NCBI GenBank assembly: GCA_963675855.1 | Contig: OY776633.1 | Span: 2,778,546-2,842,545 of the forward strand | Length of the DNA stretch: 64,000 bases | From: Christensenellaceae bacterium | GTDB taxonomy: Bacteria > Bacillota > Clostridia > Christensenellales > CAG-138 | Reading direction: 5' to 3' | In this document: positions 1 through 64,000 of the stretch, in pieces | How the letters are laid out: the number at the start of each line of letters is the position of its first letter | How positions within the stretch are numbered: position 1 is the stretch's first letter | The notes under the pieces: generated by a model | What the model saw: the letters and a program-made list of their open reading frames with translations, nothing else | Database searches by the model: none | What the model was told of the DNA's origin: nothing | Position numbers and translations under genes: made by a program

Positions 1-704
1 ACTCCACCAACCTCGTGCTGCGGCGTCTCGCGGGCGAAGGCGCGCCGGAAGGCACGGTGGCCGTCGCCGCCGAACAGACCGGCGGACGCGGGCGCAAGGG
101 GCGCAGCTTCTATTCCCCCCTCGGCACGGGCGTCTACGTCTCCCTCCTGCTCAGGCCGAAGATCGCGCCCGACGACGCGACGCTGATCACCACCGCCGCC
201 GCCGTCGCGGTCTGCGGCGCGCTCGAAGCGCTCAGCGGCAAACCCGCCGCAATCAAGTGGGTCAACGACGTATTCATGGACGGCAAGAAGGTCTGCGGCA
301 TTCTGACCGAGGGGTCGTTCGACATGGAGAGCGGGCAGTTCGAGTACGCCGTGCTCGGCGCGGGCGTCAACGTGTACGCGCCAAAAGACGGCTTTCCGGA
401 GGAACTTTCCAGGATCGCGGGCAGCGCGCTGGATGCTCCCGCGCCGGACGCGAAGAATCGCGCCGTGGCGGAGTACCTCAACCGCGTCCTCCCGCTCTAC
501 CGCGATCTCGGAAGCGCGGAAACCATCGCGGAATACCGCCGCCGCAGCTTCGTGATCGGCCGCGAAGTCACCGTGCTCTCGGGAACGGGCGAAACGACAG
601 CCCGCGCGCTGGACGTGGACGATCGCTGCCGCCTCGTCGTGGAGTATAAAGACGGCAGGCGCGAAGCGCTCTCCACCGGAGAGATCAGCATAAAAGTTAT
701 GTAG
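1..704 (+). CDS. birA: biotin--[acetyl-CoA-carboxylase] ligase BirA (5' end cut by window edge)
   Basis: The frame is open from base 3 (..STNLVLRRL..). It carries the biotin-binding loop 'QTGGRGRKGRSFYSP' and 'KWVNDV..GKKVCGILTE'. bioY lies directly downstream. Confidence 0.85.
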   Translation, partial: STNLVLRRLAGEGAPEGTVAVAAEQTGGRGRKGRSFYSPLGTGVYVSLLLRPKIAPDDATLITTAAAVAVCGALEALSGKPAAIKWVNDVFMDGKKVCGILTEGSFDMESGQFEYAVLGAGVNVYAPKDGFPEELSRIAGSALDAPAPDAKNRAVAEYLNRVLPLYRDLGSAETIAEYRRRSFVIGREVTVLSGTGETTARALDVDDRCRLVVEYKDGRREALSTGEISIKVM

Positions 705-761
705 CGGCGGTTCTGCCGCCGACAATGATTAAAAAATCCCGCAATCAGGAGAAAAACCGCA

Positions 762-1328
762 ATGAACCCTGTCGCCAAATCCCGCACCTACAAGATGATC
801 CTCGTGGCGCTGTTCGCCGCGCTCATCGCCGTCGGCGCGTTTATCCGCATCCCCGTGCCGCTCGTGCCGTTTACGATGCAGACGTTCTTCATCGTGCTAG
901 CGGGCATGCTGCTGGGAAAAAAGCTCGGCGCGGCGAGCGCGCTGGTCTACCTCGCAATCGGGCTCGTCGGCATCCCCGTGTTCACGCAAGGCGGCGGCGT
1001 CGGCTACGTGCTCAAGCCTTCCTTCGGTTACCTGATCGGCTTCGTCGTCGGCGCGTATATCACAGGCGCCGTCGCGCGCAAAGCGGAAAACCCCTCGTTT
1101 GGACGGTTGTTGTCCGCCGCGCTGTTGGGGTTGCTCGCCGTCTATGTCATTGGCACGGCGTATTTCTATTTTTTGAGCAACTACTATCTGGGCAACCAGG
1201 TCTCCGTCTGGACGGCGGTGCTCTATTGCTTCCTTGTGTTTGTGCCCGGCGATCTGGCAAAAAGCGCCGTCGCCGCGCTGATATCGAGGCGCATGATCCC
1301 CGTTTTGCGTAAAAACAACCTCTCCTGA
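762..1328 (+). CDS. bioY: biotin transporter BioY (ECF S-component)
   Basis: 188-aa polytopic membrane protein. 'FAALIAVGAFIRIPVPLVPFTMQTFFIVLAGMLLG..GIPVFTQGGG' is typical of BioY. AGGAG lies upstream of the ATG, and the gene follows birA. Confidence 0.85.
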   Translation: MNPVAKSRTYKMILVALFAALIAVGAFIRIPVPLVPFTMQTFFIVLAGMLLGKKLGAASALVYLAIGLVGIPVFTQGGGVGYVLKPSFGYLIGFVVGAYITGAVARKAENPSFGRLLSAALLGLLAVYVIGTAYFYFLSNYYLGNQVSVWTAVLYCFLVFVPGDLAKSAVAALISRRMIPVLRKNNLS

Positions 1329-1340
1329 CACGCTGCCGTA

Positions 1341-1375
1341 AAAAAGCCGGCGCTTGATGCGCCGGTTCTTTTTTG
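1341..1375. terminator. rho-independent terminator shared by convergent bioY and the DUF45 gene
   Basis: GC hairpin gccggcgc-ttgat-gcgccggt flanked by an A-run (1341-1345) and a T-run (1367-1374). Confidence 0.6.
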
Positions 1376-1379
1376 TCGG

Positions 1380-2141
1380 TTACAGTTTACCTTTGAGCAG
1401 TTTCCGCGCACGCTTCCAGTCCGGATAATACGCGTCCATGCGCCGCCAGAAGCGCTCGCCGTGCCCCGGCTCGTACAGGTGGCACAATTCGTGCGTGATG
1501 ACGTACCGCAGGCATTCGGCGGGTTTTTCCGCGAGGCGCAGGTTGATGGTGATATTCCCGGTCTTCGTGTTGCAGGTGCCCCAGCGGGTTTTCATGTCCC
1601 GCACGCGCAGCTCCGCCGCGCGCTTGCCGAGTGTGCGTTCGATGGCGGGCAGCATCGCCCCCGCCGCCTCGTAAAGTTCCGCACGGTACCACGCGTCGAC
1701 GAGCTTTTTCTTCTTCTCCGTGTCCGCGTCCCTGTGGACGTACAGTTCCAGCGCGTCGCTTTTACGCTGCGCGTGCATGCGCCCGCTGCGGTAGATCAGG
1801 CGCAGTGTAAGCCGCTTGCCGAAATAGGGAAGCTCTTCGCCGTCCTCGTACCGCCGCGCACCCGCGTTCGTTTGGCGCGCAAGCTGTTTTTCGATCCAGT
1901 CCGCGCGGCCGAGCACGAAGCGCGCGATCTCCGCCTCGCTCGCGTGCAGCGGCGCGTTGACCGCGATTTCGCCCTGCGGCGACACGCGCAGATAGAGGTT
2001 TTTGATGTTCTTTTTCGTTACGCTCATTTCGTATGCGCCCGCGCGTATGCGTACGGCTTTCGCCACCTGATACCCCCGCCGTCTTCCCGGCTTGCGGCGG
2101 CCTTTGATAAAGCCGCCGGCCAACGTTTCGTTCTGCTGCAT
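1380..2141 (-). CDS. YgjP-like (DUF45 / M48-type) zinc metallohydrolase
   Basis: HExxH motif in 'YVITHELCHLYEPGHGERFW'. The N-terminal 'NLYLRVSPQGEIAVNAP' beta-hairpin is typical of the family. GGGGAGGG RBS lies before the ATG at 2141. Confidence 0.7.
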   Translation of the reverse strand: MQQNETLAGGFIKGRRKPGRRRGYQVAKAVRIRAGAYEMSVTKKNIKNLYLRVSPQGEIAVNAPLHASEAEIARFVLGRADWIEKQLARQTNAGARRYEDGEELPYFGKRLTLRLIYRSGRMHAQRKSDALELYVHRDADTEKKKKLVDAWYRAELYEAAGAMLPAIERTLGKRAAELRVRDMKTRWGTCNTKTGNITINLRLAEKPAECLRYVITHELCHLYEPGHGERFWRRMDAYYPDWKRARKLLKGKL

Positions 2142-2165
2142 TCTAACACCCTCCCCGCATGCGCG

Positions 2166-2597
2166 TCAATTCCGCGGCGCGTCCGCTTCCTCCCCGTCCG
2201 GTTCGTCTTTCGAAGCGGAACGGATTCCAAACAACCCGACCAGGCCCGCTTCTATCGCCGCGTAAAGCACGATCTCCAGAATATCCTCGCGCCATTTGTA
2301 CAGCGTCGATTCCGACGCGCTCAATTCAAAGCTTAGGCGGATCATCCGCGCGCGCAGCGGCTGGCTGCGCGGCAGCGGCGTGTCCAGTCCGTACAGGCGG
2401 CTCATGAACCGTTCCTTGACGGGGTTCGTCGCGCGAAGGTAACCCCGCGCCGCGTCGATCGCCCGCGTCCAGCCGCGTATGGTGCTCCTTTGTGAACGCA
2501 CCGCGGCGGCGCGGTATGCGCGCGCGTTATTGCGCCGGTAGTTGAACAGCTGCCGTTTTGCTTCCGTGCGCAGCTGCGGTAGCGTAATCACCTTCAT
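2166..2597 (-). CDS. small HTH protein, possibly an ArpU/RinA-like (sigma-70 region-4-like) transcriptional regulator
   Basis: 143 aa. The C-terminal 'LSFELSASESTLYKWREDIL' resembles a sigma r4 / ArpU-type HTH. The stop is 24 nt upstream of the DUF45 gene start, consistent with an operon. The family assignment is from memory only. Confidence 0.35.
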   Translation of the reverse strand: MKVITLPQLRTEAKRQLFNYRRNNARAYRAAAVRSQRSTIRGWTRAIDAARGYLRATNPVKERFMSRLYGLDTPLPRSQPLRARMIRLSFELSASESTLYKWREDILEIVLYAAIEAGLVGLFGIRSASKDEPDGEEADAPRN

Positions 2598-2964
2598 GCG
2601 TCCTCCTCTGTTCGTTTAAAGCGAACGTTTGTACGCTTATTATACTCCGTTTCATCTGCTAAATGGTAGCGATTTTTGTACAACTTCCATTTTGAAACGG
2701 TATATATTTTTGGTAATTTATCGTATCCTGTCGATTTTTGTCGGTTTCTGCCCTTTTCGCACACATCCGCTGCGCATCGCCCCGCTCGCGGTCGAAAAAT
2801 GTTGCATTCCGTTCACGCGCACACTCCCGTCCGGCGTTGCCTGCCGGGAAAAGTCGTGTTATCATAGTACAGTGGTTTAAAAAGCGATTTTTTTCGCAAA
2901 TCAATTATCGCGCAAACGCACCGGAATATCCGGGCCGGCGCGCGCCGTACCATATTGAGGCACT

Positions 2965-3894
2965 ATGTTGGAATTCTCCAGAATCACGCTCCAAAACGCC
3001 GCCGAACTGCGGCCGTATTTAAGCGTTCAACCATTTCGCAGCTGCGATTATACCCTTGGCGCCGTGTTCCAGTGGCGCGCGTATTTCCGCTCCGCCTACG
3101 CGGTCGTCTCCGGCATGCTGGTGATGCTCGCGACCTATCCGGACGAAGGCCCCGGCTTCGTATACCCCGTCGGCAGCGGCGATATGAACGCCGCGCTGGA
3201 CGCGCTTGAAGCGTACGCGGCCGAAACCGGAATGCCGTACCGTTTCTGCGCCGTTCCGGAGGAAGGGCTGAAATTTCTGCAGGAGCGCTACGGCGAACGC
3301 GCGGTCGTCTCCGCGCAGCGCGACTGGGCGGACTACCTCTACGACGCGCAGGATCTCGTCAACTTCCCCGGCAAGCGTTTTCATACGCAGCGAAACCACC
3401 TGAACCGCTTTAACAAGGATAATCCGAGCGCGAAGTTCGTCCCCGTAACGGAGGAGACGCTGCCCGCGGCGATCGCGTTTCTCGACGAGTACGAACAGCA
3501 CGTTCCGCTGGACAAGGTCATCGAAGCCGAGGAGATGAAGCGCGCCAAGGAAATCTTGGCAAATTCCCTCGCGCTGGAACAGAAGGCGGGTTTCATCGAC
3601 GCGGCGGGCACCATCGTCGCGCTCTCCGTCGGCGAGGTCGTAGACGACACGCTGTACTGTCATGTGGAGAAGGCGCGCGTGGATTACTCCGGCTCCTATC
3701 AGGCGATCGTATCGTGGTTTGCCAAATACGCGCTCGAGCGGGACACGCTGTATATCAACCGCGAGGACGACTCCGGCGAGGAGCGCCTCCGGTATTCCAA
3801 GATGGCGTACCGGCCGATCCGGCTGATCGAAAAATACTGTGTCAAGATCAATCAGCCGTCCGGCGGCCTAAACGCACCCGGCGCGGCAAAATAG
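2965..3894 (+). CDS. DUF2156 domain protein (phosphatidylglycerol lysyltransferase C-terminal-domain-like)
   Basis: The N-terminus 'LRPYL..QPFRSCDYTLGAVFQWRAYF' and a length of about 300 aa match the DUF2156 family pattern as I recall it. Confidence 0.6.
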   Translation: MLEFSRITLQNAAELRPYLSVQPFRSCDYTLGAVFQWRAYFRSAYAVVSGMLVMLATYPDEGPGFVYPVGSGDMNAALDALEAYAAETGMPYRFCAVPEEGLKFLQERYGERAVVSAQRDWADYLYDAQDLVNFPGKRFHTQRNHLNRFNKDNPSAKFVPVTEETLPAAIAFLDEYEQHVPLDKVIEAEEMKRAKEILANSLALEQKAGFIDAAGTIVALSVGEVVDDTLYCHVEKARVDYSGSYQAIVSWFAKYALERDTLYINREDDSGEERLRYSKMAYRPIRLIEKYCVKINQPSGGLNAPGAAK

Positions 3895-3960
3895 CAGGAT
3901 CTCGAACCTGCATCCTTGCGGTTCGTTTTTCCGGACAGATCAAATCAACGGGGGGAATCA

Positions 3961-4788
3961 ATGATGAAACGCGCAAAAGACTTTCGCGACACCGCGTGGA
4001 ACACCCTGCGCGGGCGTTACTGGTGGGGGGTGCTTGCGTCGCTGATCGCCGTCATGCTGGGCGGCGCGGCGGGGCAAAACCCGATCGGTTTTCGCTTCGG
4101 CAACGGTGATTTCCAGCAATTCTCCGAGTTTGTACGGCAGATGCTAAACGGGAACTTCGATCCGGGCGCTCTTGTCTCGCTGGCGCTTCCCGTCATGGGG
4201 ATCGCCGCCGCTGCGGGGAGCTTCCTGTTTCTCTATTCCATCGGGTTTTTCATCGTCGGCAGCGCGATAGAGCTCGGATACGACCTGTTCTACATTTCGC
4301 TGTACCGCAGCAAAACCGCCCCGAAGATCGAAACGCTCTTTTCGCGCTTTGGCATCTTCGGCAACGCGTTGCTGCTGCGCTTTCTGATGGCGCTGAAGAT
4401 CTTTCTCTGGTCGCTGCTGTTCATCGTTCCGGGTATCGTCGCCGCGTACCGCTACGCGATGGCGCCGTTTCTGCTCGCCGAGCATCCGGAGCTGACCGCC
4501 GGCGAAGCCATCGAGCAGTCCAAGCAGCTGATGCTTGGCAATAAAGGCCGCATGTTCTGCCTGCATTTCAGCTTCATCGGCTGGTTCCTGCTCGCCGCGT
4601 TCACAGGCGGCGTCGGCTATTTCTTCCTCGCGCCGTATGTCAAGGCCGCGGAAACCGCGTTTTATCTCGACTTGACAGGCCGCCTGGCCCCGCAAAACGC
4701 GAGCATTCCGGTACCGCCCGCGGCGCCGGGCGCTCCCGCCGCGCCGCAGCCCGGCGAAGGCGAAACGAGCAGCCGGGAATTTGTTTGA
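3961..4788 (+). CDS. DUF975 family membrane protein
   Basis: 'MMKRAKDFRDTAWNTLRGRYWWGVLASLIA' is a typical DUF975 N-terminus. The protein has several TM segments and a Pro/Ala-rich tail. I moved the start from the ORF-track 3916 to the ATG at 3961, which sits behind a GGGGGA RBS. Confidence 0.65.
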   Translation: MMKRAKDFRDTAWNTLRGRYWWGVLASLIAVMLGGAAGQNPIGFRFGNGDFQQFSEFVRQMLNGNFDPGALVSLALPVMGIAAAAGSFLFLYSIGFFIVGSAIELGYDLFYISLYRSKTAPKIETLFSRFGIFGNALLLRFLMALKIFLWSLLFIVPGIVAAYRYAMAPFLLAEHPELTAGEAIEQSKQLMLGNKGRMFCLHFSFIGWFLLAAFTGGVGYFFLAPYVKAAETAFYLDLTGRLAPQNASIPVPPAAPGAPAAPQPGEGETSSREFV

Positions 4789-4792
4789 ATCG

Positions 4793-4826
4793 AAAAAAAG
4801 AAGCGCCGATTGGCGCTTCTTTTTTT
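4793..4826. terminator. bidirectional rho-independent terminator (DUF975 gene / glgA convergent)
   Basis: aaaaaaa-gaagcgcc-gatt-ggcgcttc-ttttttt, a perfect 8-bp stem with an A-run and a T-run. Confidence 0.8.
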
Positions 4827-4831
4827 GTATC

Positions 4832-6451
4832 TCATTCTGCAGGAGGTGTTTCTATTTTCCCCGACTCTTTCGTTTTTTTCAGTTCTATCGATTCTTCCGG
4901 TTTTTCCTGTTTTTTCGTTTCCAGCGGTTCTTCTGTTTTTTTCGGTTTTGGGGGTTTGTTTTCCGCCGTTTTCTGCGGAGGCTGCCCGCAGGGGCACGGA
5001 TCGTCTTTCGCTTTCTTTGCCGGCAGGAGCTTTTGATACAGTTCGATATATTCCTTCGCCTGCCTGCCCCAGTCGAAGCGCTCTTTCATGCCGCGCAGCA
5101 TCATGCGCCGCCACATCGCCTTGTCGTCGTTCCAGTACTTCACCGCGCGCTCGATGGCAAAGAGCATTTCGTGCGCGTTGTAGTTGGCAAACGAAAACCC
5201 GTTCCCTTCGTCGGTGTACATGTTGTATGGCGCGATGGTGTCCTTCAGCCCGCCGGTTTCGCGCACGATGGGCACGCTGCCGTACCGCAGCGCGATCATC
5301 TGGCTTAAACCGCATGGCTCGAACTGCGACGGCATGAGAAACATGTCCGTTCCCGCGTAGATGCGGTGCGCGAACCCTTCGTCCATTTCGATGCGCGCGT
5401 GCACGCGCCTCGGATACCGCCAGTTCGCCCAGTTGAGCATGTCCACAAACCGCCGGTCGCCTTTGCCGAGGAATATAATCTGCACGTCGCCGCGCAGAAT
5501 GTCGCCCAGCACGCGTTCCACGAGATCGAGCCCCTTCTGCTGCGACAGCCGCGCGATCATGCCGATGAGCGGCACGTCCCGCTGCTCCAGCCCGCATTCC
5601 TTCTGAAGCATTTTCTTGCAGGCGAGTTTTCCGTCCAGGTTGTCCGCGTCAAAATGGCGCGTCAAAAAGCGGTCGTCCGAGGGGTTGAAAATCGCATAAT
5701 CCAACCCGTTGAGTATCCCGCTGAGCGTATTTCCCCGCGCGCGGAGCAGCCCGTCGAGATTCTCGCCGTAAAACTGCGTTTTGATCTCTTCGGCGTAGGT
5801 TGGGCTCACGGTGCAGAGGCGGTCGGAAAATACCAGCCCGCCTTTCATGCAGCTGATACACCCGTAGTACTCCATGTATTCGTAGCTGAAGTACCGCTCG
5901 TCCAGCCCCAGCCTTCCCGATATCTGCTTCCAGGAAAACAGCCCCTGGTATTTGAGGTTGTGGATAGAAAACACGGTGCGGATGCGCGCGTAATCCGCGC
6001 TCGCCGCGTACTGCGTTTTAAGCAGCGCGGGTATCAGCCCCGTCTGCCAGTCGTTGGCGTGCAGAACGTCCGGGAAAAAGCCGATGCGCGGCAGCGCCTC
6101 CAAAACCGCACGGCAGAAAAAAGCGAACCGGAGGCCTTCCGACAGGCCGTCTCCGTAGATTTCGCTGACATAGAAAAACGACTCGTTGTCGACGAAGTAA
6201 TAGGTAACCCCGTTGTCCGTGAGCTTTTCGATGCCGCAGAAGAGTTTTTCCCATCCAAAGAGCACCTCGAAGCTGCACACGTGCTCCATCCGGCTCTTCC
6301 AGTAGCCGTCGATCGAGCGGTACTTGGGCAGGATCACGCGAACGTCCAGCCCCTCCCGGCTCAGCGCGACAGGCAGCGCGCCGGCAACGTCCGCCAGACC
6401 GCCGGTCTTGACGAACGGCACGCACTCGCTCGCGCAGAACAGCACCTTCAT
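4832..6451 (-). CDS. glgA: glycogen synthase GlgA (GT5) with a 63-aa Lys/Glu/Pro-rich C-terminal tail
   Basis: 'MKVLFCASECVPFVKTGGLADVAGALP' carries the KTGGL motif. GGAGG RBS. It is the last gene of the glgBCDA cluster. Confidence 0.95.
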   Translation of the reverse strand: MKVLFCASECVPFVKTGGLADVAGALPVALSREGLDVRVILPKYRSIDGYWKSRMEHVCSFEVLFGWEKLFCGIEKLTDNGVTYYFVDNESFFYVSEIYGDGLSEGLRFAFFCRAVLEALPRIGFFPDVLHANDWQTGLIPALLKTQYAASADYARIRTVFSIHNLKYQGLFSWKQISGRLGLDERYFSYEYMEYYGCISCMKGGLVFSDRLCTVSPTYAEEIKTQFYGENLDGLLRARGNTLSGILNGLDYAIFNPSDDRFLTRHFDADNLDGKLACKKMLQKECGLEQRDVPLIGMIARLSQQKGLDLVERVLGDILRGDVQIIFLGKGDRRFVDMLNWANWRYPRRVHARIEMDEGFAHRIYAGTDMFLMPSQFEPCGLSQMIALRYGSVPIVRETGGLKDTIAPYNMYTDEGNGFSFANYNAHEMLFAIERAVKYWNDDKAMWRRMMLRGMKERFDWGRQAKEYIELYQKLLPAKKAKDDPCPCGQPPQKTAENKPPKPKKTEEPLETKKQEKPEESIELKKTKESGKIETPPAE

Positions 6452-6508
6452 GCAATCGCCTCCGTAAACCTTTCGCTTTATCCCCCGCCTTCTATGCAGA
6501 GGGAGGGG

Positions 6509-7633
6509 TTAAATAACCGTACCTTTTTTCAGAATGACCGGGAATCCTTCGTAACCGTTAAGCGTCCGCCCGTCGCGGATCACGACGCCTTTGTCGAGGA
6601 TCACATGATCCAGCCTGCAGTTTTCGCCGATGCTCACGCCCTGCATGATGATGCTGTCCTTCACGGCGGCGCCGCTTTTCACGCTCACGCCGCGGAATAT
6701 GATGCTGTTTTCGATCGTGCCTTCGATCTGGCAGCCGTCCGCGACCATGGAATTTTTGACCGACGCTTTTACGCCGTATTTGGCGGACACCTCGTCTTTG
6801 ACCTTCGTGTAGATCGGATGCCCGGGATTAAATAGATCGTTTCGCACTTCCGGTTCGAGCAGGGCGAGGTTGTGGCGGAAGAAATCGTTCGCCGAATCCA
6901 GCCGCGCGACGTACCCGTCGTATTGAAATCCCATGATCTTCAGCGTTCCGCACTTCTTGAGCAGGATATCGCGCGTAAAGTCGTAATCCCCGCGGGAAAA
7001 CGCCTCCTCCACCAGATACTCCAAAAGCAGCTTATCCATGACCATCAAATCGCAGCTTCTGTGTGTGGAGCGCGGCGTAAAGGGGTTGAACTCCATCTCG
7101 GTCACGCGACCGTCGGCGTCGAGTATCAGCCTCAGATCGAGGTTCTGCTCGTCGCCCGCGGAGGCTTCGACCTCGTTATAGAGCATTGTGATGTTCGCGC
7201 GTGTCTCGATATGCCGCGCGATCAGCTCGTCGAACGTCGTGTTGAATATCGTATGGCTGCCGGAGAAGATCACATATTGCTGCGGGCAGCGCCGCACGTA
7301 CCCGAGGCAGGAGCGGATGGCGTCCACGCTGCCGCGGTAAAGCCCCGTGTTTTCCTTCGTCATGAACGGCGGCAGCATGAACAGACCCTCGCGCTTTCTG
7401 TGGAGGTCCCATTCCTTGCCGGAACCCAAATGGTCCATCAGGGAGTGATAGTTTTTCTGCGCGATCATGCCGACGCTGGTTACGCCCGTGTTGACGAGAT
7501 CCGAGAGGATGAAGTCGATGCAGCGGTAGCGCCCGCCGAACGGGACCGCGGCGACCGAGCGCGATAACGCGAGGTCGCGCAGCATCGGGTTCGTCTCCCC
7601 TGTGTAGATGAGGCCAAACGCGTTACTAGTCAT
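6509..7633 (-). CDS. glgD: glucose-1-phosphate adenylyltransferase subunit GlgD
   Basis: It is paralogous to GlgC but lacks the GGxGxRL motif. '[22 protein letters not shown]' and a left-handed beta-helix C-terminus are present. The start at 7633 sits behind GGAGGAAGG, just after the glgC stop. Confidence 0.85.
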
Positions 7634-8852
7634 AGCACCTTCCTCCGCTTGCATCCTCGGTCGCAACCGTGCCCTGCGGCAGGTGGGCTTCCGGCTCTAT
7701 GCCGATATCGTTGCCGACGAGCGTGATCGTGCCGGTCAGTGCGTTGTCCACCCAGTCGCCGGGACGCAGGTCGCAGCCGATCACCGCGCGTTCGCCGACG
7801 ACCGAGTTCTCGCCGACGATGGCTTTGTATACCTTCGCCCCGCGCTTGATCACAGCGCCGGGAAAGATGACGGAATCAAACACCTCCGCCTCCGGTTCGA
7901 TCGATACGTTGGCAAACAGCACGCTGTGATGCACCGTTCCTTCCACGCGGCAGCCTTCGGTCACGAGGCTCTGCGTTACGGATGCTTCGTTTCCGACATA
8001 ATGCGGCGGCATGATGGGGTTGCGGCTGTATATCCTCCAGTTGGGGTCGTTGAGCACGAGCTTGGGCGGCGTGGAGATGATGTCCATGTTCGCCTCCCAG
8101 AGGCTCTGGATCGTTCCGACGTCCTTCCAGTATCCCTTAAACGGATACGCGTACACCGGCTGCCCGCCGTTAATAATGGAAGGTATGATATCGTTGCCGA
8201 AGTCGTTTGACGAGTTCGGCTTCTCGGCGTCTTTTCTCATGGACTCCTTCAGCGCGGGCCAGTTGAAGATATAGATGCCCATCGAGGCTTTATTGGATTT
8301 CGGATTCTTCGGCTTCTCCTCAAACGAAACGATCCGGTCGGCCTTGTCCGTATTCATGATGCCGAAGCGGTGCGCTTCCTCCATCGGTACGGGCAGCACA
8401 GCGATTGTGGCGACGGCGCCTTTCTCGATGTGGAAGCGGAGCATCGCGCCGTAGTCCATCTTGTAGATGTGGTCGCCCGATAGTATGAGCACATAATCCG
8501 GGTCGTACTGATCGACGAATTCGCGGTTTTGATAGATGGCGTTCGCCGTTCCGGTATACCAGCTGCTGTCCCCCGCGGTCACATACGGCGGCAGCACGAA
8601 CACGCCGCCGTGTATGCGGTCGAGGTCCCAGTGCTGGCCTGTGCCGATATAGCTGTTGAGCGCGAGCGGACGGTACTGCGTCAGAACGCCGACGGTATCG
8701 ATGTCCGAATTGACGCAGTTGCTCAGCGGGAAGTCGATGATACGGTACTTCCCGCCAAACGGTACGGCGGGTTTCGCCATGCTCGACGTCAGCACGCCGA
8801 GACGGCTGCCCTGTCCGCCCGCGAGGAGCATGGCCACGATCCGTTTTTTCAT
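7626..8852 (-). CDS. glgC: glucose-1-phosphate adenylyltransferase GlgC
   Basis: '[41 protein letters not shown]'. The start at 8852 sits behind AGGAGG and overlaps the glgB stop (ATGA). The ORF-track start at 8912 is an upstream extension. Confidence 0.95.
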
Positions 8853-10765
8853 GCGTCGTCCTCCTGTTTCGTTTCGGGTTTCGGCAGGGGTTTCGGGGTG
8901 ATATGGTAACATACCGCGCCAAAGGGCGGCAGCCGAAGGCGGATGCGGCAGGGATGCTCGCCGTAGTGTTCATACGCGGACATCGTCGGCGCGTTGGGAT
9001 AGTCCCCCGTGCCGCCGTAATACGGCGCGTCGGTAGAAAACACCTCCGTGTACAACCCGTACAACGGGACGCCGATCATATAATCCTTCCAAGGCATCGG
9101 CGTGAAGTTGAACGTCCAGAGAAGCGAGTTACCCTCCCTGTCGGTCCGCAGAAAGGAAAGGATCGAATGGATATTGTCGTCCACGCCGCACCACTGGAAG
9201 CCCGTCCAGTTGTCGTCTATTTCATACATCGGCGGATGATCGAGGTAAAAGTGGTTCAGGTCGTGCACGAACAGATGCATTTCCGCATGCTTCGGGTAAT
9301 CGAGCAGGAACCAGTCCAGCGAGTCGTCGAACTTCCACTCGATAAACTGGCCGAATTCGCCGCCCATAAACATGAGCTTTTTGCCGGGGTGCGCGTATTG
9401 ATATGCGTACACAAGCCGCAGCTGCGCAAACTGCTGCCAGTAATCGCCCGGCATCTTCGAGAGCATGCTCTTCTTGCCGTGCACCACCTCGTCGTGCGAA
9501 AACGGCAGGATATAGTGTTCCGAAAACGCATAGCACAGCGAAAACGTGAGTTTGTCGTGGTGGTATTTTCTGTAGATGCTGTCCATGCCCATGTACGTGA
9601 GCATATCGTTCATCCACCCCATGTTCCATTTATACGCAAACCCGAGGCCCTCGTCGGAGACGGGGCGCGTCACATACGGATATGCCGAACTCTCCTCGGC
9701 AAAGAGCATCTTGCCGCCGGAGAGCCTGTCGACCGCCGAATTGAGCTTTCTGAAAAACGAGATCACGTCGAGGTTGTCCCGTCCGCCGTAGCGGTTGGGC
9801 AGCCACTCGCCTGGCATCTTGCCAAAGTCGAGGTAGAGCATGGCGCTCACCGCGTCCACGCGCAATCCGTCAAAGTGGAATTCGCGCAGCCAGAACATCG
9901 CGCTCGAAATCAGAAAAGATTGTACCTGCGTCTTTTCAAAGTCGAAGAGCAGCGTGCCCCATTGAGGCATTTCCCCCCTGCGCGGATCCGGGTGCTCGAA
10001 CAGCGGCGTGCCGTCGAAGAGCCTCAGCCCGTGGGAATCCTTCGTAAAGTGCGCCGGCACCCAGTCCATGATCACGCCGAGTCCTGCGGCGTGCGCGCAG
10101 TCGACGAAGTACATCAGCTCTTCCGGATCGCCGTAGCGGGAGGTGGCCGCGAAGTACCCCGTCACCTGGTACCCCCAGCTCGGGTCGTACGGATATTCCA
10201 TCAGCGGCATGAGTTCGATATGCGTATACCCCATGTCCGCGACATAATCGACCAGCTCGTGCGCCAGCTCTCGATATCCCAGGCCCTGTTTCCAACTGCC
10301 GAGATGCGCTTCGTATATGCTCATCGGCTGGCTTGTATCTTTATCCGCGCCCTCCCTGCAGTCGATGTATTCCTCGTCCGTCCAGTCGAAATACGGCATG
10401 TCACCGACGACGGACGCGGTGCCGTCTTCCTCGGCCCGGAACGCGAACGGGTCGGCGCGCATGACGACTTCCCCGGTATAGGTGCCGATGGCATATTTAT
10501 AGAGATCGCCCGGCCGCGTAATGCCGATGGCGATCTCCCAGACGCCGGTCTCGCCGACGCGCTCCATATGATCAGCCTCGATGTTCCAGAAGTTGAAGGT
10601 TCCGACTACGCTGACGAACTCAGCATTCGGAGCCCATACGGAGAATCGATAAACTCTTTCTCCGAATTCGCCGACTCCTTCGTGGCAGCCCAGCTCCAGA
10701 TAAGCCGCCGTAGAGACGCCACGGTTAAAGTAGTAGAGTGCTGTTTCGTCCGAAAATTTGCTCAT
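8849..10765 (-). CDS. glgB: 1,4-alpha-glucan branching enzyme GlgB (GH13)
   Basis: 638 aa with GH13 signatures '[14 protein letters not shown]', 'AEESSAYP' and '[12 protein letters not shown]'. Confidence 0.95.
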
Positions 10766-11019
10766 CCATGCTACCCCCGGGTACTACGCTACAATGTCAT
10801 CATACCATCATTTTTCAACAAAGTGAACAGGTATCTGGCCGATTAGTCGCGTTGCTTCCCGATTTTACATACGGCTGACGGTTGATCTTTCGCTTATCCG
10901 GAACGAAATTTCAAATGAAAGCGCATACCGCCGTTTTTGCTTTCGCGCGTTTCATTTACCTCACCATGAAAAAATCGCAACGCGCAGCTTCCGCTTTTTG
11001 CGCGCCGAATCTTCGGTTG

Positions 11020-11028
11020 TGGTATAAT
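11020..11028 (+). promoter_or_regulatory. extended -10 promoter element (TGgTATAAT) for the AEC transporter gene
   Basis: The exact sequence tggtataat lies 59 nt upstream of the ATG at 11087. Confidence 0.4.
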
Positions 11029-11086
11029 GCTAGCTATATCGCGCTTCGCTCCGTCGGGCGCAGACTGAACGATCCGGAGTTCATGC

Positions 11087-12025
11087 ATGGAAAACCTGCT
11101 TCTATCCTTCAACGTCGTCGCTCCGCTGATGGTCTATATGCTCGTCGGCGTGCTGCTCAGAAGAACGAGCGTCGTTGAAGAGCGCGTGATGCGCAACGCC
11201 AACAACATCATCTTCTACGTCGCCGTGCCGCTGATGTGTTACCGCGCGATCGCGAAAAGCGACCTCAACGCGATGCTTGAAACGTCTTATCTGCTCTATA
11301 TGACAATCGGTATTTTGATCCTGTTTGTATTGGCCACGCTGTTTGTTCCGGTATTCTGTAAGGACAATCAGCGCAGGGGCGTAATCGCCATGAGCACCTT
11401 CCGCTCGAACGACGCCATATTCGGACTCGCCGTCGCCACGGCGCTGCTTGGGGAGGGTAACCTTGGCCTGATGTCGGTCGCCATCGCCCTTTGCGTGCCG
11501 CTTTACAACCTCCTCTCCGTGATCATCATGGAGCGTTATCGCGGCGAAACGGTGCAGGTCGGCAGGGTGTTGCTTCGAATCGTTACAAACCCGATTATTC
11601 TAGGCTGCGCGGCGGGTTTTGCCGTGAACCTCTTTAAAATTCAGCTGCCCGCCGTGCTGCAAAAGCCAATCGACGGAATCGTCTCGATGACCACGCCGCT
11701 TGCGTTTATACTGCTCGGCGGAACCATTTCGTTTTCCGCGCTGCGAAAAAACCGCGCCGCGATCGGGGCCGTTTCCGTGATCCGTCTGCTGGTTGCCCCG
11801 GCCGCTGCCGTCGGCTCGCTGCTGCTGCTCGGCTTCCGCGGCGAATTCATCGTGGTCGCGCTGATCCTCTTCGGCGCGCCTGTCGCGATGGCCACTTTCT
11901 CCATGTCCGTCGCCATGGATGCGGATTCCGAACTGGCGGGAACGCTGGTCGCCGTAACGAGCGTGCTTTCCATCTTCACTATGTTTGTGTTTATCTTTTT
12001 ACTGAAACAATTCGCTTTTATTTAA
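11087..12025 (+). CDS. AEC (auxin efflux carrier) family transporter
   Basis: 312-aa protein with about 10 TM segments. 'MENLLLSFNVVAPLMVYMLVGVLLRR' is a typical AEC/YfdV-like N-terminus. Confidence 0.75.
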   Translation: MENLLLSFNVVAPLMVYMLVGVLLRRTSVVEERVMRNANNIIFYVAVPLMCYRAIAKSDLNAMLETSYLLYMTIGILILFVLATLFVPVFCKDNQRRGVIAMSTFRSNDAIFGLAVATALLGEGNLGLMSVAIALCVPLYNLLSVIIMERYRGETVQVGRVLLRIVTNPIILGCAAGFAVNLFKIQLPAVLQKPIDGIVSMTTPLAFILLGGTISFSALRKNRAAIGAVSVIRLLVAPAAAVGSLLLLGFRGEFIVVALILFGAPVAMATFSMSVAMDADSELAGTLVAVTSVLSIFTMFVFIFLLKQFAFI

Positions 12026-12135
12026 CCTGCTTCACTATGTTTGTGTTTATCTTTTTGCTGAAACAATTCGCTTTTATTTAACCTGCTTCACTATGTTTGT
12101 GTTTATCTCTTTGCTGAAACAATTCGCTTTTATTA
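11975..12135 (+). repeat. 56-bp tandem repeat, about 2.9 copies, duplicating the last 16 codons plus stop of the AEC gene
   Basis: Copies lie at 11975-12030, 12031-12086 and 12087-~12134. The unit is ttcactatgtttgtgtttatctttttactgaaacaattcgcttttatttaacctgc, with 1-2 substitutions per copy. Confidence 0.95.
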
Positions 12136-12163
12136 TCCAGGCGAATCGCGATTGGAGTAACCT

Positions 12164-13375
12164 ATGACAAAACGTTTGTATGATATCGACAGCCATCAGA
12201 CCGAAATGGAAGCCGTGGTTTTATCCTGCGCGCCTGTAAAAGGCGCGTTCGACGTTACGCTCGACCAGACCGTGTTCTTTCCCGAAGGCGGCGGGCAGCC
12301 GTCCGATACGGGCGCGCTCGGAAAGGCGGTTGTTTCCCATGTGCGCGAGGACGACGGCGAAATCTATCACCGTATCGATCAGCCGCTGACCGTAGGATCG
12401 AAGGTCGCCGGCCGTATCGACTGGGCGCGCCGGTTCGATCTCATGCAGCAGCACACGGGCGAGCACCTGCTGTCGTTTTCGTTTTACGAACTGTTCTCCG
12501 CGAGCAACATCGGCTTCCACCTCGCGCTCGACTACGCTACGATCGACTTCGACAAACCGCTCGACGGCGAACAGATCGCCGAGGCGGAACGGCTCGCAAA
12601 CCGCTTTGTCTGGAAGAATCTGCCCGTGTCCACTGTCTTTTACGACGACGAAGAGGCGGTCAAGGACCTTCCGCTGAGAAAACACGCGGACGGGCTGCAG
12701 CCGCCGATCCGCGTCGTCGCCATCGAAGGCGCCGACATGTGCACCTGCTGCGCGCCGCACTGCCGCCGTTCCGGCGAGGTGGGCTGCGTGTTCGTCGCGG
12801 ACGCGTCGAGCTACAAAGGCGGTACGCGCATCACCTTTTACTGCGGGGAGCGCGCGCTGAAGCTGCACCGCTCGCAGCACGAGGACCTCGATGCGATCGC
12901 GCGCCGTTTTTCCTGCCCACGAGAGGACGCGTTCGGCGCGGTCAAGAAGCTATCCGACGACTACGGCGCGCTGAAGAAAAGCGAGCGGGATCTGGCGCGC
13001 GCGCTGAACGGCTATCTCGCGGCGGAACTGCTCGCCGAAGCTTCGCCGGCGGGAAAATACCGCGTGATCGTCCACCGCTATGGCGATATCGACGCCGCGC
13101 GGCTCAAAGACCTCGCGCAGGCCGCGTCCGCGGAAAAGACGCTCGTTCTGCTTCTGAGCGAAACCGGCGGAAGGCTCCTTTACGTGTTATCATCCGGCGC
13201 AGGATTCCCCGCGGACGTCTCCGAATTGATTCCCGCCGTCAACGCCGCGGCAAACGGCAAGGGCGGCGGACGCGGCACGCTCGCGCAGGGCACCGCCCCC
13301 TCCGCAGCGGGCGCGGACGAGACGGCGCAGCAGCTGAAGGAGTACTTCGTCCGGCGGTTGTCCGCGCTGAAATAA
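12164..13375 (+). CDS. alanyl-tRNA editing protein (AlaX-L type, tRNA_SAD + DHHA1-like)
   Basis: The zinc/editing motifs 'HTGEHLLS' (HxxxH) and 'CTCCAPHC' (CxxxH) match the AlaRS editing domain. 403 aa. Confidence 0.8.
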   Translation: MTKRLYDIDSHQTEMEAVVLSCAPVKGAFDVTLDQTVFFPEGGGQPSDTGALGKAVVSHVREDDGEIYHRIDQPLTVGSKVAGRIDWARRFDLMQQHTGEHLLSFSFYELFSASNIGFHLALDYATIDFDKPLDGEQIAEAERLANRFVWKNLPVSTVFYDDEEAVKDLPLRKHADGLQPPIRVVAIEGADMCTCCAPHCRRSGEVGCVFVADASSYKGGTRITFYCGERALKLHRSQHEDLDAIARRFSCPREDAFGAVKKLSDDYGALKKSERDLARALNGYLAAELLAEASPAGKYRVIVHRYGDIDAARLKDLAQAASAEKTLVLLLSETGGRLLYVLSSGAGFPADVSELIPAVNAAANGKGGGRGTLAQGTAPSAAGADETAQQLKEYFVRRLSALK

Positions 13376-13381
13376 CATTAT

Positions 13382-13410
13382 AAAAACGCCCGCAATGCGG
13401 GCGTTTTTTG
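13382..13410. terminator. bidirectional rho-independent terminator
   Basis: aaaa-acgcccgc-aat-gcgggcgt-ttttt, located between the convergent alaX-like gene and the small membrane gene. Confidence 0.8.
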
Positions 13411-13422
13411 TCTGGAAAAAGC

Positions 13423-13614
13423 TTAAATCCCCTTGAACAGTGTACCAAGGAAGAGCAAGCCGTACGCGGCGGTCATAATCCAAAAGTCGTTTGATCTGAC
13501 AAATCCGCCGATGAAAGGAATCCCGACAAACTTGCTCACGATCGCCAGCGCGGCGAGGATCAGCGCGAGCAGCCATACGATGGTTTTCGGTGCGCTCAGT
13601 TTCATTTGAGTCAA
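13423..13614 (-). CDS. small (63 aa) two-TM membrane protein, function unknown
   Basis: Hydrophobic segments 'IVWLLALILAALAIV' and 'FWIMTAAYGLLFLGTLF'. The third-codon positions are coding-like. No family was recognised. Confidence 0.5.
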   Translation of the reverse strand: MTQMKLSAPKTIVWLLALILAALAIVSKFVGIPFIGGFVRSNDFWIMTAAYGLLFLGTLFKGI

Positions 13615-13736
13615 CTCCTTTTTTGTTTTATGCTACCACATTTCAACTCCTGGAAAAGTAGTTTTGTCACAGAGTACTTTTCCTGGTGAATGCGTGCAAA
13701 AACGGTCGCCTCGTTAAAGACGACCGTTTTTTGCCT

Positions 13737-14861
13737 TTACAGGTCTTTCACGAAACAGCGGCGGCGTTTGTGCTGCACGCCTTTGAACCGGTCCCACTGC
13801 GCGAGGATGTTGTCGTTGATCTCCAGCATCGGTCCGGTCTCGGCGTACTTCACGCCGTGCTTGATGAGCTTGTGCTGCATGTCGTTGAGTACGACGGCGT
13901 TGACGCCCTGGCCCTGCAGGTCGGGGCGCACCGCGATGAGCAGCAGATCGACCGTGTCGTTCTTCCCTTTGAGCGCCTTGAGTAGATGGATCCATCCGAA
14001 TGGAACCGTTTTACCTTTCATCTTCTGCATGGCTTTGTCCAGGCGGGGGCAGCAGATGCCAAACGCGACCATCTCCCCCTCCTCCGTGTAGACAAACGAA
14101 GTGGTGCGCTTGCTGACCATGGGCCGGAACTCGCCGACGTATTTCTCGATCTGCGCCGGGGTCAGCGGAATCATGCCGAAGAGTGTGTACGCGTCGTTGT
14201 AGAGCTTGAACATGTCGTTGATGAGTTCTTTCAACGGTTTATCGCCCATGTTTACGACATGAAGCTTCTTGCGTTTTTTCACATACTCCGCCACGCGTAC
14301 AAGCGAGTCGATGGGCTCCGTCGGCAGCGTCAGGCGCATCTCCAGCCAGTCGACCTGTTTGCCGTAACCGCGCCGCGCCAGATGCTCAGGGTAGTATGGA
14401 TGGTTATAGTAGGTGTGAAAAAGGCTTAATTGATCAAATCCCTCGATCAGCATGCCCTCGCGGTCCATGTCCGAAAACCCGAGCGGGCCGTGCATCGCCT
14501 CGCAGCCGAGTTCCCGCGCCCAAGACTCCACCGTGTCAAACAGCGCGTCCACAACTTCGTCGTCATCGATAAAATCGACCTGCGTGAAGCACATATACTT
14601 CTTGCCGAATGTTGCGTTCGCACGGCTGTTGAATATCCCCTGAATCCTGCCTACGATTTCTCCACCCCGGCAGGCGAGAAACGCTTTGGACTGGCAAAAC
14701 TCGAATGCCGGATTTTTATCCTTTTGCATGTCGGCCACCTGGCTCGAAAGTATGTCCGGCACATAGTAAGGATTTCCCTTGTAGAGCTTAAGCGGGAACT
14801 CCATGAACTTGACCAAGTCCCTCTTGGTCACGGCCTCTTTGATCGTTACCACCAATTCCAT
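13737..14861 (-). CDS. GNAT-type N-acetyltransferase family protein (large, two-lobed)
   Basis: 374 aa. 'IVGRIQGI..' and 'LLIAVRPDLQGQGVNAVVL' form an acetyl-CoA binding Q/RxxGxG/A-like motif. A hairpin terminator follows downstream at 13700-13733. Confidence 0.5.
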   Translation of the reverse strand: MELVVTIKEAVTKRDLVKFMEFPLKLYKGNPYYVPDILSSQVADMQKDKNPAFEFCQSKAFLACRGGEIVGRIQGIFNSRANATFGKKYMCFTQVDFIDDDEVVDALFDTVESWARELGCEAMHGPLGFSDMDREGMLIEGFDQLSLFHTYYNHPYYPEHLARRGYGKQVDWLEMRLTLPTEPIDSLVRVAEYVKKRKKLHVVNMGDKPLKELINDMFKLYNDAYTLFGMIPLTPAQIEKYVGEFRPMVSKRTTSFVYTEEGEMVAFGICCPRLDKAMQKMKGKTVPFGWIHLLKALKGKNDTVDLLLIAVRPDLQGQGVNAVVLNDMQHKLIKHGVKYAETGPMLEINDNILAQWDRFKGVQHKRRRCFVKDL

Positions 14862-14878
14862 CCCCCTGTTCTGAATCG

Positions 14879-15874
14879 TTATTCTTTTTTCTTTACGGTG
14901 ACCTCCGGTTCGATCCCCTGCATCTGCTGCGCCCTGAGCGCAGCCGCTTTTTTACGCTTGTTTTTCTTATGCAGGATAATCGGCAGCCCGATGGCAAGGA
15001 ACAGCACGCCTGCCGGAATCGCTGCTACGGCGAGGAAAATACCGATCGCGCCAATCGCGTTTACGACGAAGCGCGCGCTGTTGGAAAACCCGCGGGACAT
15101 CTTATCCCATACGTCAGAAGCTTTCCACAGCTGGATGAGGTCTTTTTCGCCTTCGACCGCCGTCAGCGGCGTGCGGTCAATGGTGACGTTGAGCGTGGCG
15201 TAGGCCACGAGGTTGTCCCAGAGGTTCATCTGAGCGGTATAGCTCTCGATATCCGAGCGCACGCTCGTCAGGCTCTGGCGAACGGCGAGAATTTCCTCCA
15301 CCGTTTCGCATCTATTGAGGATTTCCAGCAGCTGCTGTTCTTCCGCCTTGGCGTTGTCGAGCCGCGCCTGCATGTCGTAATACGACAGCGAGATATCGTC
15401 CGAGCTCAGGCGGTAGTCGTCCACTTTGCCAAGTTCGTTTGCCGCGGTAATGAGTTCCTCAAGTTTGTCCGCCGGCACTTTGATCGTGGCGGTCGCGTAG
15501 GTTGTGCCTTTTTCGTCCGTTGTCGAATAGGAACCGGATACGTATCCGCCAAGCGCTTTCGCCTTGGCTAAAAGCGTATCCAGCGAAGCGGCGGGATCGT
15601 CCGCGGTGATGCTCATGTTCGCCGTGTATATGATTTTTCGAACATCGAAATCGCCCGTGGTTTCCGTGGCGGAATTGGATGCGGAATCCATTACGGCGTC
15701 CTCCGCCTGCGGGGCATAGGCGGCTTCTTCATAAGCCATTTCCGTCTCATAGGCGCCGCCTTCCGCTTTGTCATAAGACGCGGTGCTCGATACGGCGTTT
15801 TTGGCCGCGCAGCCGATGGTAAATAGCATCATCACAGCGAGAGTGAGCGCAATCAGGATGCGTTTTTTATTCAT
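14879..15874 (-). CDS. DUF4349 domain lipoprotein
   Basis: Lipoprotein signal 'LAVMMLFTIGC', a central coiled-coil region 'YYDMQARLDNAKAEEQQLLEIL', and a C-terminal TM with a KKNKRKK anchor. I moved the start to 15874, behind an AGGGAGAAAG RBS. Confidence 0.65.
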   Translation of the reverse strand: MNKKRILIALTLAVMMLFTIGCAAKNAVSSTASYDKAEGGAYETEMAYEEAAYAPQAEDAVMDSASNSATETTGDFDVRKIIYTANMSITADDPAASLDTLLAKAKALGGYVSGSYSTTDEKGTTYATATIKVPADKLEELITAANELGKVDDYRLSSDDISLSYYDMQARLDNAKAEEQQLLEILNRCETVEEILAVRQSLTSVRSDIESYTAQMNLWDNLVAYATLNVTIDRTPLTAVEGEKDLIQLWKASDVWDKMSRGFSNSARFVVNAIGAIGIFLAVAAIPAGVLFLAIGLPIILHKKNKRKKAAALRAQQMQGIEPEVTVKKKE

Positions 15875-16131
15875 ATCTTTCTCCCTTTCTGATTCGTTCG
15901 TTTGTTCTTGCCCCCGCTCAAACACAGGCGGGCGCCGGTGAAAAACTCACCGTGCTTTCATATAGAACACTGCGCTTCCCCGCAAATGGTTGCATGTTTT
16001 AATATCAAACGCGAATTTTCGCAGAAACCCGCGCGTATCTAACCGGCGCGCCTAAGAAATATTGAATATAGAATACCATCTTTTCCCCGAAAAAACAGCT
16101 GCCCGCGTTTTTTTACGGATTCAGGCGCTTG

Positions 16132-16944
16132 TCAACCGGCGGGTGCTTCCATTGTTTCGGATGGTATCTCCGCCGCCGTATCGAAGGACGCGTACGCCGC
16201 ATCGTCTTCGACGATCCTGCAGCTCACGAGCAGGCGCCCGTCCCCGCCGTCCGGGAGCACCACGCAGAAGGAAACGATCCGGTCGCTGGACGAAAGATTC
16301 ATATTGCTGAAAAACGCGGACGTTTCGTGCAGGTCGTCGATGAACGATAAAAACGAAGCTTCGGTCGAAAACGCGATCGGTATCGCGCCGCGCGTGCCCT
16401 CCATGCGGGAGCATGCGAACACCGCCAGCGTGAGCCGGCGACCGTCCGGCAAATCGAGCAGGATCTGCGGGTGCCGCGAATAGTAGTTCGGATTTTCGTA
16501 TTCCCAGAGGAAGCCGAGCATCGCGCCGCTCTTGAGCGCGTGACCGTAGATCACGGTATGGCGGTCCGAAAAATCGCCCGCGTTGCCCGTGTCGATAAAC
16601 GGCGTGCCCAGTTTGTTCTTTTTTTCGTCGAAAAGGTGGTTCAGATAAAACGCGTTGTCCGTCGTTTTAACCACCGGCAGGCTGATCGCCGCGTCGTCCA
16701 TACGCACCCAGGCGCAGATTTCGGGGTTGATCTCGGCCAGCGCGGCGAAATCCACCGCGTCCGCGGGGACTGTTTTTTCCGCAAGCGCCGCATAGTAATG
16801 GTTGCCGACGGTCGTACCCATCAGCATATACGAAAGCCGGCCGACCCCGTACAGCGCCGCGAGCACAATCAGCCCGAAGAATACGTACAGTACGGCCGTA
16901 ATGATATCCGCTTTTGATCTGGGTCTGCGTTTTCTCCGCTTCAT
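16132..16944 (-). CDS. srtB: class B sortase
   Basis: N-terminal TM anchor, 'HTVIYGH' motif, and a later catalytic-Cys context 'IVSFC'. I moved the start to the ATG at 16944 (MKRRKRRPRSK..). The ORF-track 5' extension crosses the ackA terminator. Confidence 0.7.
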   Translation of the reverse strand: MKRRKRRPRSKADIITAVLYVFFGLIVLAALYGVGRLSYMLMGTTVGNHYYAALAEKTVPADAVDFAALAEINPEICAWVRMDDAAISLPVVKTTDNAFYLNHLFDEKKNKLGTPFIDTGNAGDFSDRHTVIYGHALKSGAMLGFLWEYENPNYYSRHPQILLDLPDGRRLTLAVFACSRMEGTRGAIPIAFSTEASFLSFIDDLHETSAFFSNMNLSSSDRIVSFCVVLPDGGDGRLLVSCRIVEDDAAYASFDTAAEIPSETMEAPAG

Positions 16945-17032
16945 AAGCGCAGTATAAACCAAACGCGTTCGCTTTGCAACGCGTATGCATACCGTGCTTG
17001 TTCTATGCACCTTCTTCAGCGGATAAAAACGC

Positions 17033-17059
17033 AAAAAAAGCCTTGGATCCAAGGCTTTT
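17033..17059 (-). terminator. rho-independent terminator downstream of ackA
   Basis: Perfect palindrome gccttggatccaaggc (17040-17055), followed on the minus strand by a T-run (complement of 17033-17039). Confidence 0.75.
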
Positions 17060-17135
17060 CGCTGTTTATACACGATCGTGAAGAATCTGTGAATCCTGCA
17101 TCATTCAGTATTTTCAGCATTTTTACAGGCGCGCT

Positions 17136-18326
17136 TCACCCCGCGCGGTTTTCGAGAAACGCCTTTGCCTTTCTCGCGACGACGATCTCCTCGTTCGTTG
17201 CGATAACGAAGATGCGCACCCTGCCGTTCACGCCGGTGAGTTCGCAGTCCGGCTTTGCGGTCTCGTTTTTTGCTTCATCGAGCACGGCGCCCATAAAGCC
17301 CAAGCCTTCGAGCGCCTTTCTACGCGTAAGCGGGCTCCGTTCGCCGATGCCGCCCGCGAACGAGATCGCGTCCACGCCGCCCATCGCCGCGGCGTACGCG
17401 CCGATCTGCTTTCTGATCTGGTAGCAGAAGCTTTCGACGGCGTTTTTCGCGTCCTTGTTCCCTTCTTCGGCTGCCAACTCGACGTCCCGCATATCGTTGG
17501 AGACGCCGCTCATGCCCAGAAAACCGCTTTCGCGGTTGAGCATGTTTTCGATTTGCTCGAGCGTATAGCCGCAGTCCTTCATCAGGTAAATCGGAATATA
17601 TGGATCGATGTCCCCGCAGCGGTTGTTGTGCATGACGCCGCACTGGAGCGAGAAACCCAGATTCGTGTCGACGGACGTTCCGTTCACCACCGCGCAGAGC
17701 GAGCCGCTGCCGCCGAGGTGGCAGGAGATGAGCTTGAAGTCCCTTCTCCCCATGAATTCGGCGGTGCGATAAGAGACGTATTCGTGCGACGCGCCGTGGA
17801 ACCCGTACCGGCGGATGGCGTACTTCCGCGACACCTCGATCGGAATCGAATAAAGGTACGCCTCCGGTGGCATGTTCTTATGAAACCCCGTTTCAAACGA
17901 GCCCACGAGCGGAGTGTCCGGCAGGATCTCCTGAAACTGCCTGATGGCCGCGATATACGGCGGGTTGTGGCTCGGGGCGACGGTATTGAACGCCGCCATG
18001 GCGGAAAGCACCGGTTCGTCGAGCAGCTGCACGCCCGTTACGCCTTTTGCGTGCACCACCTTGAACGCCACGCAGTCGAGTTCCTCCATCGCGCCGAGCG
18101 AACGCGCCAGCAGCGCGCCCTGCATGAGCCGTATGCCGCTCGCATAATCAGGGATCGAAACGGTCTGCTTCTGCGCCTCGCCGCCCGCGTCTTGATGCGT
18201 CCACGCGCCCGCCTGCGCGCCGACGCGCTCCATCTTCCCCTCGGCGAGCGTCCGCTCCGATTCTTTCAGGTCGAAGAGCCGGTATTTCAGCGACGTGCTG
18301 CCGACGTTGCAGACGAGGATTTTCAT
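17136..18326 (-). CDS. ackA: acetate kinase
   Basis: 'MKILVCNVGSTSLKYRLFD', 'GFHGASHEY' and 'FAGGIGERS' are acetate/propionate kinase signatures. The start at 18326 sits behind AAGGAG. Confidence 0.85.
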   Translation of the reverse strand: MKILVCNVGSTSLKYRLFDLKESERTLAEGKMERVGAQAGAWTHQDAGGEAQKQTVSIPDYASGIRLMQGALLARSLGAMEELDCVAFKVVHAKGVTGVQLLDEPVLSAMAAFNTVAPSHNPPYIAAIRQFQEILPDTPLVGSFETGFHKNMPPEAYLYSIPIEVSRKYAIRRYGFHGASHEYVSYRTAEFMGRRDFKLISCHLGGSGSLCAVVNGTSVDTNLGFSLQCGVMHNNRCGDIDPYIPIYLMKDCGYTLEQIENMLNRESGFLGMSGVSNDMRDVELAAEEGNKDAKNAVESFCYQIRKQIGAYAAAMGGVDAISFAGGIGERSPLTRRKALEGLGFMGAVLDEAKNETAKPDCELTGVNGRVRIFVIATNEEIVVARKAKAFLENRAG

Positions 18327-18372
18327 GCAGTATGCTCCTTTTTCACATCCGTTTGCGACGATATGCGCGCCG

Positions 18373-18891
18373 CTATACGCGCACGATATAGTCCGCTTTG
18401 CGCGGCGCGGGTTCGGGATACGCCCCGTCGACATAGCCAAGCGCGACGTGGCCGACGCCGGCGTAATTGCCTTCGACGCCCCATTTCTTCAGCAGCGCTT
18501 TGCCTTCGTCGCTTTCAAACTCCTCTTTCGCGCGGTGGATCCAGCAGGAGCCGAGGCCAAGCGCGTGCGCCGCGTTGAGCAGCGTGGTCATCACCGCCGC
18601 ACCGTCGAGCATATACGTCGGGCGCGACTGGTCGGCGAGCACAACGAGCACGGTCGGCGCGCCGTAGAAGGGGTCGTCCGGATTGCCGTTGACCGCCGCG
18701 TTCATGCGGGAGAGCTGCTTTACCGTATCGGGATACTGCACGGCGACGATGACGGGCGACTGCCGTCCGCTCGCAGTAGGGGCGTATGTTCCCGCCTCTA
18801 GCACCTGATCCAGCAAAGCCTGTTCAACCTGTTCGGGTTTATATGCGCGTACGCAGCGGCGCGTTTTTAAGTTGTTCAGCGTTTCGTTCAT
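18373..18891 (-). CDS. nitroreductase family protein
   Basis: 'LKTRRCVRAYKPEQV..AGTYAPTASGRQSP' is a typical nitroreductase N-terminus. The start overlaps the GH20 gene stop (ATGA). Confidence 0.8.
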   Translation of the reverse strand: MNETLNNLKTRRCVRAYKPEQVEQALLDQVLEAGTYAPTASGRQSPVIVAVQYPDTVKQLSRMNAAVNGNPDDPFYGAPTVLVVLADQSRPTYMLDGAAVMTTLLNAAHALGLGSCWIHRAKEEFESDEGKALLKKWGVEGNYAGVGHVALGYVDGAYPEPAPRKADYIVRV

Positions 18892-20480
18892 TTCGATGTT
18901 CCTCCCTTGTTGCGGTTTTCTTCGTCGGTTCTTTTTTTATCCTGTTCCAGCAATTCCGTGTGCGTCTCGCCGCGGATAAACGTCGCGATCGTTTTGATCC
19001 TTTTTCGGGGCGGTTTTTCCGCGCTTTTGGCATATGTCAGTCCAAGGCGTTCATACAGCGCATAATGTGGCTGGACCCGTTTTAAAAAATCGGAGTAACG
19101 CTTGCCTTTGTGCGCCGTCCATCCGGTCTCCGCCGTCGCGGCAAGCCGCGGCAGCGCGTTGAAAAACAGCTTCTGCTCCGTATCGATCCACTCCGTCCAG
19201 AGCGCCGCCTCAACGCCGAGAATGCGGCCTTTGCTCCTCCTGTTTACGCCGCTTAAAACGGGGTTGAAGCGGAAGGTCTTTTTCAGCGGCGTCGCCGCGT
19301 ACGGATAATCGTAATATACCCGCGTGATCGGGCTGAGAACCGCCTCCCCGCCCGCGTTGACATAGCGCGCGATCTGCGCCGGGCCTTTGTGCGTTAACGG
19401 CGTCCAGTACTGAACGATCGCCCGATCGGTCAGCGTATCGCACACCCCGTCATTCCAGACGACGGCGCGCCGCCCGCGCGACTCGATATGGCCGATCACA
19501 CGGTTGAGGAAATACCCCTGCAGCTCGCGTTCGTCACGCAAGCGGTGTCTGCGCCGCGCCGCCTGGCATTTTTCGCAGCGCTTCCAGTCCGCCTTGACCG
19601 CCTCGTCTCCGCCGATGTGGACGTACTCGAAGTCGAAGACGTCCATCACCTCGTCCAGCAGCGCGAAAAGAAAATCGTATGTCGCCTCATTGCCCGCGCA
19701 ATAAAGCTTTTTTGAAAAATCGGTCACGCCGAACCGCGTCGCGACTTCCACCGGATCGGGAAAGCACGCCAGTTCGGGATACGCCGCCATGACGGAGAGC
19801 GCGTGCCCGGGCATGTCGATCTCGGGTATGATCTCGATGCCCCGCGCCCTGGCGTAGCGCACCAGCTGTTTCAGTTCCGCCTTTGTATAATACCCGCCGT
19901 GCGGCAGACCGTCCTGCGCGCGCGTGCCGTTGCGTTTGACGAGCGTGCTTCCGCGCCAGGAACCAACGCTGTTGAGCAGCGGGAATCGCTCGCTTTCAAA
20001 GCGGAAACCCTGATCGTCCGTCAGGTGCAGGTGCAGGCGATTGTACTTATAGCAGGTCAGCAGGTCGACGATCTTGCGAATGGTTTCCACCGGAAAAAAG
20101 TGTCGGCTCACATCGATCAGAAGCCCCCGCCAGCCGCAGCGCGGCTCGTCTTCAACGGCGCAGTACGGAAGCACGCCGCCGTTTTCGGCCGCCAGCTGCG
20201 ATATGGTGGCGGCCGCGTGTACGGCCCCGGCTTGGCCTCCGGTTTCGACCGTCGCGCCGCCCGCGCCGACGCTGAGCGTATACCGCTCCGCGGCAAACGC
20301 ATCGTTTTTCACAAAGCGTACGACCTCCCCGCCCGGAGCCGTCGTCGTCTCGCCCAGAGAAAGCATGGCGAGCACGCCTTCGCGCGCACCGGCAAGCGCT
20401 TCGTCCATCCGCGCCGACGTGCGGTCTATCGCAACGGCGCCTTCGTAGCGGTTCATCGAACGAACCTGGGGTATCGGCAT
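18888..20480 (-). CDS. beta-N-acetylhexosaminidase (GH20)
   Basis: 'NRLHLHLTDDQGFRFE' and 'YVHIGGDEA' are catalytic GH20 motifs. I moved the start to 20480, behind GGAGGA. The ORF-track extension to 20840 overlaps the divergent PIG-L gene. Confidence 0.85.
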   Translation of the reverse strand: MPIPQVRSMNRYEGAVAIDRTSARMDEALAGAREGVLAMLSLGETTTAPGGEVVRFVKNDAFAAERYTLSVGAGGATVETGGQAGAVHAAATISQLAAENGGVLPYCAVEDEPRCGWRGLLIDVSRHFFPVETIRKIVDLLTCYKYNRLHLHLTDDQGFRFESERFPLLNSVGSWRGSTLVKRNGTRAQDGLPHGGYYTKAELKQLVRYARARGIEIIPEIDMPGHALSVMAAYPELACFPDPVEVATRFGVTDFSKKLYCAGNEATYDFLFALLDEVMDVFDFEYVHIGGDEAVKADWKRCEKCQAARRRHRLRDERELQGYFLNRVIGHIESRGRRAVVWNDGVCDTLTDRAIVQYWTPLTHKGPAQIARYVNAGGEAVLSPITRVYYDYPYAATPLKKTFRFNPVLSGVNRRSKGRILGVEAALWTEWIDTEQKLFFNALPRLAATAETGWTAHKGKRYSDFLKRVQPHYALYERLGLTYAKSAEKPPRKRIKTIATFIRGETHTELLEQDKKRTDEENRNKGGTSK

Positions 20481-20622
20481 AATCGTCCTCCGTCCAATTT
20501 TTTCCGCTGCTTTATCAGGGATTCGATTTTTATTATACCGCGACGTCCGGCTTACGGCAACGCCGCGCGCGTGATATACTGTTACAAACAGCCGCCGGGC
20601 GGCATCGGAGGCAAAAACAGAT

Positions 20623-21387
20623 ATGTTCCTTTCCATCCTCAAGCGCGTCGCGCCGATTCCGAACCTAACGAAGTTCGAGCGGTATCTCTTTATCGGCCCG
20701 CATCCGGACGATATCGAGGTCGCCTGCGCGCCGACCGTCCGCGCGCTGCGTGCCGCGGGCAGGCACGTGTCGTTCCTCGTCCTCGCGGACGGGCGCATGG
20801 GCGCGCTCGATCCCGCGTTCCATGGCGACGAGCTGGTCAAAATCCGCCAAACCGAATCGCTCGAATCGGCGAAGCTGCTCGGCGTAACGGACGTAACGTT
20901 CCTGTCGTTTCAGGACGGCGGCATGTACCGCGTGGAGGACGCGGCCAGTATGATCGCAAAACAGATCGTCCGGCTCAAGCCGGACGCGGTGTTCGCACCC
21001 GACCCGGACGTGATCAGCGAATGCCATATGGACCATATCAAGACGGGGCTTGCTGCGAAGGCGGCCATGAGCATGACCCCGTTTGAAAGCGTCATGCAAA
21101 GCGTCGGCTCCTCCGGCAGCCACGCGGTGCAGGCGCTCGCGCTGTATTATACCGACAAGCCGAACGCGTATGTTCCGATCAAGCGGCATTTCTCCTCGCG
21201 CGCGGAGGCGCTCGCCTGCCATAAAAGCCAGTTCGACGAGCAGACGATCAAGGACATCACGATGTATTTCAAACTGCGCTCCGTGCGCTTCGGGCTCAGG
21301 CGGCTGAAAGGCATGTGCGACGGTTACCGCGCGCTCGCGCCGGTGCATATGCACTGCTTCCCCGAATCGGCGGAATGGGTGAGGTAA
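20623..21387 (+). CDS. PIG-L / LmbE family N-acetylglucosaminyl deacetylase
   Basis: 'YLFIGPHPDDIEV' and 'HMDHIKTG' are PIG-L zinc-binding motifs. Confidence 0.8.
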   Translation: MFLSILKRVAPIPNLTKFERYLFIGPHPDDIEVACAPTVRALRAAGRHVSFLVLADGRMGALDPAFHGDELVKIRQTESLESAKLLGVTDVTFLSFQDGGMYRVEDAASMIAKQIVRLKPDAVFAPDPDVISECHMDHIKTGLAAKAAMSMTPFESVMQSVGSSGSHAVQALALYYTDKPNAYVPIKRHFSSRAEALACHKSQFDEQTIKDITMYFKLRSVRFGLRRLKGMCDGYRALAPVHMHCFPESAEWVR

Positions 21388-21445
21388 TCGAGAACAAAGC
21401 GCTTCTCTATGCGGCTGGTAACAGCCGCCTTTTCTATGCCTGCGC

Positions 21446-22246
21446 TCACAGCCGCATCACGAATATCCGGTGCGCTTCCCGCGCGGCTTTAAACCGCCCC
21501 GCAAGACGGAACATCCCGCGATACTTCTCCGGCAGATACCGCATCGCGTCCCCGCCCGTCAAGTAGAGGGTATGCTCGTGCGCGATTCCTTCCCCGAACG
21601 CCTCCATCTCCGCCGGCGTATCGACGCCCCAGCGGATGCTTGCGCCGGTTTTTTTCAGCGACGGGTGATGCTTGGCCTGTTTGGCTGTCATGCTCGAATA
21701 TGCGTCGAATATGAACGTCACATCGGAAAACACGTCCCGCAGTTTCACAAACAGCGTCTTCACCTCTTGATCGGTTAAATACATCAAAAGGCCCTCCGCA
21801 ATCACGAGCAGGGGTTTTCCGTTTCGTTCCACCTGTTCCATCCAGCCCCAGTCCGTAACGGACGAGCCGATCAGCCGGTATCGCTCCGTCTCGGGATAGA
21901 GCTGCCGCTTGATGGCAATCACTTCGGGGAAGTCCAGATCGTACCAGAGCCGCGCGGGCGAGTTCAGCCGCTTTTCGCGCGCGTCCAGCCCGCAGCCAAG
22001 GTAGAGTATCGTACTGTCGGGATGAGCGCGCAGAAAGTCGACGGTAAAAGCGTCGATCAGCGCACCACGGACCGAGAGCATGATCTGCGTCTTCTCCTGA
22101 ATCTGAAGTCTCGTAAAATCATAGTCGATCGACTCCACAGCCCGCTCCGCGAATTCGTCGTGGAAATACCCCAGTTTACTCATCCGGGCACGCCCATACA
22201 GGGGGATCAGGAGCGTCTCCATTTCTTCTTTCAATTGAATATTCAC
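21446..22246 (-). CDS. class I SAM-dependent methyltransferase (TcmP / LCM-like O-methyltransferase family)
   Basis: 'ETLLIPLYGRA', 'ILYLGCGLDAR' (motif I) and 'LVIAEGLLMYL'. Confidence 0.7.
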   Translation of the reverse strand: MNIQLKEEMETLLIPLYGRARMSKLGYFHDEFAERAVESIDYDFTRLQIQEKTQIMLSVRGALIDAFTVDFLRAHPDSTILYLGCGLDAREKRLNSPARLWYDLDFPEVIAIKRQLYPETERYRLIGSSVTDWGWMEQVERNGKPLLVIAEGLLMYLTDQEVKTLFVKLRDVFSDVTFIFDAYSSMTAKQAKHHPSLKKTGASIRWGVDTPAEMEAFGEGIAHEHTLYLTGGDAMRYLPEKYRGMFRLAGRFKAAREAHRIFVMRL

Positions 22247-22339
22247 TTCATTCTGCTCCTTTCAATAGCTATGCCACAACTGGTGTAAAGCGAGCAACGC
22301 GCCTGCTGCCAGGCGCGTTGTTCTTTTATATCGTATTTA

Positions 22340-24172
22340 TTACGCGTTCAGGCGTTCCTGCAGATCGCGGTTGCCGATCTCCTCGATCATCTTGTCGTAG
22401 AAGTCCTCGTCGATGATGAATTTCTTCTTCTGGATGTAGAGCGCGAAGAAGAGCAGGATCGCGGGCAGTACCGTCGACGCAAGGCGGATCCAGATACGCA
22501 TGGTGTTTGTCCGCTGGTCGCGGAAGTGGAGATTCGCCGCGCTCTCGCCGCCGCTCTTGAGATCGTCGATCTTGAGCGAATACGAGCCGTTGTCCGCTGA
22601 GATCGACGCCGCGTCGAACGTTCCGAGCCGTCCGAGTTCCGTCTCCTCCCCGTCGGCGGCGGTAAGCACTACCATCGCATCGCTCAGCGCGGGCACATAC
22701 GACGGGTCGAGCTGGAACTTGCTTACGACGCTGTCCGCCGCGATCTCGGCGCTCACAGTATCCGTCGCGGCCTGATAATCATCAGTACCGGCGGTCAGCC
22801 CGTCGAATTCCGACAAATAGCCCTGCACCTGCGTAATATAGTACGCCTGATCCGCCGGGCTGTGCTTATCGAAGAAATCTCGCTGGGTTTCCAGCGTGCT
22901 GATCGACTGGCTGAGCAGGAACGTACCGGAGATTGCCAGCACGACCGTCACGATCAGCGTATGCATGGCGGCGGCGAACTTCGCCATAAACGGCCGCAGC
23001 GTGGAGACGACCGCCTCGTTGCGCTCGCCGTATTTATAGTCGTTGTATTCCACGCAGTTGGCCATGTTGATGATACAGGTCATATAGAAGAGCCCCTGGC
23101 CGGAAGCGACCATGACGCAGAACACGCACAAAAGCGCGATGTTAAACGGTAAAATCGGCGCCCATCCCATCAACGCGATGAGCACGTACCCGATCGCCGC
23201 GACAAGTATGCTCACGTTCTGCAGCCGCTTTCTGCCGAGCTTGTTGACCACGAGCGGATAGAGCGCGTTGACGGCGACGGTCGTAATGCCGTACGCCACG
23301 ACCACATAGAAGTAGAGCGTGCCGTTATAACCGATCTCGAGATACAAAAGGTTGGCCGCAAGGGCGATGAGCATCGTGCTGCCGACGTTGTAAAAGAGCA
23401 TCGAAAGCGTCATCCAGAGCACCTGGTCGTTTCGCGCGATGGTCTTCCACATCTTTTTCATCGAGATGTTTTCGCTCTTTTCATTCTTGCGGCGCGGCGT
23501 TTCCTTCACCGTAAAGAAGAGCAGCGCCTGGCAGCCGATGAACACGGCGGCCACGAGAACACCGACGAAGCGGTAGCCCGCGCGCATGTCGCCGACGGTG
23601 ACCTGCGGAATGATGCCCTGCGCTAAAATCGCGCCGACGCCCGCAAACAGCACCGTCAGCGTCGTGATGGTATTGCGCTCCTTTTTCACGCTCGTCAGGC
23701 TCGGCAGCATGGCCCAGTAACCGATGTCGTTCATCGTGAACGTCGATTCCCAGAGCAGGTACATGACGGTCATAAACACCACGAACCGCCAGCCGGGTAT
23801 GCTCTGCACGTTGAACATCGTGATGATCACGAGGCCGCAGAGGATGCCGCCGAGCAGGATCCACGGGCGGAACTTGCCGCTCTTGAGATGAGAGCCTTCG
23901 ATGATAGCCCCCATGAGCGGATCGTTCAGCGCGTCCCAGATGCGTCCGCCGACGCCGATGATGAGGCTCAGCGTCGTAAACTGCGCGAGCGTGAGGGAAA
24001 CGCCGAACTGGATGTAGATCAGAAGAAACGAATCGATGAGCGAATAGCTCATATCGCGGCCGATGCCGCTGATGGAATAAAACCATTTGTTGCGGTGAAA
24101 CGTCTTTTGGCGAAGCAATTCGGCTTCGCTGATCCCGTCCGGCGCGCCGGCGGCTGCTGTATTCGTCTCCAT
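22340..24172 (-). CDS. GPH-family (MelB-like) glycoside/cation symporter with a ~135-aa soluble insertion before the last TM
   Basis: 'GRDMSYSLIDSFLLIYIQF', 'DALNDPLMGAIIE' and 'GKFRPWIL' are GPH signatures. Residues ~421-556 are hydrophilic and lie between the predicted TM11 and TM12. Confidence 0.75.
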   Translation of the reverse strand: METNTAAAGAPDGISEAELLRQKTFHRNKWFYSISGIGRDMSYSLIDSFLLIYIQFGVSLTLAQFTTLSLIIGVGGRIWDALNDPLMGAIIEGSHLKSGKFRPWILLGGILCGLVIITMFNVQSIPGWRFVVFMTVMYLLWESTFTMNDIGYWAMLPSLTSVKKERNTITTLTVLFAGVGAILAQGIIPQVTVGDMRAGYRFVGVLVAAVFIGCQALLFFTVKETPRRKNEKSENISMKKMWKTIARNDQVLWMTLSMLFYNVGSTMLIALAANLLYLEIGYNGTLYFYVVVAYGITTVAVNALYPLVVNKLGRKRLQNVSILVAAIGYVLIALMGWAPILPFNIALLCVFCVMVASGQGLFYMTCIINMANCVEYNDYKYGERNEAVVSTLRPFMAKFAAAMHTLIVTVVLAISGTFLLSQSISTLETQRDFFDKHSPADQAYYITQVQGYLSEFDGLTAGTDDYQAATDTVSAEIAADSVVSKFQLDPSYVPALSDAMVVLTAADGEETELGRLGTFDAASISADNGSYSLKIDDLKSGGESAANLHFRDQRTNTMRIWIRLASTVLPAILLFFALYIQKKKFIIDEDFYDKMIEEIGNRDLQERLNA

Positions 24173-24323
24173 GCGGTCATACTCCTATCCAATGAAATGA
24201 TGGGATACGAAATGAAATGCAATTCGGTCGCTCGACCGTCTTGATTAGCGTAACACATCCGGCATGTTATGACAATGGTTCCGGGCATTTCCGTAAGCTT
24301 TCATGAAGCTTTTATTTATTCGC

Positions 24324-24349
24324 AAAAAAAAGAGCGGAATTACCCGCTC
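24324..24349 (-). terminator. rho-independent terminator downstream of dapF
   Basis: On the minus strand: gagcgg-gtaatt-ccgctc followed by tttttttt. Confidence 0.75.
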
Positions 24350-24369
24350 AGAAAGCACAAGCAGACCGT

Positions 24370-25197
24370 TTATCTAAGTTCGATCTCTCCCGTAAAAACA
24401 ATTTCCGCAGGACCTGTCATGTACACGTGATTGTCCTCCGCCCAGTCGATGTGCAGCGTGCCGAGTTCGATGTTGACGTCCACCGCACGTCCGGTCAGGC
24501 CGTTGAGCCAGCTCGCGACCGCCGCGGCGCAGGCGCCGGTGCCGCAGGCGAGCGTCGGGCCGCAGCCGCGCTCGAAGGTGCGCATCTCCAGCGTATTTTC
24601 GTCGATCACGCGCGCAAAGTTGACGTTGGTGCGGTTGGGGAATACGTCCGCGTGCTCGATGTCCCAGCCCATCGCCATCCATTTGGGATCCTTCGGGTCG
24701 TCCACATAGATCAGCGTGTGCGGCACGCCGACAAGCACGGACGTATAACGCAGCGTCCGCCCCTGCACGCTCAGTTCCCTGCCGACGCAGCGCCCCTCCC
24801 CGACGACGGGGATCTCGGCGCACTCCAGATACGGCTCGCCCATGTCGACGGTAACGCCCGCGACCGCGCCGTTTTGCAGCACGAGTTTCGGGCGCATCAC
24901 GCCGGCCAGCGTCTCCACGCCAAACTCTTCTTTATTCACAATGCCGCGTTCATACACATATTTGGCAAAGCAGCGGATGCCGTTGCCGCACATCTCCGGT
25001 TCGCTGCCGTCTTCATTGATGATTCTCATGCGGATATCCGCCTTCTCGCTCGGCAGTACGATCAGAAGCCCGTCCGCTCCGATGCCCGTCTGCCGATGGC
25101 AGAGCCGCGGGGCGATGGCTTGATAGTCCCGCGTCTCGTTCCGGCCGTCGATCAATATAAAATCGTTGCCAAGCCCGTGTGCTTTTGTAAATAGCAT
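24370..25197 (-). CDS. dapF: diaminopimelate epimerase
   Basis: 'MLFTKAHGLGNDFILIDG', with catalytic Cys contexts 'EMCGNGIRC' and 'LACGTGACA'. Confidence 0.95.
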   Translation of the reverse strand: MLFTKAHGLGNDFILIDGRNETRDYQAIAPRLCHRQTGIGADGLLIVLPSEKADIRMRIINEDGSEPEMCGNGIRCFAKYVYERGIVNKEEFGVETLAGVMRPKLVLQNGAVAGVTVDMGEPYLECAEIPVVGEGRCVGRELSVQGRTLRYTSVLVGVPHTLIYVDDPKDPKWMAMGWDIEHADVFPNRTNVNFARVIDENTLEMRTFERGCGPTLACGTGACAAAVASWLNGLTGRAVDVNIELGTLHIDWAEDNHVYMTGPAEIVFTGEIELR

Positions 25198-25226
25198 TTG
25201 CTGTCGTTCTCCTTATGCGCTGCGTG

Positions 25227-25571
25227 TCATCCGCCCATGATCTCGACGAACGCTTCGTCCGCGTAACTGCGGATCGAAGTCTCCAGCCGCCGGTACGCGG
25301 TCAGAAATCTTTTGGCTTCATCCGTCAGCTGCGCCCCTCCGCCGCCCTTGCCTCCCGTGACGGATTTAAGCAGCGGGAACCCGAGATTCTCTTCCGCGAT
25401 TTTGATGATCTTCCAGGCCTTGCTGTAGGCCATTTCCATCTCGATGGTCGCTTTGCGCAGGGATTTGAGCCGGTCCACGCGTTCCAGCAAATCCGCGACG
25501 CCCGGTCCGAAGCACTTGACTTCGCCGAAGATGCGGACGCTTACCTTGCAGCGGAGCTGTTTATTCGGCAT
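25227..25571 (-). CDS. ModE N-terminal-domain-like winged-helix regulator
   Basis: 'GPGVADLLERVDRLKSLRKATIEMEMAYSKAWKIIKIAEENLGFPLL..GGKGGGGAQLT' matches the ModE/LysR-type wHTH pattern. 114 aa. Confidence 0.65.
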   Translation of the reverse strand: MPNKQLRCKVSVRIFGEVKCFGPGVADLLERVDRLKSLRKATIEMEMAYSKAWKIIKIAEENLGFPLLKSVTGGKGGGGAQLTDEAKRFLTAYRRLETSIRSYADEAFVEIMGG

Positions 25572-25827
25572 GAATGCCTCACGTCCTTTCGAATGTACAA
25601 TATGCGGCGACCGTTCGATGAGCAGGTTTTTCGTCTGCTTTCCATTTCGCGCCGCATAACGCGACTTCTGTCATTATACCATATCGCACATACATACGCA
25701 GCGAGCAGCGCGATGATTTTCATATGAATAACCATGTTGCGGGTAAACGCCGCCGGCCGCGCATGAAATTCATTTGTTTTTCGCCGCCGCCATTGACAGC
25801 GCGGAAGCGTGCGGCTACACTTTCGGT

Positions 25828-26409
25828 ATGGAACCGCCGTTTGAAAGCGATATCCGCTCTCGCCTCTCCGAAGCGCTCGGCGGCGCGTTCGGCATTGAGA
25901 TGGACAAGCAGAAAATCCACCTGCCCGCGCGCGCGGCCGACGCAAGCTTTTGCGTGCCGCATGGAACCAGTCCCGCACCAGCACTCGCGGCCGATTTCGG
26001 CGCTCTTTACGGCGCACCGCTGGTCGGCGGCGTCCGCATCGTCAACGGCTGGCTGCTTATGGACTTTACCCGAGCGTTTTTTGACGCGCTCGTCGACCGG
26101 GTCAACGAAACCCTGCCCGTCCCCGCGCATGACGGCGGCGATCACGCCGTCAACCGCATGCTCGCGCTCGCCCGGCACGGCGGATCCGGCTGCCCGGACT
26201 TTCCGGCGGCGCGCCGCGCGTTGCTTCTGGCCGTCACGGCGCATCAAAGCCGCGCGGCATACAAACGGGCCGCGCAGGCTGTAAGCACATTGTTTCATGC
26301 CATCCCGCCGCGCGATCGAAGCGCGGCAATATCCGTCAGCGGCGCGCTTGGCGGTGCGCTCTCCCGGCTCCTGCTCGCGGCGCGCGGATATGAAATACAG
26401 AAGTTTTAA
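25828..26409 (+). CDS. hypothetical protein (possibly a DALR/ArgRS-like fragment)
   Basis: The plus frame has strongly G/C-biased third positions and normal amino-acid composition, unlike the overlapping minus-strand ORF. The weak resemblance to ArgRS N-terminal/DALR segments is from memory and unverified. Confidence 0.4.
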   Translation: MEPPFESDIRSRLSEALGGAFGIEMDKQKIHLPARAADASFCVPHGTSPAPALAADFGALYGAPLVGGVRIVNGWLLMDFTRAFFDALVDRVNETLPVPAHDGGDHAVNRMLALARHGGSGCPDFPAARRALLLAVTAHQSRAAYKRAAQAVSTLFHAIPPRDRSAAISVSGALGGALSRLLLAARGYEIQKF

Positions 26410-26464
26410 TACAACCAGCAGACGGATTTTCACAAGCTGTCAATTTTGAAAAGGAGACGATGTT

Positions 26465-27109
26465 ATGCAAATCACCTGGTACGGGCATTCCTGCTTTCTT
26501 CTCACCGCCGAAAGCGGTTATTCCATCCTGACAGACCCCTGCGACCAGGAAACGGGATACGAGCTGCACGACATCGTCTGCGACGCGGTGACAATCAGCC
26601 ACGAGCATCACGACCATAACTGCCTCGCCACCGTAGCCGGCGCTCCTCTCACCATTCGCACGCCGGGCGAATACCGCGCGGGGGAAATCACCGTAACCGG
26701 ATTTTTAAGTTATCACGACGACGCCAAAGGCGCGCACCGCGGCGAAAACACCGTGTTCCGCTACCGCATCGACGGGCTCAACATCCTCCATCTCGGCGAC
26801 CTCGGGCATATGCTTTCCCCTGAGGCAATCGGGCAGATCGGGGATGTGGACATACTCTTTGCGCCCATCGGCGGCGTGTATACCATCGGAGCAGAGTCCG
26901 CAACGCTGCTTTCTGACCGTTTGCACGCAAGGGTACTCATCCCCATGCACTATAAAACGCCGGCCCTCCACTTCAACATCGAAGGCCTCGAACCCCTGCT
27001 TGCCGAAAACAAAAACAGGCGTGTGCACTATCTCAACGCCAACACCGTCACCCTGACCCGCGAGACGCTCGGCGAGAACAGGCTGGTGATTCTGGACTAC
27101 AAGCGGTAG
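26465..27109 (+). CDS. MBL-fold metal-dependent hydrolase (UPF0173-like)
   Basis: 'MQITWYGHSCFLL', 'ISHEHHDHN' (HxHxDH) and 'ILHLGDLGH'. Confidence 0.8.
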   Translation: MQITWYGHSCFLLTAESGYSILTDPCDQETGYELHDIVCDAVTISHEHHDHNCLATVAGAPLTIRTPGEYRAGEITVTGFLSYHDDAKGAHRGENTVFRYRIDGLNILHLGDLGHMLSPEAIGQIGDVDILFAPIGGVYTIGAESATLLSDRLHARVLIPMHYKTPALHFNIEGLEPLLAENKNRRVHYLNANTVTLTRETLGENRLVILDYKR

Positions 27110-27128
27110 CGCGCCGCTTCGGTTTTAC

Positions 27129-27156
27129 AACCCGGGGATTTCCCCGGGTTTTCTTC
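27129..27156 (+). terminator. rho-independent terminator after the MBL hydrolase gene
   Basis: Hairpin aacccgggga/tccccgggtt followed by ttcttct. Confidence 0.55.
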
Positions 27157-27208
27157 TGCCGATCCGCCGTGGCAAGGCGTTTGCCGAACTGATTAACGAT
27201 CTGTGAAT

Positions 27209-27256
27209 TCGCTAGATATAGCATTTCGGGTACTTGCCTGGCACCAGATATAGTGA
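27209..27256 (+). promoter_or_regulatory. two tandem NrdR-box-like palindromes upstream of nrdJ
   Basis: The boxes tcgCtAgATaTaGcat (27209-27224) and gcaCcAgATaTaGtga (27241-27256) match 11/16 and 12/16 positions of the published NrdR consensus acaCwAtATaTwGtgt. Their centres are 32 bp apart, and box 2 overlaps a TATAGT -10-like hexamer. Confidence 0.5.
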
Positions 27257-27344
27257 TATGCTTGATCTGCGCCTGAAGGGGCGCCTTCTCATCTGTAATC
27301 GGCGAAAACGCATATTTTATCATCATAAAGGGGCGGGGATTTCT

Positions 27345-29684
27345 ATGTCACTCAACGGTATCAACGACAACGCGATGAAGGTGCTCGAAAGGCGCTATCT
27401 GGCAAAGGACGAAACGGGCAAGGTCACGGAGGACGTAGACGGGCTCTTTATGCGCGTGGCGCGCGCCGTCGCCGCGGCGGACGCGGTATACGACAAAAAC
27501 GCGGACGTCGGCGCCGTCGAAAAGCGATTTTTCGAGCTCATGACCTCTTTACGGTTTTTGCCGAATTCGCCGACGCTTATGAACGCCGGCCGCCCGCTCG
27601 GCCAGCTTTCAGCCTGTTTCGTACTGCCCGTCGGGGACAGCATGGAGGAGATCTTCGAGGCGGTGAAAAACGCCGCGCTGATCCATAAATCCGGCGGCGG
27701 CACTGGGTTTTCGTTTTCGCGCCTGCGTCAAAAGGGCGCGACCGTCCGCTCCACCGGCGGCGTCGCGAGCGGGCCGGTGAGTTTTATGCGCGTGTTTAAC
27801 GTCGCGACCGAGGCCGTCAAGCAGGGCGGCACGCGGCGCGGCGCGAACATGGGCATCCTGCGCGTCGACCATCCCGACATCCTCGAGTTCATCCGCTGCA
27901 AGAGCGACACCGGCGATATCAACAACTTTAACCTCTCCGTGGGTATCACGGAGGCGTTCATGCGCGCAGTAAATGCGGGCGAGGACTACGACCTCATAGA
28001 CCCGAAGACGAAAAAAGCGGTTTCCCAGCTCGCCGCGCGGGACGTGTACGACGAAATCATAGACGCGGCGTGGCAGACGGGCGAGCCGGGCATTGTGTTT
28101 TTAGACCGGATCAACCGCGACAACGTCGTGCCCTCGGCCGGCGAGATCGAGAGCACCAATCCCTGCGGCGAACAGCCGCTGCTGCCGTTTGAAAGCTGCA
28201 ACCTCGGCTCCATCGACCTCGTGACCATGCTTAAAACCGAAGACGGCGCGACGCGTCTGGATTTCGATCTGCTCGGATCCACAATCGGTGAGGCCGTGCA
28301 TTTTCTCGACAACGTCATCGACATCAACAACTATCCGCTCGAACGCATCGGCGAAATGACAAAAAACACCAGAAAGATCGGACTCGGCGTGATGGGCTTT
28401 GCGGATGTTCTGCTCGCGCTCGGTATCCCATACGACTCCGAAGAAGGCGTCGCGTTTGCCGAGCGCGTTATGACGTTCATCGAGATCGAAGGCCACGCGG
28501 CAAGCCGGCGGCTTGCCAAAGAACGCGGCGCGTTCCCGCTGTTTTCCGCCAGTACGCTGGCTTCCGGCGAGCCGATCCGCAACGCGACGGTAACCACCAT
28601 CGCGCCGACGGGCACGCTCTCCATCATCGCGGGCTGTTCTTCCGGCGTGGAGCCGGTGTTTGCCTATGTGTATATCCGCAACGTCATGGACGGCACGCAG
28701 CTCGTCGAGGTGAACCCTTTCCTGATGGAGAAACTCAGCGCGTTGGAACTCGACAGCGAGGAGATGCTGCGCCGCATCGCGGCGGAAGGCACGATTCAGC
28801 ATATTCAGGAAATACCCGAGGATATCCGCCGCGTATTCGTCTGCGCGCACGACATCTCGCCGGAAGCGCATGTGCGCATGCAGGCCGCGTTCCAGCGGCA
28901 CACGGACAACGCGGTGTCTAAGACCGTCAATTTTCCCCATTCGGCAACGCGGGAGGACGTCCGCTCCGTATATGAGCTCGCCTACCGCGAAGGGCTCAAG
29001 GGCGTCACCATCTACCGCGACGGCAGCCGCGCGGGACAGGTGCTCAACATCGGCAAAGTCAGCGACGGCAGGCCGGAGTCTGATAAGCCCGATCTGGAAG
29101 CACCCCTACCCGAGAATTACGGCAGGATCGAGCCGCGCCCGCGCCCGTTGGTGACGCGCGGGTTTACGGAAAAGATGAGCATCGGCTGCGGTACGCTGTA
29201 TGTGACGATCAACTACGACGAAACAGGCATCTGCGAGGTGTTCACCAGCACGGGCAAGGCGGGCGGCTGTCCGAGCCAGAGCGAGGCTACGGCGAGGCTT
29301 GCGTCCATCGCGCTGCGCAGCGGCATATCGATGAAAGAAGTGTACGACCAGCTCAAGGGCATCCGCTGCCCCTCGACGATCCGCCAGAAGAACATGAGCT
29401 GCACCTCCTGTCCCGACGCGATTGCCCGCGTGCTCATGAAGGTCAGCAAATACATCGACAACGGCGCGGACTATGCAACGCCCGACGCGCAGGCGAAGAC
29501 GAAGGCCGCCGTGCCCGATCCCGTTGTCACGGGCAACGGCGACGTGCCGTTTATTCCCGCCGATCTGCCGGATGTACCGCTTAGCGCGGCGCAGGTGCAC
29601 GTCTGCCCTGAATGCGGCGGCAAAGTGGAGCACGAAGGCGGTTGTGTCATCTGCCGTTCCTGCGGGTTCAGCAAATGCGGTTGA
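27345..29684 (+). CDS. nrdJ: adenosylcobalamin-dependent (class II) ribonucleoside reductase NrdJ
   Basis: 'VLERRYL', 'TLMNAGRPLGQLSACFVLP', 'NPCGEQPLLPFESCNLGSI' and 'SKTVNFP', plus a C-terminal Cys4 tail 'CPECGGKVEHEGGCVICRSCG'. The start is at the ATG at 27345; the ORF-track start at 27234 lies inside the regulatory region. Confidence 0.95.
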   Translation: MSLNGINDNAMKVLERRYLAKDETGKVTEDVDGLFMRVARAVAAADAVYDKNADVGAVEKRFFELMTSLRFLPNSPTLMNAGRPLGQLSACFVLPVGDSMEEIFEAVKNAALIHKSGGGTGFSFSRLRQKGATVRSTGGVASGPVSFMRVFNVATEAVKQGGTRRGANMGILRVDHPDILEFIRCKSDTGDINNFNLSVGITEAFMRAVNAGEDYDLIDPKTKKAVSQLAARDVYDEIIDAAWQTGEPGIVFLDRINRDNVVPSAGEIESTNPCGEQPLLPFESCNLGSIDLVTMLKTEDGATRLDFDLLGSTIGEAVHFLDNVIDINNYPLERIGEMTKNTRKIGLGVMGFADVLLALGIPYDSEEGVAFAERVMTFIEIEGHAASRRLAKERGAFPLFSASTLASGEPIRNATVTTIAPTGTLSIIAGCSSGVEPVFAYVYIRNVMDGTQLVEVNPFLMEKLSALELDSEEMLRRIAAEGTIQHIQEIPEDIRRVFVCAHDISPEAHVRMQAAFQRHTDNAVSKTVNFPHSATREDVRSVYELAYREGLKGVTIYRDGSRAGQVLNIGKVSDGRPESDKPDLEAPLPENYGRIEPRPRPLVTRGFTEKMSIGCGTLYVTINYDETGICEVFTSTGKAGGCPSQSEATARLASIALRSGISMKEVYDQLKGIRCPSTIRQKNMSCTSCPDAIARVLMKVSKYIDNGADYATPDAQAKTKAAVPDPVVTGNGDVPFIPADLPDVPLSAAQVHVCPECGGKVEHEGGCVICRSCGFSKCG

Positions 29685-29730
29685 GGCGGACGATGGGCTT
29701 TTCTCACATGGGGATGGAAGGAAGACCGGC

Positions 29731-30837
29731 ATGCGGACACTGATACTCACAGGCCCCGCTACGCAAGAACAGCATGGTATCGCGCAGGCGCTGAAAAACG
29801 CGCTCGGTGCGCGGGGCGACGCCAGCCTCACCGTCGGCGCACTCGCGCTGCTCGGTCCACACGCGCCGCTTTCCCTGACGAACGCACTGGAAGCAGCGGC
29901 GCTGAAGACGCCGCGCGCGTTTTCGTTTCTGACCGCCGGAACCCGGTTTTCGCACGTGAAGAAGCGAAAATCAGCCGTATACGAGACAAACGCAACCTAT
30001 GCGGAAAACCTGCGCACGCTGCTTGCCGAAGGCGAGTTCGACGCGGTGCTCTGCCTGCACCGCTATGCCGCGGAGGCGATCGCTTATCTTCGAAAAGCGC
30101 TCGTGTTCTCCGCGCGCTGCTGCTTTGTCGGCTCCGATTTCGCGTGTGTTCCGTTTCTGGAGGAAACGGAGCTCGATTTGTATTTCACCGCGCACGAAAG
30201 CCTGAACGAGGCATACATTAAGCGCGGTATTCCCGCGCACAGGATCGTACCGGCCGGCATCCCGCTGCCCGCGTCATGGTTTCGCGAGGAAGAGAGGGCG
30301 GATGCGCGCACGCTTCTGGCCATGCCGCAGGACGTGCCTTGCTACTACATTGATTCCTCCGACGATCCGGGCGCGGTTGTGGACGCGCTGCTCGAGCGGC
30401 TCAACGGCGCGGACGCGCGCGTCTGTGCGCTCTCGCCGGAAGCCGTCCTGCCTAGGAACCCTTTCTCCGCGCGCTTTGCAGGAGAGATCCGCGTGGTTCC
30501 CGTTTCACCCGACGACCCGCTCGCGCTGTATCGGAACGCTTGCGACGTGATGCTCAGCACACCGTCCGGCGCCGTCTCGTCGACGGCCGCCAACGCCGGC
30601 GTCCCGCTGGTGCACCTGCCGCCGCGGGACGAGTTTGAAGCGCAAACCGCGCGGTTTTTTGCCGCGCGCGGCATGAACGCATCCGCGGACAGTATCGGCC
30701 GGGCGGCGGAACTTGCCCTCGCGCTGGCCAACGACGCCGCGGCGCGCGACGCCATGATCACCGCCCAGCAGGGCGTCTGCGGCCGGAACGCGGCGGCGCG
30801 TATCGCGCGCTATCTGCACGAAGGCAAGCTCGGGTAG
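29731..30837 (+). CDS. glycosyltransferase, MGDG-synthase / UgtP-like (GT28 family)
   Basis: 368 aa with GT-B-like organisation. 'FDAVLCLHRYAAEA', 'VGSDFACVPFLEE', 'GIPAHRIVPAGIPL' and 'STPSGAVSSTAANAGVPLV' resemble diacylglycerol glycosyltransferases. Start at 29731, behind a GGAAGGAAG RBS. Confidence 0.5.
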   Translation: MRTLILTGPATQEQHGIAQALKNALGARGDASLTVGALALLGPHAPLSLTNALEAAALKTPRAFSFLTAGTRFSHVKKRKSAVYETNATYAENLRTLLAEGEFDAVLCLHRYAAEAIAYLRKALVFSARCCFVGSDFACVPFLEETELDLYFTAHESLNEAYIKRGIPAHRIVPAGIPLPASWFREEERADARTLLAMPQDVPCYYIDSSDDPGAVVDALLERLNGADARVCALSPEAVLPRNPFSARFAGEIRVVPVSPDDPLALYRNACDVMLSTPSGAVSSTAANAGVPLVHLPPRDEFEAQTARFFAARGMNASADSIGRAAELALALANDAAARDAMITAQQGVCGRNAAARIARYLHEGKLG

Positions 30838-30979
30838 CTGTTTTTGCAGGATTGGCACGTTTTTTGTCGTCATACTGTATCCTCCGCTTTCAAATCTGCA
30901 GGTGTTTCTGTTATACTGTTGTCGATCGAACAAACAGCAGGACGACCGGCAGTTTTTACGAACGGGAACGGGTTTCGAT

Positions 30980-31666
30980 ATGAAGCGATTCTTTGGCAGG
31001 CAGTGGACCAACATCATTTTTCTCGTGCTGATCGTAGGAGCCGCGCTGACGATCTACCTGCTCTCGCGCGGCGGAATCGTCGCTTCCTCCTCAGCCTCGG
31101 AACCGGAAACCGCGACGGCGCAGGCGCTGTCCGCGGAAACGCCGGCACCCGGCGCGGAAGCACCCTCGCTGTCCTCTCCGCGCGGCGTGCCCGTATCCGT
31201 TTTTTTAACGCACCTCGAAACGAGCGAACTTCTCACCGCGGAACAATCAAAAAAAGATACCGAAACCTGGGCGATCGCTTCGAAGAGCGCTCCCGCCGTA
31301 ACCGCACTAATGCGCTATACGGTGAACGACGGATGCGTTTCCTCGCTCGAGATCACATTCGACATACCGCAGGCCTACGAAGGCAAAGCGGGTAACGAAA
31401 TCGAAAAATACCTGAAGGAGCATTCGGACGCTCAGACGGGCGAAACACCCGACGCGGTACGCGCCATGCTCGGCGATCTGCTGCCCGCGTGCGACGCGCA
31501 AAACCGCCTTTCCGCCACCACCGCGCGCTACTGGGCGGAACAGGCGCTTCTTCTTGAAAAAAACGGCGCGGATTTCGAGGATACGCAGAGCGGCTGCCGC
31601 TTCGTGGCATACCGCACGTCTCGCGAGGGCAAAGACCTGCTCGTCTGCACGATGATATTCAACTGA
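30980..31666 (+). CDS. membrane-anchored hypothetical protein
   Basis: N-terminal TM 'WTNIIFLVLIVGAALTIYLL', then a Ser/Ala/Pro linker and a ~150-aa domain. No family was recognised. Confidence 0.45.
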   Translation: MKRFFGRQWTNIIFLVLIVGAALTIYLLSRGGIVASSSASEPETATAQALSAETPAPGAEAPSLSSPRGVPVSVFLTHLETSELLTAEQSKKDTETWAIASKSAPAVTALMRYTVNDGCVSSLEITFDIPQAYEGKAGNEIEKYLKEHSDAQTGETPDAVRAMLGDLLPACDAQNRLSATTARYWAEQALLLEKNGADFEDTQSGCRFVAYRTSREGKDLLVCTMIFN

Positions 31667-31781
31667 CCGTTTTTATTGCTCTACGCCACGCTGAAAACGC
31701 GCGGCATTTTTTGTATACGGTTTGTTGACAAATGTGTTTTCGTCAAAGATACAATAATGTTGCGATTCGCACGCCGGCTTG

Positions 31782-31790
31782 TGGTATAAT
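31782..31790 (+). promoter_or_regulatory. extended -10 element (TGgTATAAT) upstream of nfeD
   Basis: The exact sequence tggtataat lies 35 nt upstream of the ATG at 31825. Confidence 0.4.
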
Positions 31791-31824
31791 AGGAATGATC
31801 TTCCGCTAAAAGGGGGTATTTTGC

Positions 31825-32370
31825 ATGACTTTTCTTGAACTGCTCGGACCGACCGCCATTCCCACTATTGTTTGTCTGATTTTTGCGCTCGTTATGTTTC
31901 TCATCGAGCTCTTTACGCCCGGCGTCGGTTTCGCGGGAGCAGCGGGGTTGCTTTCGCTGATTGCCGTCGTCATCATGCAGCTCGGCTGGGGACAGCCGCG
32001 CGTGGCTTTGTACATCATCTCCATCGCGCTGCTGCTCATCATACTCGGCCTGATCTGGATTATCCGCTCCCTGCAGCGGGGGCGGCTGAGTAAATCGTTC
32101 CTCGTGCTCAACGAGCAGTCGAACGGCACGTCCGTTCCGGATGTCTCGGCGGCAAAGAACGACCTCGTCGGCAAATCCGGCGTTGCGATTACAACGCTGC
32201 GCCCTTCCGGAATCGCCGAGATTGAAGGGCGGCGTGTGGACGTCATGACCGTCGGCGCATATATTCAAAAGGGCGATCCCGTCACCGTCGTCAAAGCGGA
32301 GGGGATCCATATCCTCGTGCGCGGAGGCGCTGCGAATGCTACCGAGAGCAGCCCCGCCGCTGCCGAATAA
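31825..32370 (+). CDS. NfeD family membrane protein (short form, no protease domain)
   Basis: N-terminal TM bundle '[30 protein letters not shown]' plus a C-terminal OB-fold-like '[42 protein letters not shown]'. It precedes floA, as yqeZ-yqfA do in Bacillus. Confidence 0.8.
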
Positions 32371-32450
32371 TTCAGCATCCAAACAATAAACGTCTATATT
32401 ATCCATTGTTATGTTGCATCCAAAAACTGACCGATGATAAGGAGGTTCTT

Positions 32451-33434
32451 ATGACATTTACAACTGTTCTGATTGTGGTTGCGGCAATCGTATTCCTCAT
32501 TCTGTTCTTCAGCTTCGTACCGCTCGGGCTGTGGATTTCCGCCCGTGCGTCCGGCGTGAAAATCGGTATTTTTCAACTCGTCGGCATGCGCGTGCGTAAG
32601 GTCGTACCCAGCCGCATCGTCAACCCGTTGATCAAAGCCACCAAAGCCGGCCTTGACATCTCTATCAACAAGCTCGAGGCGCACTACCTCGCCGGCGGCA
32701 ACGTGGACCGCGTCGCCAACGCGCTCATCGCCGCCCAGCGCGCGGGCATCCCGCTCGAATTCGAGCAGAGCTGCGCCATCGACCTCGCGGGGCGCGACGT
32801 GCTCAACGCCGTACAGATGAGCGTCAACCCGAAAGTCATCGAAACGCCGATCATCGCAGCGGTCGCCATGGACGGCATCGAACTGAGGGCCAAAGCGCGC
32901 GTTACCGTCCGCGCGAACATCGACCGCCTCGTCGGCGGCGCGGGCGAAGAAACCATCATCGCCCGTATCGGCGAGGGCATCGTCACCACCGTCGGTTCGA
33001 GTAAGAGCCACAAGGACGTGCTCGAAAATCCGGACAGGATCTCCCGCACGGTTCTGGACAAGGGTCTTGACGCGGGCACCGCGTTTGAAATTCTATCCAT
33101 CGATATCGCGGATGTGGACGTCGGCCGCAACGTCGGCGCACAGCTGCAGATCGACCAGGCGGAAGCCGACAAGCGCATCGCGCAGGCGAAAGCCGAAGAG
33201 CGCCGCGCGATGGCCGTCGCACAGGAGCAGGAGAACATCGCCGCGATCGCAAGCATGCGCGCGCGCGTTGTGGAAGCCGAAGCCGAGGTTCCCAAAGCCA
33301 TGGCGCAGGCCTTCCGCGAAGGTCATCTTGGCGTGATGGACTATTACCGCATGCAGAACATCAGTTCTGACACGGAGATGCGTACCGCCATCGGCAAGGG
33401 CACGAAACCCGCGTCCACCGATGCCAAGAAATAA
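32451..33434 (+). CDS. floA: flotillin-like protein FloA (SPFH, UPF0365/YqfA)
   Basis: '[28 protein letters not shown]', '[14 protein letters not shown]' and a C-terminal '[14 protein letters not shown]'. AAGGAGG RBS before the ATG at 32451. Confidence 0.9.
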
Positions 33435-33437
33435 GCC

Positions 33438-34019
33438 ATGCCTACTACTTTATTCATCATTCTCGCGATCGTCTGGATCGTCATCCCGATCATCGCAAAG
33501 AAAAAACAGCAACAGGCGAAAGCGGCGGCGGAGCAGCAGCGCGCGGCAAGACAGCGCGCGCAGCAATCCGCCACGCAGCAGCCTGCCGCAAAGCAGCCGA
33601 TGCGCACGACGCCGGTTGCGCCCCGCGTAGCTCCTTCACGGCCGGCCTCCCATCCGTCGTTTGAAGGCGTCGGTACCCGTCAGGGAAATTACGGGCCTAT
33701 CGTCGAGGGTGTGGCGCCGCACGACATAGAATCCCGCCTGTCGCAGGTTGACAGCACGCTCAAAGAAGCGAAAAAGAGTATCACGCACACCGTCACGGCA
33801 AGCAGCTTGAGCGGTCACGCGCATCAGGAAACGAGCGCGACGGGCATCCAAAAAGAGTGCCCGCCGGACGAGGTTCTCGCCGCGCAAGCCGTACAGGCGG
33901 CAAGGGCTGCGCAGGCTTATGCGTCCGGGGAAAGCGCTTTCGTATGGAACGTTTCCGACGCACGCGCCGGATTGGTAATGGCGGAGGTACTGGGCCCCTG
34001 CCTCGCAATGCGCGACTAG
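33438..34019 (+). CDS. membrane-anchored hypothetical protein (positional equivalent of yqfB)
   Basis: The start is 4 nt after the floA stop. It has an N-terminal TM 'LFIILAIVWIVIPII', a Gln/Ala-rich linker and a conserved-looking C-terminus 'GLVMAEVLGPCLAMR'. Confidence 0.5.
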   Translation: MPTTLFIILAIVWIVIPIIAKKKQQQAKAAAEQQRAARQRAQQSATQQPAAKQPMRTTPVAPRVAPSRPASHPSFEGVGTRQGNYGPIVEGVAPHDIESRLSQVDSTLKEAKKSITHTVTASSLSGHAHQETSATGIQKECPPDEVLAAQAVQAARAAQAYASGESAFVWNVSDARAGLVMAEVLGPCLAMRD

Positions 34020-34026
34020 GCCGCCC

Positions 34027-35439
34027 ATGCAAAACACAACCCCCAAACAAGACGCATGGTTCTGGAAAAGGGTACTGTTCACATCGGTACCCTTAATCGT
34101 ACTGTTTTCCGCGTTCGCCGTCTGGGTGCTCACGCGCGCGCCGCATCATCCGCTCGCGGTCGCGGCGGCGGCGGTGAGCGCTTTTCTTTTTGCGCTGCTC
34201 GGCATCCGATTCATCCCGCAGTGGATGGCGGCATGGAGCCGAAAGCCCTGGCTTCCCGCCCGCGCGCAGGAAGGCAGGCGCAGCGCGCGTAAGCAGCGCA
34301 TGCACCCGATGGTACAGCTGCTGTTTTATCTTGCGCTGTTTCGCGTGCTCCTATTCGTGCTTGCCTATCTGCTCTCGCTGCTTCAAAAAGGGTATGCCGG
34401 CGGGTTGATCGACAGTCTCGGCATCTGGAACCAGCTCGGTACGGACAGCCAGCATTATCTGAACATCGCCCAAAACGGGTATGTCAGCTCCGGCGACGAC
34501 CGGCTGCTGATCGTCTTCTTGCCGCTGTATCCTTACATCGTTCGCGCGGTCAACTATATTTTTCAGAATTATCTCGTCAGCGGACTGTTCGTTTCAAACC
34601 TCTGCTGGGTGTTCGCGGCTTATCTCTTTTACGACCTCGCGTTGCTGGATACGGACCGCAGGGGCGCGTTGCGCGCGCTGAAATACCTCTGTATCCTGCC
34701 CGCGTCTTTCCTCTTCTCCGCCCCGCTTTCAGACAGCCTGTTTCTGCTGCTGTCGGTATCCTGTATCTACGCCGTTCGGAAAAACGCGTACCTGCTGGCG
34801 GGCGCGGTCGGTTTTCTGGCCGCTTTTACGCGCATGCCCGGCATATTGCTCTTCGCTCCGGCCTGCTTCGAGCTCGTCGGCACGATCATCCGCGAACCGG
34901 ACGCACGCCGCCGCGATCCCCGCTGGAAGTGGCGTACGACGGGCAAGGCGCTTTCTCTGCTGCTCATCCCCGCGGGGTTTCTGCTCTATCTGTACGTCAA
35001 CTACCGCGTAACGGGAAACGCGACGATGTTCTTGACCTGTCAAAGCGAGCACTGGCACCAGCAGCTGGGCTGGTTCTTTGGCACAACGGCGACCATCGTC
35101 AACAGCGCGGCGGGCTCGTTTGCGGACAACACGCGCATGCTCTGGGGGTTATGGATCCCGAACCTCGTGTTCCTGTTTGCTTCGCTCGGCATCGTCATCG
35201 CCGCGCAGAACAAGCTCCGCGCGTCGAACGTTGCGTATTTTATCGCTTACTATGCCGTCTGCATGGGTGCAACGTGGCTTTTATCCGCGCCGCGTTATCT
35301 TACAGCGGCGTATCCGCTCGCGCTCGCACTCGGCGCGCTGACCGAAAAAAAGTCGGTCGACCGGATCGTCACAATCGTATGCTGCGCGCTGTTTGTGCTG
35401 TACCTGCTTGCGTTCGTCAATCAATGGTACGTATACTAA
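34027..35439 (+). CDS. polytopic GT-C-type glycosyltransferase-like membrane protein (PIG-V / PMT_2-like)
   Basis: 470 aa with more than 10 TM segments. 'DSQHYLNIAQNGY...LIVFLPLYPY' resembles the first-loop acidic motif region of GT-C mannosyltransferases. The assignment is from memory. Confidence 0.45.
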   Translation: MQNTTPKQDAWFWKRVLFTSVPLIVLFSAFAVWVLTRAPHHPLAVAAAAVSAFLFALLGIRFIPQWMAAWSRKPWLPARAQEGRRSARKQRMHPMVQLLFYLALFRVLLFVLAYLLSLLQKGYAGGLIDSLGIWNQLGTDSQHYLNIAQNGYVSSGDDRLLIVFLPLYPYIVRAVNYIFQNYLVSGLFVSNLCWVFAAYLFYDLALLDTDRRGALRALKYLCILPASFLFSAPLSDSLFLLLSVSCIYAVRKNAYLLAGAVGFLAAFTRMPGILLFAPACFELVGTIIREPDARRRDPRWKWRTTGKALSLLLIPAGFLLYLYVNYRVTGNATMFLTCQSEHWHQQLGWFFGTTATIVNSAAGSFADNTRMLWGLWIPNLVFLFASLGIVIAAQNKLRASNVAYFIAYYAVCMGATWLLSAPRYLTAAYPLALALGALTEKKSVDRIVTIVCCALFVLYLLAFVNQWYVY

Positions 35440-35494
35440 GACCCGTTCCGCCGGCCCAAACCGGCGGCGCAGGTTCGTTTCGAATTGCTGCTAT

Positions 35495-36028
35495 ATGAAA
35501 ATCGTTTTACAGCTTTATGCTACGTTTTTGAAAATAGGCGCGCTGATGTTCGGCAGCGGGTACACCATGCTACCGCTGTTGCTGCGCGAAATCGTCGATC
35601 ACCGCGCGTGGGCGACGGAGGATGAACTCATGGACACGTACGCCCTTTCGCAGTGCGTGCCCGGCATCATCGCCGTCAACACCGCCGCATTCATCGGACA
35701 GAAGCACGGCGGCTGGGGCGGCGCGGCGGCGGCTGTTCTCGGCCTGATCACGTCGCCGGTAGTCGCCATCATCCTCGTCGTGACGGTGCTGATGCAGTTT
35801 TGGAACACCGCCGTCGTCGCCGACGCGTTCAACGGCATCCGCGTGGCGGTCGCGGCGGTCATTACGTCCGCGGTGGTGCGGCTGATCCGATCCAACGTGA
35901 AAAACTGGCTCGGTATCGCTCTTTTGGCCGCGGGGTTTGTCATCAGCGCGGTGCTGCACCTTTCACCCTTGTTCGTCGTGCTGGTTGCCGCCGTCGCCGG
36001 TTTTGTTGTATGGGGGGTGCGCAGATGA
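35495..36028 (+). CDS. chrA: chromate transporter family protein (short-chain CHR, N-half type)
   Basis: 'FLKIGALMFGSGYTMLPLL' is a CHR signature. 177 aa. Its stop overlaps the partner gene start (ATGA). Confidence 0.8.
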   Translation: MKIVLQLYATFLKIGALMFGSGYTMLPLLLREIVDHRAWATEDELMDTYALSQCVPGIIAVNTAAFIGQKHGGWGGAAAAVLGLITSPVVAIILVVTVLMQFWNTAVVADAFNGIRVAVAAVITSAVVRLIRSNVKNWLGIALLAAGFVISAVLHLSPLFVVLVAAVAGFVVWGVRR

Positions 36029-36594
36029 CATACCTCCTTCTGTTTTTAGAGTTTTTCCAAACGGGGTTGTTTTCCGTCGGGGGCGGATACGCTACGCTTC
36101 CGTATATTCAGAAGATGATAGAGCGCTACCCTTCGTGGTTCGGTTCGCTGCATCTGGCGGATATCACGGCTATCGCGGAGGCGACGCCCGGCCCGGTCGG
36201 CGTCAACGCGGCGACGTTCGCGGGCTACAGCGCCGCGGGCGTTCTGGGGGCGGTCACCGCCACGTTCGCGCTCGTTCTGCCTTCGTTTCTGATCGTCTCT
36301 GTGGTTGCGCGCTTCGTCGATAAGTACCGGCAGAGCAGCCTGATGAACCATCTCTTTGCAACCCTCCGTCCGGCGGTCACCGGACTGATCGCCGCCGCCG
36401 CGTGGTCGGTCGTTCAGGCGGTGCTTTTCAACGGCGTCTTCGCGAACGGGTTCCTGCAGGCGATCGATTGGCAGAATCTACTGCTGTTTTTCGTGCTGCT
36501 CGGGCTGCTGTTCATCCCGAAAGTGAAAAAACTGCATCCGGTTTTCTTTTTCCTCGCGGGCGGGATCGCCGGCGTTGTGATGGGATATTTCTGA
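36025..36594 (+). CDS. chrA: chromate transporter family protein (short-chain CHR, C-half type)
   Basis: 'FFQTGLFSVGGGYATLPYI' and 'AEATPGPVGVNAATFAGY'. 189 aa. Confidence 0.8.
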   Translation: MTYLLLFLEFFQTGLFSVGGGYATLPYIQKMIERYPSWFGSLHLADITAIAEATPGPVGVNAATFAGYSAAGVLGAVTATFALVLPSFLIVSVVARFVDKYRQSSLMNHLFATLRPAVTGLIAAAAWSVVQAVLFNGVFANGFLQAIDWQNLLLFFVLLGLLFIPKVKKLHPVFFFLAGGIAGVVMGYF

Positions 36595-36627
36595 CGAACC
36601 GAGTGAAAAATCCGCAACATTCCGGAA

Positions 36628-36655
36628 TTGACTTTATCGTCCGGCATGGTACAAT
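36628..36655 (+). promoter_or_regulatory. sigma-70-type promoter of tRNA-Leu (TTGACT-16 nt-TGgTACAAT)
   Basis: -35 TTGACT at 36628-36633 and an extended -10 tgg+TACAAT at 36647-36655. The tRNA 5' end lies 9 nt downstream. Confidence 0.6.
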
Positions 36656-36664
36656 AGTTTAGTT

Positions 36665-36747
36665 GCGACCGTGGTGGAACGGCATACACAACGGACTTAA
36701 AATCCGTCGGCGAAAGCTTGAGGGTTCAAATCCCTCCGGTCGCACCA
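36665..36747 (+). tRNA. tRNA-Leu (anticodon UAA), CCA encoded
   Basis: Hand-folded cloverleaf: acceptor gcgaccg/cggtcgc, D stem gtg/cac, anticodon stem acgga/tccgt with loop cTTAAaa, long variable arm cggcgaaagctt, T arm gaggg-ttcaaat-ccctc, then discriminator A and CCA. Confidence 0.9.
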
Positions 36748-36966
36748 ATGCAAAAAAGAGGTGCAAACCTCTTTTTTGTATTGGTACTGTCATTCAAAGG
36801 GATTTGAAGCTGCGTTAAGAAAACAGTCCTGCGGACTGTTTTCAGCAGCCGGGCAGCGCAGGCGAACGCTTGCGCCGCGCGAAGCGCAAGCAAGCCGCAG
36901 CCTAAGCGGAAAATCCCTCCGGTCGCACCATTACAAAGGAGAGGTGCAAACCTCCCTTTTTTTGTA
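36728..36966 (+). repeat. direct duplication of the tRNA-Leu 3' end plus its terminator (copies at 36728-36780 and 36911-36966)
   Basis: A 20-nt exact repeat aaatccctccggtcgcacca occurs at 36728-36747 and 36911-36930. Each copy is followed by a related hairpin terminator (gaggt-gcaa-acctc + T-run; agaggt-gcaa-acctcc + T-run). Confidence 0.9.
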
Positions 36967-37023
36967 CGCAGCATCGCAGCAGGCAACCCCTGCGCTCGAA
37001 TTCTAACAACGAGGTATTTTCTA

Positions 37024-38373
37024 TTGCCCGGCACAAACAGAGTCAAAGTCACCCTGGATCCCGTCAACACCGTTTTGCGCAAACTCGCGGTTCCCATGAT
37101 CGCGGGTATATTGGGTATGGTCGTGTTCAATCTTGCGGACACGTATTTCGTCGGCAGGCTCGGCACGCTTCCGATCGCTGCGCTGTCGTTTACGTTTCCC
37201 GTCGTCATGGTAATCGGCAGCATCAACATCGGCCTGGGCATCGGCGCGGGCGCGGTCATCTCGAAGGCGGTCGGCGCGAACGAAAAGGAAAAAGTCACCC
37301 GCCTCGCAACCGACGCGCTGATTCTCGGCCTGCTCGTCGCATTCGTTATCGCGGTGGCCGGATTGCTGACCATCGACCCCCTGTTTCGGGCTTTGGGCGC
37401 GGACGACGCGACCCTTCCCTACGTCCGCTCGTATATGCGCATCTGGTATTTCGGCGCTCCGTTCGTTGTAATCCCCATGATCGGAAACAACGTCATCCGC
37501 GCGCTGGGCGATACAAAAACGCCGAGTTTCGTGATGCTCTTTGCCGCGGGGCTCAACCTCGTTCTGGACCCGCTGCTGATCATGGGAGTATGGATTTTCC
37601 CAAAGCTGGGCGTCTCCGGCGCGGCGCTCGCAACCGTTTTTTCGCGGGCGACGACATTTCTGGTCGCCCTCTACATTCAAATCGTCCGCGAAAAAGTCGT
37701 TTCGCTCAAAAGCGTGCGGCTGTCCAAACTGTTCCGCTCCTGGAAAACCATCCTTTATATCGGGCTGCCCAACTCGATTGCCCGGATGATCATCCCGCTT
37801 GGTACGGGCATCATCACCGGCCTCATCGCGACTTACGGACACGAAGCCGTTGCCGGTTACGGAATCGCGACACGAATCGAATTTTTCGCTTTGAGCGCCA
37901 TCAACGCGCTCGTCGCCGTCATGCCCGTCTATGTCGGCCAGAACTTCGGGGCGAAAAACTTCGGCCGCATCATGGCGGGATTTACTGCGAGCGAAAAATT
38001 CTCCGTAATGAACGGAGCGGTTCTTCTGGCGATTCTCGCCATTCTCGCCAAACCGATTGCGTACTTGTTTACGAGCGATGCGGCAGTCGTCCAAACCGTG
38101 GTGCTGTATCTGCGCATCGTTCCGGTCTGCTATGCATTCATGGGTATCGTCCTGTTGGTCAACGCGTCGTATAACGCGCTGCACAAACCGATTAAAGCGG
38201 CTTTGGTCAATCTGATTCAGATGCTCGCGATCTATATCCCCCTGGCGGTTTTATCATCCAGATATCTCGGGTTATCCGCCGTATTCCTCTCCCGCATCGT
38301 CTCTTACGTCGTCGTCGCAATCGCGGCGCATTTCATCCTGAGAAAGGATCTTGGCAGAATCGCCGGAGAATAA
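37024..38373 (+). CDS. MATE family efflux transporter
   Basis: 'LRKLAVPMIAGILGMVVFNLADTYFVGRLG' is a typical MATE N-terminus, with 12 TM segments. The only in-frame start upstream of the conserved N-terminus is the TTG at 37024, 8 nt behind GAGGT. Confidence 0.8.
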   Translation: MPGTNRVKVTLDPVNTVLRKLAVPMIAGILGMVVFNLADTYFVGRLGTLPIAALSFTFPVVMVIGSINIGLGIGAGAVISKAVGANEKEKVTRLATDALILGLLVAFVIAVAGLLTIDPLFRALGADDATLPYVRSYMRIWYFGAPFVVIPMIGNNVIRALGDTKTPSFVMLFAAGLNLVLDPLLIMGVWIFPKLGVSGAALATVFSRATTFLVALYIQIVREKVVSLKSVRLSKLFRSWKTILYIGLPNSIARMIIPLGTGIITGLIATYGHEAVAGYGIATRIEFFALSAINALVAVMPVYVGQNFGAKNFGRIMAGFTASEKFSVMNGAVLLAILAILAKPIAYLFTSDAAVVQTVVLYLRIVPVCYAFMGIVLLVNASYNALHKPIKAALVNLIQMLAIYIPLAVLSSRYLGLSAVFLSRIVSYVVVAIAAHFILRKDLGRIAGE

Positions 38374-38448
38374 CGTCCGCGCAATCAGCCGGACACGTTC
38401 AGAGCCCTGCGCCGCGCGGAAAAACGCTCCGGCCCGTACTATAATGAA

Positions 38449-38470
38449 AGACCCACAAGGGTCTTTTTTT
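38449..38470 (+). terminator. rho-independent terminator after the MATE gene (left edge of the AT-rich island)
   Basis: agaccc-acaa-gggtct followed by ttttttt. Confidence 0.75.
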
Positions 38471-38517
38471 AAATTTAATATCTAAAAAAACTTGAATTCA
38501 CATTTTTACTCAATAGA

Positions 38518-40116
38518 CTATATAATCCGTCCTCTACGATAAACAGGATTTCTCCAACTGCGAAGTTTCTCAATTGCTTCACGAATGCTGATAATATCTT
38601 TATTCGAAAAATCAAATATTCCTTTTAAAACTAATTCATCACCAAGCGTATAAGTAGCTTCAATACCGCTTTCAATAGCAGAATTATTTAATTGTGAAAA
38701 AATGCCAGGCACTTTATCGCGAGGTATATCAGCGATTATTTCTAATCTGTCGGCTTCACCAGGAATAACGACAAAACTTCCGCCTCCAAGCGAATGAACA
38801 TTAAGTTCAATTGATAATAAAGTTAGACTATTATACCAACGACATAATAGTTGCTCAGTGGTCGTGTTATTTAAATAACCGCCTAAAAGACTATTTGAAA
38901 CAACATAATTTCCTTTGTTTGCTATCATTTTCGGTTTATCACCAAACACTGATAATATCACATCTGGTATTTCAATGTTTGGAGTAATATACCATGGTTT
39001 GCGTAGACGGCATTTATAGCGTTTCTGTACACCTAGCATTTCCCCACTTTTAATATATAGTCTATCGCCTTCAGAAATTGTCCGTGGAATATATAGTCTT
39101 GACGTACACTCTCCTTTATTCACTTCAATGCCAATGCCCGTACCACCATTAACTTCTTTCGCATTAAGAATAGTAGGCAGTAAATTTTCGTCTGGTAACA
39201 GAAATTGTGCGACAACATCATGTTTGGGATGGAAATATTTCTTATCGGCAGAAACATAACCAATTTTAAATTTGCAACTTTCAAGTATCGGACGAATATG
39301 CTTTTTTTCTCTTAATCGCTCTAAAATTTGTTCTTGTGGAGCAGACAATACTGCTGAGATAAAAGGCTTTTTTCTATCTAGTATATCTTCTAGAGCTATT
39401 CGTTCTTGCTGAAATGCTTGTTTTAATAACAGATCATCGATTGTATTATATATCTCATAATTTATATAATCTGTTTCCCCTCCCTTCCCATCAGCAAAGA
39501 GAAGAACTGTTTCAACATCAACATTAGGAAAAAAATCCTCGTATATACGGCAAATAGTAAGTTCAGAAAAACTCTTTGCTAGTATTTTTAACATCCCAAA
39601 AGCATAACGTGCATATGTGATTTCAAAAGGTAAAACAAATGCTAGGCGTCCATTCTTTTTAAGTGCAGTAATTGCTTTTAAAATAAAAGGAAACCACAAA
39701 CTTCCATTATTTGGACATTGAACTTTATTACATGAAATGACTTGTTGAGCAGTCTCACGTTGTTCAAGTGGCACGTTTCTGATGCTTACATAAGGTGGAT
39801 TTCCTAAAACTACATCAAACTGATCATCGAAATTAAGCGACAAAAAATCTGCAGTACGTACATCCAGCATCTCTGCAGGATATCTGCAACGAACATAGTT
39901 AGCCACATCTGCTTGAATTTCAACCGCCGTAATAAGTGGCTTTGAAGCACCTAACGTTCCAAAGCGTTTAAATGATTTGTCAATAAAAATTCCATTGCCA
40001 AACGAAGGCTCTATCACATGGTCATTCTTGTTTCTAATAGCCCAATTCACTACACTTTCAGCCACTTTGCTTTCTGTGTAAAATGAACCTGTAAGTTTCT
40101 GTCTATCTAAATCCAT
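38518..40116 (-). CDS. gamma-class N6-adenine DNA methyltransferase (Eco57I/TaqI-like N6_Mtase with C-terminal target-recognition domain)
   Basis: Motif X 'GSFYTE', motif I 'VIEPSFGNGIF' (39985-40014) and motif IV 'LGNPPYV' (NPPY at 39790-39801) appear in the gamma order X-I-IV. A C-terminal region of about 300 aa is a plausible TRD. Confidence 0.85.
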   Translation of the reverse strand: MDLDRQKLTGSFYTESKVAESVVNWAIRNKNDHVIEPSFGNGIFIDKSFKRFGTLGASKPLITAVEIQADVANYVRCRYPAEMLDVRTADFLSLNFDDQFDVVLGNPPYVSIRNVPLEQRETAQQVISCNKVQCPNNGSLWFPFILKAITALKKNGRLAFVLPFEITYARYAFGMLKILAKSFSELTICRIYEDFFPNVDVETVLLFADGKGGETDYINYEIYNTIDDLLLKQAFQQERIALEDILDRKKPFISAVLSAPQEQILERLREKKHIRPILESCKFKIGYVSADKKYFHPKHDVVAQFLLPDENLLPTILNAKEVNGGTGIGIEVNKGECTSRLYIPRTISEGDRLYIKSGEMLGVQKRYKCRLRKPWYITPNIEIPDVILSVFGDKPKMIANKGNYVVSNSLLGGYLNNTTTEQLLCRWYNSLTLLSIELNVHSLGGGSFVVIPGEADRLEIIADIPRDKVPGIFSQLNNSAIESGIEATYTLGDELVLKGIFDFSNKDIISIREAIEKLRSWRNPVYRRGRII

Positions 40117-40131
40117 AATAATCTGTCCTAG

Positions 40132-40761
40132 TTATAATGGTTTGCGATTATTATAGGTATTCACAATTTTGTCAAAGAAGTTATCAATACTGAGTAACGG
40201 TATCGTGTTTATCAGAGTAGGAGGGTTGTTTTGAAAATCAACTTTGAGGAAAGCGAAATGCTCATATTTGTCCTTTGTTCCTCGCCAATCATCTCTACCT
40301 ACGATGCGTTCAAACAGGCGCTCAGCACGATCAAGATTCACTTCTTCTCGAAGTCCTTCTTTAATCGGGTGGTTAGGTAATAAATAAACATAACATAAAA
40401 CAGCCATTGGAAATCTATCATGTAGAGAAATACAATCACCGATAATCTCTTCATAGTATGTTAGTAGATTCTTTGCCACCGATGACATTTGACTACGAAT
40501 GCCTATTATTATCTGTGGCCCATTAATGTTTTCAATGACAGCCACGTCAACATCCTTTGGTTTGTGAGAGCCATAAATGGTGGCTTCCTTAATAATTTGA
40601 AAACTAGCATTATCAATCCCTACTTTTCTTAGTTCAGATATGCAATAATCATGCAAAACATTAATAAATTCTTGACTGCGCACTGAAGCTACAGGTGCAT
40701 TGAGATATATTGTTTTCATTTCTTGTAAACAATTAATTAACGCTTGTTTTTGTATTGGCAT
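40132..40761 (-). CDS. putative Type II restriction endonuclease (assignment by context only)
   Basis: 209-aa ORF 15 nt upstream of the methyltransferase, on the same strand and with the same AT-rich composition. A possible PD-(D/E)xK-like core lies around 'KPKDVDVAVIE..IIIGIRSQ', but no family was recognised. Confidence 0.45.
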   Translation of the reverse strand: MPIQKQALINCLQEMKTIYLNAPVASVRSQEFINVLHDYCISELRKVGIDNASFQIIKEATIYGSHKPKDVDVAVIENINGPQIIIGIRSQMSSVAKNLLTYYEEIIGDCISLHDRFPMAVLCYVYLLPNHPIKEGLREEVNLDRAERLFERIVGRDDWRGTKDKYEHFAFLKVDFQNNPPTLINTIPLLSIDNFFDKIVNTYNNRKPL

Positions 40762-41063
40762 AAACGTTTCTCTCTTTCAGATTTCTGTAGTGCTTATTTA
40801 TTATTGTGCCATATTCTTAATCAAATTGTTATGAAAATGCAATTAACTTTATTCCGCACAAAACCTTCCATGGTCTTTTTTGGTATTAGTGTAACATAAT
40901 ACAATCAAAAATTGCATCAATTAAGACAAAACAAATCCTTGATTTTGTAACTGCATTGATAATCGTGTTTTTAATAGAGCGAATATTCATAATCCTCCCT
41001 CCGTACCAATATCACTGTGCATCTCATCTTATTTGATAAAATGTGATAAAAGGAGTGACCGAT

Positions 41064-41624
41064 ATGGATCGTACCATTTTTACGGCGGCGCAAACGGACG
41101 CGCTGCTTCAAACGCTTCAATCCCGCTTCCATTCCAACATGAACCGCCACGAGGGGTTGGACTGGGCGGCAATCGAGGCGCGCCTGCGTGACCAGCCTGA
41201 AAAACTTTGGTCCCTGCACCGCATGGAGGAGACCGGAGGCGAGCCGGATGTGTTCGCGCCGGACGCGGGTACTCACGAATATGTCTTTTTCGACTTTTCC
41301 GCCGAGACGCCGAACGGAAGAAAAAGCCTCTGCTACGACCGTGCTGCGCTCGAATCGCGCAAGGAATACAAACCCGTCAGCTCCGTGCTGGACATGGCGC
41401 AAGAGATGGGCGTTTCCCTGCTTTCCGAAGAACAGTACCGCGCGATGCAGGAACTCGGCGCGTTCGACAAAAAGACATCCAGCTGGGTTTTAACCCCGCC
41501 GGAGATCCGTTCGCTCGGCGGCGCGATCTTCTGCGACCGGCGGTATAACCACGTGTTCACCTACCACAACGGCGCCGAGTCCTATTATTCCTCGCGCGGG
41601 TTCCGCGCGGTTTTGCGGGTGTAA
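41064..41624 (+). CDS. DUF4256 domain protein
   Basis: 'HRMEETGGEPDV', 'SLCYDRAALESRKEYKP' and 'SSWVLTPPEIRSLGGAIFCDRRYNHVFTYHNGAESYYSSRGFR' match my recollection of DUF4256. The ATG at 41064 sits behind AAAGGAG. Confidence 0.65.
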   Translation: MDRTIFTAAQTDALLQTLQSRFHSNMNRHEGLDWAAIEARLRDQPEKLWSLHRMEETGGEPDVFAPDAGTHEYVFFDFSAETPNGRKSLCYDRAALESRKEYKPVSSVLDMAQEMGVSLLSEEQYRAMQELGAFDKKTSSWVLTPPEIRSLGGAIFCDRRYNHVFTYHNGAESYYSSRGFRAVLRV

Positions 41625-41640
41625 ATCAGGATAGACCACA

Positions 41641-41666
41641 AAAGCCCGCCGGAAGGCGGGTTTTTG
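41641..41666. terminator. bidirectional rho-independent terminator (DUF4256 gene / PQQ-repeat gene convergent)
   Basis: aaag-cccgcc-ggaa-ggcggg-ttttt. Confidence 0.75.
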
Positions 41667-41679
41667 CTTGTTTCGTTTT

Positions 41680-44280
41680 TTATCCGATGAACACCGGATA
41701 GGTGTCCACCAACACATAGAAGCGCGCGCCGTCAGGGATGGTCTCCCCTTTGTCGAGCGTGAGCACGATGGAATCGATGGTTCCGTCGCCGTTAGAATAG
41801 ACCGCGGTGTTCTTTGTATAGTACAGCGGTAACGGATGCCCGGCAGAGTCGGTGACCAGCAGGCTGAACACGTGCCCGTCCGTTCGGAGCGTGCTGTCCG
41901 TAAAGCGCGCGTTGACGAGGCCTTCGTCGAGCCGCTGCTCTACGTAGACCTCTCCCGCACCGTCCGGCATCGCCGCGCTGCCCCGCACGCTCAGGCGGAC
42001 GCCGCCGCGTACGAACATCTGACCGGACTTAAATTCGCTCATGCCCATGAGTTTGAGCCCGATGCCGTAGAACTCGATCTCGTCGCAGTTGGTCACGGCA
42101 ATCAGGTCCGCGTCGCGTGCGAACGTTCCGTCCGCATTCAGCGGCGCGCTGATATGGTAGGACGCAAACGGCATATCCCAGGAACCGATGAACTTGATCT
42201 TGAACCCGTCGTCGTTATACAGCGTAACCAACCCGTCCTGCACGTGCAGCAGCATGGGATAACGCGTCATCGCGCCGGGATCGATGGCGGAGGTTCCGTC
42301 CTCCTGCAGCCGCCCCTCGATCACCCAGAGCAGCAGGTCGCCGTTTGGCAGGCGGTCCACCGCACCCGCGATGTAATGCAGCGAGTCGAACCCGATCTGA
42401 TTATAGGACGGCAGGATCGCCGGCGTCGGCGCGGAGAGCCGGCTGAGCTCCAACAAGCTCTGTTCCATCCCTGCCGTTGCGGGCACGAACGGGTTTTCGA
42501 CATCCGCGCTCCCGGCGAGGCGGAAGATAAACGTCTCTTGCACACTGCCCGTTCTGCGCCCGCCGAAGAACTTCAGCCCGAAGCGCGAGAGATTCGTCTT
42601 ATAGTCCGCGTTGACGGTAATCGTGATTTCGCCGTTTTCGTCCGCTTTCCAGCCGGAAAGCGGCGGCACAATGTTGACGAAGCGGTTCGTCGCGCCGACA
42701 TCCACACGGTACCCTTCGTTTCCGTCTACCGTCACGCGCACGCTGCCGCGATCCAGCGCAGAGAGCACGTTGTCGCCGTCACCCCGCACGAGCAGCGTAA
42801 TCGTGACGGGCTCGTTTGCGTCGATCTGTTCCGGCGGCGCGAGCAGCAGGCTGCCAAATCCGGTCGTAAAGAGCAGGTTCACGCCGTCGCCCGGCATATC
42901 CTCTCCCGCCGTATAGCAGCGCGCATCCAGCTTGCCCGCCGCACTCAGCGGGTAGTCGTAGGGAACGAAAAACACCTCTCCGCTCTCTCCGGCGATATAG
43001 ACACCGTCTTTACCGAGCCCCGGCGAACCGTTGAGGTCGTTTCGCGCCTCTGTAATACACTGGTAGCTCCAGCGCAGCGTTCCGTCCGGATTGACGCAAT
43101 AAAGCTTTCCTTCGCCGTTGCCGAAATAGATATTGTCGTTTCCGTCCACGGCGGGCGAGGAGCGGATGGGTTCGAGCGTGTCAAACTCCCAGACGGATTT
43201 GCCTTTGCCGGGGTCGATCGCGTAAAGCGTACCGTCCGTGCTGGCCTGGACGATCGTTCCGTCGCTGAGCTGCGCGGGGCTTGCGTAGATGTGATCCTTG
43301 GTGCCGAATTTCCAGAGCAGCTTGCCGTTCTCCTGCGCAAACGCGCGCACGAACCCGTCGAATCCGCCGACCACGACCGCGCCGTTTTCCGCCGTGCTGG
43401 TCAGAAGCGACGTCGCCGCGACGGTGCCGAAACTCCCGGTCAACCAGAGGCGCTCCCCGTCGATATCGTAGGCGAACACATTTCTGAGAGTCTGATAGTC
43501 CGACGCAAAGAAGATCCTTCCGGTTTCGAGATTGACGGACGGCAGCGACCAGACCATCTCGTTTGCCAGATACGCCGCTTTGCGTTCGCCCGTCTCTCTA
43601 TCGAGCGCGTAGACCAGATAATTGTCGTTTGGCGCGAGCAGCGTGCCGTCTTTCAGCATGGCGAGGTTGCCCTCGAACCAGTTGACATTGTAGGTTTTTA
43701 TATCGTACTGCGCCTCCACCTCATCCGTGCTCTGCGCGGCCGATTTCCAGAGCACTTCGCCCGTCTCCCGGTCGATGCAGTACACGTTCGCATCGCCGGA
43801 ACCGACGTATACACGCCCCTGATCGTCCAGCAGCGCGGAGGAGTCTATGATCTCCCCGGTCTTGACGGTCCACTTCACCGTTCCGTCAGGCGCAAAGCAG
43901 TAAAACACCGTATCTGCCGATCCGATGTAGCAGTTTCCCGCCGCGTCGATCACCGGCGAGGAAAACACGCCCTTGCCCGTGCGGTAGCTCCACGGCGTGA
44001 GTGTATCGTCGGCCGCCGGTTCCACGGGGCTTCTGCCGTTGTTGAGCGCGTTGGCACGAAACTTCGCCCATGGGCTGGCCGGATCGAGCGGAATGCCGTA
44101 TTCATACGTTCCGTCTTTATTGATAGCGGTATCCGGCGCGGGCGAAAGATCGTGCGGCCCGAACGGCACCAGCAGTACGACGGCACAGAGCGCGCCGAGC
44201 ACGATCAGTCCGAGCAGAATCTTCCAGCCGAGGCCGTGCCGTTTTTTCTTCGGCCCACTCTGTTTGCGTTTGCCACCCAT
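41680..44280 (-). CDS. membrane-anchored PQQ-like beta-propeller repeat protein with a ~400-aa uncharacterised C-terminal region
   Basis: N-terminal basic stretch and TM 'WKILLGLIVLGALCAVVLLV'. At least 6 repeats of the type 'GRVYVGSGDANVYCIDRETGEVLWK' / 'DGTLYAIDPGKGKSVWEF'. The start at 44280 sits 7 nt behind AGGAGG. Confidence 0.75.
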   Translation of the reverse strand: MGGKRKQSGPKKKRHGLGWKILLGLIVLGALCAVVLLVPFGPHDLSPAPDTAINKDGTYEYGIPLDPASPWAKFRANALNNGRSPVEPAADDTLTPWSYRTGKGVFSSPVIDAAGNCYIGSADTVFYCFAPDGTVKWTVKTGEIIDSSALLDDQGRVYVGSGDANVYCIDRETGEVLWKSAAQSTDEVEAQYDIKTYNVNWFEGNLAMLKDGTLLAPNDNYLVYALDRETGERKAAYLANEMVWSLPSVNLETGRIFFASDYQTLRNVFAYDIDGERLWLTGSFGTVAATSLLTSTAENGAVVVGGFDGFVRAFAQENGKLLWKFGTKDHIYASPAQLSDGTIVQASTDGTLYAIDPGKGKSVWEFDTLEPIRSSPAVDGNDNIYFGNGEGKLYCVNPDGTLRWSYQCITEARNDLNGSPGLGKDGVYIAGESGEVFFVPYDYPLSAAGKLDARCYTAGEDMPGDGVNLLFTTGFGSLLLAPPEQIDANEPVTITLLVRGDGDNVLSALDRGSVRVTVDGNEGYRVDVGATNRFVNIVPPLSGWKADENGEITITVNADYKTNLSRFGLKFFGGRRTGSVQETFIFRLAGSADVENPFVPATAGMEQSLLELSRLSAPTPAILPSYNQIGFDSLHYIAGAVDRLPNGDLLLWVIEGRLQEDGTSAIDPGAMTRYPMLLHVQDGLVTLYNDDGFKIKFIGSWDMPFASYHISAPLNADGTFARDADLIAVTNCDEIEFYGIGLKLMGMSEFKSGQMFVRGGVRLSVRGSAAMPDGAGEVYVEQRLDEGLVNARFTDSTLRTDGHVFSLLVTDSAGHPLPLYYTKNTAVYSNGDGTIDSIVLTLDKGETIPDGARFYVLVDTYPVFIG

Positions 44281-44314
44281 CGAGTAATCCTCCTGTGTAA
44301 TCATATGATCATCT

Positions 44315-44887
44315 TTAACCCAGTCGTTCTCGTCCGGCGCTCGTGCAGACGCCGCCAAGCAGCATGCGCACCGCGCGCTTTTGCAGCGCCGCGAAATCCG
44401 CCGTGGTCAGCCGCTCGCGCTCGAGCATCAGCCCCTCCATCGCGTAGGCATAGAGCCTGCTGAACAGATCTCGGTCGAAGTTTTCCAGCGTTCCTTCCGC
44501 GCGCGCTTCATCCATCACCGCGAAGGTCTTGTCCCACCCGGTTTCAAGCCAGCGCGTTAAGAGCAGATACGCTTCTGGAAACGCGCGCTGCAGTTCGCGG
44601 ATGCGATACTCTTGAAACGGCATCTCCGGCACCACGCACAAAAGCCGCACGACACGCTCCAGCGCGCCGGTCGACGCGTCGGTCCGGATGGCGGCCTGCT
44701 GGCGTTCCACCGCGTCGAAGTACCGTGCGAGCGCGCGCAAAACCAGCTCCTCTTTACTCGGCACCAGTTCGTAGAGCGTCTTCTTGCTCACGCCAAGCCT
44801 GTTCGACAGCTCGTCCATCGTAAATTTCGCGCCCTGTTCCTGATAGAGCGCGAACGTTTCGCGGTAGAGTTCGTCTTCGTTTCTCAT
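44315..44887 (-). CDS. TetR/AcrR family transcriptional regulator
   Basis: N-terminal HTH 'FTMDELSNRLGVSKKTLYELVPSKEELV'. 190 aa. It lies directly upstream of the PQQ-repeat gene. Confidence 0.85.
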   Translation of the reverse strand: MRNEDELYRETFALYQEQGAKFTMDELSNRLGVSKKTLYELVPSKEELVLRALARYFDAVERQQAAIRTDASTGALERVVRLLCVVPEMPFQEYRIRELQRAFPEAYLLLTRWLETGWDKTFAVMDEARAEGTLENFDRDLFSRLYAYAMEGLMLERERLTTADFAALQKRAVRMLLGGVCTSAGRERLG

Positions 44888-44925
44888 ATCTGCCTCGCTG
44901 ATGGAATATCTGGAGTTTTTAACTG

Positions 44926-44955
44926 AATAAACTATATTGGTTTATTGAGTTTATT
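44926..44955. promoter_or_regulatory. candidate TetR operator (inverted repeat aataaac-N7-gtttatt plus a third gtttatt half-site)
   Basis: Arms at 44926-44932 and 44940-44946, with an extra half-site at 44949-44955. It lies in the divergent tetR/helicase intergenic region, 39 nt from the tetR ATG. Confidence 0.3.
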
Positions 44956-45016
44956 ATAGCAGAATCGCACCGCTTCACAAGCTCTTTTTTCCGGCGTGTA
45001 TTCCGCCGCCACGCTA

Positions 45017-45025
45017 TGGTATAAT
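45017..45025 (+). promoter_or_regulatory. extended -10 element (TGgTATAAT) for the helicase-nuclease gene
   Basis: The exact sequence tggtataat is present. The ORF-track ATG (45024) lies inside this hexamer. Confidence 0.4.
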
Positions 45026-45068
45026 GACACAAGCAAACAAATGTACTCTTTTGTTATGGAGGCAGACT

Positions 45069-47402
45069 TTGGAAAAACGCCGCGTTGCCGTCCGCACCCT
45101 AGTAGAAACCGTCATGCTGTCCGGCAGCCTGTCGCCGGCGGCGTCTTCGGCGCGCCTGCTCGACGGCATCCGCGGCCATCAGGCGCTGCAGCGCGTCGCC
45201 GCCGACGGCGCGCAAAACGAGGTCTCCGTCTCCGGCACGGTTTCGTCCGAGCACATCGAACTCACTATATACGGACGCATCGACCGCATCTACGGGCTGG
45301 AACGTGTCGAGGAGATCAAGACAACGTATCTCGAACCCGGACGGCTGGGCGCGGGAGACGCGCAGCATTGGGCGCAGGCAAAGTGCTACGCTTATTTGTA
45401 TTGCGTAAAAGAGAACCTGCCGTGTATCGACGTAAGCGTAACCTATATCAACCTCGGCACGGGCGAGATCACGACCCTGACCGAAAATTATACCAGCGAA
45501 GCACTGGAGGAATTCTTTCTGCTGCTTACACGCCGATATCTAAGCATGCTCGAAACGGAATACCGGCACGAACAGGCGCTCCGTGCGGACGTGAAGGACA
45601 TGCCGTTTCCGTATCCCTCGTTCCGCGCCGGACAGCACGAGCTGGCTTCGCAGGTATATTACGCCGTACGCGAAAAGTCCGCCCTGCTCGCGCAGGCGCC
45701 AACGGGCACGGGCAAGACCATGGCGGTTCTCTACCCCGCGCTCAAGGCGCTTGCAAACGGGCATGCATCCAAGATTTTTTACCTCACAGCCCGCACGACG
45801 CAGCAGCGCGCCGCAATCGACGCAGCCAAACGCATCGACGCGCCGCACCTGCGCGCGGTGGTGATCTCCGCCAAGGAAAAGATGTGCGTCTACGACCATC
45901 CGATCTGCCGCGAAGGGGATTGCCCGCGCGCGGATGGCTACTACGACCGCCTCGGCGACGCGCTGTTGAGCATGAACGATACCGACGGCGTGTATACGCC
46001 GGACGATATCCGCGCGCACGCGGCGCGGCACTTCCTCTGCCCGTTCGAACTTTCGCTCGATTTGTCGCTGTCGTGCGACCTCATCATCTGCGATTATAAC
46101 TACGCCTTCGACCCGCGCGTGCGGCTGCAGCGCTTCTTCCACAGCGGGCGGAAAGGATTCGTGCTGCTCGTGGACGAGGCGCACAACCTGCCCGACCGCG
46201 CGCGGGGCATGTATTCCGCGGCAATCTCCCTGCGTGATATCGTCCAGACCCGCCGCTCCGTGCCTAAGCCGCAGCGCAAAGGCCCGCTGTACCGTTCGCT
46301 CAAACGGCTGGAAAACGCGGTGTCCGCCTGCTTTGCCGAACTGAATACGCCGCTCGCGCTCGACGAACCGCCCGAAACGCTTGAAAAAGCGATCGAAGAC
46401 GCGCTCGATCAGCTCTCCGCCGAAACTGTACCCGCCGAGCGCGCGCTCGCACGGCAGCTGCGGTTCGACCTCTCGACATTCCGGTATATCCTTGACCTGT
46501 ATGATGATCACTACCGCACGCTCTATCAGGGCGGCAAAACAACGCGCACCGTCACGCTGTTTTGCACCGACGCGGCAAAAAAGCTTGCCGATACGTATAA
46601 GAGGTGCCGCAGCGAGATCCTCTTTTCCGCGACGCTCGCGCCGTTTCCTTTTTACCGCGATTTAAGCGGAGTGAAGCCGGAGACGCCGTTTCTCGCGCTG
46701 CCATCGTCTTTCCCGTCGGAGCATCTGGCCGTATACCATCTGCCCGTCGACACGCGCTACCGCGCGCGCGAGGCGACGTTGCAGACGGTAGCGGACGCGA
46801 TACGCGTTTTCGTGAGCGCGCGTGAAAAGGGCAACTATCTCGTGTTCGCCCCGAGCCACGCCTATTTAAGCCGGCTCTCCGCGCTGCTGAAACCCGCGCT
46901 GCCGCTAGTCGAACTCATCGAACAGTCGCCAAAGATGGACGACGCTGCGCGGGCGGACTTCCTTTCGCGGTTTCAACCGGACGGCGATGGAGTCACCGTC
47001 GGCCTCGCCGTCATCGGCGGCGTGTTCGCCGAAAGCATCGACCTGCCCGCCGAGCGGCTCTGCGGCGCGGCGGTGATCGGCGTGGGATTGCCGCAGATCT
47101 GCCTGGAACGGGACGTGCTGCGCGACGCCTTTGAGGAATCCTATCAGAGCGGCTACCGTTACGCCTACGAGTACCCCGGCGTGAGCCGCGTGCTGCAGGC
47201 GGCGGGGCGCATCATCCGCACGCCGGACGACCGCGGCGCGCTGCTGCTCGTCGACACGCGCTATTCCCTGACGGAATACCGCGCGCTGCTGCCCGCGCAC
47301 TGGGCGGTGCGTCGTTTGAAAAACGCCTCGGAACTTGTCGGCGCGCTCGCGGATTTCTGGAACGAACCCGTGCAAGTCATTGACCCGGCTTCGAAAAACT
47401 GA
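45069..47402 (+). CDS. DinG/XPD-like (helicase_C_2) ATP-dependent DNA helicase fused to an N-terminal RecB/Cas4-like PD-(D/E)xK nuclease domain
   Basis: Nuclease motifs 'GRIDRIY', 'VEEIKTTY' (ExK) and 'QAKCY' (QxxxY). Helicase Walker A 'AQAPTGTGKT' and 'LVDEAHNL' (DEAH), with C-terminal 'GVFAESIDL' and 'QAAGRIIR'. I propose the TTG at 45069, 6 nt behind GGAGG, because the ATG at 45024 sits in the -10 box. The start is uncertain. Confidence 0.8.
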   Translation: MEKRRVAVRTLVETVMLSGSLSPAASSARLLDGIRGHQALQRVAADGAQNEVSVSGTVSSEHIELTIYGRIDRIYGLERVEEIKTTYLEPGRLGAGDAQHWAQAKCYAYLYCVKENLPCIDVSVTYINLGTGEITTLTENYTSEALEEFFLLLTRRYLSMLETEYRHEQALRADVKDMPFPYPSFRAGQHELASQVYYAVREKSALLAQAPTGTGKTMAVLYPALKALANGHASKIFYLTARTTQQRAAIDAAKRIDAPHLRAVVISAKEKMCVYDHPICREGDCPRADGYYDRLGDALLSMNDTDGVYTPDDIRAHAARHFLCPFELSLDLSLSCDLIICDYNYAFDPRVRLQRFFHSGRKGFVLLVDEAHNLPDRARGMYSAAISLRDIVQTRRSVPKPQRKGPLYRSLKRLENAVSACFAELNTPLALDEPPETLEKAIEDALDQLSAETVPAERALARQLRFDLSTFRYILDLYDDHYRTLYQGGKTTRTVTLFCTDAAKKLADTYKRCRSEILFSATLAPFPFYRDLSGVKPETPFLALPSSFPSEHLAVYHLPVDTRYRAREATLQTVADAIRVFVSAREKGNYLVFAPSHAYLSRLSALLKPALPLVELIEQSPKMDDAARADFLSRFQPDGDGVTVGLAVIGGVFAESIDLPAERLCGAAVIGVGLPQICLERDVLRDAFEESYQSGYRYAYEYPGVSRVLQAAGRIIRTPDDRGALLLVDTRYSLTEYRALLPAHWAVRRLKNASELVGALADFWNEPVQVIDPASKN

Positions 47403-47417
47403 TAGACTGCTGACCAT

Positions 47418-48068
47418 ATGAAAAAGAAATTTCCAAACTTCAAAGCCGTCGTGTTCGACATCGACGCCTGTCTGATCGATTCGGGGCCGAATCTATTGGC
47501 CACGCTCGACCGCGCGCTGATCGATACCGGCGGCGGACATCACCCGGAGGAATACCGGCGCAAGATGCTCGGCCTGCCCGGCAGCGCGCTCGACGAGCTC
47601 TTCGACCTGCCAAACTGGGAGCATACGCTTCGAACCTGGAGCGAGTATTACGCCGAAGTCGCTCTTACGAACCGTCCTTTTCCGGGCATAGAGCGCCTGC
47701 TTTCTGCGATCAAGGCGGCGGGGTATTCTCTCGGCGTCGCCACGTCCCAGGGGCGCTCCCTGTATCGGAAGCACTTCCATAAATACGGCCTGAAACCCTA
47801 CTTCGATCTCGCCGTCTGCGCGGACGACGTGGAAAACCCCAAGCCCGCCGCCGATTCGCTGCTGTTCGCGGCGCGGCATTTCTCAATAGACCCCGCCGAA
47901 ATCCTGTTTCTCGGGGACGCACCCTACGATATGCAGTGCGCGCGCGCGGCAGGTTCTTACGGCGCGCTCGCCGTTTGGGGAACGGCCGACCGGTCGATCC
48001 CCGCGGATTACTACCCCGAAACGCCGTTGGACGTGCTGGGCATCCTCGGCCTGCCGGACGAGGGGTAA
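47418..48068 (+). CDS. HAD-IA family hydrolase (phosphoglycolate phosphatase-like)
   Basis: Motif I 'VVFDIDACLIDS', motif II 'GVATSQ' and motif IV 'FLGDAPYDMQCA'. Confidence 0.75.
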   Translation: MKKKFPNFKAVVFDIDACLIDSGPNLLATLDRALIDTGGGHHPEEYRRKMLGLPGSALDELFDLPNWEHTLRTWSEYYAEVALTNRPFPGIERLLSAIKAAGYSLGVATSQGRSLYRKHFHKYGLKPYFDLAVCADDVENPKPAADSLLFAARHFSIDPAEILFLGDAPYDMQCARAAGSYGALAVWGTADRSIPADYYPETPLDVLGILGLPDEG

Positions 48069-48151
48069 CGTTCGTCCCGGCTTCTTATCAGGATAGAAAA
48101 AACGCGGACGGAAACCCGTTCGCGTTTTGTGCTGCCCGAATATCTACGGCG

Positions 48152-49501
48152 TCAGTGCAGCGTCACCTTGTCCCTGCCTGTGTTTTTCGAGGTATAGAGC
48201 GCCTCGTCCGCGTTGGCGATCAGTATCAATTCGCTGCCCACGGAGGATTCCGGCATGGAATCCCCGCCGACGCTGATCGTCACGCCGATCTGATTGTCCC
48301 CGTACCGCGTTTTGTGGTCGCGCACGGCGTACCGGACCCGGTCCGCAACGGCGAAGATGTCTTCTTTGGAAGCGCCCGGTAGGATCACAAGAAATTCCTC
48401 GCCGCCGTAGCGCATCAAAATATCCCCTTCGCGTATGCCCTGTCTTATCAGCGCGGAGATGCTTTTGAGTACGCGGTCGCCTACGACATGACCATAGGTG
48501 TCGTTCACCGCCTTGAAGTGGTCGATATCGAACATCAACAGCCCCAGCGGCGTACCCTTGCGGATCGAGCGGGCGTACTCCTCGCGCAGACGCACCATGC
48601 CGAAGCGGCGGTTCAGCACGCCCGTGAGCGGGTCGAGCGCCGCGAGTTTCTGCAGCTGCTCGTGCTCAAGCGCGTTGTGCAGGGCGACGGCCAGGCTCTG
48701 CGTGAAGATGGCGAGCTGCTTGGAATGCCCCTCCTGAAACCGCTCCGATTTCGCCAGCAGTATGACGGCGATCGGCACGCTCTTGAACAGAACGGGCTCG
48801 ATGATCACCTCTTTGGGATGAAACTGGGTCAGCGTGCTTTCCACGATCACCTGATCGGGATGGGAAATGGTATACGGCATGCCTTTGGTAAAGGCGTTGA
48901 GCACGTGCGCTTCGGACGCGAGCGCCTTTGCGTCCCGGATGCCGAACGAATGCAGCACCCCGATTTCCCCATCCTGGTCGTACAAGATCGCGCCCGCGTC
49001 GGCCCCGGTTCCCTGCATGACGCGATCCAGCGCGAATTCCGCCAGCGCGTGCAGGTCGAGCTGGCCGGAGAAGATCGCCGTATACGTCTTGATGTCGTCC
49101 AGCATGCGCAGGGAGTTGGCGAACGATTCGATCAGCTCGTTGAACGCCTGCGCGCTCCGGCCGAACTCGTCCTCCGTCTCCACCTGAATACTGCAGTGTT
49201 CCGGATTGCATTCGCCGATGTTGCCGTTGCTCGAAACCGTGATGATCGAGTCCTTCACCTCGTTCATCTTGCCGGTCAGGTGCGTGAGCTTGCGCCGCAC
49301 CGTCATGCCGGAGATCAGGATGTTGACGACCCCTACGATGACGCCCGCGACGATGCAGGACACATAAAACAACCCGTTGAACACGATGTGCTCCGGTACG
49401 CCGAACAGGAGCATGAAAAACGGGAAGATTACGCCGATCAGCACCCCGAACCCGATCATGCGTATGGCAAGTTCGACAAACGTATTTCTGGAACGGTTCA
49501 T
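48152..49501 (-). CDS. membrane-bound sensor diguanylate cyclase (TM - GAF-like - GGDEF)
   Basis: Two N-terminal TM segments, a central GAF-like region and a GGDEF domain 'LLMFDIDHFKAVNDTYGH..' with active site 'RYGGEEF'. An RxxD I-site 'REGD' lies five residues upstream of GGEEF. Confidence 0.85.
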   Translation of the reverse strand: MNRSRNTFVELAIRMIGFGVLIGVIFPFFMLLFGVPEHIVFNGLFYVSCIVAGVIVGVVNILISGMTVRRKLTHLTGKMNEVKDSIITVSSNGNIGECNPEHCSIQVETEDEFGRSAQAFNELIESFANSLRMLDDIKTYTAIFSGQLDLHALAEFALDRVMQGTGADAGAILYDQDGEIGVLHSFGIRDAKALASEAHVLNAFTKGMPYTISHPDQVIVESTLTQFHPKEVIIEPVLFKSVPIAVILLAKSERFQEGHSKQLAIFTQSLAVALHNALEHEQLQKLAALDPLTGVLNRRFGMVRLREEYARSIRKGTPLGLLMFDIDHFKAVNDTYGHVVGDRVLKSISALIRQGIREGDILMRYGGEEFLVILPGASKEDIFAVADRVRYAVRDHKTRYGDNQIGVTISVGGDSMPESSVGSELILIANADEALYTSKNTGRDKVTLH

Positions 49502-49632
49502 ACAGTTACTCCCTATGTAAAATATTTAACACAATCAAGTTACAGTGTAGCATATCGCGGTGCGCGGTACAACAACCGCTCCGCGTATATGGTATACTGA
49601 TCGTAATCCATATTCGGTTCAGGAGGGTTACC

Positions 49633-49833
49633 ATGGGCAGAAACGATCGTTTTATCCGAATTTATTCCAAAGGCGCGATGTCGACCAACGAAATCTGGGT
49701 GGACCGCGAGACCGGCGTGAATTACCTCTTCCATTCCGGCGGATACGCGGGCGGGCTCACGCCGCTGCTCGACAAGGACGGCAAGGTCGTCGTCACCGAC
49801 GCGTATACGCTCGAGCATACCTACGGCCGCTGA
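49633..49833 (+). CDS. small conserved protein (DUF6440-like)
   Basis: 66 aa. 'VDRETGVNYLFHSGGYAGGLTPLLDKDGK' matches a small clostridial family I recall as DUF6440. A terminator follows. Confidence 0.5.
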   Translation: MGRNDRFIRIYSKGAMSTNEIWVDRETGVNYLFHSGGYAGGLTPLLDKDGKVVVTDAYTLEHTYGR

Positions 49834-49856
49834 GCGCGGCAATGTAACCTTTAACG

Positions 49857-49885
49857 GGGCGGCGCATCGGCCGCCCTGCTTTTTT
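49857..49885 (+). terminator. rho-independent terminator
   Basis: gggcggc-gcatcg-gccgccc followed by tgctttttt. Confidence 0.65.
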
Positions 49886-49897
49886 GCGCACCGCGCA

Positions 49898-50293
49898 TTA
49901 TCCGCCGATCACCAGCACGGCAAACCTGCGCGCGCGCGGACCGTCGAACTCGCAAAAGTACACGCCCTGCCAGGTGCCGAGCGTCAGCCTGCCGTTTGAC
50001 ACGGGGATGGTCGCGCCGCTGCCGATGACGCTCGCTTTGAGGTGCGCGGCGCTGTTGCCTTCCATGTGCCGAAACTCCGGCCGGTCGGGGTATGTTTTCT
50101 CCAGCGCGAAAATCAGGTCGCGCACCACGTCCGGGTCGGCGTTTTCGTTGATCGTAATCCCCGCCGTCGTGTGCGGGCAGTAGACGAGGCAGAGGCCTTC
50201 GCTTACGCCGCTTTCGCGCACGGCGTCCTGCACCCGCGCCGTCACGTCCGTCCAGTCGTTGCGCCCCGTCCTCAGCGAAAATTCGCGCTGCAT
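49898..50293 (-). CDS. YjbQ / UPF0047 family protein (secondary thiamine-phosphate synthase-like)
   Basis: 'CLVYCPHTTAGITINENADPDV', 'GNSAAHLKAS' and 'LGTWQGVYFCEFDGPR'. The start at 50293 sits behind GGGAGGA. Confidence 0.85.
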   Translation of the reverse strand: MQREFSLRTGRNDWTDVTARVQDAVRESGVSEGLCLVYCPHTTAGITINENADPDVVRDLIFALEKTYPDRPEFRHMEGNSAAHLKASVIGSGATIPVSNGRLTLGTWQGVYFCEFDGPRARRFAVLVIGG

Positions 50294-50417
50294 GCCGCAT
50301 CCTCCCGTTTTTGTCCCGTTTCGCACATTATACCACGGCAACATCAAATCCGCGTTTACGAATCCGCGCGATGCTGATAGAATATGGCTATTAAAACACA
50401 GATCGGAGTGGTACGTT

Positions 50418-50948
50418 ATGGCAGCGGCAAAAGGGCTCACGGCGGTAAAGGCGGATGAAAAGGCGAAGATTCGCGGCTACGGCATCGAGCTCAACGACGA
50501 AAAGCTCTCCCGGATCGACAAGATCGTGGAGAGCTACGAGCGGCGCGTCGCCGCGCGGCTGGACGAGGAATACGTGATGCACACGCGGCCCTCCGACCGC
50601 GTTGCGGACAAGGTCGCGGCGTTCGGCGGCAGCTGGACGTTTATCATCATCTTCGCGGCGTTTCTGTTTATCTGGATTCTGATCAACCTGCTTCCCGTGC
50701 TCGGCGTGCAGTTTGACCCGAAGCCGTTTATCCTGCTCAACCTCATCCTCTCGTTCATCGCCGCGTTTCAGGCGCCGATCATCATGATGAGCCAGAACCG
50801 GCAGGCGGCAAGGGACAAGCACGAGTCGATCATCGACTTTGCGATCAACTACAAAGCCGAGCAGGAGATCGACGATCTGCAGAAGCACCTGCACCGGATG
50901 GAGGCGGAGTTGAAGGAGATGAAGGAGATGTTGAGGGAGAGGGGGTGA
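50418..50948 (+). CDS. DUF1003 domain membrane protein
   Basis: 'DKVAAFGGSWTFIIIF', 'FDPKPFILLNLILSFIAAFQAPIIMMSQNRQ' and a C-terminal coiled coil. The start is the ATG at 50418. Confidence 0.8.
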   Translation: MAAAKGLTAVKADEKAKIRGYGIELNDEKLSRIDKIVESYERRVAARLDEEYVMHTRPSDRVADKVAAFGGSWTFIIIFAAFLFIWILINLLPVLGVQFDPKPFILLNLILSFIAAFQAPIIMMSQNRQAARDKHESIIDFAINYKAEQEIDDLQKHLHRMEAELKEMKEMLRERG

Positions 50949-50966
50949 GGACTCAATTAAATGAGA

Positions 50967-53033
50967 TTATCCGATTTTTGTTAACTCTACTTGAATATTG
51001 GTTAACATTCCTTCGAGCAAGCGCTGCTGCACACAGAAATATTGTTCATCTTCATCATTTATACCTTCTGTATCTTCTTGCCAGAATTCAGAGTGTTTTT
51101 TGGCAATATCTGGTTTCAGCTTTAGGTGGTCTTCATTGTGTCTGTATACTTTTATTCTTTCCAAGGATGAAAACAAAGCTGGATAAGATGCTTTTATTTC
51201 TGACCAAAAATACTTGGCTCTGCCTATAGAAACACCATAGTTTTCTATAGATTCAACGAAGCACCTATTGCATATATTTATGAAATGATAAAAATCGCTT
51301 TTTCGCGAAGTTGGCGTAACCGCAGCGAATTTTTCGGCTTCAGGAAAGGAGTTCTCTCCAAACAATTTTGGAAGTTTTAAAATGTAGATTGCCGTCTCTA
51401 GTTCTCTCATATCTCTGATAATTACACTTACTCTCTGAGCAATCCACTTTTTACGCTTCTCTTTATCAATTACCTTATAAAGCGATTTTCGGTTTTCTTT
51501 TTTTGCTAACTCTGTTGCGACATATCTACCTGCAACTGGCATTTTTACTCGTGGAATATTATCCGCATCCTTTTCAACAAGACCATAATTATATAAATGT
51601 TTTACAAAATCTGATAACGCTGAAAGTTCAATAAAATCACTTGTTTGGCCAGAAGCTAATAACTCAAACATCTCATACTCTTCAGGATAAAACTGCTGTA
51701 TTTCTGAAACAATATGTTTAAAATAATAAGCCAATTCAGTATCTATATCCGTTTGATACTTTTTTATCTCGTTGAGACTTACTTCAACTGGTCTTTTTGT
51801 ATTTGAACACTCACGATTAATATAACTACATACAAGTCGAGTAAGCATCGGATGCCCATTGTATTGTTTGAAAAGAAATTCAATTGCATCATAATTGAAT
51901 TTAAGACCCATTCTTCTGCCCAATGTTCGAATCATATTGTGCAAGTCTTCATTTGTTAGTCCTTGCAAATATTCTGATTGGACTATTCCAAACAATGGAT
52001 TTTGTATTCCTTCAATTGTATCGATTTCAGTTACACTTGGATTTACACCTGAAATAATGAAGACTAAATTTCTATGTAAGCTCTGAATTGACCACAAAGT
52101 TTGCCAAAAATCAACGAACTCCGTTTTCCAATGCACATCTAAAGGCGATTTAAATGATATGTATTCAATCTCATCAAACATTATGATAATTTTTATATTC
52201 CTTATCGATGCTTCTTTCATAACGAAACGGAAACTTTTTATAATATTCAATGCATCATATTCTCGCCGTATCCTCACTTTTAAACGCTTCGCAATATTAT
52301 CACAAATTGATCCCAAAAATTCATTCCAATGCATTTTTCGATACGATGGAGATTTACAGTCATAAAAGAACACAAAACCCAAATGCTGTTCTCTAATCAC
52401 CCGATCAATCTTGAAAAGAAGGGATGTTTTTCCAACTTTTCGCACGCCAAAAATCCCTTTATTTTCGCATCTTCTTATTGAATCTATATATCGAGCGACT
52501 AATTGTTGTCTGCCAAAAAAAGAGCTTTCTTCTCGTATAGGAAGCGTATAACCAAACAGATCAATATCAAAGAAATTATCTCTAAGAATATTTCTTATAT
52601 ACCATGCATCGCTTCTGTTTTTTAATAGATCCGAATACAATATTGGAACAAAAACTCTTGAACTTTCATCACCAAAGAGCTTTACTCCTTTATGCTCTAA
52701 TACCCTTTCGTCTTTTGAAACAAATATACAATTAAGTGTATCTACTCTTCCTTGAAACGGATGAATATTGAACAAAGAATGTGCAGCCTGAAATGCCCTA
52801 GGTTGTAATTCATCAAACGGAGTATAGATTAGAAGTATTTCTTTTTCAAGACCGAACGCTTCTGTAATATGTTTTTCGGGTTTCAACATGAATACAAAGA
52901 CTACCGTATTAGTAGTCTCTTTTTTATCAGCATATGTCACATCAAAAACATGTATGAATGCAGCTAGAAAACCGTAAAATTCAGGATATTGCGTCAGAAA
53001 TCCATTCTGAACTTCTTCTTTTATTCTGCCCAT
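50967..53033 (-). CDS. 688-aa P-loop ATPase with an unknown N-terminal domain, a wHTH-like segment and a C-terminal HEPN-like (Rx4H) region; function unknown, candidate defence protein
   Basis: 'FFGRQQLVARYIDSI..' precedes Walker A 'GIFGVRKVGKTSLL' (52422-52448). Walker B is 'IIIMFDEIE' (52164-52190), and 'GHPMLTRLV' is lid-like. A wHTH-like segment spans ~aa 455-505. The C-terminal 'LERIKVYRHNEDHL' contains RHNEDH at 51126-51143. GAGGAGG RBS and its own promoter are present. Confidence 0.85.
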   Translation of the reverse strand: MGRIKEEVQNGFLTQYPEFYGFLAAFIHVFDVTYADKKETTNTVVFVFMLKPEKHITEAFGLEKEILLIYTPFDELQPRAFQAAHSLFNIHPFQGRVDTLNCIFVSKDERVLEHKGVKLFGDESSRVFVPILYSDLLKNRSDAWYIRNILRDNFFDIDLFGYTLPIREESSFFGRQQLVARYIDSIRRCENKGIFGVRKVGKTSLLFKIDRVIREQHLGFVFFYDCKSPSYRKMHWNEFLGSICDNIAKRLKVRIRREYDALNIIKSFRFVMKEASIRNIKIIIMFDEIEYISFKSPLDVHWKTEFVDFWQTLWSIQSLHRNLVFIISGVNPSVTEIDTIEGIQNPLFGIVQSEYLQGLTNEDLHNMIRTLGRRMGLKFNYDAIEFLFKQYNGHPMLTRLVCSYINRECSNTKRPVEVSLNEIKKYQTDIDTELAYYFKHIVSEIQQFYPEEYEMFELLASGQTSDFIELSALSDFVKHLYNYGLVEKDADNIPRVKMPVAGRYVATELAKKENRKSLYKVIDKEKRKKWIAQRVSVIIRDMRELETAIYILKLPKLFGENSFPEAEKFAAVTPTSRKSDFYHFINICNRCFVESIENYGVSIGRAKYFWSEIKASYPALFSSLERIKVYRHNEDHLKLKPDIAKKHSEFWQEDTEGINDEDEQYFCVQQRLLEGMLTNIQVELTKIG

Positions 53034-53067
53034 ATATCCTCCTCAAAAAATGCGAATTCTTAATATG

Positions 53068-53096
53068 ACTTTACATTAAGAAAATACAAATTTCAA
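53068..53096 (-). promoter_or_regulatory. candidate promoter of the ATPase gene (TTGAAA-17 nt-TAAAGT) overlapped by an inverted repeat
   Basis: On the minus strand, -35 TTGAAA is the complement of 53091-53096 and -10 TAAAGT is the complement of 53068-53073. The inverted repeat ttcttaat/attaagaa (53057-53064 / 53075-53082) brackets the -10. Confidence 0.35.
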
Positions 53097-53225
53097 TAGA
53101 ATTTACTACATTCTTAAGTGTTTCTTCCCTTTGCTCCTTACCCTTCCTCCAACTCCAAATCCAATAACCCCCACTATGCCAAAACCACCCGCAGCCTATT
53201 CCGCGCGCCCCGCGTTAAATCTCCC

Positions 53226-53948
53226 CTACCCCAACAACAGCGCTTCCAACTCCTCAAACCCGTCCACGGTATAGGTCGGCTGAATCTCTTCGCGCGCCTT
53301 TGCACCCTCTGGCCGCAGCCAGCAGGTGTCCATCCCCGCGTTGATGCCGCCTAAAATATCTGCGGTGAGCGAATCGCCGATCATGAGGTATTTGCTCCTC
53401 TTTTCGTCGCCAAAATGGTCGAACACGCGGTCGAAATACGCCTTGTCCGGCTTCTGCACGCCCATCTCCTGCGAGATGAACACCCCGTCGAACAGCGCGT
53501 CGAACCCGGTGCGCTTCAGCCGCTCGCGCTGCACGATCTTCAGCCCGTTGGTCACGGCGGCGATGCGGTAGCGTTCTTTGAGCCGCACGAGCAGCTCTTC
53601 TGCGCCGTCGAACAGGACCGCCTGCCGGCTGAGGTTGTCCACATATTGCGCGTTGAGCGCGGTCGCCCCGGCGGCGTCCTGCCCGAGATGCTCCAAAAAC
53701 ATCTCGAAGCGCACGCGCTGCACGCCCTCGCTGTTTAGCAATCCCTTTTCGAACCTGCCCCATACGACCGTATTGATCTCGCGGTACTTTTTGTAGTCGC
53801 GCTCGCCGATGGAGCTGCCCCGCTCCTCCATCGTCTGCATCAGCGCGATCTTTTCGCCCGCGTGGAAGTCCATGAGCGTATTGTCGAGGTCGAAGAGCAG
53901 GAATTCGTAGCGCAGGGGTTTTGTAGGATCGTTCGTCTTTTTCATCAT
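53226..53948 (-). CDS. HAD-IA hydrolase, YjjG-like 5'-nucleotidase family
   Basis: 'FLLFDLDNTLMDF' (motif I), 'AAVTNG' (motif II) and 'MIGDSLTADILGGINAGMDTCW' (motif IV). I moved the start to 53948; the ORF-track extension to 54194 has no support. Confidence 0.8.
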   Translation of the reverse strand: MMKKTNDPTKPLRYEFLLFDLDNTLMDFHAGEKIALMQTMEERGSSIGERDYKKYREINTVVWGRFEKGLLNSEGVQRVRFEMFLEHLGQDAAGATALNAQYVDNLSRQAVLFDGAEELLVRLKERYRIAAVTNGLKIVQRERLKRTGFDALFDGVFISQEMGVQKPDKAYFDRVFDHFGDEKRSKYLMIGDSLTADILGGINAGMDTCWLRPEGAKAREEIQPTYTVDGFEELEALLLG

Positions 53949-54117
53949 ACCCTCAAGGTTACAGTATTCGAGCGCGAAGTTCAACCAAATCCGCGCGTTT
54001 TGTCGTACGAAAAATCGCCGGGCTCTTTTGTGATTCGATTTTGCGCGATCATAATTCGACCACATTCCGCACTTATCATGAAAGTACGAAATGCAACCGA
54101 TTAAAGGAGGTGTAACC

Positions 54118-54543
54118 ATGAGGAAAGTATTGATGATTATCGCAATCGCCGTTCTGGTGCTCGTACCGGTCACCGCGCTCGCGCTGTACGCCAATTCCGC
54201 ACCCGCCGCAGACCGCGCCTACTACCGCGCTGAGGTGGTTCGCCCGGAATTGACCGAGCAGCAGCAGGCCGATCTGGAGGCGTCGTTCAACGACATGATC
54301 GCGCTTCGGAAAGAATCGATCGAAACGATGCTGGCGGACGGTCTTTACACCGAAGAACAGGCGCAGCTCGCGCTCGAGCGGCTCGACGAGATGGCAGCGT
54401 ACCACGCGGAAAACGGCTATTGGTACGGCTATGACGGTGAATTCGGCTGTTTCGGCGACGATGACTTCGGCTACGGCCGCGGTATGATGCGCGATGACAG
54501 ACGCGGCATGATGCCCGGTTACGGCTACTACGACTGGAACTGA
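54118..54543 (+). CDS. secreted/anchored LTXXQ-motif protein (Spy/CpxP/ZraP- or DUF2680-like) with a Gly/Tyr/Met/Asp-rich tail
   Basis: Signal/anchor 'MRKVLMIIAIAVLVLVPVTALALYA'. Two LTXXQ-like motifs, 'ELTEQQQADLEA' and 'LYTEEQAQLALE'. Tail 'GYWYGYDGEFGCFGDDDFGYGRGMMRDDRRGMMPGYGYYDWN'. AAGGAGG RBS. Confidence 0.6.
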   Translation: MRKVLMIIAIAVLVLVPVTALALYANSAPAADRAYYRAEVVRPELTEQQQADLEASFNDMIALRKESIETMLADGLYTEEQAQLALERLDEMAAYHAENGYWYGYDGEFGCFGDDDFGYGRGMMRDDRRGMMPGYGYYDWN

Positions 54544-54564
54544 GTTGGAAAGGCGGAAAGTGAA

Positions 54565-54750
54565 ATGATGTTCTTTTGGTTGTTATTGATCGGGGTTGTC
54601 GTATATCTGGTGCTGGCCAAGCCCGGCAAACGGATCGTCAGCCTGCCGAAAGTTAGCGAAGACCCCGAGGACGTGCTGATCAAGCGGTTCGTCAACGGGG
54701 AAATTACCCAGGAAGAGTATGAAAAAATGTTGAAAGTCATCAGAGACTAA
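54565..54750 (+). CDS. SHOCT domain membrane protein
   Basis: N-terminal TM plus the C-terminal SHOCT signature 'RFVNGEITQEEYEKMLKVI'. Confidence 0.75.
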   Translation: MMFFWLLLIGVVVYLVLAKPGKRIVSLPKVSEDPEDVLIKRFVNGEITQEEYEKMLKVIRD

Positions 54751-54764
54751 GGAGGTATGATACA

Positions 54765-55010
54765 ATGATGTATGTAAAAGGTTTAGGAACCAGCGGTATG
54801 TTTTACCACGGAGTCGGGTTTGTGCATCCCGCCGTATGGATCGGCCTTGGCGTGTTGTTTGTCGCGGCGCTGGTCGTCGTGATCGTGCTCGCGGCCAAGA
54901 AGAAGAACGCCGCGCCCGACGGAGCCGCCGATGCGCTCAAGCTGCGCTATATCAAAGGCGAGCTGACCGAAGAAGAGTATCTGAAGATGAAGGACGTCCT
55001 CGGCAAGTAA
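54765..55010 (+). CDS. SHOCT domain membrane protein
   Basis: A TM 'VWIGLGVLFVAALVVVIVLAA' plus 'RYIKGELTEEEYLKMKDVL'. GGAGG lies 9 nt upstream. Confidence 0.75.
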   Translation: MMYVKGLGTSGMFYHGVGFVHPAVWIGLGVLFVAALVVVIVLAAKKKNAAPDGAADALKLRYIKGELTEEEYLKMKDVLGK

Positions 55011-55048
55011 CGAGCGATGCGCCCTGAAAAACACAACGAGGTGGAACG

Positions 55049-55735
55049 GTGCAGTACCAGATTATGGTCGTAGAAGACCAGGCGGAAATCAGAACCATCG
55101 TTGAAAAGTACCTCCGCAAGGAAGGTTACGCCGTGCTGAGCGCGGCCAACGGGTTCGAAGCGCTTGAGCTCTTCAACGAAGGCGCCGTCCACCTCGTTAT
55201 TTTGGACGTCATGATGCCGGGCATCGACGGCTTCGAGGTGCTCAAGGAGATCCGGAAACTCTCCGAAGTGCCGGTCGTTATGCTCACGGCAAGACATGGC
55301 GAGGTCGACCGCGTGCGCGGCTTTCGCGCCGGCGTGGACGATTACGTCGTCAAACCCTTCAGCGCCAAGGAGCTCATGCTCCGCGTGCACAGGCTGTTAA
55401 CGCGCGTCTACCGCGAAGCAGACGAAATCGTCTATTCATACGGCGATCTGCATCTGCACACCGGCGGCATGAAGCTCTACCGCGGCGAAGAGGAGATCCC
55501 GCTTACGACGGCGGAGTACCGGCTGCTGCACGCGATGTTCCGAAACGAAGGCCGCGTGATGTCCCGTGAACGGCTCATCGAGCAGGCCTACGGGGACGAC
55601 TACGAAGGGTACGACCGCAACATCGACAGCTTTATCAAAAAAATCCGGCAGAAGATTGAACTTAACCCCCGCAGGCCGCAGATCCTGACGACGAAATACG
55701 GCGCGGGGTATCTATTTGGAGGGAAAAAACAATGA
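55049..55735 (+). CDS. OmpR-family response regulator
   Basis: Receiver domain 'IMVVEDQAEI..LVILDVMMPGIDG..MLTA' plus a winged-helix C-terminus 'LTTAEYRLLHAMF..ILTTKYGAGY'. GTG start behind GAGGTGG. Confidence 0.9.
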   Translation: MQYQIMVVEDQAEIRTIVEKYLRKEGYAVLSAANGFEALELFNEGAVHLVILDVMMPGIDGFEVLKEIRKLSEVPVVMLTARHGEVDRVRGFRAGVDDYVVKPFSAKELMLRVHRLLTRVYREADEIVYSYGDLHLHTGGMKLYRGEEEIPLTTAEYRLLHAMFRNEGRVMSRERLIEQAYGDDYEGYDRNIDSFIKKIRQKIELNPRRPQILTTKYGAGYLFGGKKQ

Positions 55736-57129
55736 CATTTAAACGGCAGTGGATGCTCGTGCTGGTCTTATCGGTCGCGTTGTCGGTCATTGTGAACTCC
55801 GTCGTGTTCGGCCTTCTGGTCAAACGTTACTTCATCGACTATTCGCAGGAGAATTACGACAGCCACGTTTCGCAGGTGGTCACATTCGCGACCGAAGCGC
55901 TCTCCGGCAGGGACTATACCACGCAGCAGCTGGAAATGCAGCTCGAGTCGCATTTAAGCGACCCGATCAATCGGATCAGGCTTTACAACAGCGACGGGGA
56001 ACTGCTCGCCGACGTCGGCACGCAGGAATATCCGATGATGGGTACGGTGCACAGCGAGATGATGCGCCGTATGCTGCCGTCATCCGCCGAAGAGGTCGAC
56101 TCGATCGATATCGTCTCAAACGGCACGACGCTCGGCAGGCTGAATATCACGCGCTACAGTTCCGTCGGCAATTCGCTCGGTACGAGGCGGTTTATGGCGT
56201 CGCTTGTCGTCAACAGCCTGCTTTCGTTCGCCATCGTATTCGCGCTGATCTTCGTGCTCGGTTATTTCATCAGCAAACGCATGAGCAGGGATTTAAGCCT
56301 GGCCGCGCAGCAAGCCGTCGATATCGACCTCGGCCGCGAAAGCAGCGCGCCGCAGTCGCGCGTGCTGGAGATTAAAACCATCCAGCAAAGCCTGGAGGCG
56401 CTCAGAACCCGCCTGAAGCTCAAGCAAACCAGCCGGAAACAGCTCGTCGACGAACTCGTGCACCAAACGAGGACCCCGCTCACGATCTTGAAAACGCATC
56501 TGGAGGGATTTGCGGACGGCGTGATCCGGTTTACGCCGGAGGAGATTAAAACCTGCGACGCGCAGATCGAGAACCTGTCCTCCATCATCGCCAACATGAG
56601 CGGTCTGATCGACGCGGAGCGCGAAATCGATAAAGTCAGCATCGGGCAGATCGAAATCTCCGCGCTGATCCGCCAGATCGTCGCGGCGCTGAAAGCGCAG
56701 TTCGATAAAAAACAGGTCTCGCTAGAAGCGTCGACGCAGCAGAAGGTCGTTCTCCGCACCGACCCGTACAAGCTCAGCCAGGCGATCTATAACCTGCTGA
56801 CAAACGCTTATAAATTTACCGAACCCGGCGGAAAGGTGCGTGTGGAATACCGCCTTGAAAACGGCAGGCTCGCAATCAGCGTGCAGGACACGGGCGCGGG
56901 CATCCCCGAAAACGAACAAGAGCAGATTTTCGACGCGTACTACCGCGGTAAAAACTCGGCGCATACGTCCGGCGAGGGAATCGGCCTCTATATCGTAAAG
57001 GAAAACCTGCGCAAGATCGGCGGAAGCGTCGGCCTGCGGTCAAAGCCGGGCGAAGGAAGCAGCTTCATCCTCAAAATCCCGATCGATTATACCAAAGAAG
57101 CCTCAACCGCCGAATCCGGCGGATCATGA
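55732..57129 (+). CDS. sensor histidine kinase (2 TM, HisKA + HATPase_c)
   Basis: H-box 'LVHQTRTPLT', N-box 'LLTNAYKFT', G-boxes 'VQDTGAGIP' and 'GEGIGL'. The start overlaps the RR stop (ATGA). Confidence 0.9.
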   Translation: MTFKRQWMLVLVLSVALSVIVNSVVFGLLVKRYFIDYSQENYDSHVSQVVTFATEALSGRDYTTQQLEMQLESHLSDPINRIRLYNSDGELLADVGTQEYPMMGTVHSEMMRRMLPSSAEEVDSIDIVSNGTTLGRLNITRYSSVGNSLGTRRFMASLVVNSLLSFAIVFALIFVLGYFISKRMSRDLSLAAQQAVDIDLGRESSAPQSRVLEIKTIQQSLEALRTRLKLKQTSRKQLVDELVHQTRTPLTILKTHLEGFADGVIRFTPEEIKTCDAQIENLSSIIANMSGLIDAEREIDKVSIGQIEISALIRQIVAALKAQFDKKQVSLEASTQQKVVLRTDPYKLSQAIYNLLTNAYKFTEPGGKVRVEYRLENGRLAISVQDTGAGIPENEQEQIFDAYYRGKNSAHTSGEGIGLYIVKENLRKIGGSVGLRSKPGEGSSFILKIPIDYTKEASTAESGGS

Positions 57130-57144
57130 CGAAAGCGCAAAATT

Positions 57145-57171
57145 AAAAGGGGGGCATCCCCCCTTTTTTTT
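57145..57171. terminator. bidirectional rho-independent terminator (HK gene / dehydrogenase gene convergent)
   Basis: aaaa-gggggg-cat-cccccc-tttttttt. Confidence 0.8.
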
Positions 57172-57199
57172 AGCCGTTTGATACCGGTTTTGTAAGCCG

Positions 57200-58162
57200 C
57201 TACGGGTTCACTACGTTGACCGGCGCGCCGCCGGTCCATGCGGCGAGGTTGTTTGCCGCCGTGTCCATGAGCCGACCGCGGCTTTCTTTGGACGCCCAGC
57301 TGATGTGCGGCGTGATGATACAGTTCTTCGCCGAAAGCAGCGGGTTGTCCGGTTGGATGGGTTCGGCGGACACCACGTCAAGCCCGGCGGCGTAGACTTT
57401 GCCGCTGTTGAGCGCGTCGGCGAGGTCCTGTTCCATAACGAGCGGCCCGCGGCTGTTGTTGAGCAGGATGACGCCGTCTTTCATCTTCGCGATGGAAGCG
57501 GCGTTGATCATGCCCTCCGTTTCGGGAAAGAGCGGGCAGTGCAGGCTGATCACGTCCGACTCTCGAAGCAGCGTATCGAGGTCGACATGCCGGCCGATCG
57601 CTCGCCCGGTATCGCTTTGATTCTTATCAAACGCCAGCACACGCATACCGAGCGATTTTGCGATTTGCCCCGTCCTTTGTCCGATTCTGCCGAAGCCGAC
57701 GATGCCCATGGCCTTGCCCTCGAGCTCGATGAGCGGATAGTCCCAGAAGCACCAGTCCGCGCTGGAACTCCAGCGTCCTGCGTGCACCGCGTCGCTGTGG
57801 TGCGCCACATGGTGGCAGATCTCGAGCAGCATGGCGATGGCGAACTGCCCTACCGCGGCGGTTCCATAGCTGGGAATATTACAAACGGGAATCCCCCGTT
57901 CCCGCGCCGCCTTTACATCCACGATGTTGTACCCCGTCGCAAGCACGCCGATATACTTCAAGCCCGGACAGGCGGCGAGCGTTTCGCGCGTAATCGGCGT
58001 TTTATTGGTCATTACCGCATCCGCATCTCCGATGCGCGATACGATTTCTTCTTTTCGCGTACGGTCGAATACGCTCGTTTCGCCGAGCGCTTCGAATCCC
58101 CCCCAGCTTAAATCGCCCGGGTTGAGCGTGAACCCATCCAATACTACGATTTTCATATCCAT
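57200..58162 (-). CDS. D-isomer-specific 2-hydroxyacid dehydrogenase (glycerate dehydrogenase-like)
   Basis: 'MKIVVLDGF', the NAD-binding motif 'GIVGFGRIGQ' and the catalytic context 'NSRGPLV' / 'ITPHISW'. The start is at 58162 (or 58156), behind a GGGAAGGG RBS. Confidence 0.85.
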   Translation of the reverse strand: MDMKIVVLDGFTLNPGDLSWGGFEALGETSVFDRTRKEEIVSRIGDADAVMTNKTPITRETLAACPGLKYIGVLATGYNIVDVKAARERGIPVCNIPSYGTAAVGQFAIAMLLEICHHVAHHSDAVHAGRWSSSADWCFWDYPLIELEGKAMGIVGFGRIGQRTGQIAKSLGMRVLAFDKNQSDTGRAIGRHVDLDTLLRESDVISLHCPLFPETEGMINAASIAKMKDGVILLNNSRGPLVMEQDLADALNSGKVYAAGLDVVSAEPIQPDNPLLSAKNCIITPHISWASKESRGRLMDTAANNLAAWTGGAPVNVVNP

Positions 58163-58328
58163 GATTCCCTTCCCAGATGAAATTGATCCCGAAATATAAT
58201 GCCTTCGACTGTTATCTATTGTACCCCGCTTCCGTAAAACGGGCAAACCGGACTTTTTTGTTGCCGTCACAAAAAGATCCTTCGGGTTGCCCGCGCAGGA
58301 TCAACTGAGCTATATACTTCGCATTTCG

Positions 58329-61300
58329 TTATGAAAAATAACGTACCGCAGACTCGAACAACCGCATGTCGAACTTACCCGGCACGTTTTGATAGAGCCC
58401 GGGACCGATGCGCTCGCTGTGCCCCATCTTGCCGAGTACGCGCCCGTCCGGCGACGTAACCGCCTCCACCGCCGCGTACGAACCGTTGGGATTAAAGCGC
58501 ACGTCCATTGAAGGGCAACCTTTTTCGTCCACATACTGCGCGGCGACCTGCCCGTTTGCCGCAAGTTCGGAAAACGCCTCCAGGGTGCACAAGAACCGCC
58601 CTTCGCCGTGTGAAACCGGAACGGTATAGATTTCGCCTGCGTTTGCCAGCATCAGCCAGGGCGAGCGATCGGACGTCAACACCGTGCGCACCAACCGCGA
58701 TTGATGCCGTCCGATGGCGTTGAACGTCAGCGTCGGCGACTTGGCGGAGGGTTTTACGATCCTCCCGTGCGGCACAAGGCCGAGCTTGATGAGCGCCTGA
58801 AAGCCGTTGCAGATGCCGAGCGCGAGGCCGTCGCGGCCGTCGAGCAGGCGCATGAGCGCGTCCGCCGCGCGCGGGTTTTGCAGAAACGCGGTGATGAACT
58901 TGCCTGAGCCGTCCGGCTCGTCTCCGTTGGAAAAGCCGCCCGGTAAAAACAGCGCCTGCGCGCGATCCAGGCGTGCGGCGAAACCGGTGAGCGATTCCTC
59001 GATTGACGCCGCGTTCTGCGTTTGCAGCACCAGCACGTCCGCAACGGCGCCGGCCCGCTCCACGGCGCGGGCGGATTCGTATTCGCAGTTCGTTCCCGGG
59101 AAAACGGGAATCAGCACGCGTGGTTTTGCAATCGCACTCCCGCGTAACACCTTTCGCTGCGCCGTATGATACGGCGTTATCTGAGGCATGTCCTCCGGAA
59201 CTTCCCGGCGCGTTGGAAATACGTCTTCGAGCGTATGCTCATACGCCGCTTCCAGCGCGTCCATTTCGACGCGCTCGCCGCGCCAGACCAGCGCGCGGTC
59301 TTCGCTCGTTTTCCCGAGCGGTTGGCCGACGTCTCTATCGTCCGCCAGTTCCAGCACAAACGCGCCGATGCGCGGCGCAAACAGCGCCTCACGCGTCAGC
59401 GTGTCGTTAAAATCAAACCCCATCCCATTGCCGAGGCACATGCTGAACACCGCCTGCGCGGCGCCGCCCGCGCCGGCCGCGTAGGCCGCGCGCAACCGCT
59501 TTGATCCGGTCAATTTCGCAACTTCACGCAAAACGCGGTTCATCGACGCGGCCTCCGGCAAACCGTCCTCACGATATATGGGACTGAGCAACACGACACG
59601 CGAACCGGCTCGCTTGAACTCCGGCGAGCAGACCGTATCCGTCTTGCCGATCGCCACCGCGAAGGACACCAGCGTCGGCGGCACGTCGAGAGACTCGAAC
59701 GAACCGCTCATGGAGTCTTTGCCGCCGATTGCGGCAACGCCGAGGTCGAGCTGCGCCTGCATCGCGCCGAGTAGCGCGGCGGCGGGTTTGCCCCAGCGCG
59801 CGGGATCGACGCCCGGCTTTCCGAAATATTCCTGAAACGTCAGATAACGCTCATTTAGCGGCGCGCCCGCCGCGGCGAGCTTGCAGAGCGAGTGTACGAC
59901 GGCGGCATACCCGCCCGTATACGGCGACGCCTCCGATAATTCCGGATCGTATCCCCAGCTCATCGTCGTGCAGGCGTTTGTTTCCCCTTTGGCCAGCGGC
60001 AGCTTCGCCGCCATGGCCTGTGCGGGGGTCAGCTGGCGCGCGCCGCCGAACGGCATGAGCAGGCTGTATGCGCCGACGGTCGAGTCGAAACGTTCGCTCA
60101 ACCCCCGACGCGAACAGTGCTTGAGGCCGGAAACCAACGCCGTATAACGTTCTGTTAATCCGTCCGGTAAATCCGGTTCGGTTTGCGTCTGCGGCGATTG
60201 CACACGCACTTTCGTATGCTTCGGCGCGCCGTTGCTGTCGATCAGGCTGCGCTTGAGGTCAACAATCGTCTCCCCGCGCCAGCGCATCGTCAATTTCGGT
60301 TCGCGCGTAATGCGCGCAACGGGCACTGCCGAGAGGTTTTCCTCCCGTGCCAACTCGACAAAGCACGCCGCGTCCGCGGCATCGACCACGACCGCCATGC
60401 GCTCCTGCGACTCGCTGATGGCGAGTTCCGTTCCGTCGAGGCCTTCGTATTTGACCTGCACCCGATCAAGGTCTACGCTGACGCCGTCCGCTAATTCGCC
60501 GATGGCGACGGATACGCCGCCCGCGCCGAAATCGTTGCAGCGCTTGATGAGGCGCGAAGCTTCGGGGTTTCGAAAGAGCCGCTGTAGCTTTCGCTCCTCC
60601 GGCGCGTTGCCCTTCTGCACCTCCGCGCCGCATTGTGCGAGCGAATCCGCGCTGTGCGCTTTTGAGGAGCCCGTCGCACCGCCGCAGCCGTCCCGCCCGG
60701 TTTTTCCGCCGAGCAGCAGCACGACGTCGCCGTCCTCCGGCGTTTCGCGGCGCACGTTTTGAGCCGGCGCCGCGCCGATGACCGCGCCGATCTCCATGCG
60801 CTTCGCGACATACCCCGCGTGGTAAATTTCGTCGACCAATCCCGTCGCAAGCCCGATCTGGTTGCCATAGGAGCTGTATCCGGCGGCGGCGGTGGTTACA
60901 ATCTTTCGCTGCGGCAGCTTACCGGGCAGCGTCTCGGCGTACGGCACGCGGGGATCGGCGGCTCCGGTGACGCGCATCGCCTGATAGACGAAGGCCCGCC
61001 CCGAAAGCGGATCGCGGATCGCGCCGCCGATGCAGGTCGCCGCGCCGCCGAAGGGTTCGATCTCCGTCGGGTGGTTGTGCGTTTCGTTTTTAAAGAGAAC
61101 CAGCCACTCCTGCTTTTGTCCGTCGGCTTCGATCTCGGTTTTCACCGTGCAGGCGTTGATCTCGGCGGAGTCGTCGAGCTTCGGCAGTTTGCCCTTTACC
61201 TTGAACCAACGGGCCGTGACGGTCGCGAGATCCATCAGCGTTACGGGTTTCGTTATGCCCAGTTCGCGGCGCATATTCAGATACGTGCGGTAGGTTTCCT

Positions 61301-62024
61301 CCGCGCGCGGGTCGTCGAACGCAACTTCGTCCAGCTGCGTTAGAAACGTCGTATGGCGGCAGTGATCCGACCAGTAGGTGTCGAGCAGCTTCAGTTCGGT
61401 CAGCGTCGGATCGCGCTGTTCCGCTTTAAAATACGCGCGGCAGCACTTGATGTCGTCGAGGTCCATCGCCAGCGCGTATTCCCGGATCAGTCCGCCCAGC
61501 TGCATATCGTCCATGGCGCCAAAGCCTTTCAGAACGGCGACCTGAGACGGTTGTTCGACACCAAATTCCAGTGTTGCAAACTCGTTCAGCGACGCTTCCC
61601 GTGATTCCACGGGGTTGATCACGTATCGCTTGATTACGTCCATCTCCGCGCCGCTGATCTCGCCGTACAAAAGATACACGCGCGCGGTTCGAACCCTCGG
61701 CGCTTCTTTTTGCGAGAGCAGCGCGATGCACTGTCCGCAGGCGTCCGCCCGCTGGTCAAACTGCCCCGGCATGTATTCCACGGCAAAAATCAAAGCGCCG
61801 TCATCCGGCAGCGCGTCGTATGCAATATCGATCTGCGGCTCGGCAAATACGGCATAGCGGCAGGAGGCGAATACCCCTTCGTCCACACCCTCCACGTCGT
61901 AGCGGTTCAGGATTCTCAGTTGTGAAACACTCTGTATCCCCAGCACGCCGTGAATATCGCCGATGAGTGCGTCCGCTTCCTGCGCAAACGCGGGCTGTTT
62001 TTCCACATAGATTCGACTGACCAT
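58329..62024 (-). CDS. purL: phosphoribosylformylglycinamidine synthase (single-chain large PurL)
   Basis: 1231 aa. It has an FGAM synthetase core ('ETHNHPTEIEPFGGAATCIGG') and a C-terminal glutamine amidotransferase ('LGICNGFQAL', 'SHGEGRF'). Confidence 0.95.
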   Translation of the reverse strand: MVSRIYVEKQPAFAQEADALIGDIHGVLGIQSVSQLRILNRYDVEGVDEGVFASCRYAVFAEPQIDIAYDALPDDGALIFAVEYMPGQFDQRADACGQCIALLSQKEAPRVRTARVYLLYGEISGAEMDVIKRYVINPVESREASLNEFATLEFGVEQPSQVAVLKGFGAMDDMQLGGLIREYALAMDLDDIKCCRAYFKAEQRDPTLTELKLLDTYWSDHCRHTTFLTQLDEVAFDDPRAEETYRTYLNMRRELGITKPVTLMDLATVTARWFKVKGKLPKLDDSAEINACTVKTEIEADGQKQEWLVLFKNETHNHPTEIEPFGGAATCIGGAIRDPLSGRAFVYQAMRVTGAADPRVPYAETLPGKLPQRKIVTTAAAGYSSYGNQIGLATGLVDEIYHAGYVAKRMEIGAVIGAAPAQNVRRETPEDGDVVLLLGGKTGRDGCGGATGSSKAHSADSLAQCGAEVQKGNAPEERKLQRLFRNPEASRLIKRCNDFGAGGVSVAIGELADGVSVDLDRVQVKYEGLDGTELAISESQERMAVVVDAADAACFVELAREENLSAVPVARITREPKLTMRWRGETIVDLKRSLIDSNGAPKHTKVRVQSPQTQTEPDLPDGLTERYTALVSGLKHCSRRGLSERFDSTVGAYSLLMPFGGARQLTPAQAMAAKLPLAKGETNACTTMSWGYDPELSEASPYTGGYAAVVHSLCKLAAAGAPLNERYLTFQEYFGKPGVDPARWGKPAAALLGAMQAQLDLGVAAIGGKDSMSGSFESLDVPPTLVSFAVAIGKTDTVCSPEFKRAGSRVVLLSPIYREDGLPEAASMNRVLREVAKLTGSKRLRAAYAAGAGGAAQAVFSMCLGNGMGFDFNDTLTREALFAPRIGAFVLELADDRDVGQPLGKTSEDRALVWRGERVEMDALEAAYEHTLEDVFPTRREVPEDMPQITPYHTAQRKVLRGSAIAKPRVLIPVFPGTNCEYESARAVERAGAVADVLVLQTQNAASIEESLTGFAARLDRAQALFLPGGFSNGDEPDGSGKFITAFLQNPRAADALMRLLDGRDGLALGICNGFQALIKLGLVPHGRIVKPSAKSPTLTFNAIGRHQSRLVRTVLTSDRSPWLMLANAGEIYTVPVSHGEGRFLCTLEAFSELAANGQVAAQYVDEKGCPSMDVRFNPNGSYAAVEAVTSPDGRVLGKMGHSERIGPGLYQNVPGKFDMRLFESAVRYFS

Positions 62025-63313
62025 TACCCGTTCGCCTTCCCGCCCGCACTCAGAATGGCGCGTTCGCCGATGTCGCTCCGGTAAAACGCGTTTTCAAATG
62101 TTACACACCCAAGCGCGTCATATGCGGCGCGCTGCGCTTCCCTTGCGTTTTCCCCGATCGCGGTTACGCCGAGCACGCGCCCGCCGGAGGTGACGAGGCG
62201 TCCGCCGTCCCGTTTCGTCCCCGCCTGAAAGATCTGCACGCCTTGATTTCGCTCCGGTTCTTCGAGCGTAATTTCACAGCCTGTTTCATACTTCGCCGGA
62301 TACCCTTTCGACGCCAGCACCACGCAGCAGGACGCGCCCGGCCGAAAGCGCACGCGCACCTCGTTTAGACGCTCCTCCTCCACGGCAAGCATGATTTCAA
62401 ACAAGTCCGTCTCCAGCATCGGCAGGACGACCTGCGTCTCCGGGTCGCCGAAGCGGCAGTTGTATTCGATGACCTTCGGGCCGTACTGCGTCAGCATCAG
62501 CCCGAAATACAGGCAGCCTTTAAACGTCCGCCCTTCCGCGTTCATGGCTCGCATGGTGGGTAAAAAAATCCTTTCGCGGCACTCGATGGCCAGTTCCGGC
62601 GTATAAAACGGATTCGGCGCGAGCGAGCCCATGCCGCCCGTATTCAAGCCGAGGTCGCCGTCCAAAGCGCGTTTATGATCGAGCGCGGAGATCATCGGAA
62701 TCATCGCCGTTCCGTCCGTAAACGCCAGCACGCTCGCCTCGTTTCCTGTGAGGAACTCCTCGATCACCACGCGGCTGCCGCTTGCGCCGAATACGCCGTC
62801 CTCCATCATGGATCGGACCGCGTCTTTCGCTTCCCGCTCGTTCTGCGCGATGATCACGCCCTTGCCCAGCGCCGGGCCGTCCGCCTTGACGACGGCTGGA
62901 TACGGCGCTTTCGACAGATACGCATAGGCATCCTCCGCGCGGTCAAACACCTCGTACGCCGCGGTCGGGATGCCGTATTTTTTCATCAGTTCCTTTGCAA
63001 AGCTCTTGCTGCCCTCAATCTTCGCCGCCGCGGCGGAAGGGCCGAAGCATCGGATACCCGCCGCGCGCAGCCGGTCGCACGCGCCCAGTATCAGCGGGTC
63101 GTCCGGCCCGATGACCGCGAAATCGATCTTGTTTTGCACCGAAAAAGAGACGATGGCGTCGATGTCCGTCGCCTTGATCGGGACGCATTCGGCGTGCGCA
63201 CACATGCCGCCGTTTCCGGGCAGCGCGTAAATTTTTTTGATGCGCGGATTTTTGCGCAGGTATTCGAGGATGGCGTGTTCGCGGCCGCCGCCGCCGACGA
63301 TTAAAACGTTCAT
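62024..63313 (-). CDS. purD: phosphoribosylamine--glycine ligase
   Basis: 'MNVLIVGGGGREHAI' and an ATP-grasp core. The stop overlaps the purL start by 1 nt. The start is ambiguous: 63313 is preferred for the canonical N-terminus, with 63325 and 63340 also in frame. Confidence 0.9.
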   Translation of the reverse strand: MNVLIVGGGGREHAILEYLRKNPRIKKIYALPGNGGMCAHAECVPIKATDIDAIVSFSVQNKIDFAVIGPDDPLILGACDRLRAAGIRCFGPSAAAAKIEGSKSFAKELMKKYGIPTAAYEVFDRAEDAYAYLSKAPYPAVVKADGPALGKGVIIAQNEREAKDAVRSMMEDGVFGASGSRVVIEEFLTGNEASVLAFTDGTAMIPMISALDHKRALDGDLGLNTGGMGSLAPNPFYTPELAIECRERIFLPTMRAMNAEGRTFKGCLYFGLMLTQYGPKVIEYNCRFGDPETQVVLPMLETDLFEIMLAVEEERLNEVRVRFRPGASCCVVLASKGYPAKYETGCEITLEEPERNQGVQIFQAGTKRDGGRLVTSGGRVLGVTAIGENAREAQRAAYDALGCVTFENAFYRSDIGERAILSAGGKANG

Positions 63314-63342
63314 ATCTGTATTCATCGATTTTTGCTTCATTT

Positions 63343-64000
63343 TCAATGATGGAACAAGCGAAGCTTCGTAAAGAACATCGCCATGCCGTATCTATCGCAC
63401 GCGGCGATCACGTCGCTATCCCGCACCGACCCGCCGGGCTGGGCGACATACGCAACTCCACTCTCTTTCGCGCGCTCGATATTGTCCCCGAACGGGAAAA
63501 ACGCGTCGCTTCCGAGCGAAACGCCGGAAAGCCGCGCCATATGCGCGGCGCGCTCGCCCGCCGTCAGCGGTTCAGGGCGCTTCGAGAAATACGCCGTCCA
63601 ACCGGATTTTGAATACGCGTCCCCGCTTTTGCCGGAGATATACAGGTCGATCAGATTGTCGCGCTCGGAGCGCTTGATGTCGGGCAGAAACGGAAGGCCG
63701 AGCACCTTCGGGCAGCGGCGCATCCACCAGATGTCCGCTTTCTCACCCGCAAGGCGCGTACAGTGAATGCGGGACTGCTGCCCCGCGCCGACGCCGATGG
63801 TCTGTCCGCCGGCGGCAAAGCAGACGGAGTTGGACTGCGTGTATTTGAGCGTAATCAGCGAGAGGATCAGGTCGCGCTTTGCCGCTTCGTCGATCTCCGT
63901 TTTTGCCGTGGCGGCTTGCCCAAGCAGCGCGCCGTCGATCTTAGCGGTATTCCTCGGCTGTTCGAACGTCACGCCGAACACCTGCTTGCGTTCCGTTTCG
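63343..64000 (-). CDS. purH: bifunctional AICAR transformylase / IMP cyclohydrolase PurH (C-terminal part; 5' end beyond the window)
   Basis: 'SNSVCFAAGGQTIGVGAGQQSRIHCTRLAG', 'GSDAFFPFGDNIE', 'AQPGGSVRD' and a C-terminal 'RLFHH'. The reading frame stays open to the window end. Confidence 0.9.
   Translation of the reverse strand, partial: ETERKQVFGVTFEQPRNTAKIDGALLGQAATAKTEIDEAAKRDLILSLITLKYTQSNSVCFAAGGQTIGVGAGQQSRIHCTRLAGEKADIWWMRRCPKVLGLPFLPDIKRSERDNLIDLYISGKSGDAYSKSGWTAYFSKRPEPLTAGERAAHMARLSGVSLGSDAFFPFGDNIERAKESGVAYVAQPGGSVRDSDVIAACDRYGMAMFFTKLRLFHH

Follow-up and report, generated by a model that had tools for sequence, protein, structure and literature searches.

The AT-rich interval at 50949-53120 of the window (the whole stretch of DNA that was analysed, 64,000 nucleotides) is interpreted as a horizontally acquired single-gene cassette that occupies a genus-wide defence slot, and the protein encoded by it is most likely a stand-alone anti-phage protein; a probability of roughly 0.6 is given to this reading. 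The slot is found throughout the genus, is hypervariable and starts at the stop codon of a core DUF1003 gene.

In the source genome (G000) the slot is anchored on the left by the DUF1003 gene (50418..50948, plus strand, 176 aa counted from ATG; Pfam DUF1003, E 4.8e-36). The left junction is the stop codon of this gene (50946-50948, plus strand), where the homology among seven genus members ends. The stops of the DUF1003 gene and of the convergent cargo gene are separated by a spacer of 18 nt (50949..50966), which is too short for a terminator hairpin; the spacer measures 38 nt in the contig that carries a homolog of the cargo in the same slot. The cargo gene (50967..53033, minus strand) encodes 688 aa organised in three modules and is a candidate single-protein defence gene. 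A sequence-only reading of this DNA had described exactly one gene with promoter-like and ribosome-binding signals of its own, and this was borne out: a single long intact ORF occupies 50967-53033 on the minus strand, and the AT-rich 5' region upstream of it (53034..53120, minus strand), which is part of the cassette, contains a GGAGGA ribosome-binding site and the promoter-like arrangement TTGAAA-17-TAAAGT at 53096-53068 (-35 TTGAAA, -10 TAAAGT). The promoter block, up to about position 53099, is conserved between G000 and the contig with the same-slot homolog. The proposal of an operator-like inverted repeat spanning the -10 was dropped, because its right half lacks conservation in the only same-slot homolog. 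On the right, the slot is bounded by a C-rich, G-poor segment of ~95 nt (53121..53214, no strand assigned), defined by alignment to the genome G017, in which the segment recurs after a different cargo (L022, 6446-6534; z = 5.3 against shuffles) and has the same GC skew of -0.45 as in G000. The genome contains a single copy of it, and none was detected in further congeners. Three ideas on its origin were dropped: a repeated recombination site, the segment being unique in the genome, an inverted copy of the DUF1003 3' end (z = 1.3) and a remnant of the RibD_C 3' end (z = 1.4). The right anchor in G000 is a HAD-family hydrolase gene (53226..53948, minus strand, 240 aa from MMKK; Pfam Hydrolase/HAD_2), the orthologue of which lies 1.1 kb further from the slot in G017.

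Sliding-window and whole-genome computation gave a GC content of 0.331 for 50949-53125, which makes this interval essentially the lowest-GC 2,177-bp window across the genome of 2,853,364 bp (minimum 0.3307, at the same place). Genomic windows of this size have a mean GC of 0.556 with a standard deviation of 0.051, corresponding to z = -4.4 for the interval, and windows with equal or lower GC make up a fraction of 1.8e-5 of all windows. Directly past the DUF1003 stop (50946-50948) the sliding-window GC drops from 0.56-0.60 to 0.31-0.36 and it is at 0.50-0.59 again by 53050-53499; the computed profile thereby confirms the composition flip at the DUF1003 TGA and the recovery on the HAD side that had been claimed earlier. 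The tetranucleotide distance of the interval (0.78) is larger than that of all 600 random windows (maximum 0.67), and the GC3 of the cargo gene is 0.26 compared to 0.87 for DUF1003, 0.83 for HAD, 0.82 for GGDEF and 0.85 for UPF0047. A discontinuity is thus seen in GC, GC3 and tetranucleotide composition, and the codon usage of the cargo is indeed foreign to this genome, with its GC3 of 0.26 set against 0.82-0.87 in the neighbouring genes. Low GC is no clock in this case, since the family is AT-rich relative to the host in 35/37 loci across phyla, the gene being AT-rich relative to both of its flanks, and since synonymous sites have already reached saturation in the copy from the same slot of another lineage. 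AT-richness is therefore better read as a lasting property of the gene family than as a clock of recent transfer.

The slot was followed through about 20 same-genus genomes and contigs, in which ~13 unrelated AT-rich cargo types were distinguished; in most congeners the cargo was typed from the 1.5 kb downstream of DUF1003. The downstream GC is 0.43 or lower in 13/17 informative congeners, different AT-rich genes follow directly after the DUF1003 stop in G017, G010, G031 and G035, and one cargo of normal GC, of the DUF6311 type, was found. As a rule the slot contains one or two genes. Cargos in relatives include PDC-S06 (E 8e-170), a HerA-like protein (E 2e-26), an AAA_13/PDC-S06-like protein, NsnA/GmrSD (NsnA E 4.5e-77) together with RiboL-PSP-HEPN, and a PIN-TPR-GreABC protein, and HamB (E 2e-271) is encoded near the slot in relatives. 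The right flank that is conserved among relatives consists of a hairpin followed by a small gene, RibD_C, PpnP and HAD; G000 has lost the small gene and the RibD_C-like and PpnP-like genes that relatives keep between slot and HAD. A near-empty site exists in G030, where ~100 nt lie between the DUF1003 stop and a RibD_C-like gene. An empty site had been predicted earlier in the form of the DUF1003 gene abutting the HAD gene, and only its existence held, as three genes intervene between the two in relatives. Likewise, the description of the interval as a single-gene insertion stood as far as a foreign cargo without mobility genes of its own is concerned; it is not a one-off event and the gene is one occupant of a hypervariable slot. 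The position shows the hallmarks of a defence hotspot, that is a fixed place between conserved genes, differing contents that include known defence systems, and an unoccupied version. The slot is thus a compact hotspot with clear bounds in a high-GC gut genus that has received little study, and as at least half of the ~13 cargos are uncharacterised it also provides a ready list of further candidates.

A search of 36 same-genus and 24 same-order genomes found the gene for the 688-aa protein in none of them, and the DUF1003 gene is present in 25 same-genus genomes. The closest relative is G017 (DUF1003 with 93% nucleotide identity, dS 0.25), and since it carries a different AT-rich gene in the slot at least one of the two lineages has swapped its cargo after their split. 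An exact-protein look-up of the flanking DUF1003 and HAD proteins for conspecific strains returned no match. The nearest homolog (83% aa identity) comes from the same slot in another lineage and is flanked by the DUF1003 3' end and the conserved right-flank hairpin. Between this homolog and the cargo dN is 0.098 and dS is saturated (>2); the cargo is under strong purifying selection. The dS of the DUF1003 gene is 0.25-0.85, and as the synonymous divergence of the same-slot cargo copies lies far above this range these copies did not co-diverge with the host. The age of cassette alleles can thus far exceed that of their host species. The earlier proposal of a recently acquired cargo gene is supported in its first part, the foreign acquisition, by the absence from 60 relatives, which also speaks against a gene shared by all relatives at this position; its second part, the recency, does not follow from the low GC, which is no clock here.

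With respect to the mechanism of exchange, no tRNA was found in 40000-64000, and the search of the junctions for flanking direct repeats, short target-site duplications and terminal inverted repeats yielded chance-level short matches only. A genome scan covered tyrosine integrases, serine recombinases and rve transposases, and none of its hits lies closer than 295 kb. This agrees with the previous notion that integrase, transposase, tRNA and direct repeats are missing in the vicinity. Among the aligned congeners, no sequence common to the left ends of different cargos was detected. Judged from the absence of other signatures, the swapping of cassettes would involve no dedicated recombinase and would most likely proceed through homologous recombination within the conserved flanks. 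DNA uptake or transfer would precede the recombination, and the right side of the slot would erode occasionally, as in G000.

Several other explanations for the island have to be weighed against acquisition into an exchange slot. A low-GC contig could have been chimerically joined into a high-GC genome during assembly or binning; metagenome or long-read assembly is a possible origin of the genome, and no other region of it deviates as strongly in composition as the island. Such an artefact is extremely improbable, as the genome is a single 2.85-Mb contig, an assembly from another sample joins the homolog to the DUF1003 3' end and the conserved right-flank hairpin in an identical arrangement, and AT-rich cargos are found at the same junction in many independent congeners. 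The gene could also be an ancient resident, the odd composition of which was kept by selection or mutation bias. It is intact and strongly constrained, and another lineage of the genus has a diverged copy in this slot; furthermore, AT-richness marks the family in nearly all hosts, so that low GC is not necessarily a sign of recent arrival. This view is nevertheless largely refuted and very unlikely, since the gene is absent from 36/36 same-genus genomes searched, the slot of the closest relative is occupied by an unrelated gene, this position holds ~13 different cargos and is near-empty in one case, and the same-slot copies are saturated (dS >2) compared to 0.25-0.85 for the flanking DUF1003 gene. 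A further explanation is that of a decayed remnant of a site-specific mobile element, i.e., an integrative element, transposon or integron-like cassette, with a recombinase that was lost or acts in trans. It would account for unrelated cargos that repeatedly occupy exactly one position, as predicted by site-specific integration, and it could draw on the serine recombinases near family homologs at four loci elsewhere and on the ~95-nt C-rich segment that bounds the slot in both G000 and G017. However, this segment occurs only once in the genome and was not found in further congeners, the left ends of different cargos share no sequence, tRNA, target-site duplication and terminal inverted repeat are lacking, and neither integrase, resolvase nor rve transposase is encoded within 295 kb. 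Unlike integron cassettes, the cargos are present in both orientations with their own promoters. A mobile-element remnant is thus considered unlikely, and a cassette exchanged through the conserved flanks is the preferred reading.

The AlphaFold2 (AF2) model of the 688-aa protein has a mean pLDDT of 79.6. The N-terminal alpha/beta domain (residues 1-160; 52554..53033, minus strand) was delimited by alignments over phyla and is modelled with pLDDT values of 82-91. Its conserved features are an invariant MGxI start and the residues E53, E65, R79, R96, R126 and R147. It has no Pfam match and no recognisable fold relative, and it appears to be a novel domain private to the family; given this lack of a fold relative, which end of the protein is the sensor and which the effector is a guess. 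It is followed by a P-loop NTPase of the ORC/Cdc6-STAND type (residues 175-440; 51714..52511, minus strand), as assigned from Pfam, Foldseek and motifs. The Walker A motif GVRKVGKTS (52422-52457) and the Walker B motif IIIMFDEIEY (52161-52190) are invariant in 31 sequences. The Pfam match to AAA_35 is marginal (27.8 bits against a cut-off of 27) and ATPase_2 matches weakly, below cut-off. Foldseek retrieved ORC2/Cdc6/ORC1 with E 2.5e-6 to 3e-5 and NRC3 with E 1.8e-4, with TM-scores that are low because the query has several domains; a full-length Foldseek search against PDB and a viral library gave only generic AAA+/ORC matches, and the family profile had no match among PDB sequences. An invariant GHPML motif (residues 393-397; 51837-51857) and H479 follow in STAND-like order, an assignment made by eye, and weak matches to nSTAND1/2/6 were seen in one distant member. 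The invariant H479 is located in a winged-helix-like module (residues 441-514; 51492..51713, minus strand), which is supported by the AF2 secondary structure and is spanned by the ORC/Cdc6 alignments.

The C-terminal domain (residues 515-688; 50970..51491, minus strand) is all-helical and is a putative HEPN-like RNase effector. It contains the motif Y-R631-H-N-E-D-H636 (within 51117-51155) and, upstream of it, the acidic residue E594 (within 51234-51269), which is at least 90% conserved. In 40 sequences from many phyla, down to 16% identity, only F584, R631 and H636 are invariant in this domain, so that its only invariant polar residues make up Y-R-[H/N]-x3-H, an Rx4H signature of the HEPN type. 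HEPN domains were defined by Rx4-6H with a polar residue (N/D/H) after the arginine and a conserved acidic residue upstream (PMC3710099), and the motif of the C-terminal domain agrees with this definition. The domain is modelled as all-helical with a pLDDT of 91.6, a helical bundle being a generic feature. Foldseek of the domain model gave a best E of 0.43, and the HepT entry 7bxo_D was found at E 1.4. An hhalign comparison of the domain with DUF4145, for which the alignment was built from 10 genomic hits, returned a probability of 0.5%, though the motif was aligned. Pfam detected nothing in the C-terminal domain of the query, and DUF4145 at E 0.024 in only 2/40 members. A search of 1.84 billion proteins with the domain profile recovered only the own family and a sister family of ~590 aa, and no named HEPN family. 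The HEPN assignment is therefore putative, with the motif as its only basis. In the sister family the domain is fused to an unrelated N-terminal region of ~420 aa, a non-ATPase chassis; the domain is portable between chassis, as effector modules are.

At least 448 full-length homologs of the 688-aa protein were collected, which form ~220 clusters at 50% identity, and 49 genomic loci of the family are scattered over many phyla. The hosts include gut Clostridia, Pseudomonas, Ralstonia megaplasmids, Chloroflexi, Verrucomicrobia and others, with the closest homologs of the cargo coming from Oscillospiraceae-type gut Clostridia; 6/49 copies are pseudogenes. The gene ends an hsdR-M-S or mod-res operon at 12 or more of 45 loci, sometimes with stop/start overlap. 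The linkage is to Type I restriction-modification (R-M) systems in L039, L042, L058 and L062, to Type III systems in L035, L037, L041, L044, L050 and L078, and to a further methylase or MjaI in L056 and L066. Other contexts comprise methylases, AAA_15/21, a toxin-antitoxin pair and serine recombinases. Within the 64-kb window of G000 no R-M linkage was found; the cargo gene is solitary here, as had been stated before, while elsewhere it is often the last gene of an R-M operon. A universally conserved partner gene was looked for and rejected, R-M partners being restricted to subsets of loci, and carriage of the family by phages was rejected as well, with no match in 50,697 phage records. PADLOC, NCBIfam and PHROGs gave no defence assignment for the protein, and literature on AAA_35/PF14516 and on PF01637 in combination with defence contained no match to the family, which is thus a candidate defence family without a name in current annotation tools.

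The unnamed ATPase family of the 688-aa protein is probably a new single-protein phage-defence gene; defence function, RNase activity and oligomerisation are predictions from its sequence features. The N-terminal domain, rich in Arg and Glu, would sense a trigger, upon which the ORC/Cdc6-STAND-type NTPase with the winged helix would bind ATP and oligomerise. The C-terminal helical domains would thereby be brought together, and their R-[H/N]-x3-H motifs could form a HEPN-type, metal-independent RNase site that would cut cellular or phage RNA, resulting in growth arrest (abortive infection). In hosts that have the gene at the end of a Type I or III R-M operon, the protein may be a back-up that fires when restriction is disabled, similar to PrrC. 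As the gene is solitary in G000, the idea of an R-M guard cannot apply as such there. The architecture joins an ORC/STAND-type switch, a HEPN-like motif and R-M operons, and with K202, R631 and H636 it offers an easily mutated test case for the wiring of back-up defence to restriction systems. More speculatively, and with clearly lower confidence, the family might constitute a new class of single-chain immune switch, in which an ORC/Cdc6-STAND NTPase acting as R-M guard or solo kills by way of a highly divergent HEPN-type RNase of its own, with PrrC as its convergent counterpart, and the DUF1003 slot might be a recombinase-independent exchange site, the ancient alleles of which persist as trans-species polymorphism under phage-driven balancing selection.

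The protein might alternatively not be an immune effector at all and act as a DNA-transaction ATPase, i.e., a loader similar to ORC, DnaA, IstB or TnsC, or as an accessory or regulatory R-M subunit with an influence on restriction or methylation. The structures closest to it are those of ORC/Cdc6 initiators and of clamp loaders that contain a winged helix, its gene is tightly coupled in operons with Type I and III R-M genes at 12 or more loci, and the nuclease assignment is without statistical support. However, the gene is solitary in many hosts including G000, so that the protein cannot depend on an R-M partner, and no conserved transposase or replication partner accompanies it. Moreover, the only invariant residues of the C-terminal domain make up an Rx4H motif of the catalytic type, this domain is portable to a non-ATPase chassis, and bona fide defence genes occupy the same slot in relatives. 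A role in DNA transactions or as R-M subunit is therefore regarded as doubtful, and an immune function of the 688-aa protein is favoured.

Among known systems, HEC-08 possesses a HEPN domain of the DUF3644 type and Zn ribbons, lacks an NTPase and has a fold that was confirmed by structural matches (bioRxiv 10.1101/2024.01.29.577857). The 688-aa family is similar in being a candidate RNase defence that is recognised via multi-gene immune operons (guilt-by-embedding) and in its logic centred on Rx4-6H; it differs in having an NTPase, and structural matching of its C-terminal domain to HEPN failed. Fusions of STAND ATPases to HEPN were listed (PMC3710099), and STAND/AAA+ defence proteins of the Avs type with fused effectors were described (PMC13581612). 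In analogy, the 688-aa protein would join a putative sensor and a putative effector through an NTPase switch within a single chain, it is encoded in defence contexts, and it has Walker A, Walker B (hhhhDE) and, by eye, a candidate counterpart of GxP (GHPML) and a putative winged helix with an invariant His. In contrast to Avs it is much smaller and has no TPR or repeat sensor, no PADLOC model for Avs or any other system matched at E <= 1, its closest solved folds are ORC/Cdc6 and not NLRs, and both terminal domains are private to the family.

PrrC and RloC combine an ATPase with a C-terminal HEPN-type RNase, and prrC is located within the Type Ic EcoprrI hsd locus (PMC3710099, PMC3458546, PMC2610378). 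The 688-aa protein resembles them as a single chain in which an N-terminal NTPase would regulate a C-terminal domain with an invariant R-x4-H and a polar residue after the arginine. Further similarities are the frequent linkage to R-M operons (hsdR-M-S-X, mod-res-X), next to solitary copies as known for RloC, and a sporadic distribution driven by horizontal gene transfer. However, its NTPase is of the ORC/Cdc6-STAND type (AAA_35/ATPase_2) and not an ABC ATPase, it has an additional N-terminal alpha/beta domain and a winged helix, its gene ends the operon while prrC sits between hsdS and hsdR, and neither sequence nor profile comparison detected a similarity of its C-terminal domain to PrrC or other HEPN families. 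Given the AAA_35/ORC-like NTPase and the absence of a PADLOC match to PrrC/RloC, it is an analogue and not a member of this group. The slot itself is comparable to the core defence hotspots of P. aeruginosa (cDHS; PMC10250203) and E. coli (hotspot #37; PMC10121019), as it has a fixed position between conserved genes and holds diverse, mostly defence-type cargos in most genomes, with contents that differ between close relatives. It differs in that no carrier mobile genetic element (MGE) is recognisable, whereas most E. coli hotspots are MGE integration sites. Furthermore, the DUF1003 slot belongs to a genus of ~56% GC, usually contains one or two genes, begins exactly at a stop codon, and carries cargo alleles that are older than the split of their hosts.

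The base composition of the window switches at the stop codon of the DUF1003 gene (50946-50948). In 300-nt sliding windows the GC content is 0.56-0.66 up to position 50949, 0.31-0.36 until about 53200 and 0.59-0.62 thereafter, in agreement with the sharp drop described in the sequence-only reading. The genome consists of one contig of 2,853,364 bp (the window is C1:2778546-2842545) with a mean GC content of 0.556 (sd 0.051), and the interval 50949-53125, with a GC content of 0.331 (z = -4.4), coincides with its lowest-GC window of 2,177 bp. The tetranucleotide distance of this interval to the genome (0.78) lies above that of 600/600 random windows, and its sole long open reading frame shows a GC3 of 0.26 vs 0.82-0.87 in four neighbouring genes, in agreement with a codon usage that had been called foreign. 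This reading frame (50967-53033, minus strand) encodes 688 amino acids, has GGAGGA and a promoter-like site TTGAAA-17-TAAAGT upstream, and 18 nt separate its stop codon from the convergent stop of DUF1003; exactly one gene with its own promoter-like and ribosome-binding signals had been proposed. An 8-bp inverted repeat (ttcttaat/attaagaa, 53057-53082) flanks the putative -10 element, for which a role as operator is unsupported, as its right half is not kept in the sole same-slot homolog (one comparison). No tRNA was found in window 40000-64000, neither direct nor terminal inverted repeats are conspicuous around the cassette, and the nearest member of three families scanned in the whole genome, i.e., tyrosine integrases, serine recombinases and rve transposases, is at least 295 kb away. 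The description, including the lack of tRNA, repeats and mobility genes, holds for all testable points.

The 688-aa gene was not found in species representatives of the same genus (36) or of the same order (24); 25 of these 36 congeners have the DUF1003 gene. G017 is the closest relative (DUF1003 93% identical at the nucleotide level, dS 0.25); there, the DUF1003 stop is directly followed by a different AT-rich gene on the opposite strand, encoding a membrane-anchored HerA-like ATPase of 740 aa. Other congeners carry a PDC-S06 gene (G010, E 8e-170), an AAA_13/PDC-S06-like gene (G031), a 175-aa gene together with a 360-aa HATPase_c gene (G035) or a DUF6311 gene of normal GC content (G003, G018, G021), the cargo typing being based in most congeners on 1.5 kb downstream of DUF1003. 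Just past the DUF6311 gene of G021 lies a gene for a Hachiman HamB helicase that is AT-rich (PADLOC E 2e-271; contig L026, 157-2730, plus strand); here the variable region reaches further or a second slot exists. The GC content downstream of DUF1003 is 0.43 or lower in 13 of 17 informative congeners (19 surveyed, 1.5 kb each), and the reading frames 3' of DUF1003 group into roughly twelve unrelated clusters. Two further cargos came from scanning metagenome contigs for the 3' end of DUF1003: a PIN-TPR-GreABC protein of 1,196 aa, and an NsnA/GmrSD_N gene (E 4.5e-77) partnered by RiboL-PSP-HEPN. The expected empty site was recovered in part: G030 is near-empty, with about 100 nt from the DUF1003 stop to the next gene, which is RibD_C-like and not the HAD gene itself.

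An alignment of seven congeners showed that homology on the left ends at the DUF1003 stop codon, with unrelated sequences beyond. On the right, most relatives show a terminator hairpin (GGGCGGC-CTAA-GCCGCCC) and after it, in this order, genes for a protein of 60-65 aa, a RibD_C-like protein, a PpnP-like protein and HAD. The three genes before HAD are found neither at the slot nor elsewhere in the genome studied here, and were therefore removed by the cargo event or by a later deletion. The different cargo of G017 is followed by sequence homologous to a C-rich segment of about 95 nt (53121-53214; z = 5.3). This segment delimits the slot on the right in both genomes; as a repeated recombination site it was rejected, since it occurs once in the genome. 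The 60-65-aa protein (…GKLMS[T/M]SMRQYTRKGK) and the strong hairpin adjoin the slot in most congeners (L022 of G017, 6779-6961, minus strand; L024 of G031, 2597-2794, plus strand; also L023, L025 and L081). Between cargo and PpnP, an intergenic repeat of about 100-180 nt with near-identical spurious ORF translations (…GAAVVAN.L.LHL…) is present in two copies in G017 (L022, 6444-6623 and 7028-7201) and in one in G031 (L024, 1771-1986); this element may be a repeat specific to the genus or a small RNA.

The nearest homolog, P0002 (83% amino acid identity), comes from an unrelated sample, where it is encoded on a contig of 2,337 bp. Past its stop codon this contig continues with the reverse complement of a DUF1003 3' end (…AGATTAAGGAGTTGTTGAGGGAGAGGGAGTAG), it carries the conserved right-flank hairpin upstream of the promoter, and both cassettes have a common promoter block up to about window position 53099. 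The two genes are 77% identical at the nucleotide level (0.87, 0.93 and 0.51 by codon position), with a dN of 0.098 and saturated dS. Within the genus, dS of DUF1003 is only 0.25-0.85, a value lowered by the strong codon bias of this GC-rich core gene. This pattern recurs in the HerA-like pair of G017 and G022 (61% against 82%) and in the AAA_13 pair of G031 and G014 (68% against 90%). The cassette alleles are thus under purifying selection and older than the divergence of their hosts, which fits a long-lived cassette pool shuffled among lineages.

That the gene is an ancient resident is essentially excluded by its absence from congeners, by the varied slot cargos and by the synonymous divergence of the same-slot homolog, which exceeds that of DUF1003. 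The same grading applies to an assembly chimera, as the genome is a single contig, AT-rich cargos lie at the same junction in congeners and the P0002 contig has the same arrangement. A decayed site-specific element is a rival to be weighed against the absence of a site-specific signature; because of this absence, exchange of cassettes via the conserved flanks would be the simplest mechanism. Taken together, our main reading, with a probability of about 0.9, is that a single-gene cassette acquired by horizontal exchange occupies a defence hotspot.

A word-indexed search retrieved at least 448 relatives, nearly all of 686-692 aa and without names. The 49 loci in named genomes are spread over Oscillospiraceae, Flavonifractor, Pseudoflavonifractor, Lachnospiraceae, Christensenellales and Cohnella, over Pseudomonas, Zoogloea, Sphingomonas, Rhodobacteraceae, Chlorobium and Chloroflexota, and over Verrucomicrobiota, Kiritimatiellae, Spirochaetes and Armatimonadota. 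Full-length copies on Ralstonia megaplasmids (39% identity) are annotated as 'hypothetical' or 'ATP-binding protein'. They occur in some R. solanacearum/pseudosolanacearum strains (matches H1-H15; L101, 7001-9079) and have another AAA ATPase and a toxin/regulator pair among their neighbours; in many other strains the match is limited to residues 283-686, suggesting that the gene was truncated or rearranged at the level of strains. No family member was found in 50,697 phage records. At 35 of 37 loci the family gene has a higher AT content than either flank (mean offset 0.14), its GC content correlates with that of the host (r = 0.64), and six of 49 copies are disrupted by internal stops or frameshifts (L044, L050, L056, L059, L071, L079), suggesting frequent decay. 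No universal partner gene was found across the family loci. At 12 or more of 45 loci the family gene closes a restriction-modification (R-M) operon, in the same orientation as the other genes, following hsdR-hsdM-hsdS (L042, L062), mod-res (L035, L037, L044, L050) or related arrangements (L041, L078, L056, L058, L066), with a stop/start overlap in L062 and L039. Other neighbours are Eco57I-type and D12 methylases, AAA_15/21 ATPases, HTH_3 regulators, a toxin-antitoxin pair and serine recombinases. Two gut-metagenome contexts show a gene-free gap of 600-780 bp after the homolog (L028, 10068-10845; L031, 10068-10666). In the window itself, a second AT-rich island (38518-40761, minus strand, GC about 0.39) lies about 10 kb upstream and encodes a 532-aa Eco57I-type N6-adenine methyltransferase (PADLOC MTase_II, E 5.7e-83) and a 209-aa protein matching a Type II REase model (E 3.8e-15), a predicted Type II R-M pair.

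The AlphaFold2 model of the 688-aa protein, built with 31 homologs (mean pLDDT 79.6), shows four parts. Residues 1-160 form a well-predicted alpha/beta domain with conserved E53, E65, R79, R96, R126 and R147, for which neither Pfam or PDB sequence relatives nor a classical nuclease motif were found. Its Met-Gly-x-Ile start (53022-53033, minus strand, residues 1-4) is invariant in all full-length members across phyla, which is unusual for a bacterial cytoplasmic protein. Residues 175-440 are a P-loop NTPase (Walker A GVRKVGKTS, Walker B IIIMFDEIEY, invariant GHPML) that matches Pfam AAA_35 just above threshold and, in structure comparisons, ORC2/Cdc6/Orc1 (E 2.5e-6 to 3e-5) and a plant NLR (1.8e-4). 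A winged-helix-like module with an invariant H479 (residues 441-514) is followed by an all-helical C-domain (residues 515-688; stand-alone model pLDDT 91.6, pTM 0.87).

In the C-domain only F584, R631 and H636 are invariant among 40 sequences down to 16% identity; R631 and H636 sit in Y-R-[H/N]-x3-H, and the upstream E594 is at least 90% conserved. HEPN RNases are defined by Rx4-6H with a polar N/D/H after the arginine and a second acidic residue (PMC3710099), and the motif together with E594 matches this signature. Profile and structure searches did not confirm the assignment: the only Pfam hits, in 2 of 40 members, were to the HEPN family DUF4145 (E 0.02), hhalign against a DUF4145 alignment aligned the motifs with a probability of just 0.5%, and in Foldseek the C-domain model matched nothing beyond generic helical bundles (best E 0.43), with a HepT toxin entry at E 1.4. 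Among 1.84 billion representatives the C-domain profile matched only 222 clusters, comprising the 690-aa architecture and a sister family of about 590 aa (P0231, P0236, P0246, P0253, P0260 and others, about 580-604 aa). The latter has the C-domain alone in common (30% identity, YRNxxxH kept), and its N-terminal 420 or so residues are unrelated, without ATPase and with at most a weak wHTH match. Occurrence of one domain on different chassis is a pattern expected of effector modules.

Location, distribution, R-M linkage and architecture are the reasons for which the cargo is most likely a stand-alone abortive-infection-type defence protein. A DNA-transaction or R-M accessory ATPase is a rival for the same protein, to be considered next to the R-M operons and the ORC2/Cdc6/Orc1 matches; a defence function is probable. 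A HEPN-RNase mechanism is more tentative and is given somewhat less than even odds, and the roles of the N- and C-terminal domains as sensor and effector are inferred. PrrC/RloC possess an ABC-type ATPase, whereas that of the 688-aa protein is not ABC-type, and PADLOC, NCBIfam and PHROG gave no assignment; the protein is therefore not a member of the PrrC/RloC or small STAND switch families. In its mode of action, the cargo would resemble these systems, either as an ATPase-regulated HEPN RNase like PrrC/RloC or in the manner of small STAND switches.

Follow-up and report, generated by a model that had tools for sequence, protein, structure and literature searches.

A lone ATPase gene with an invariant C-terminal R-x4-H motif: a candidate single-protein immune switch in a Christensenellaceae genome

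The gene at 50967-53033 of the window (the whole stretch of 64,000 nucleotides analysed here, from contig OY776633.1 of a Christensenellaceae bacterium) encodes a 688-aa protein which, from its domain make-up and its relatives, we judge somewhat likelier than otherwise to be a switch for immunity or abortive infection that is complete in a single protein. As such it would be a plausible uncatalogued single-gene system, a variation on the known theme of an NTPase joined to a HEPN domain. The case is built on an ATPase with well conserved motifs, on an Arg/His pair that is invariant in an all-helical C-terminal domain, on relatives in which that domain is exchanged for recognisable effectors, and on the mobility of the gene and its frequent proximity to restriction-modification (R-M) systems.

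The gene and its setting

The initial annotation had quoted this ORF and a set of motifs within it, and all are present in the translation where it had placed them. Stop codons are frequent at 33% GC, so an ORF of 2 kb is not a chance reading frame. The features of the gene are as follows, in order of transcription.

53096-53068, minus strand: predicted promoter-like TTGAAA-17-TAAAGT, a consensus scan match only
53034..53130, minus strand: AT-rich leader; a GGAGG Shine-Dalgarno, a consensus match only, precedes the ATG by 7 nt
50967..53033, minus strand: intact 688-aa ORF with ATG start and stop codon, comprising N-domain, STAND/ORC-like ATPase, linker and C-terminal Rx4H domain
52530..53033, minus strand: N-terminal alpha/beta domain, aa 1-168 (AF2 model), the proposed sensor
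51714..52526, minus strand: P-loop NTPase of AAA_35 / ATPase_2 / nSTAND type, aa ~170-440 (Pfam AAA_35 match)
52422..52448, minus strand: Walker A GVRKVGKTS, aa 196-204, with K202 (motif in translation)
52164..52190, minus strand: Walker B IIIMFDEIE, aa 282-290 (motif in translation)
51834..51860, minus strand: GxP-type lid NGHPMLTRL, aa 392-400; the GHPMLTRLV quoted initially is likewise present in the translation
51501..51713, minus strand: linker or putative winged-helix region, aa 441-511; FYPEEYEM and HLYxYGL are kept in both subtypes
50970..51500, minus strand: all-alpha C-terminal domain, a candidate HEPN-like effector, aa 512-688 (177 aa; AF2 model)
51126..51143, minus strand: R-x4-H motif RHNEDH, aa 631-636; family consensus Y-R-[HN]-x-x-x-H

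The GC content of the gene is 0.335, against 0.58 in the rest of the window, and its neighbours encode a DUF1003 protein (50259-50948, plus strand) and a HAD hydrolase (53226-54194, minus strand). The gene is a lone horizontally acquired insert between two housekeeping genes; on the strength of this GC contrast and these flanks, the initial description of it as a single gene on AT-rich DNA of foreign origin was correct. No defence gene adjoins it in the window, where the nearest R-M genes are ~10 kb off. Target-site duplications and terminal inverted repeats were looked for at the boundaries of the insert, and terminal or iteron-like repeats around the gene; none were found.

Domains of the protein

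Profile searches support the ATPase call. The query matches Pfam AAA_35 just above the cutoff (E 1.4e-6, 27.8 bits versus 27), and among 56 diverse members of the long type, which are 27-53% identical to the query, there are Pfam matches to ATPase_2 in 44 (best 6.2e-12), AAA_35 in 41, nSTAND1 in 29 and nSTAND6 in 26, which bears out the earlier placement of this P-loop NTPase near ATPase_2, ORC-Cdc6 and STAND ATPases. In a PDB sequence search the closest solved structures, all below significance, were that of Cdc6 (2v1u) and those of two ATPase_2 proteins, 2fna and 2qen. Alignment of the 56 members gives 17 invariant columns, most of them in or near the ATPase motifs: G196, R198, G201, K202 and S204 in Walker A, and D287, E288 and E290 in Walker B. 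FFGRQQL occupies aa 172-178, and ISGVNP is also present in the translation. In the lid, G393, H394, P395, L397 and R399 are nearly invariant across the 56, as is the consensus GGHP(L/M)L; from general knowledge of STAND NTPases, we take NGHPMLTRL to be a STAND-like GxP lid. The winged helix at aa 455-505 is putative, being read purely from where it lies in a STAND-like module, behind the GxP lid. A Pfam match to the 'winged helix' E2F_TDP at aa 245-275 was discarded as spurious, as it falls inside the ATPase.

Separate AlphaFold models of the two terminal domains, each followed by a Foldseek search, had been proposed initially; they returned an alpha/beta fold for the first, an all-helical fold for the second, and no significant structural match for either. 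The N-domain model (pLDDT 85, pTM 0.82) has as its best matches RPB5-N, EndoMS and the Cap4 nuclease domain, all weak and non-significant (E 0.06-0.1, TM<0.4). We take RPB5-N, EndoMS/NucS and the Cap4 nuclease domain all to be REase-like folds, and the order of secondary-structure elements in the model is compatible with an alpha-beta-beta-beta-alpha-beta REase core, the fold matches being non-significant. The conserved residues of the domain are P52, F60, E65, R79, R96, P130 and P165; no D...(D/E)xK catalytic set is conserved in it in the family alignments, and Pfam and PDB sequence searches with it gave no match.

The C-domain model (pLDDT 92, pTM 0.87) is helical throughout, with helices at domain residues 13-40, 67-91, 107-120, 130-144 and 150-176; helix 107-120 terminates at R631, and the turn leading into helix 130-144 contains H636. 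Both residues are invariant in the 56 long-type members and in a set of 30 C-domain sequences, and in the 56 they are the sole invariant residues of the C-terminal ~270 aa. Divergent members carry the versions YRNWLCH, YRNATHH and YRHKAQH, with the canonical N or H after the Arg.

The initial annotation had called this region HEPN. The invariant R-x4-H and the all-alpha fold agree with that call, and homology searches do not. HEPN-clan Pfam models gave no match to the query at E<=10; HEPN families were absent from the Pfam matches of the 56 long-type members at E<=0.1 and from those of 10 divergent C-domains at E<=10. The sole HEPN-clan signal among C-domains was a weak DUF4145 match in 2 of 21 members (E 0.07). 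When the long C-domain (56 sequences) was compared by hhalign with the short C-domain of the sister subtype described below (45 sequences), the probability was 2%, and in a shallower comparison 0.2%; the best local pairing, long 'NRCFVE' with short 'R-DAH', was rejected as an alignment artefact, uninterpretable at 2%. Foldseek of the C-domain against PDB found nothing significant (best E~1, with HepT HEPN chains in the noise at E~2.2), and against BFVD only helical-bundle noise. Sequence searches of the PDB, run both with the one protein and with profiles of its domains, likewise found nothing significant for this domain. Since profiles, hhalign and Foldseek all fail to recognise a HEPN fold, the C-domain is to be called HEPN-like by motif and position only, and a putative nuclease, and the same negatives mean that its R-x4-H could be convergent, or could have a non-catalytic role.

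Relatives with exchanged C-termini, and their neighbourhoods

The family comprises 569 clusters at 50% identity (E<=1e-30), and at least 448 homologues have almost the same length as the query. Among its hosts are Clostridia, Proteobacteria (E. coli, Klebsiella, Ralstonia), Deinococcus and Chloroflexi, and it is frequent in the gut Clostridia of humans and animals. Members of the whole superfamily share the N-domain, ATPase and linker, while the C-terminus is exchanged: it may be a Pfam-recognised Swt1-like HEPN, the long domain of the query or AlbA_2/Schlafen. One member has a TIR domain as well. A C-terminus that is swapped against a constant N-domain, with Swt1-HEPN and AlbA_2 among the variants, points to the C-terminus as the effector position.

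The sister 'short' subtype (E. coli WP_097318268.1 and Klebsiella plasmid WP_094716518.1) is homologous to the query through N-domain, ATPase and linker to ~aa 510-545, is of the same size (655-680 aa), is likewise a single gene found on prophages and plasmids, and also has a helical C-terminal domain ending in R-x3/4-H. HEPN_Swt1 (PF18731) is matched by 17 of its 45 members (best 2.7e-6, 28.1 bits versus a gathering score of 27.5), in one of them (L017) across the whole model at 5.5e-5. By these profile matches, the sister subtype has a true HEPN of Swt1-like type in the place of the query C-domain. The latter differs in being ~40 aa longer and unalignable to it by hhalign, so that the likeness to Swt1-type HEPN domains first seen in the query holds for the same position in the sister subtype and does not extend to the query domain itself. 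Proteins of the short subtype are annotated only as 'ATP-binding' or 'AAA-like domain-containing' proteins, and neither subtype has been characterised. A few apparent breaks were seen among family members: that of L018 is a run of Ns and that of L012 a 1-nt change in a T-run, both maybe assembly artefacts, as may be the one in L014, a sequence from what we take to be a long-read MAG.

A survey of the neighbourhoods of homologues, proposed at the outset, showed that in most of the lineages sampled the gene is associated with mobile DNA or defence genes: genes for R-M, other conflict systems or recombination/conjugation lie within ~5 kb in 8 of 10, and the other two have no adjoining defence gene. 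In at least one abundant lineage type III Mod and Res genes lie upstream on the same strand, with our gene 31 nt downstream of res. Elsewhere the gene is found near an Eco57I-like methylase; alongside an element with integrase, Toprim and resolvase; near a Dam-like MTase and an AAA_15/21 ATPase; near a serine recombinase and PDDEXK_2; near a MjaI REase with its MTase and a D5 primase; near PRTase-CE, ORC-CDC6-like and N6_Mtase genes; and near Fic, NikA and YhcG. Some family members are on plasmids, in places beside toxin-antitoxin pairs, and the E. coli prophage homologue adjoins the prophage integrase. In one lineage (L049) the gene is alone between housekeeping genes with neither recombinase nor replicon, just as in the window. 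The GC of the gene contrasts with that of its flanks in nearly all hosts. It travels as a discrete AT-rich cassette, which is found beside R-M genes and recombinases or integrases as well as on prophages and plasmids. In the phage and viral collections searched the family is nearly missing, which leaves little direct link to phage biology.

Comparison with known systems and choice among explanations

The initial annotation had placed the protein in no named defence family, and database searches concur: the query matches no PADLOC-DB 2.0 family at E<=10 and nothing in NCBIfam, and neither PDB nor the searched literature has anything on this family, the literature yielding nothing either for PF14516 or for PF01637 in a defence context. 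The short subtype gave weak, ATPase-level matches to the PADLOC candidates PDC-M34B (7/45) and PDC-S01 (5/45).

From PrrC/RloC and Avs, with which it was compared initially, the protein differs in several respects while sharing others. PrrC and RloC unite in one chain an NTPase and a C-terminal RNase with R-x4-H (HEPN-type), for which the query has its candidate domain, with an abortive logic that for the query is predicted, and they share with its family a linkage to R-M, in some lineages only (type III, MjaI-type, Eco57I-type nearby). According to general background and the summary in the DARNA preprint (10.64898/2026.02.22.705581), however, their ATPases are ABC/Rad50-like, that of the query being STAND/ORC-like, PrrC sits inside type Ic hsd loci, and neither system has a counterpart of the 168-aa N-domain. 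PADLOC and Pfam models of PrrC/RloC and of ABC-type ATPases do not match the query. Avs proteins resemble the query, a candidate receptor, in that a single protein has at its centre a STAND-type NTPase carrying a GxP lid motif, and in modular effectors and a place in defence islands, with oligomerisation as the expected route to activation (PMC13581612); the query is much smaller at 688 aa, lacks a TPR or other repeat sensor, and has its variable, effector-like module (177 aa) at the C-terminus, and the PADLOC Avs models do not match it.

HEPN RNases dimerise into composite sites and, in conflict systems, occur as fusions with STAND/AAA+ NTPases (PMC3710099; PMC8195603; 10.64898/2026.02.22.705581). 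Fusions of Swt1/Abi2-clade HEPN domains to AAA+/STAND ATPases, known from comparative genomics (PMC3710099; Kaur et al. 2021, PMC8195603), share with the query the general theme of an NTPase switch with a HEPN RNase, a candidate one in the query, often near R-M genes. The examples differ in build: in Ava_2192 the HEPN is joined to an AAA+ of DUF499 type (Anantharaman et al. 2013, PMC3710099), and those with STAND ATPases have TPR or S1 domains added, or the HEPN at the N-terminus (PMC3710099, PMC8195603). No description of the order N-domain, AAA_35/ATPase_2, linker, C-terminal domain was found in PMC3710099 or PMC8195603. RNase L and Ire1 (KEN-domain HEPN) and Csm6 are probable working analogies, with ligand sensing leading to a dimer or oligomer and hence to a composite HEPN site; they are not homologous, and the switch of the query is a P-loop NTPase rather than a pseudokinase or CARF. 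DARNA / PD-T7-3, also considered, was rejected for its N-terminal HEPN, its lack of an ATPase and its length of 456 aa.

As an immune switch the protein may work as follows. The conserved N-domain, perhaps with the linker, would respond to a cue of infection, some feature of nucleic acid being the likeliest; the ATPase would then oligomerise in an NTP-dependent way and so bring two C-terminal domains together; and their paired Arg/His would form a composite HEPN-type, metal-independent RNase site directed at tRNA, rRNA or mRNA. RNA cleavage would then stop translation and abort the infection. Where the gene comes right after a type III res, it may provide a second line when restriction is disabled, in a PrrC-like manner.

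Among the points against this scheme is its polarity: STAND proteins as a rule place the effector N-terminally and the sensor C-terminally, opposite to what is proposed here. STAND/Avs receptors are activated through oligomerisation and their effectors are usually N-terminal (PMC13581612), which favours the opposite assignment, in which the N-domain is a REase-fold DNase effector, the C-domain senses a phage protein or nucleic acid through binding by the R/H pair, and defence proceeds by DNA degradation. That the top Foldseek matches of the N-domain are REase-like and that the C-domain has no detectable HEPN homology speak for it too. These fold matches are all non-significant, however, and what is conserved in the N-domain is E65, R79, R96 and prolines rather than a D...(D/E)xK triad. 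A constant N-domain with a C-terminus swapped for the effectors Swt1-HEPN and AlbA_2 is the usual signature of an effector position at the C-terminus, and we consider the opposite assignment unlikely.

Functions outside immunity seem to us more improbable still. The protein might be an ORC/Cdc6-like DNA-binding ATPase that serves its own mobile element (in replication initiation, partition, target selection or TniB/IstB-like help with transposition), or a transcriptional switch; its ATPase does belong to the ATPase_2 / ORC-Cdc6 neighbourhood, with Cdc6 and ATPase_2 proteins as its nearest, non-significant PDB sequences, one member has a weak TniB match, and serine or tyrosine recombinases are often close by. 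Such a role fits poorly with a gene that, in both the window and L049, stands by itself with housekeeping genes on either side and neither recombinase nor replicon nearby, that lacks terminal or iteron-like repeats, and that in a type III R-M locus directly follows res; the HEPN, TIR and AlbA_2 modules of sister proteins, moreover, are those of effectors, not of replication. We give similarly little credence to a selfish toxin of addiction or inter-element competition, kept because its loss or silencing is harmful, or attacking rival plasmids and elements, with no part in phage defence. Behaviour as an AT-rich cassette in hosts of very different GC, plasmid copies beside toxin-antitoxin pairs and the near-absence from phage genomes would suit it, but no small antitoxin-like partner ORF is conserved across the sampled lineages, and a single-chain NTPase switch argues for triggered rather than constitutive toxicity. 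It also overlaps heavily with abortive infection, from which it is computationally inseparable.

Extended to the superfamily, the immune-switch reading becomes more speculative, and we offer it as a possibility that we would not yet lean on: that these are widespread uncatalogued one-protein immune receptors of 'inverted' STAND polarity, with a constant N-terminal sensor, an ORC/STAND-like switch and exchangeable C-terminal effectors (Swt1-HEPN, AlbA_2, the long domain), the long domain being a new RNase family, either a HEPN clade so divergent that current profiles and Foldseek miss it, or a helical fold of separate origin whose R-x4-H active site arose by convergence.

If the immune-switch reading is true, a compact (~2.1 kb) one-gene defence system would be added to those known, present in hundreds of sequence clusters now annotated 'ATP-binding protein'. 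It would offer a simple model of an NTPase switch that activates an RNase, and would extend the range of HEPN-like catalytic domains beyond what present profile and structure searches detect. Thanks to the relatives on an E. coli prophage and a Klebsiella plasmid, the superfamily could be studied directly in standard laboratory hosts. As gut Clostridia of humans and animals commonly have it, the family may also influence phage susceptibility in the microbiome.

The gene and its AT-rich insert

The gene studied here is a minus-strand ORF of 688 codons with an ATG start, and all motifs quoted in the initial annotation were recovered, with their DNA coordinates, in its translation (the query).

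50967..53033, minus strand: query gene
52422-52448, minus strand: Walker A, GVRKVGKTS
52164-52190, minus strand: Walker B, IIIMFDEIE
51126-51143, minus strand: RHNEDH (R-x4-H; R631 and H636)
about 50950-53130: AT-rich insert with sharp edges, comprising the gene and a leader of ~100 bp

The gene has a GC content of 33.5%, against 58% elsewhere in the window, with a DUF1003 gene on one side and a HAD-hydrolase gene on the other, which bears out its description as a lone gene on a foreign AT-rich insert. Within the insert, the leader has its own GGAGG ribosome-binding site as well as a promoter-like site. Neither terminal repeats nor target duplications were found at the insert boundaries, and the AT-rich block contains no recombinase. 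The nearest defence-like genes in the window lie about 10 kb away, in a second AT-rich, R-M-like island (38518-40761, minus strand, GC 0.34-0.42). This island, between MatE transporter and DUF4256 genes, encodes a 532-aa M.Eco57I-like N6-adenine methyltransferase (Eco57I, M_Eco57I_C and N6_Mtase domains); the adjoining 209-aa ORF, with no Pfam match, is plausibly its cognate restriction endonuclease.

Family, subtypes and genomic setting

At least 448 relatives turned up in a word-indexed search, nearly all of 686-690 aa and with 53-83% identity, most from gut metagenomes. Genome matches came from Oscillospiraceae, Flavonifractor, Pseudoflavonifractor and Lachnospiraceae, and from Chloroflexia (43%) and Chitinispirillales (32%) MAGs. 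Exhaustive HMMER searching with a family profile yielded 2695 cluster representatives at E<=1e-3 (569 at E<=1e-30), which fall into two subtypes: a long one matching the query end to end, and a short one (655-680 aa) whose match stops at about residue 510-545 and gives way to a different C-terminus. Family members are named in public annotation simply as 'ATP-binding protein' or 'AAA-like domain-containing protein'. Long-type copies (39% identity) reside on the Ralstonia megaplasmid, and short-type copies on Klebsiella IncF plasmids and one Deinococcus plasmid. No member was found in the INPHARED phage collection, and the family is rare in IMG/VR (3 loci). Among 5,426 complete E. coli genomes, two carry a short-type copy in a prophage, beside its integrase; this homologue (WP_097318268.1, 666 aa; 9402-12774 of locus L046, AREA_497 chromosome) is encoded within a degraded lambdoid prophage, at the end nearest the integrase and beside yjjG, and offers a convenient experimental entry point to the superfamily.

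Copies at 3 of 18 genome loci appear disrupted, and these may be either assembly errors or real pseudogenes:

L012, 10300-10320: 1-nt difference in a T-run
L014, 10219-10255: frame change, in a MAG taken to be long-read
L018, 8690-8961: merely a run of Ns

Some ORFs of 180-230 aa cover the C-domain or the N-domain alone (representatives P0121, P0126, P0153 from Roseateles, P0167 and P0193). Truncation at contig ends was ruled out, the contigs being long (38-150 kb); they could come from genes that have split or are decaying, or encode the domains as standalone proteins.

Annotated neighbours were examined in a sample of ten long-type lineages:

type III Mod and Res directly upstream, same strand, 31-nt gap
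Eco57I-like methylase
integrase, Toprim and resolvase element
Dam-like MTase and AAA_15/21 ATPase
large serine recombinase and PDDEXK_2
MjaI REases, MTase, D5 primase and a capsid gene
Fic, NikA and YhcG
L050, 1836-6810, upstream of the homologue: PRTase-CE, ORC-CDC6-like ATPase (PF24389), a 303-aa protein and Eco57I-type N6_Mtase
L047 (P0102 lineage), 1-16067: NAD/RNA-repair-like, ambiguous
one neutral neighbourhood

Defence or mobile genes thus accompany the homologue in all but the ambiguous and the neutral lineage, as the defence proposal had anticipated. The L050 four-gene block looks like another conflict system. Neighbours at L047 include an AAA_13 ATPase, NUDIX/NrtR, microbial PARG, RlaP nucleotidyltransferase, Tpt1/KptA RNA 2'-phosphotransferase, a tRNA_edit domain protein and a Uma2 nuclease; this NAD/ADP-ribose and RNA-repair flavour might bear on an RNA-targeting role. 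The Mod/Res-linked lineage is the largest 90%-identity cluster among the matches listed (646 member sequences). Even beside res, the homologue (GC 0.37) differs from both Mod/Res (0.46-0.55) and host flanks (0.61), which marks it as a discrete cassette. At L019-L050 and in the window, gene GC is 28-39% despite host flanks of ~40% to >60%, with L016 (60%) the sole exception, and the copies share merely ~65% identity. The foreign insert, the ATPase and the defence-like context are solid.

Domain architecture

The P-loop NTPase was assigned from the outset to the ATPase_2 / ORC-Cdc6 / STAND kind, and profile searches agree. The query barely passes the 27-bit cutoff of Pfam AAA_35 (27.8 bits), with ATPase_2 and nSTAND1 sub-threshold; among 56 diverse long-type members, ATPase_2 matches 44 (best 6e-12), AAA_35 41, nSTAND1 29 and nSTAND6 26. 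Across the long-type alignment, the Walker A/B residues and the GGHP lid motif show little or no variation. The closest solved sequences, archaeal Cdc6 and two ATPase_2 proteins, are not significant matches. The linker (aa 441-511), with FYPEEYEM and HLYxYGL conserved in both subtypes, is plausibly a putative winged helix by analogy with STAND-like proteins.

Each end was modelled separately with AlphaFold2. The N-domain (aa 1-168), which matches nothing in Pfam or PDB sequences, is an alpha/beta domain (pLDDT 85) whose best Foldseek matches are weak (E 0.06-0.1, TM<0.4): the RPB5 N-domain, EndoMS and the Cap4 nuclease domain, which we take to be restriction-endonuclease-like folds. It is possibly REase-derived. 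Its conserved residues (P52, F60, E65, R79, R96, P130 and P165) include no D...(D/E)xK catalytic set, and it is probably non-catalytic.

The HEPN assignment of the C-domain (aa 512-688) stands in part. Its model is all-helical (pLDDT 92, pTM 0.87), with R631 closing one helix and H636 just ahead of the next. These two are invariant across 56 long-type members (27-53% identity to the query), as no other residue of the final ~270 aa is, and they are invariant also in a separate alignment of 30 C-domain sequences. The consensus Y-R-[HN]-x-x-x-H (YRNWLCH, YRNATHH and YRHKAQH in divergent members) is, as read from sequence, the canonical form of the HEPN motif. At the same position, 17 of 45 short-type members carry a Swt1-like HEPN by Pfam (best 28.1 bits; gathering score 27.5), and L017, a short-type locus, matches the whole model at 5.5e-5. 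Homology searches with the long type, however, fell short: no HEPN-clan Pfam model matched the query and 10 divergent C-domains (E<=10) or the 56 members (E<=0.1), apart from a trace of DUF4145 in 2 of 21 members (E 0.07); hhalign of long against short C-domain profiles gave 2% probability; and Foldseek against PDB and BFVD returned nothing significant, with HepT chains in noise only. The long-type C-domain may thus be called HEPN-like by motif, composition and position, rather than by demonstrated homology; it is catalytic-looking and unplaced by current tools.

Across the superfamily, the N-domain, ATPase and linker are constant and the C-terminus is swapped, the alternatives including the known effector domains Swt1-HEPN and AlbA_2. 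Representative P0300 has a Schlafen/AlbA_2 domain in place of the usual C-terminus, and one short-type member has a TIR domain. By eye, an N-terminal extension of P0349 and P0318 resembles a cold-shock (GFGFI) domain.

Proposed mechanism and relation to known systems

Fusion of an NTPase to HEPN is an established theme in conflict systems (PMC3710099, PMC8195603), and composite RNase sites from paired Arg/His are a HEPN principle (DARNA preprint 10.64898/2026.02.22.705581; PMC3710099). We propose that the N-domain, possibly with the linker, would sense an infection cue; NTP-driven oligomerisation would then pair the C-domains, whose Arg/His could together make up a composite RNase site, the arrangement used by other HEPN enzymes, and RNA cleavage would arrest translation and abort infection. 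For the lineage linked to res, a back-up role resembling that of PrrC is suggested. In the main alternative, the polarity would be the one usual for STAND proteins: the effector, an REase-like DNase, would be N-terminal and the sensor C-terminal. The weak fold matches of the N-domain are in keeping with it, but we rate it lower because that domain has no catalytic set and is the module that stays constant, while the C-terminus is the one swapped.

The initial annotation could place the protein in no named defence family, and we concur. Its ATPase class differs from that of PrrC/RloC; unlike Avs, it has no repeat sensor and a different polarity, and no PADLOC Avs model matched. DARNA / PD-T7-3 was rejected, that protein having an N-terminal HEPN and no ATPase. 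PADLOC 2.0 and NCBIfam hold no model for the family, and no paper on it was found; by these sources it is uncatalogued, with a residual chance of earlier cataloguing elsewhere. As a defence candidate predicted by computation it is one of many; the family is large and unannotated, and has relatives that lend themselves to experiment.
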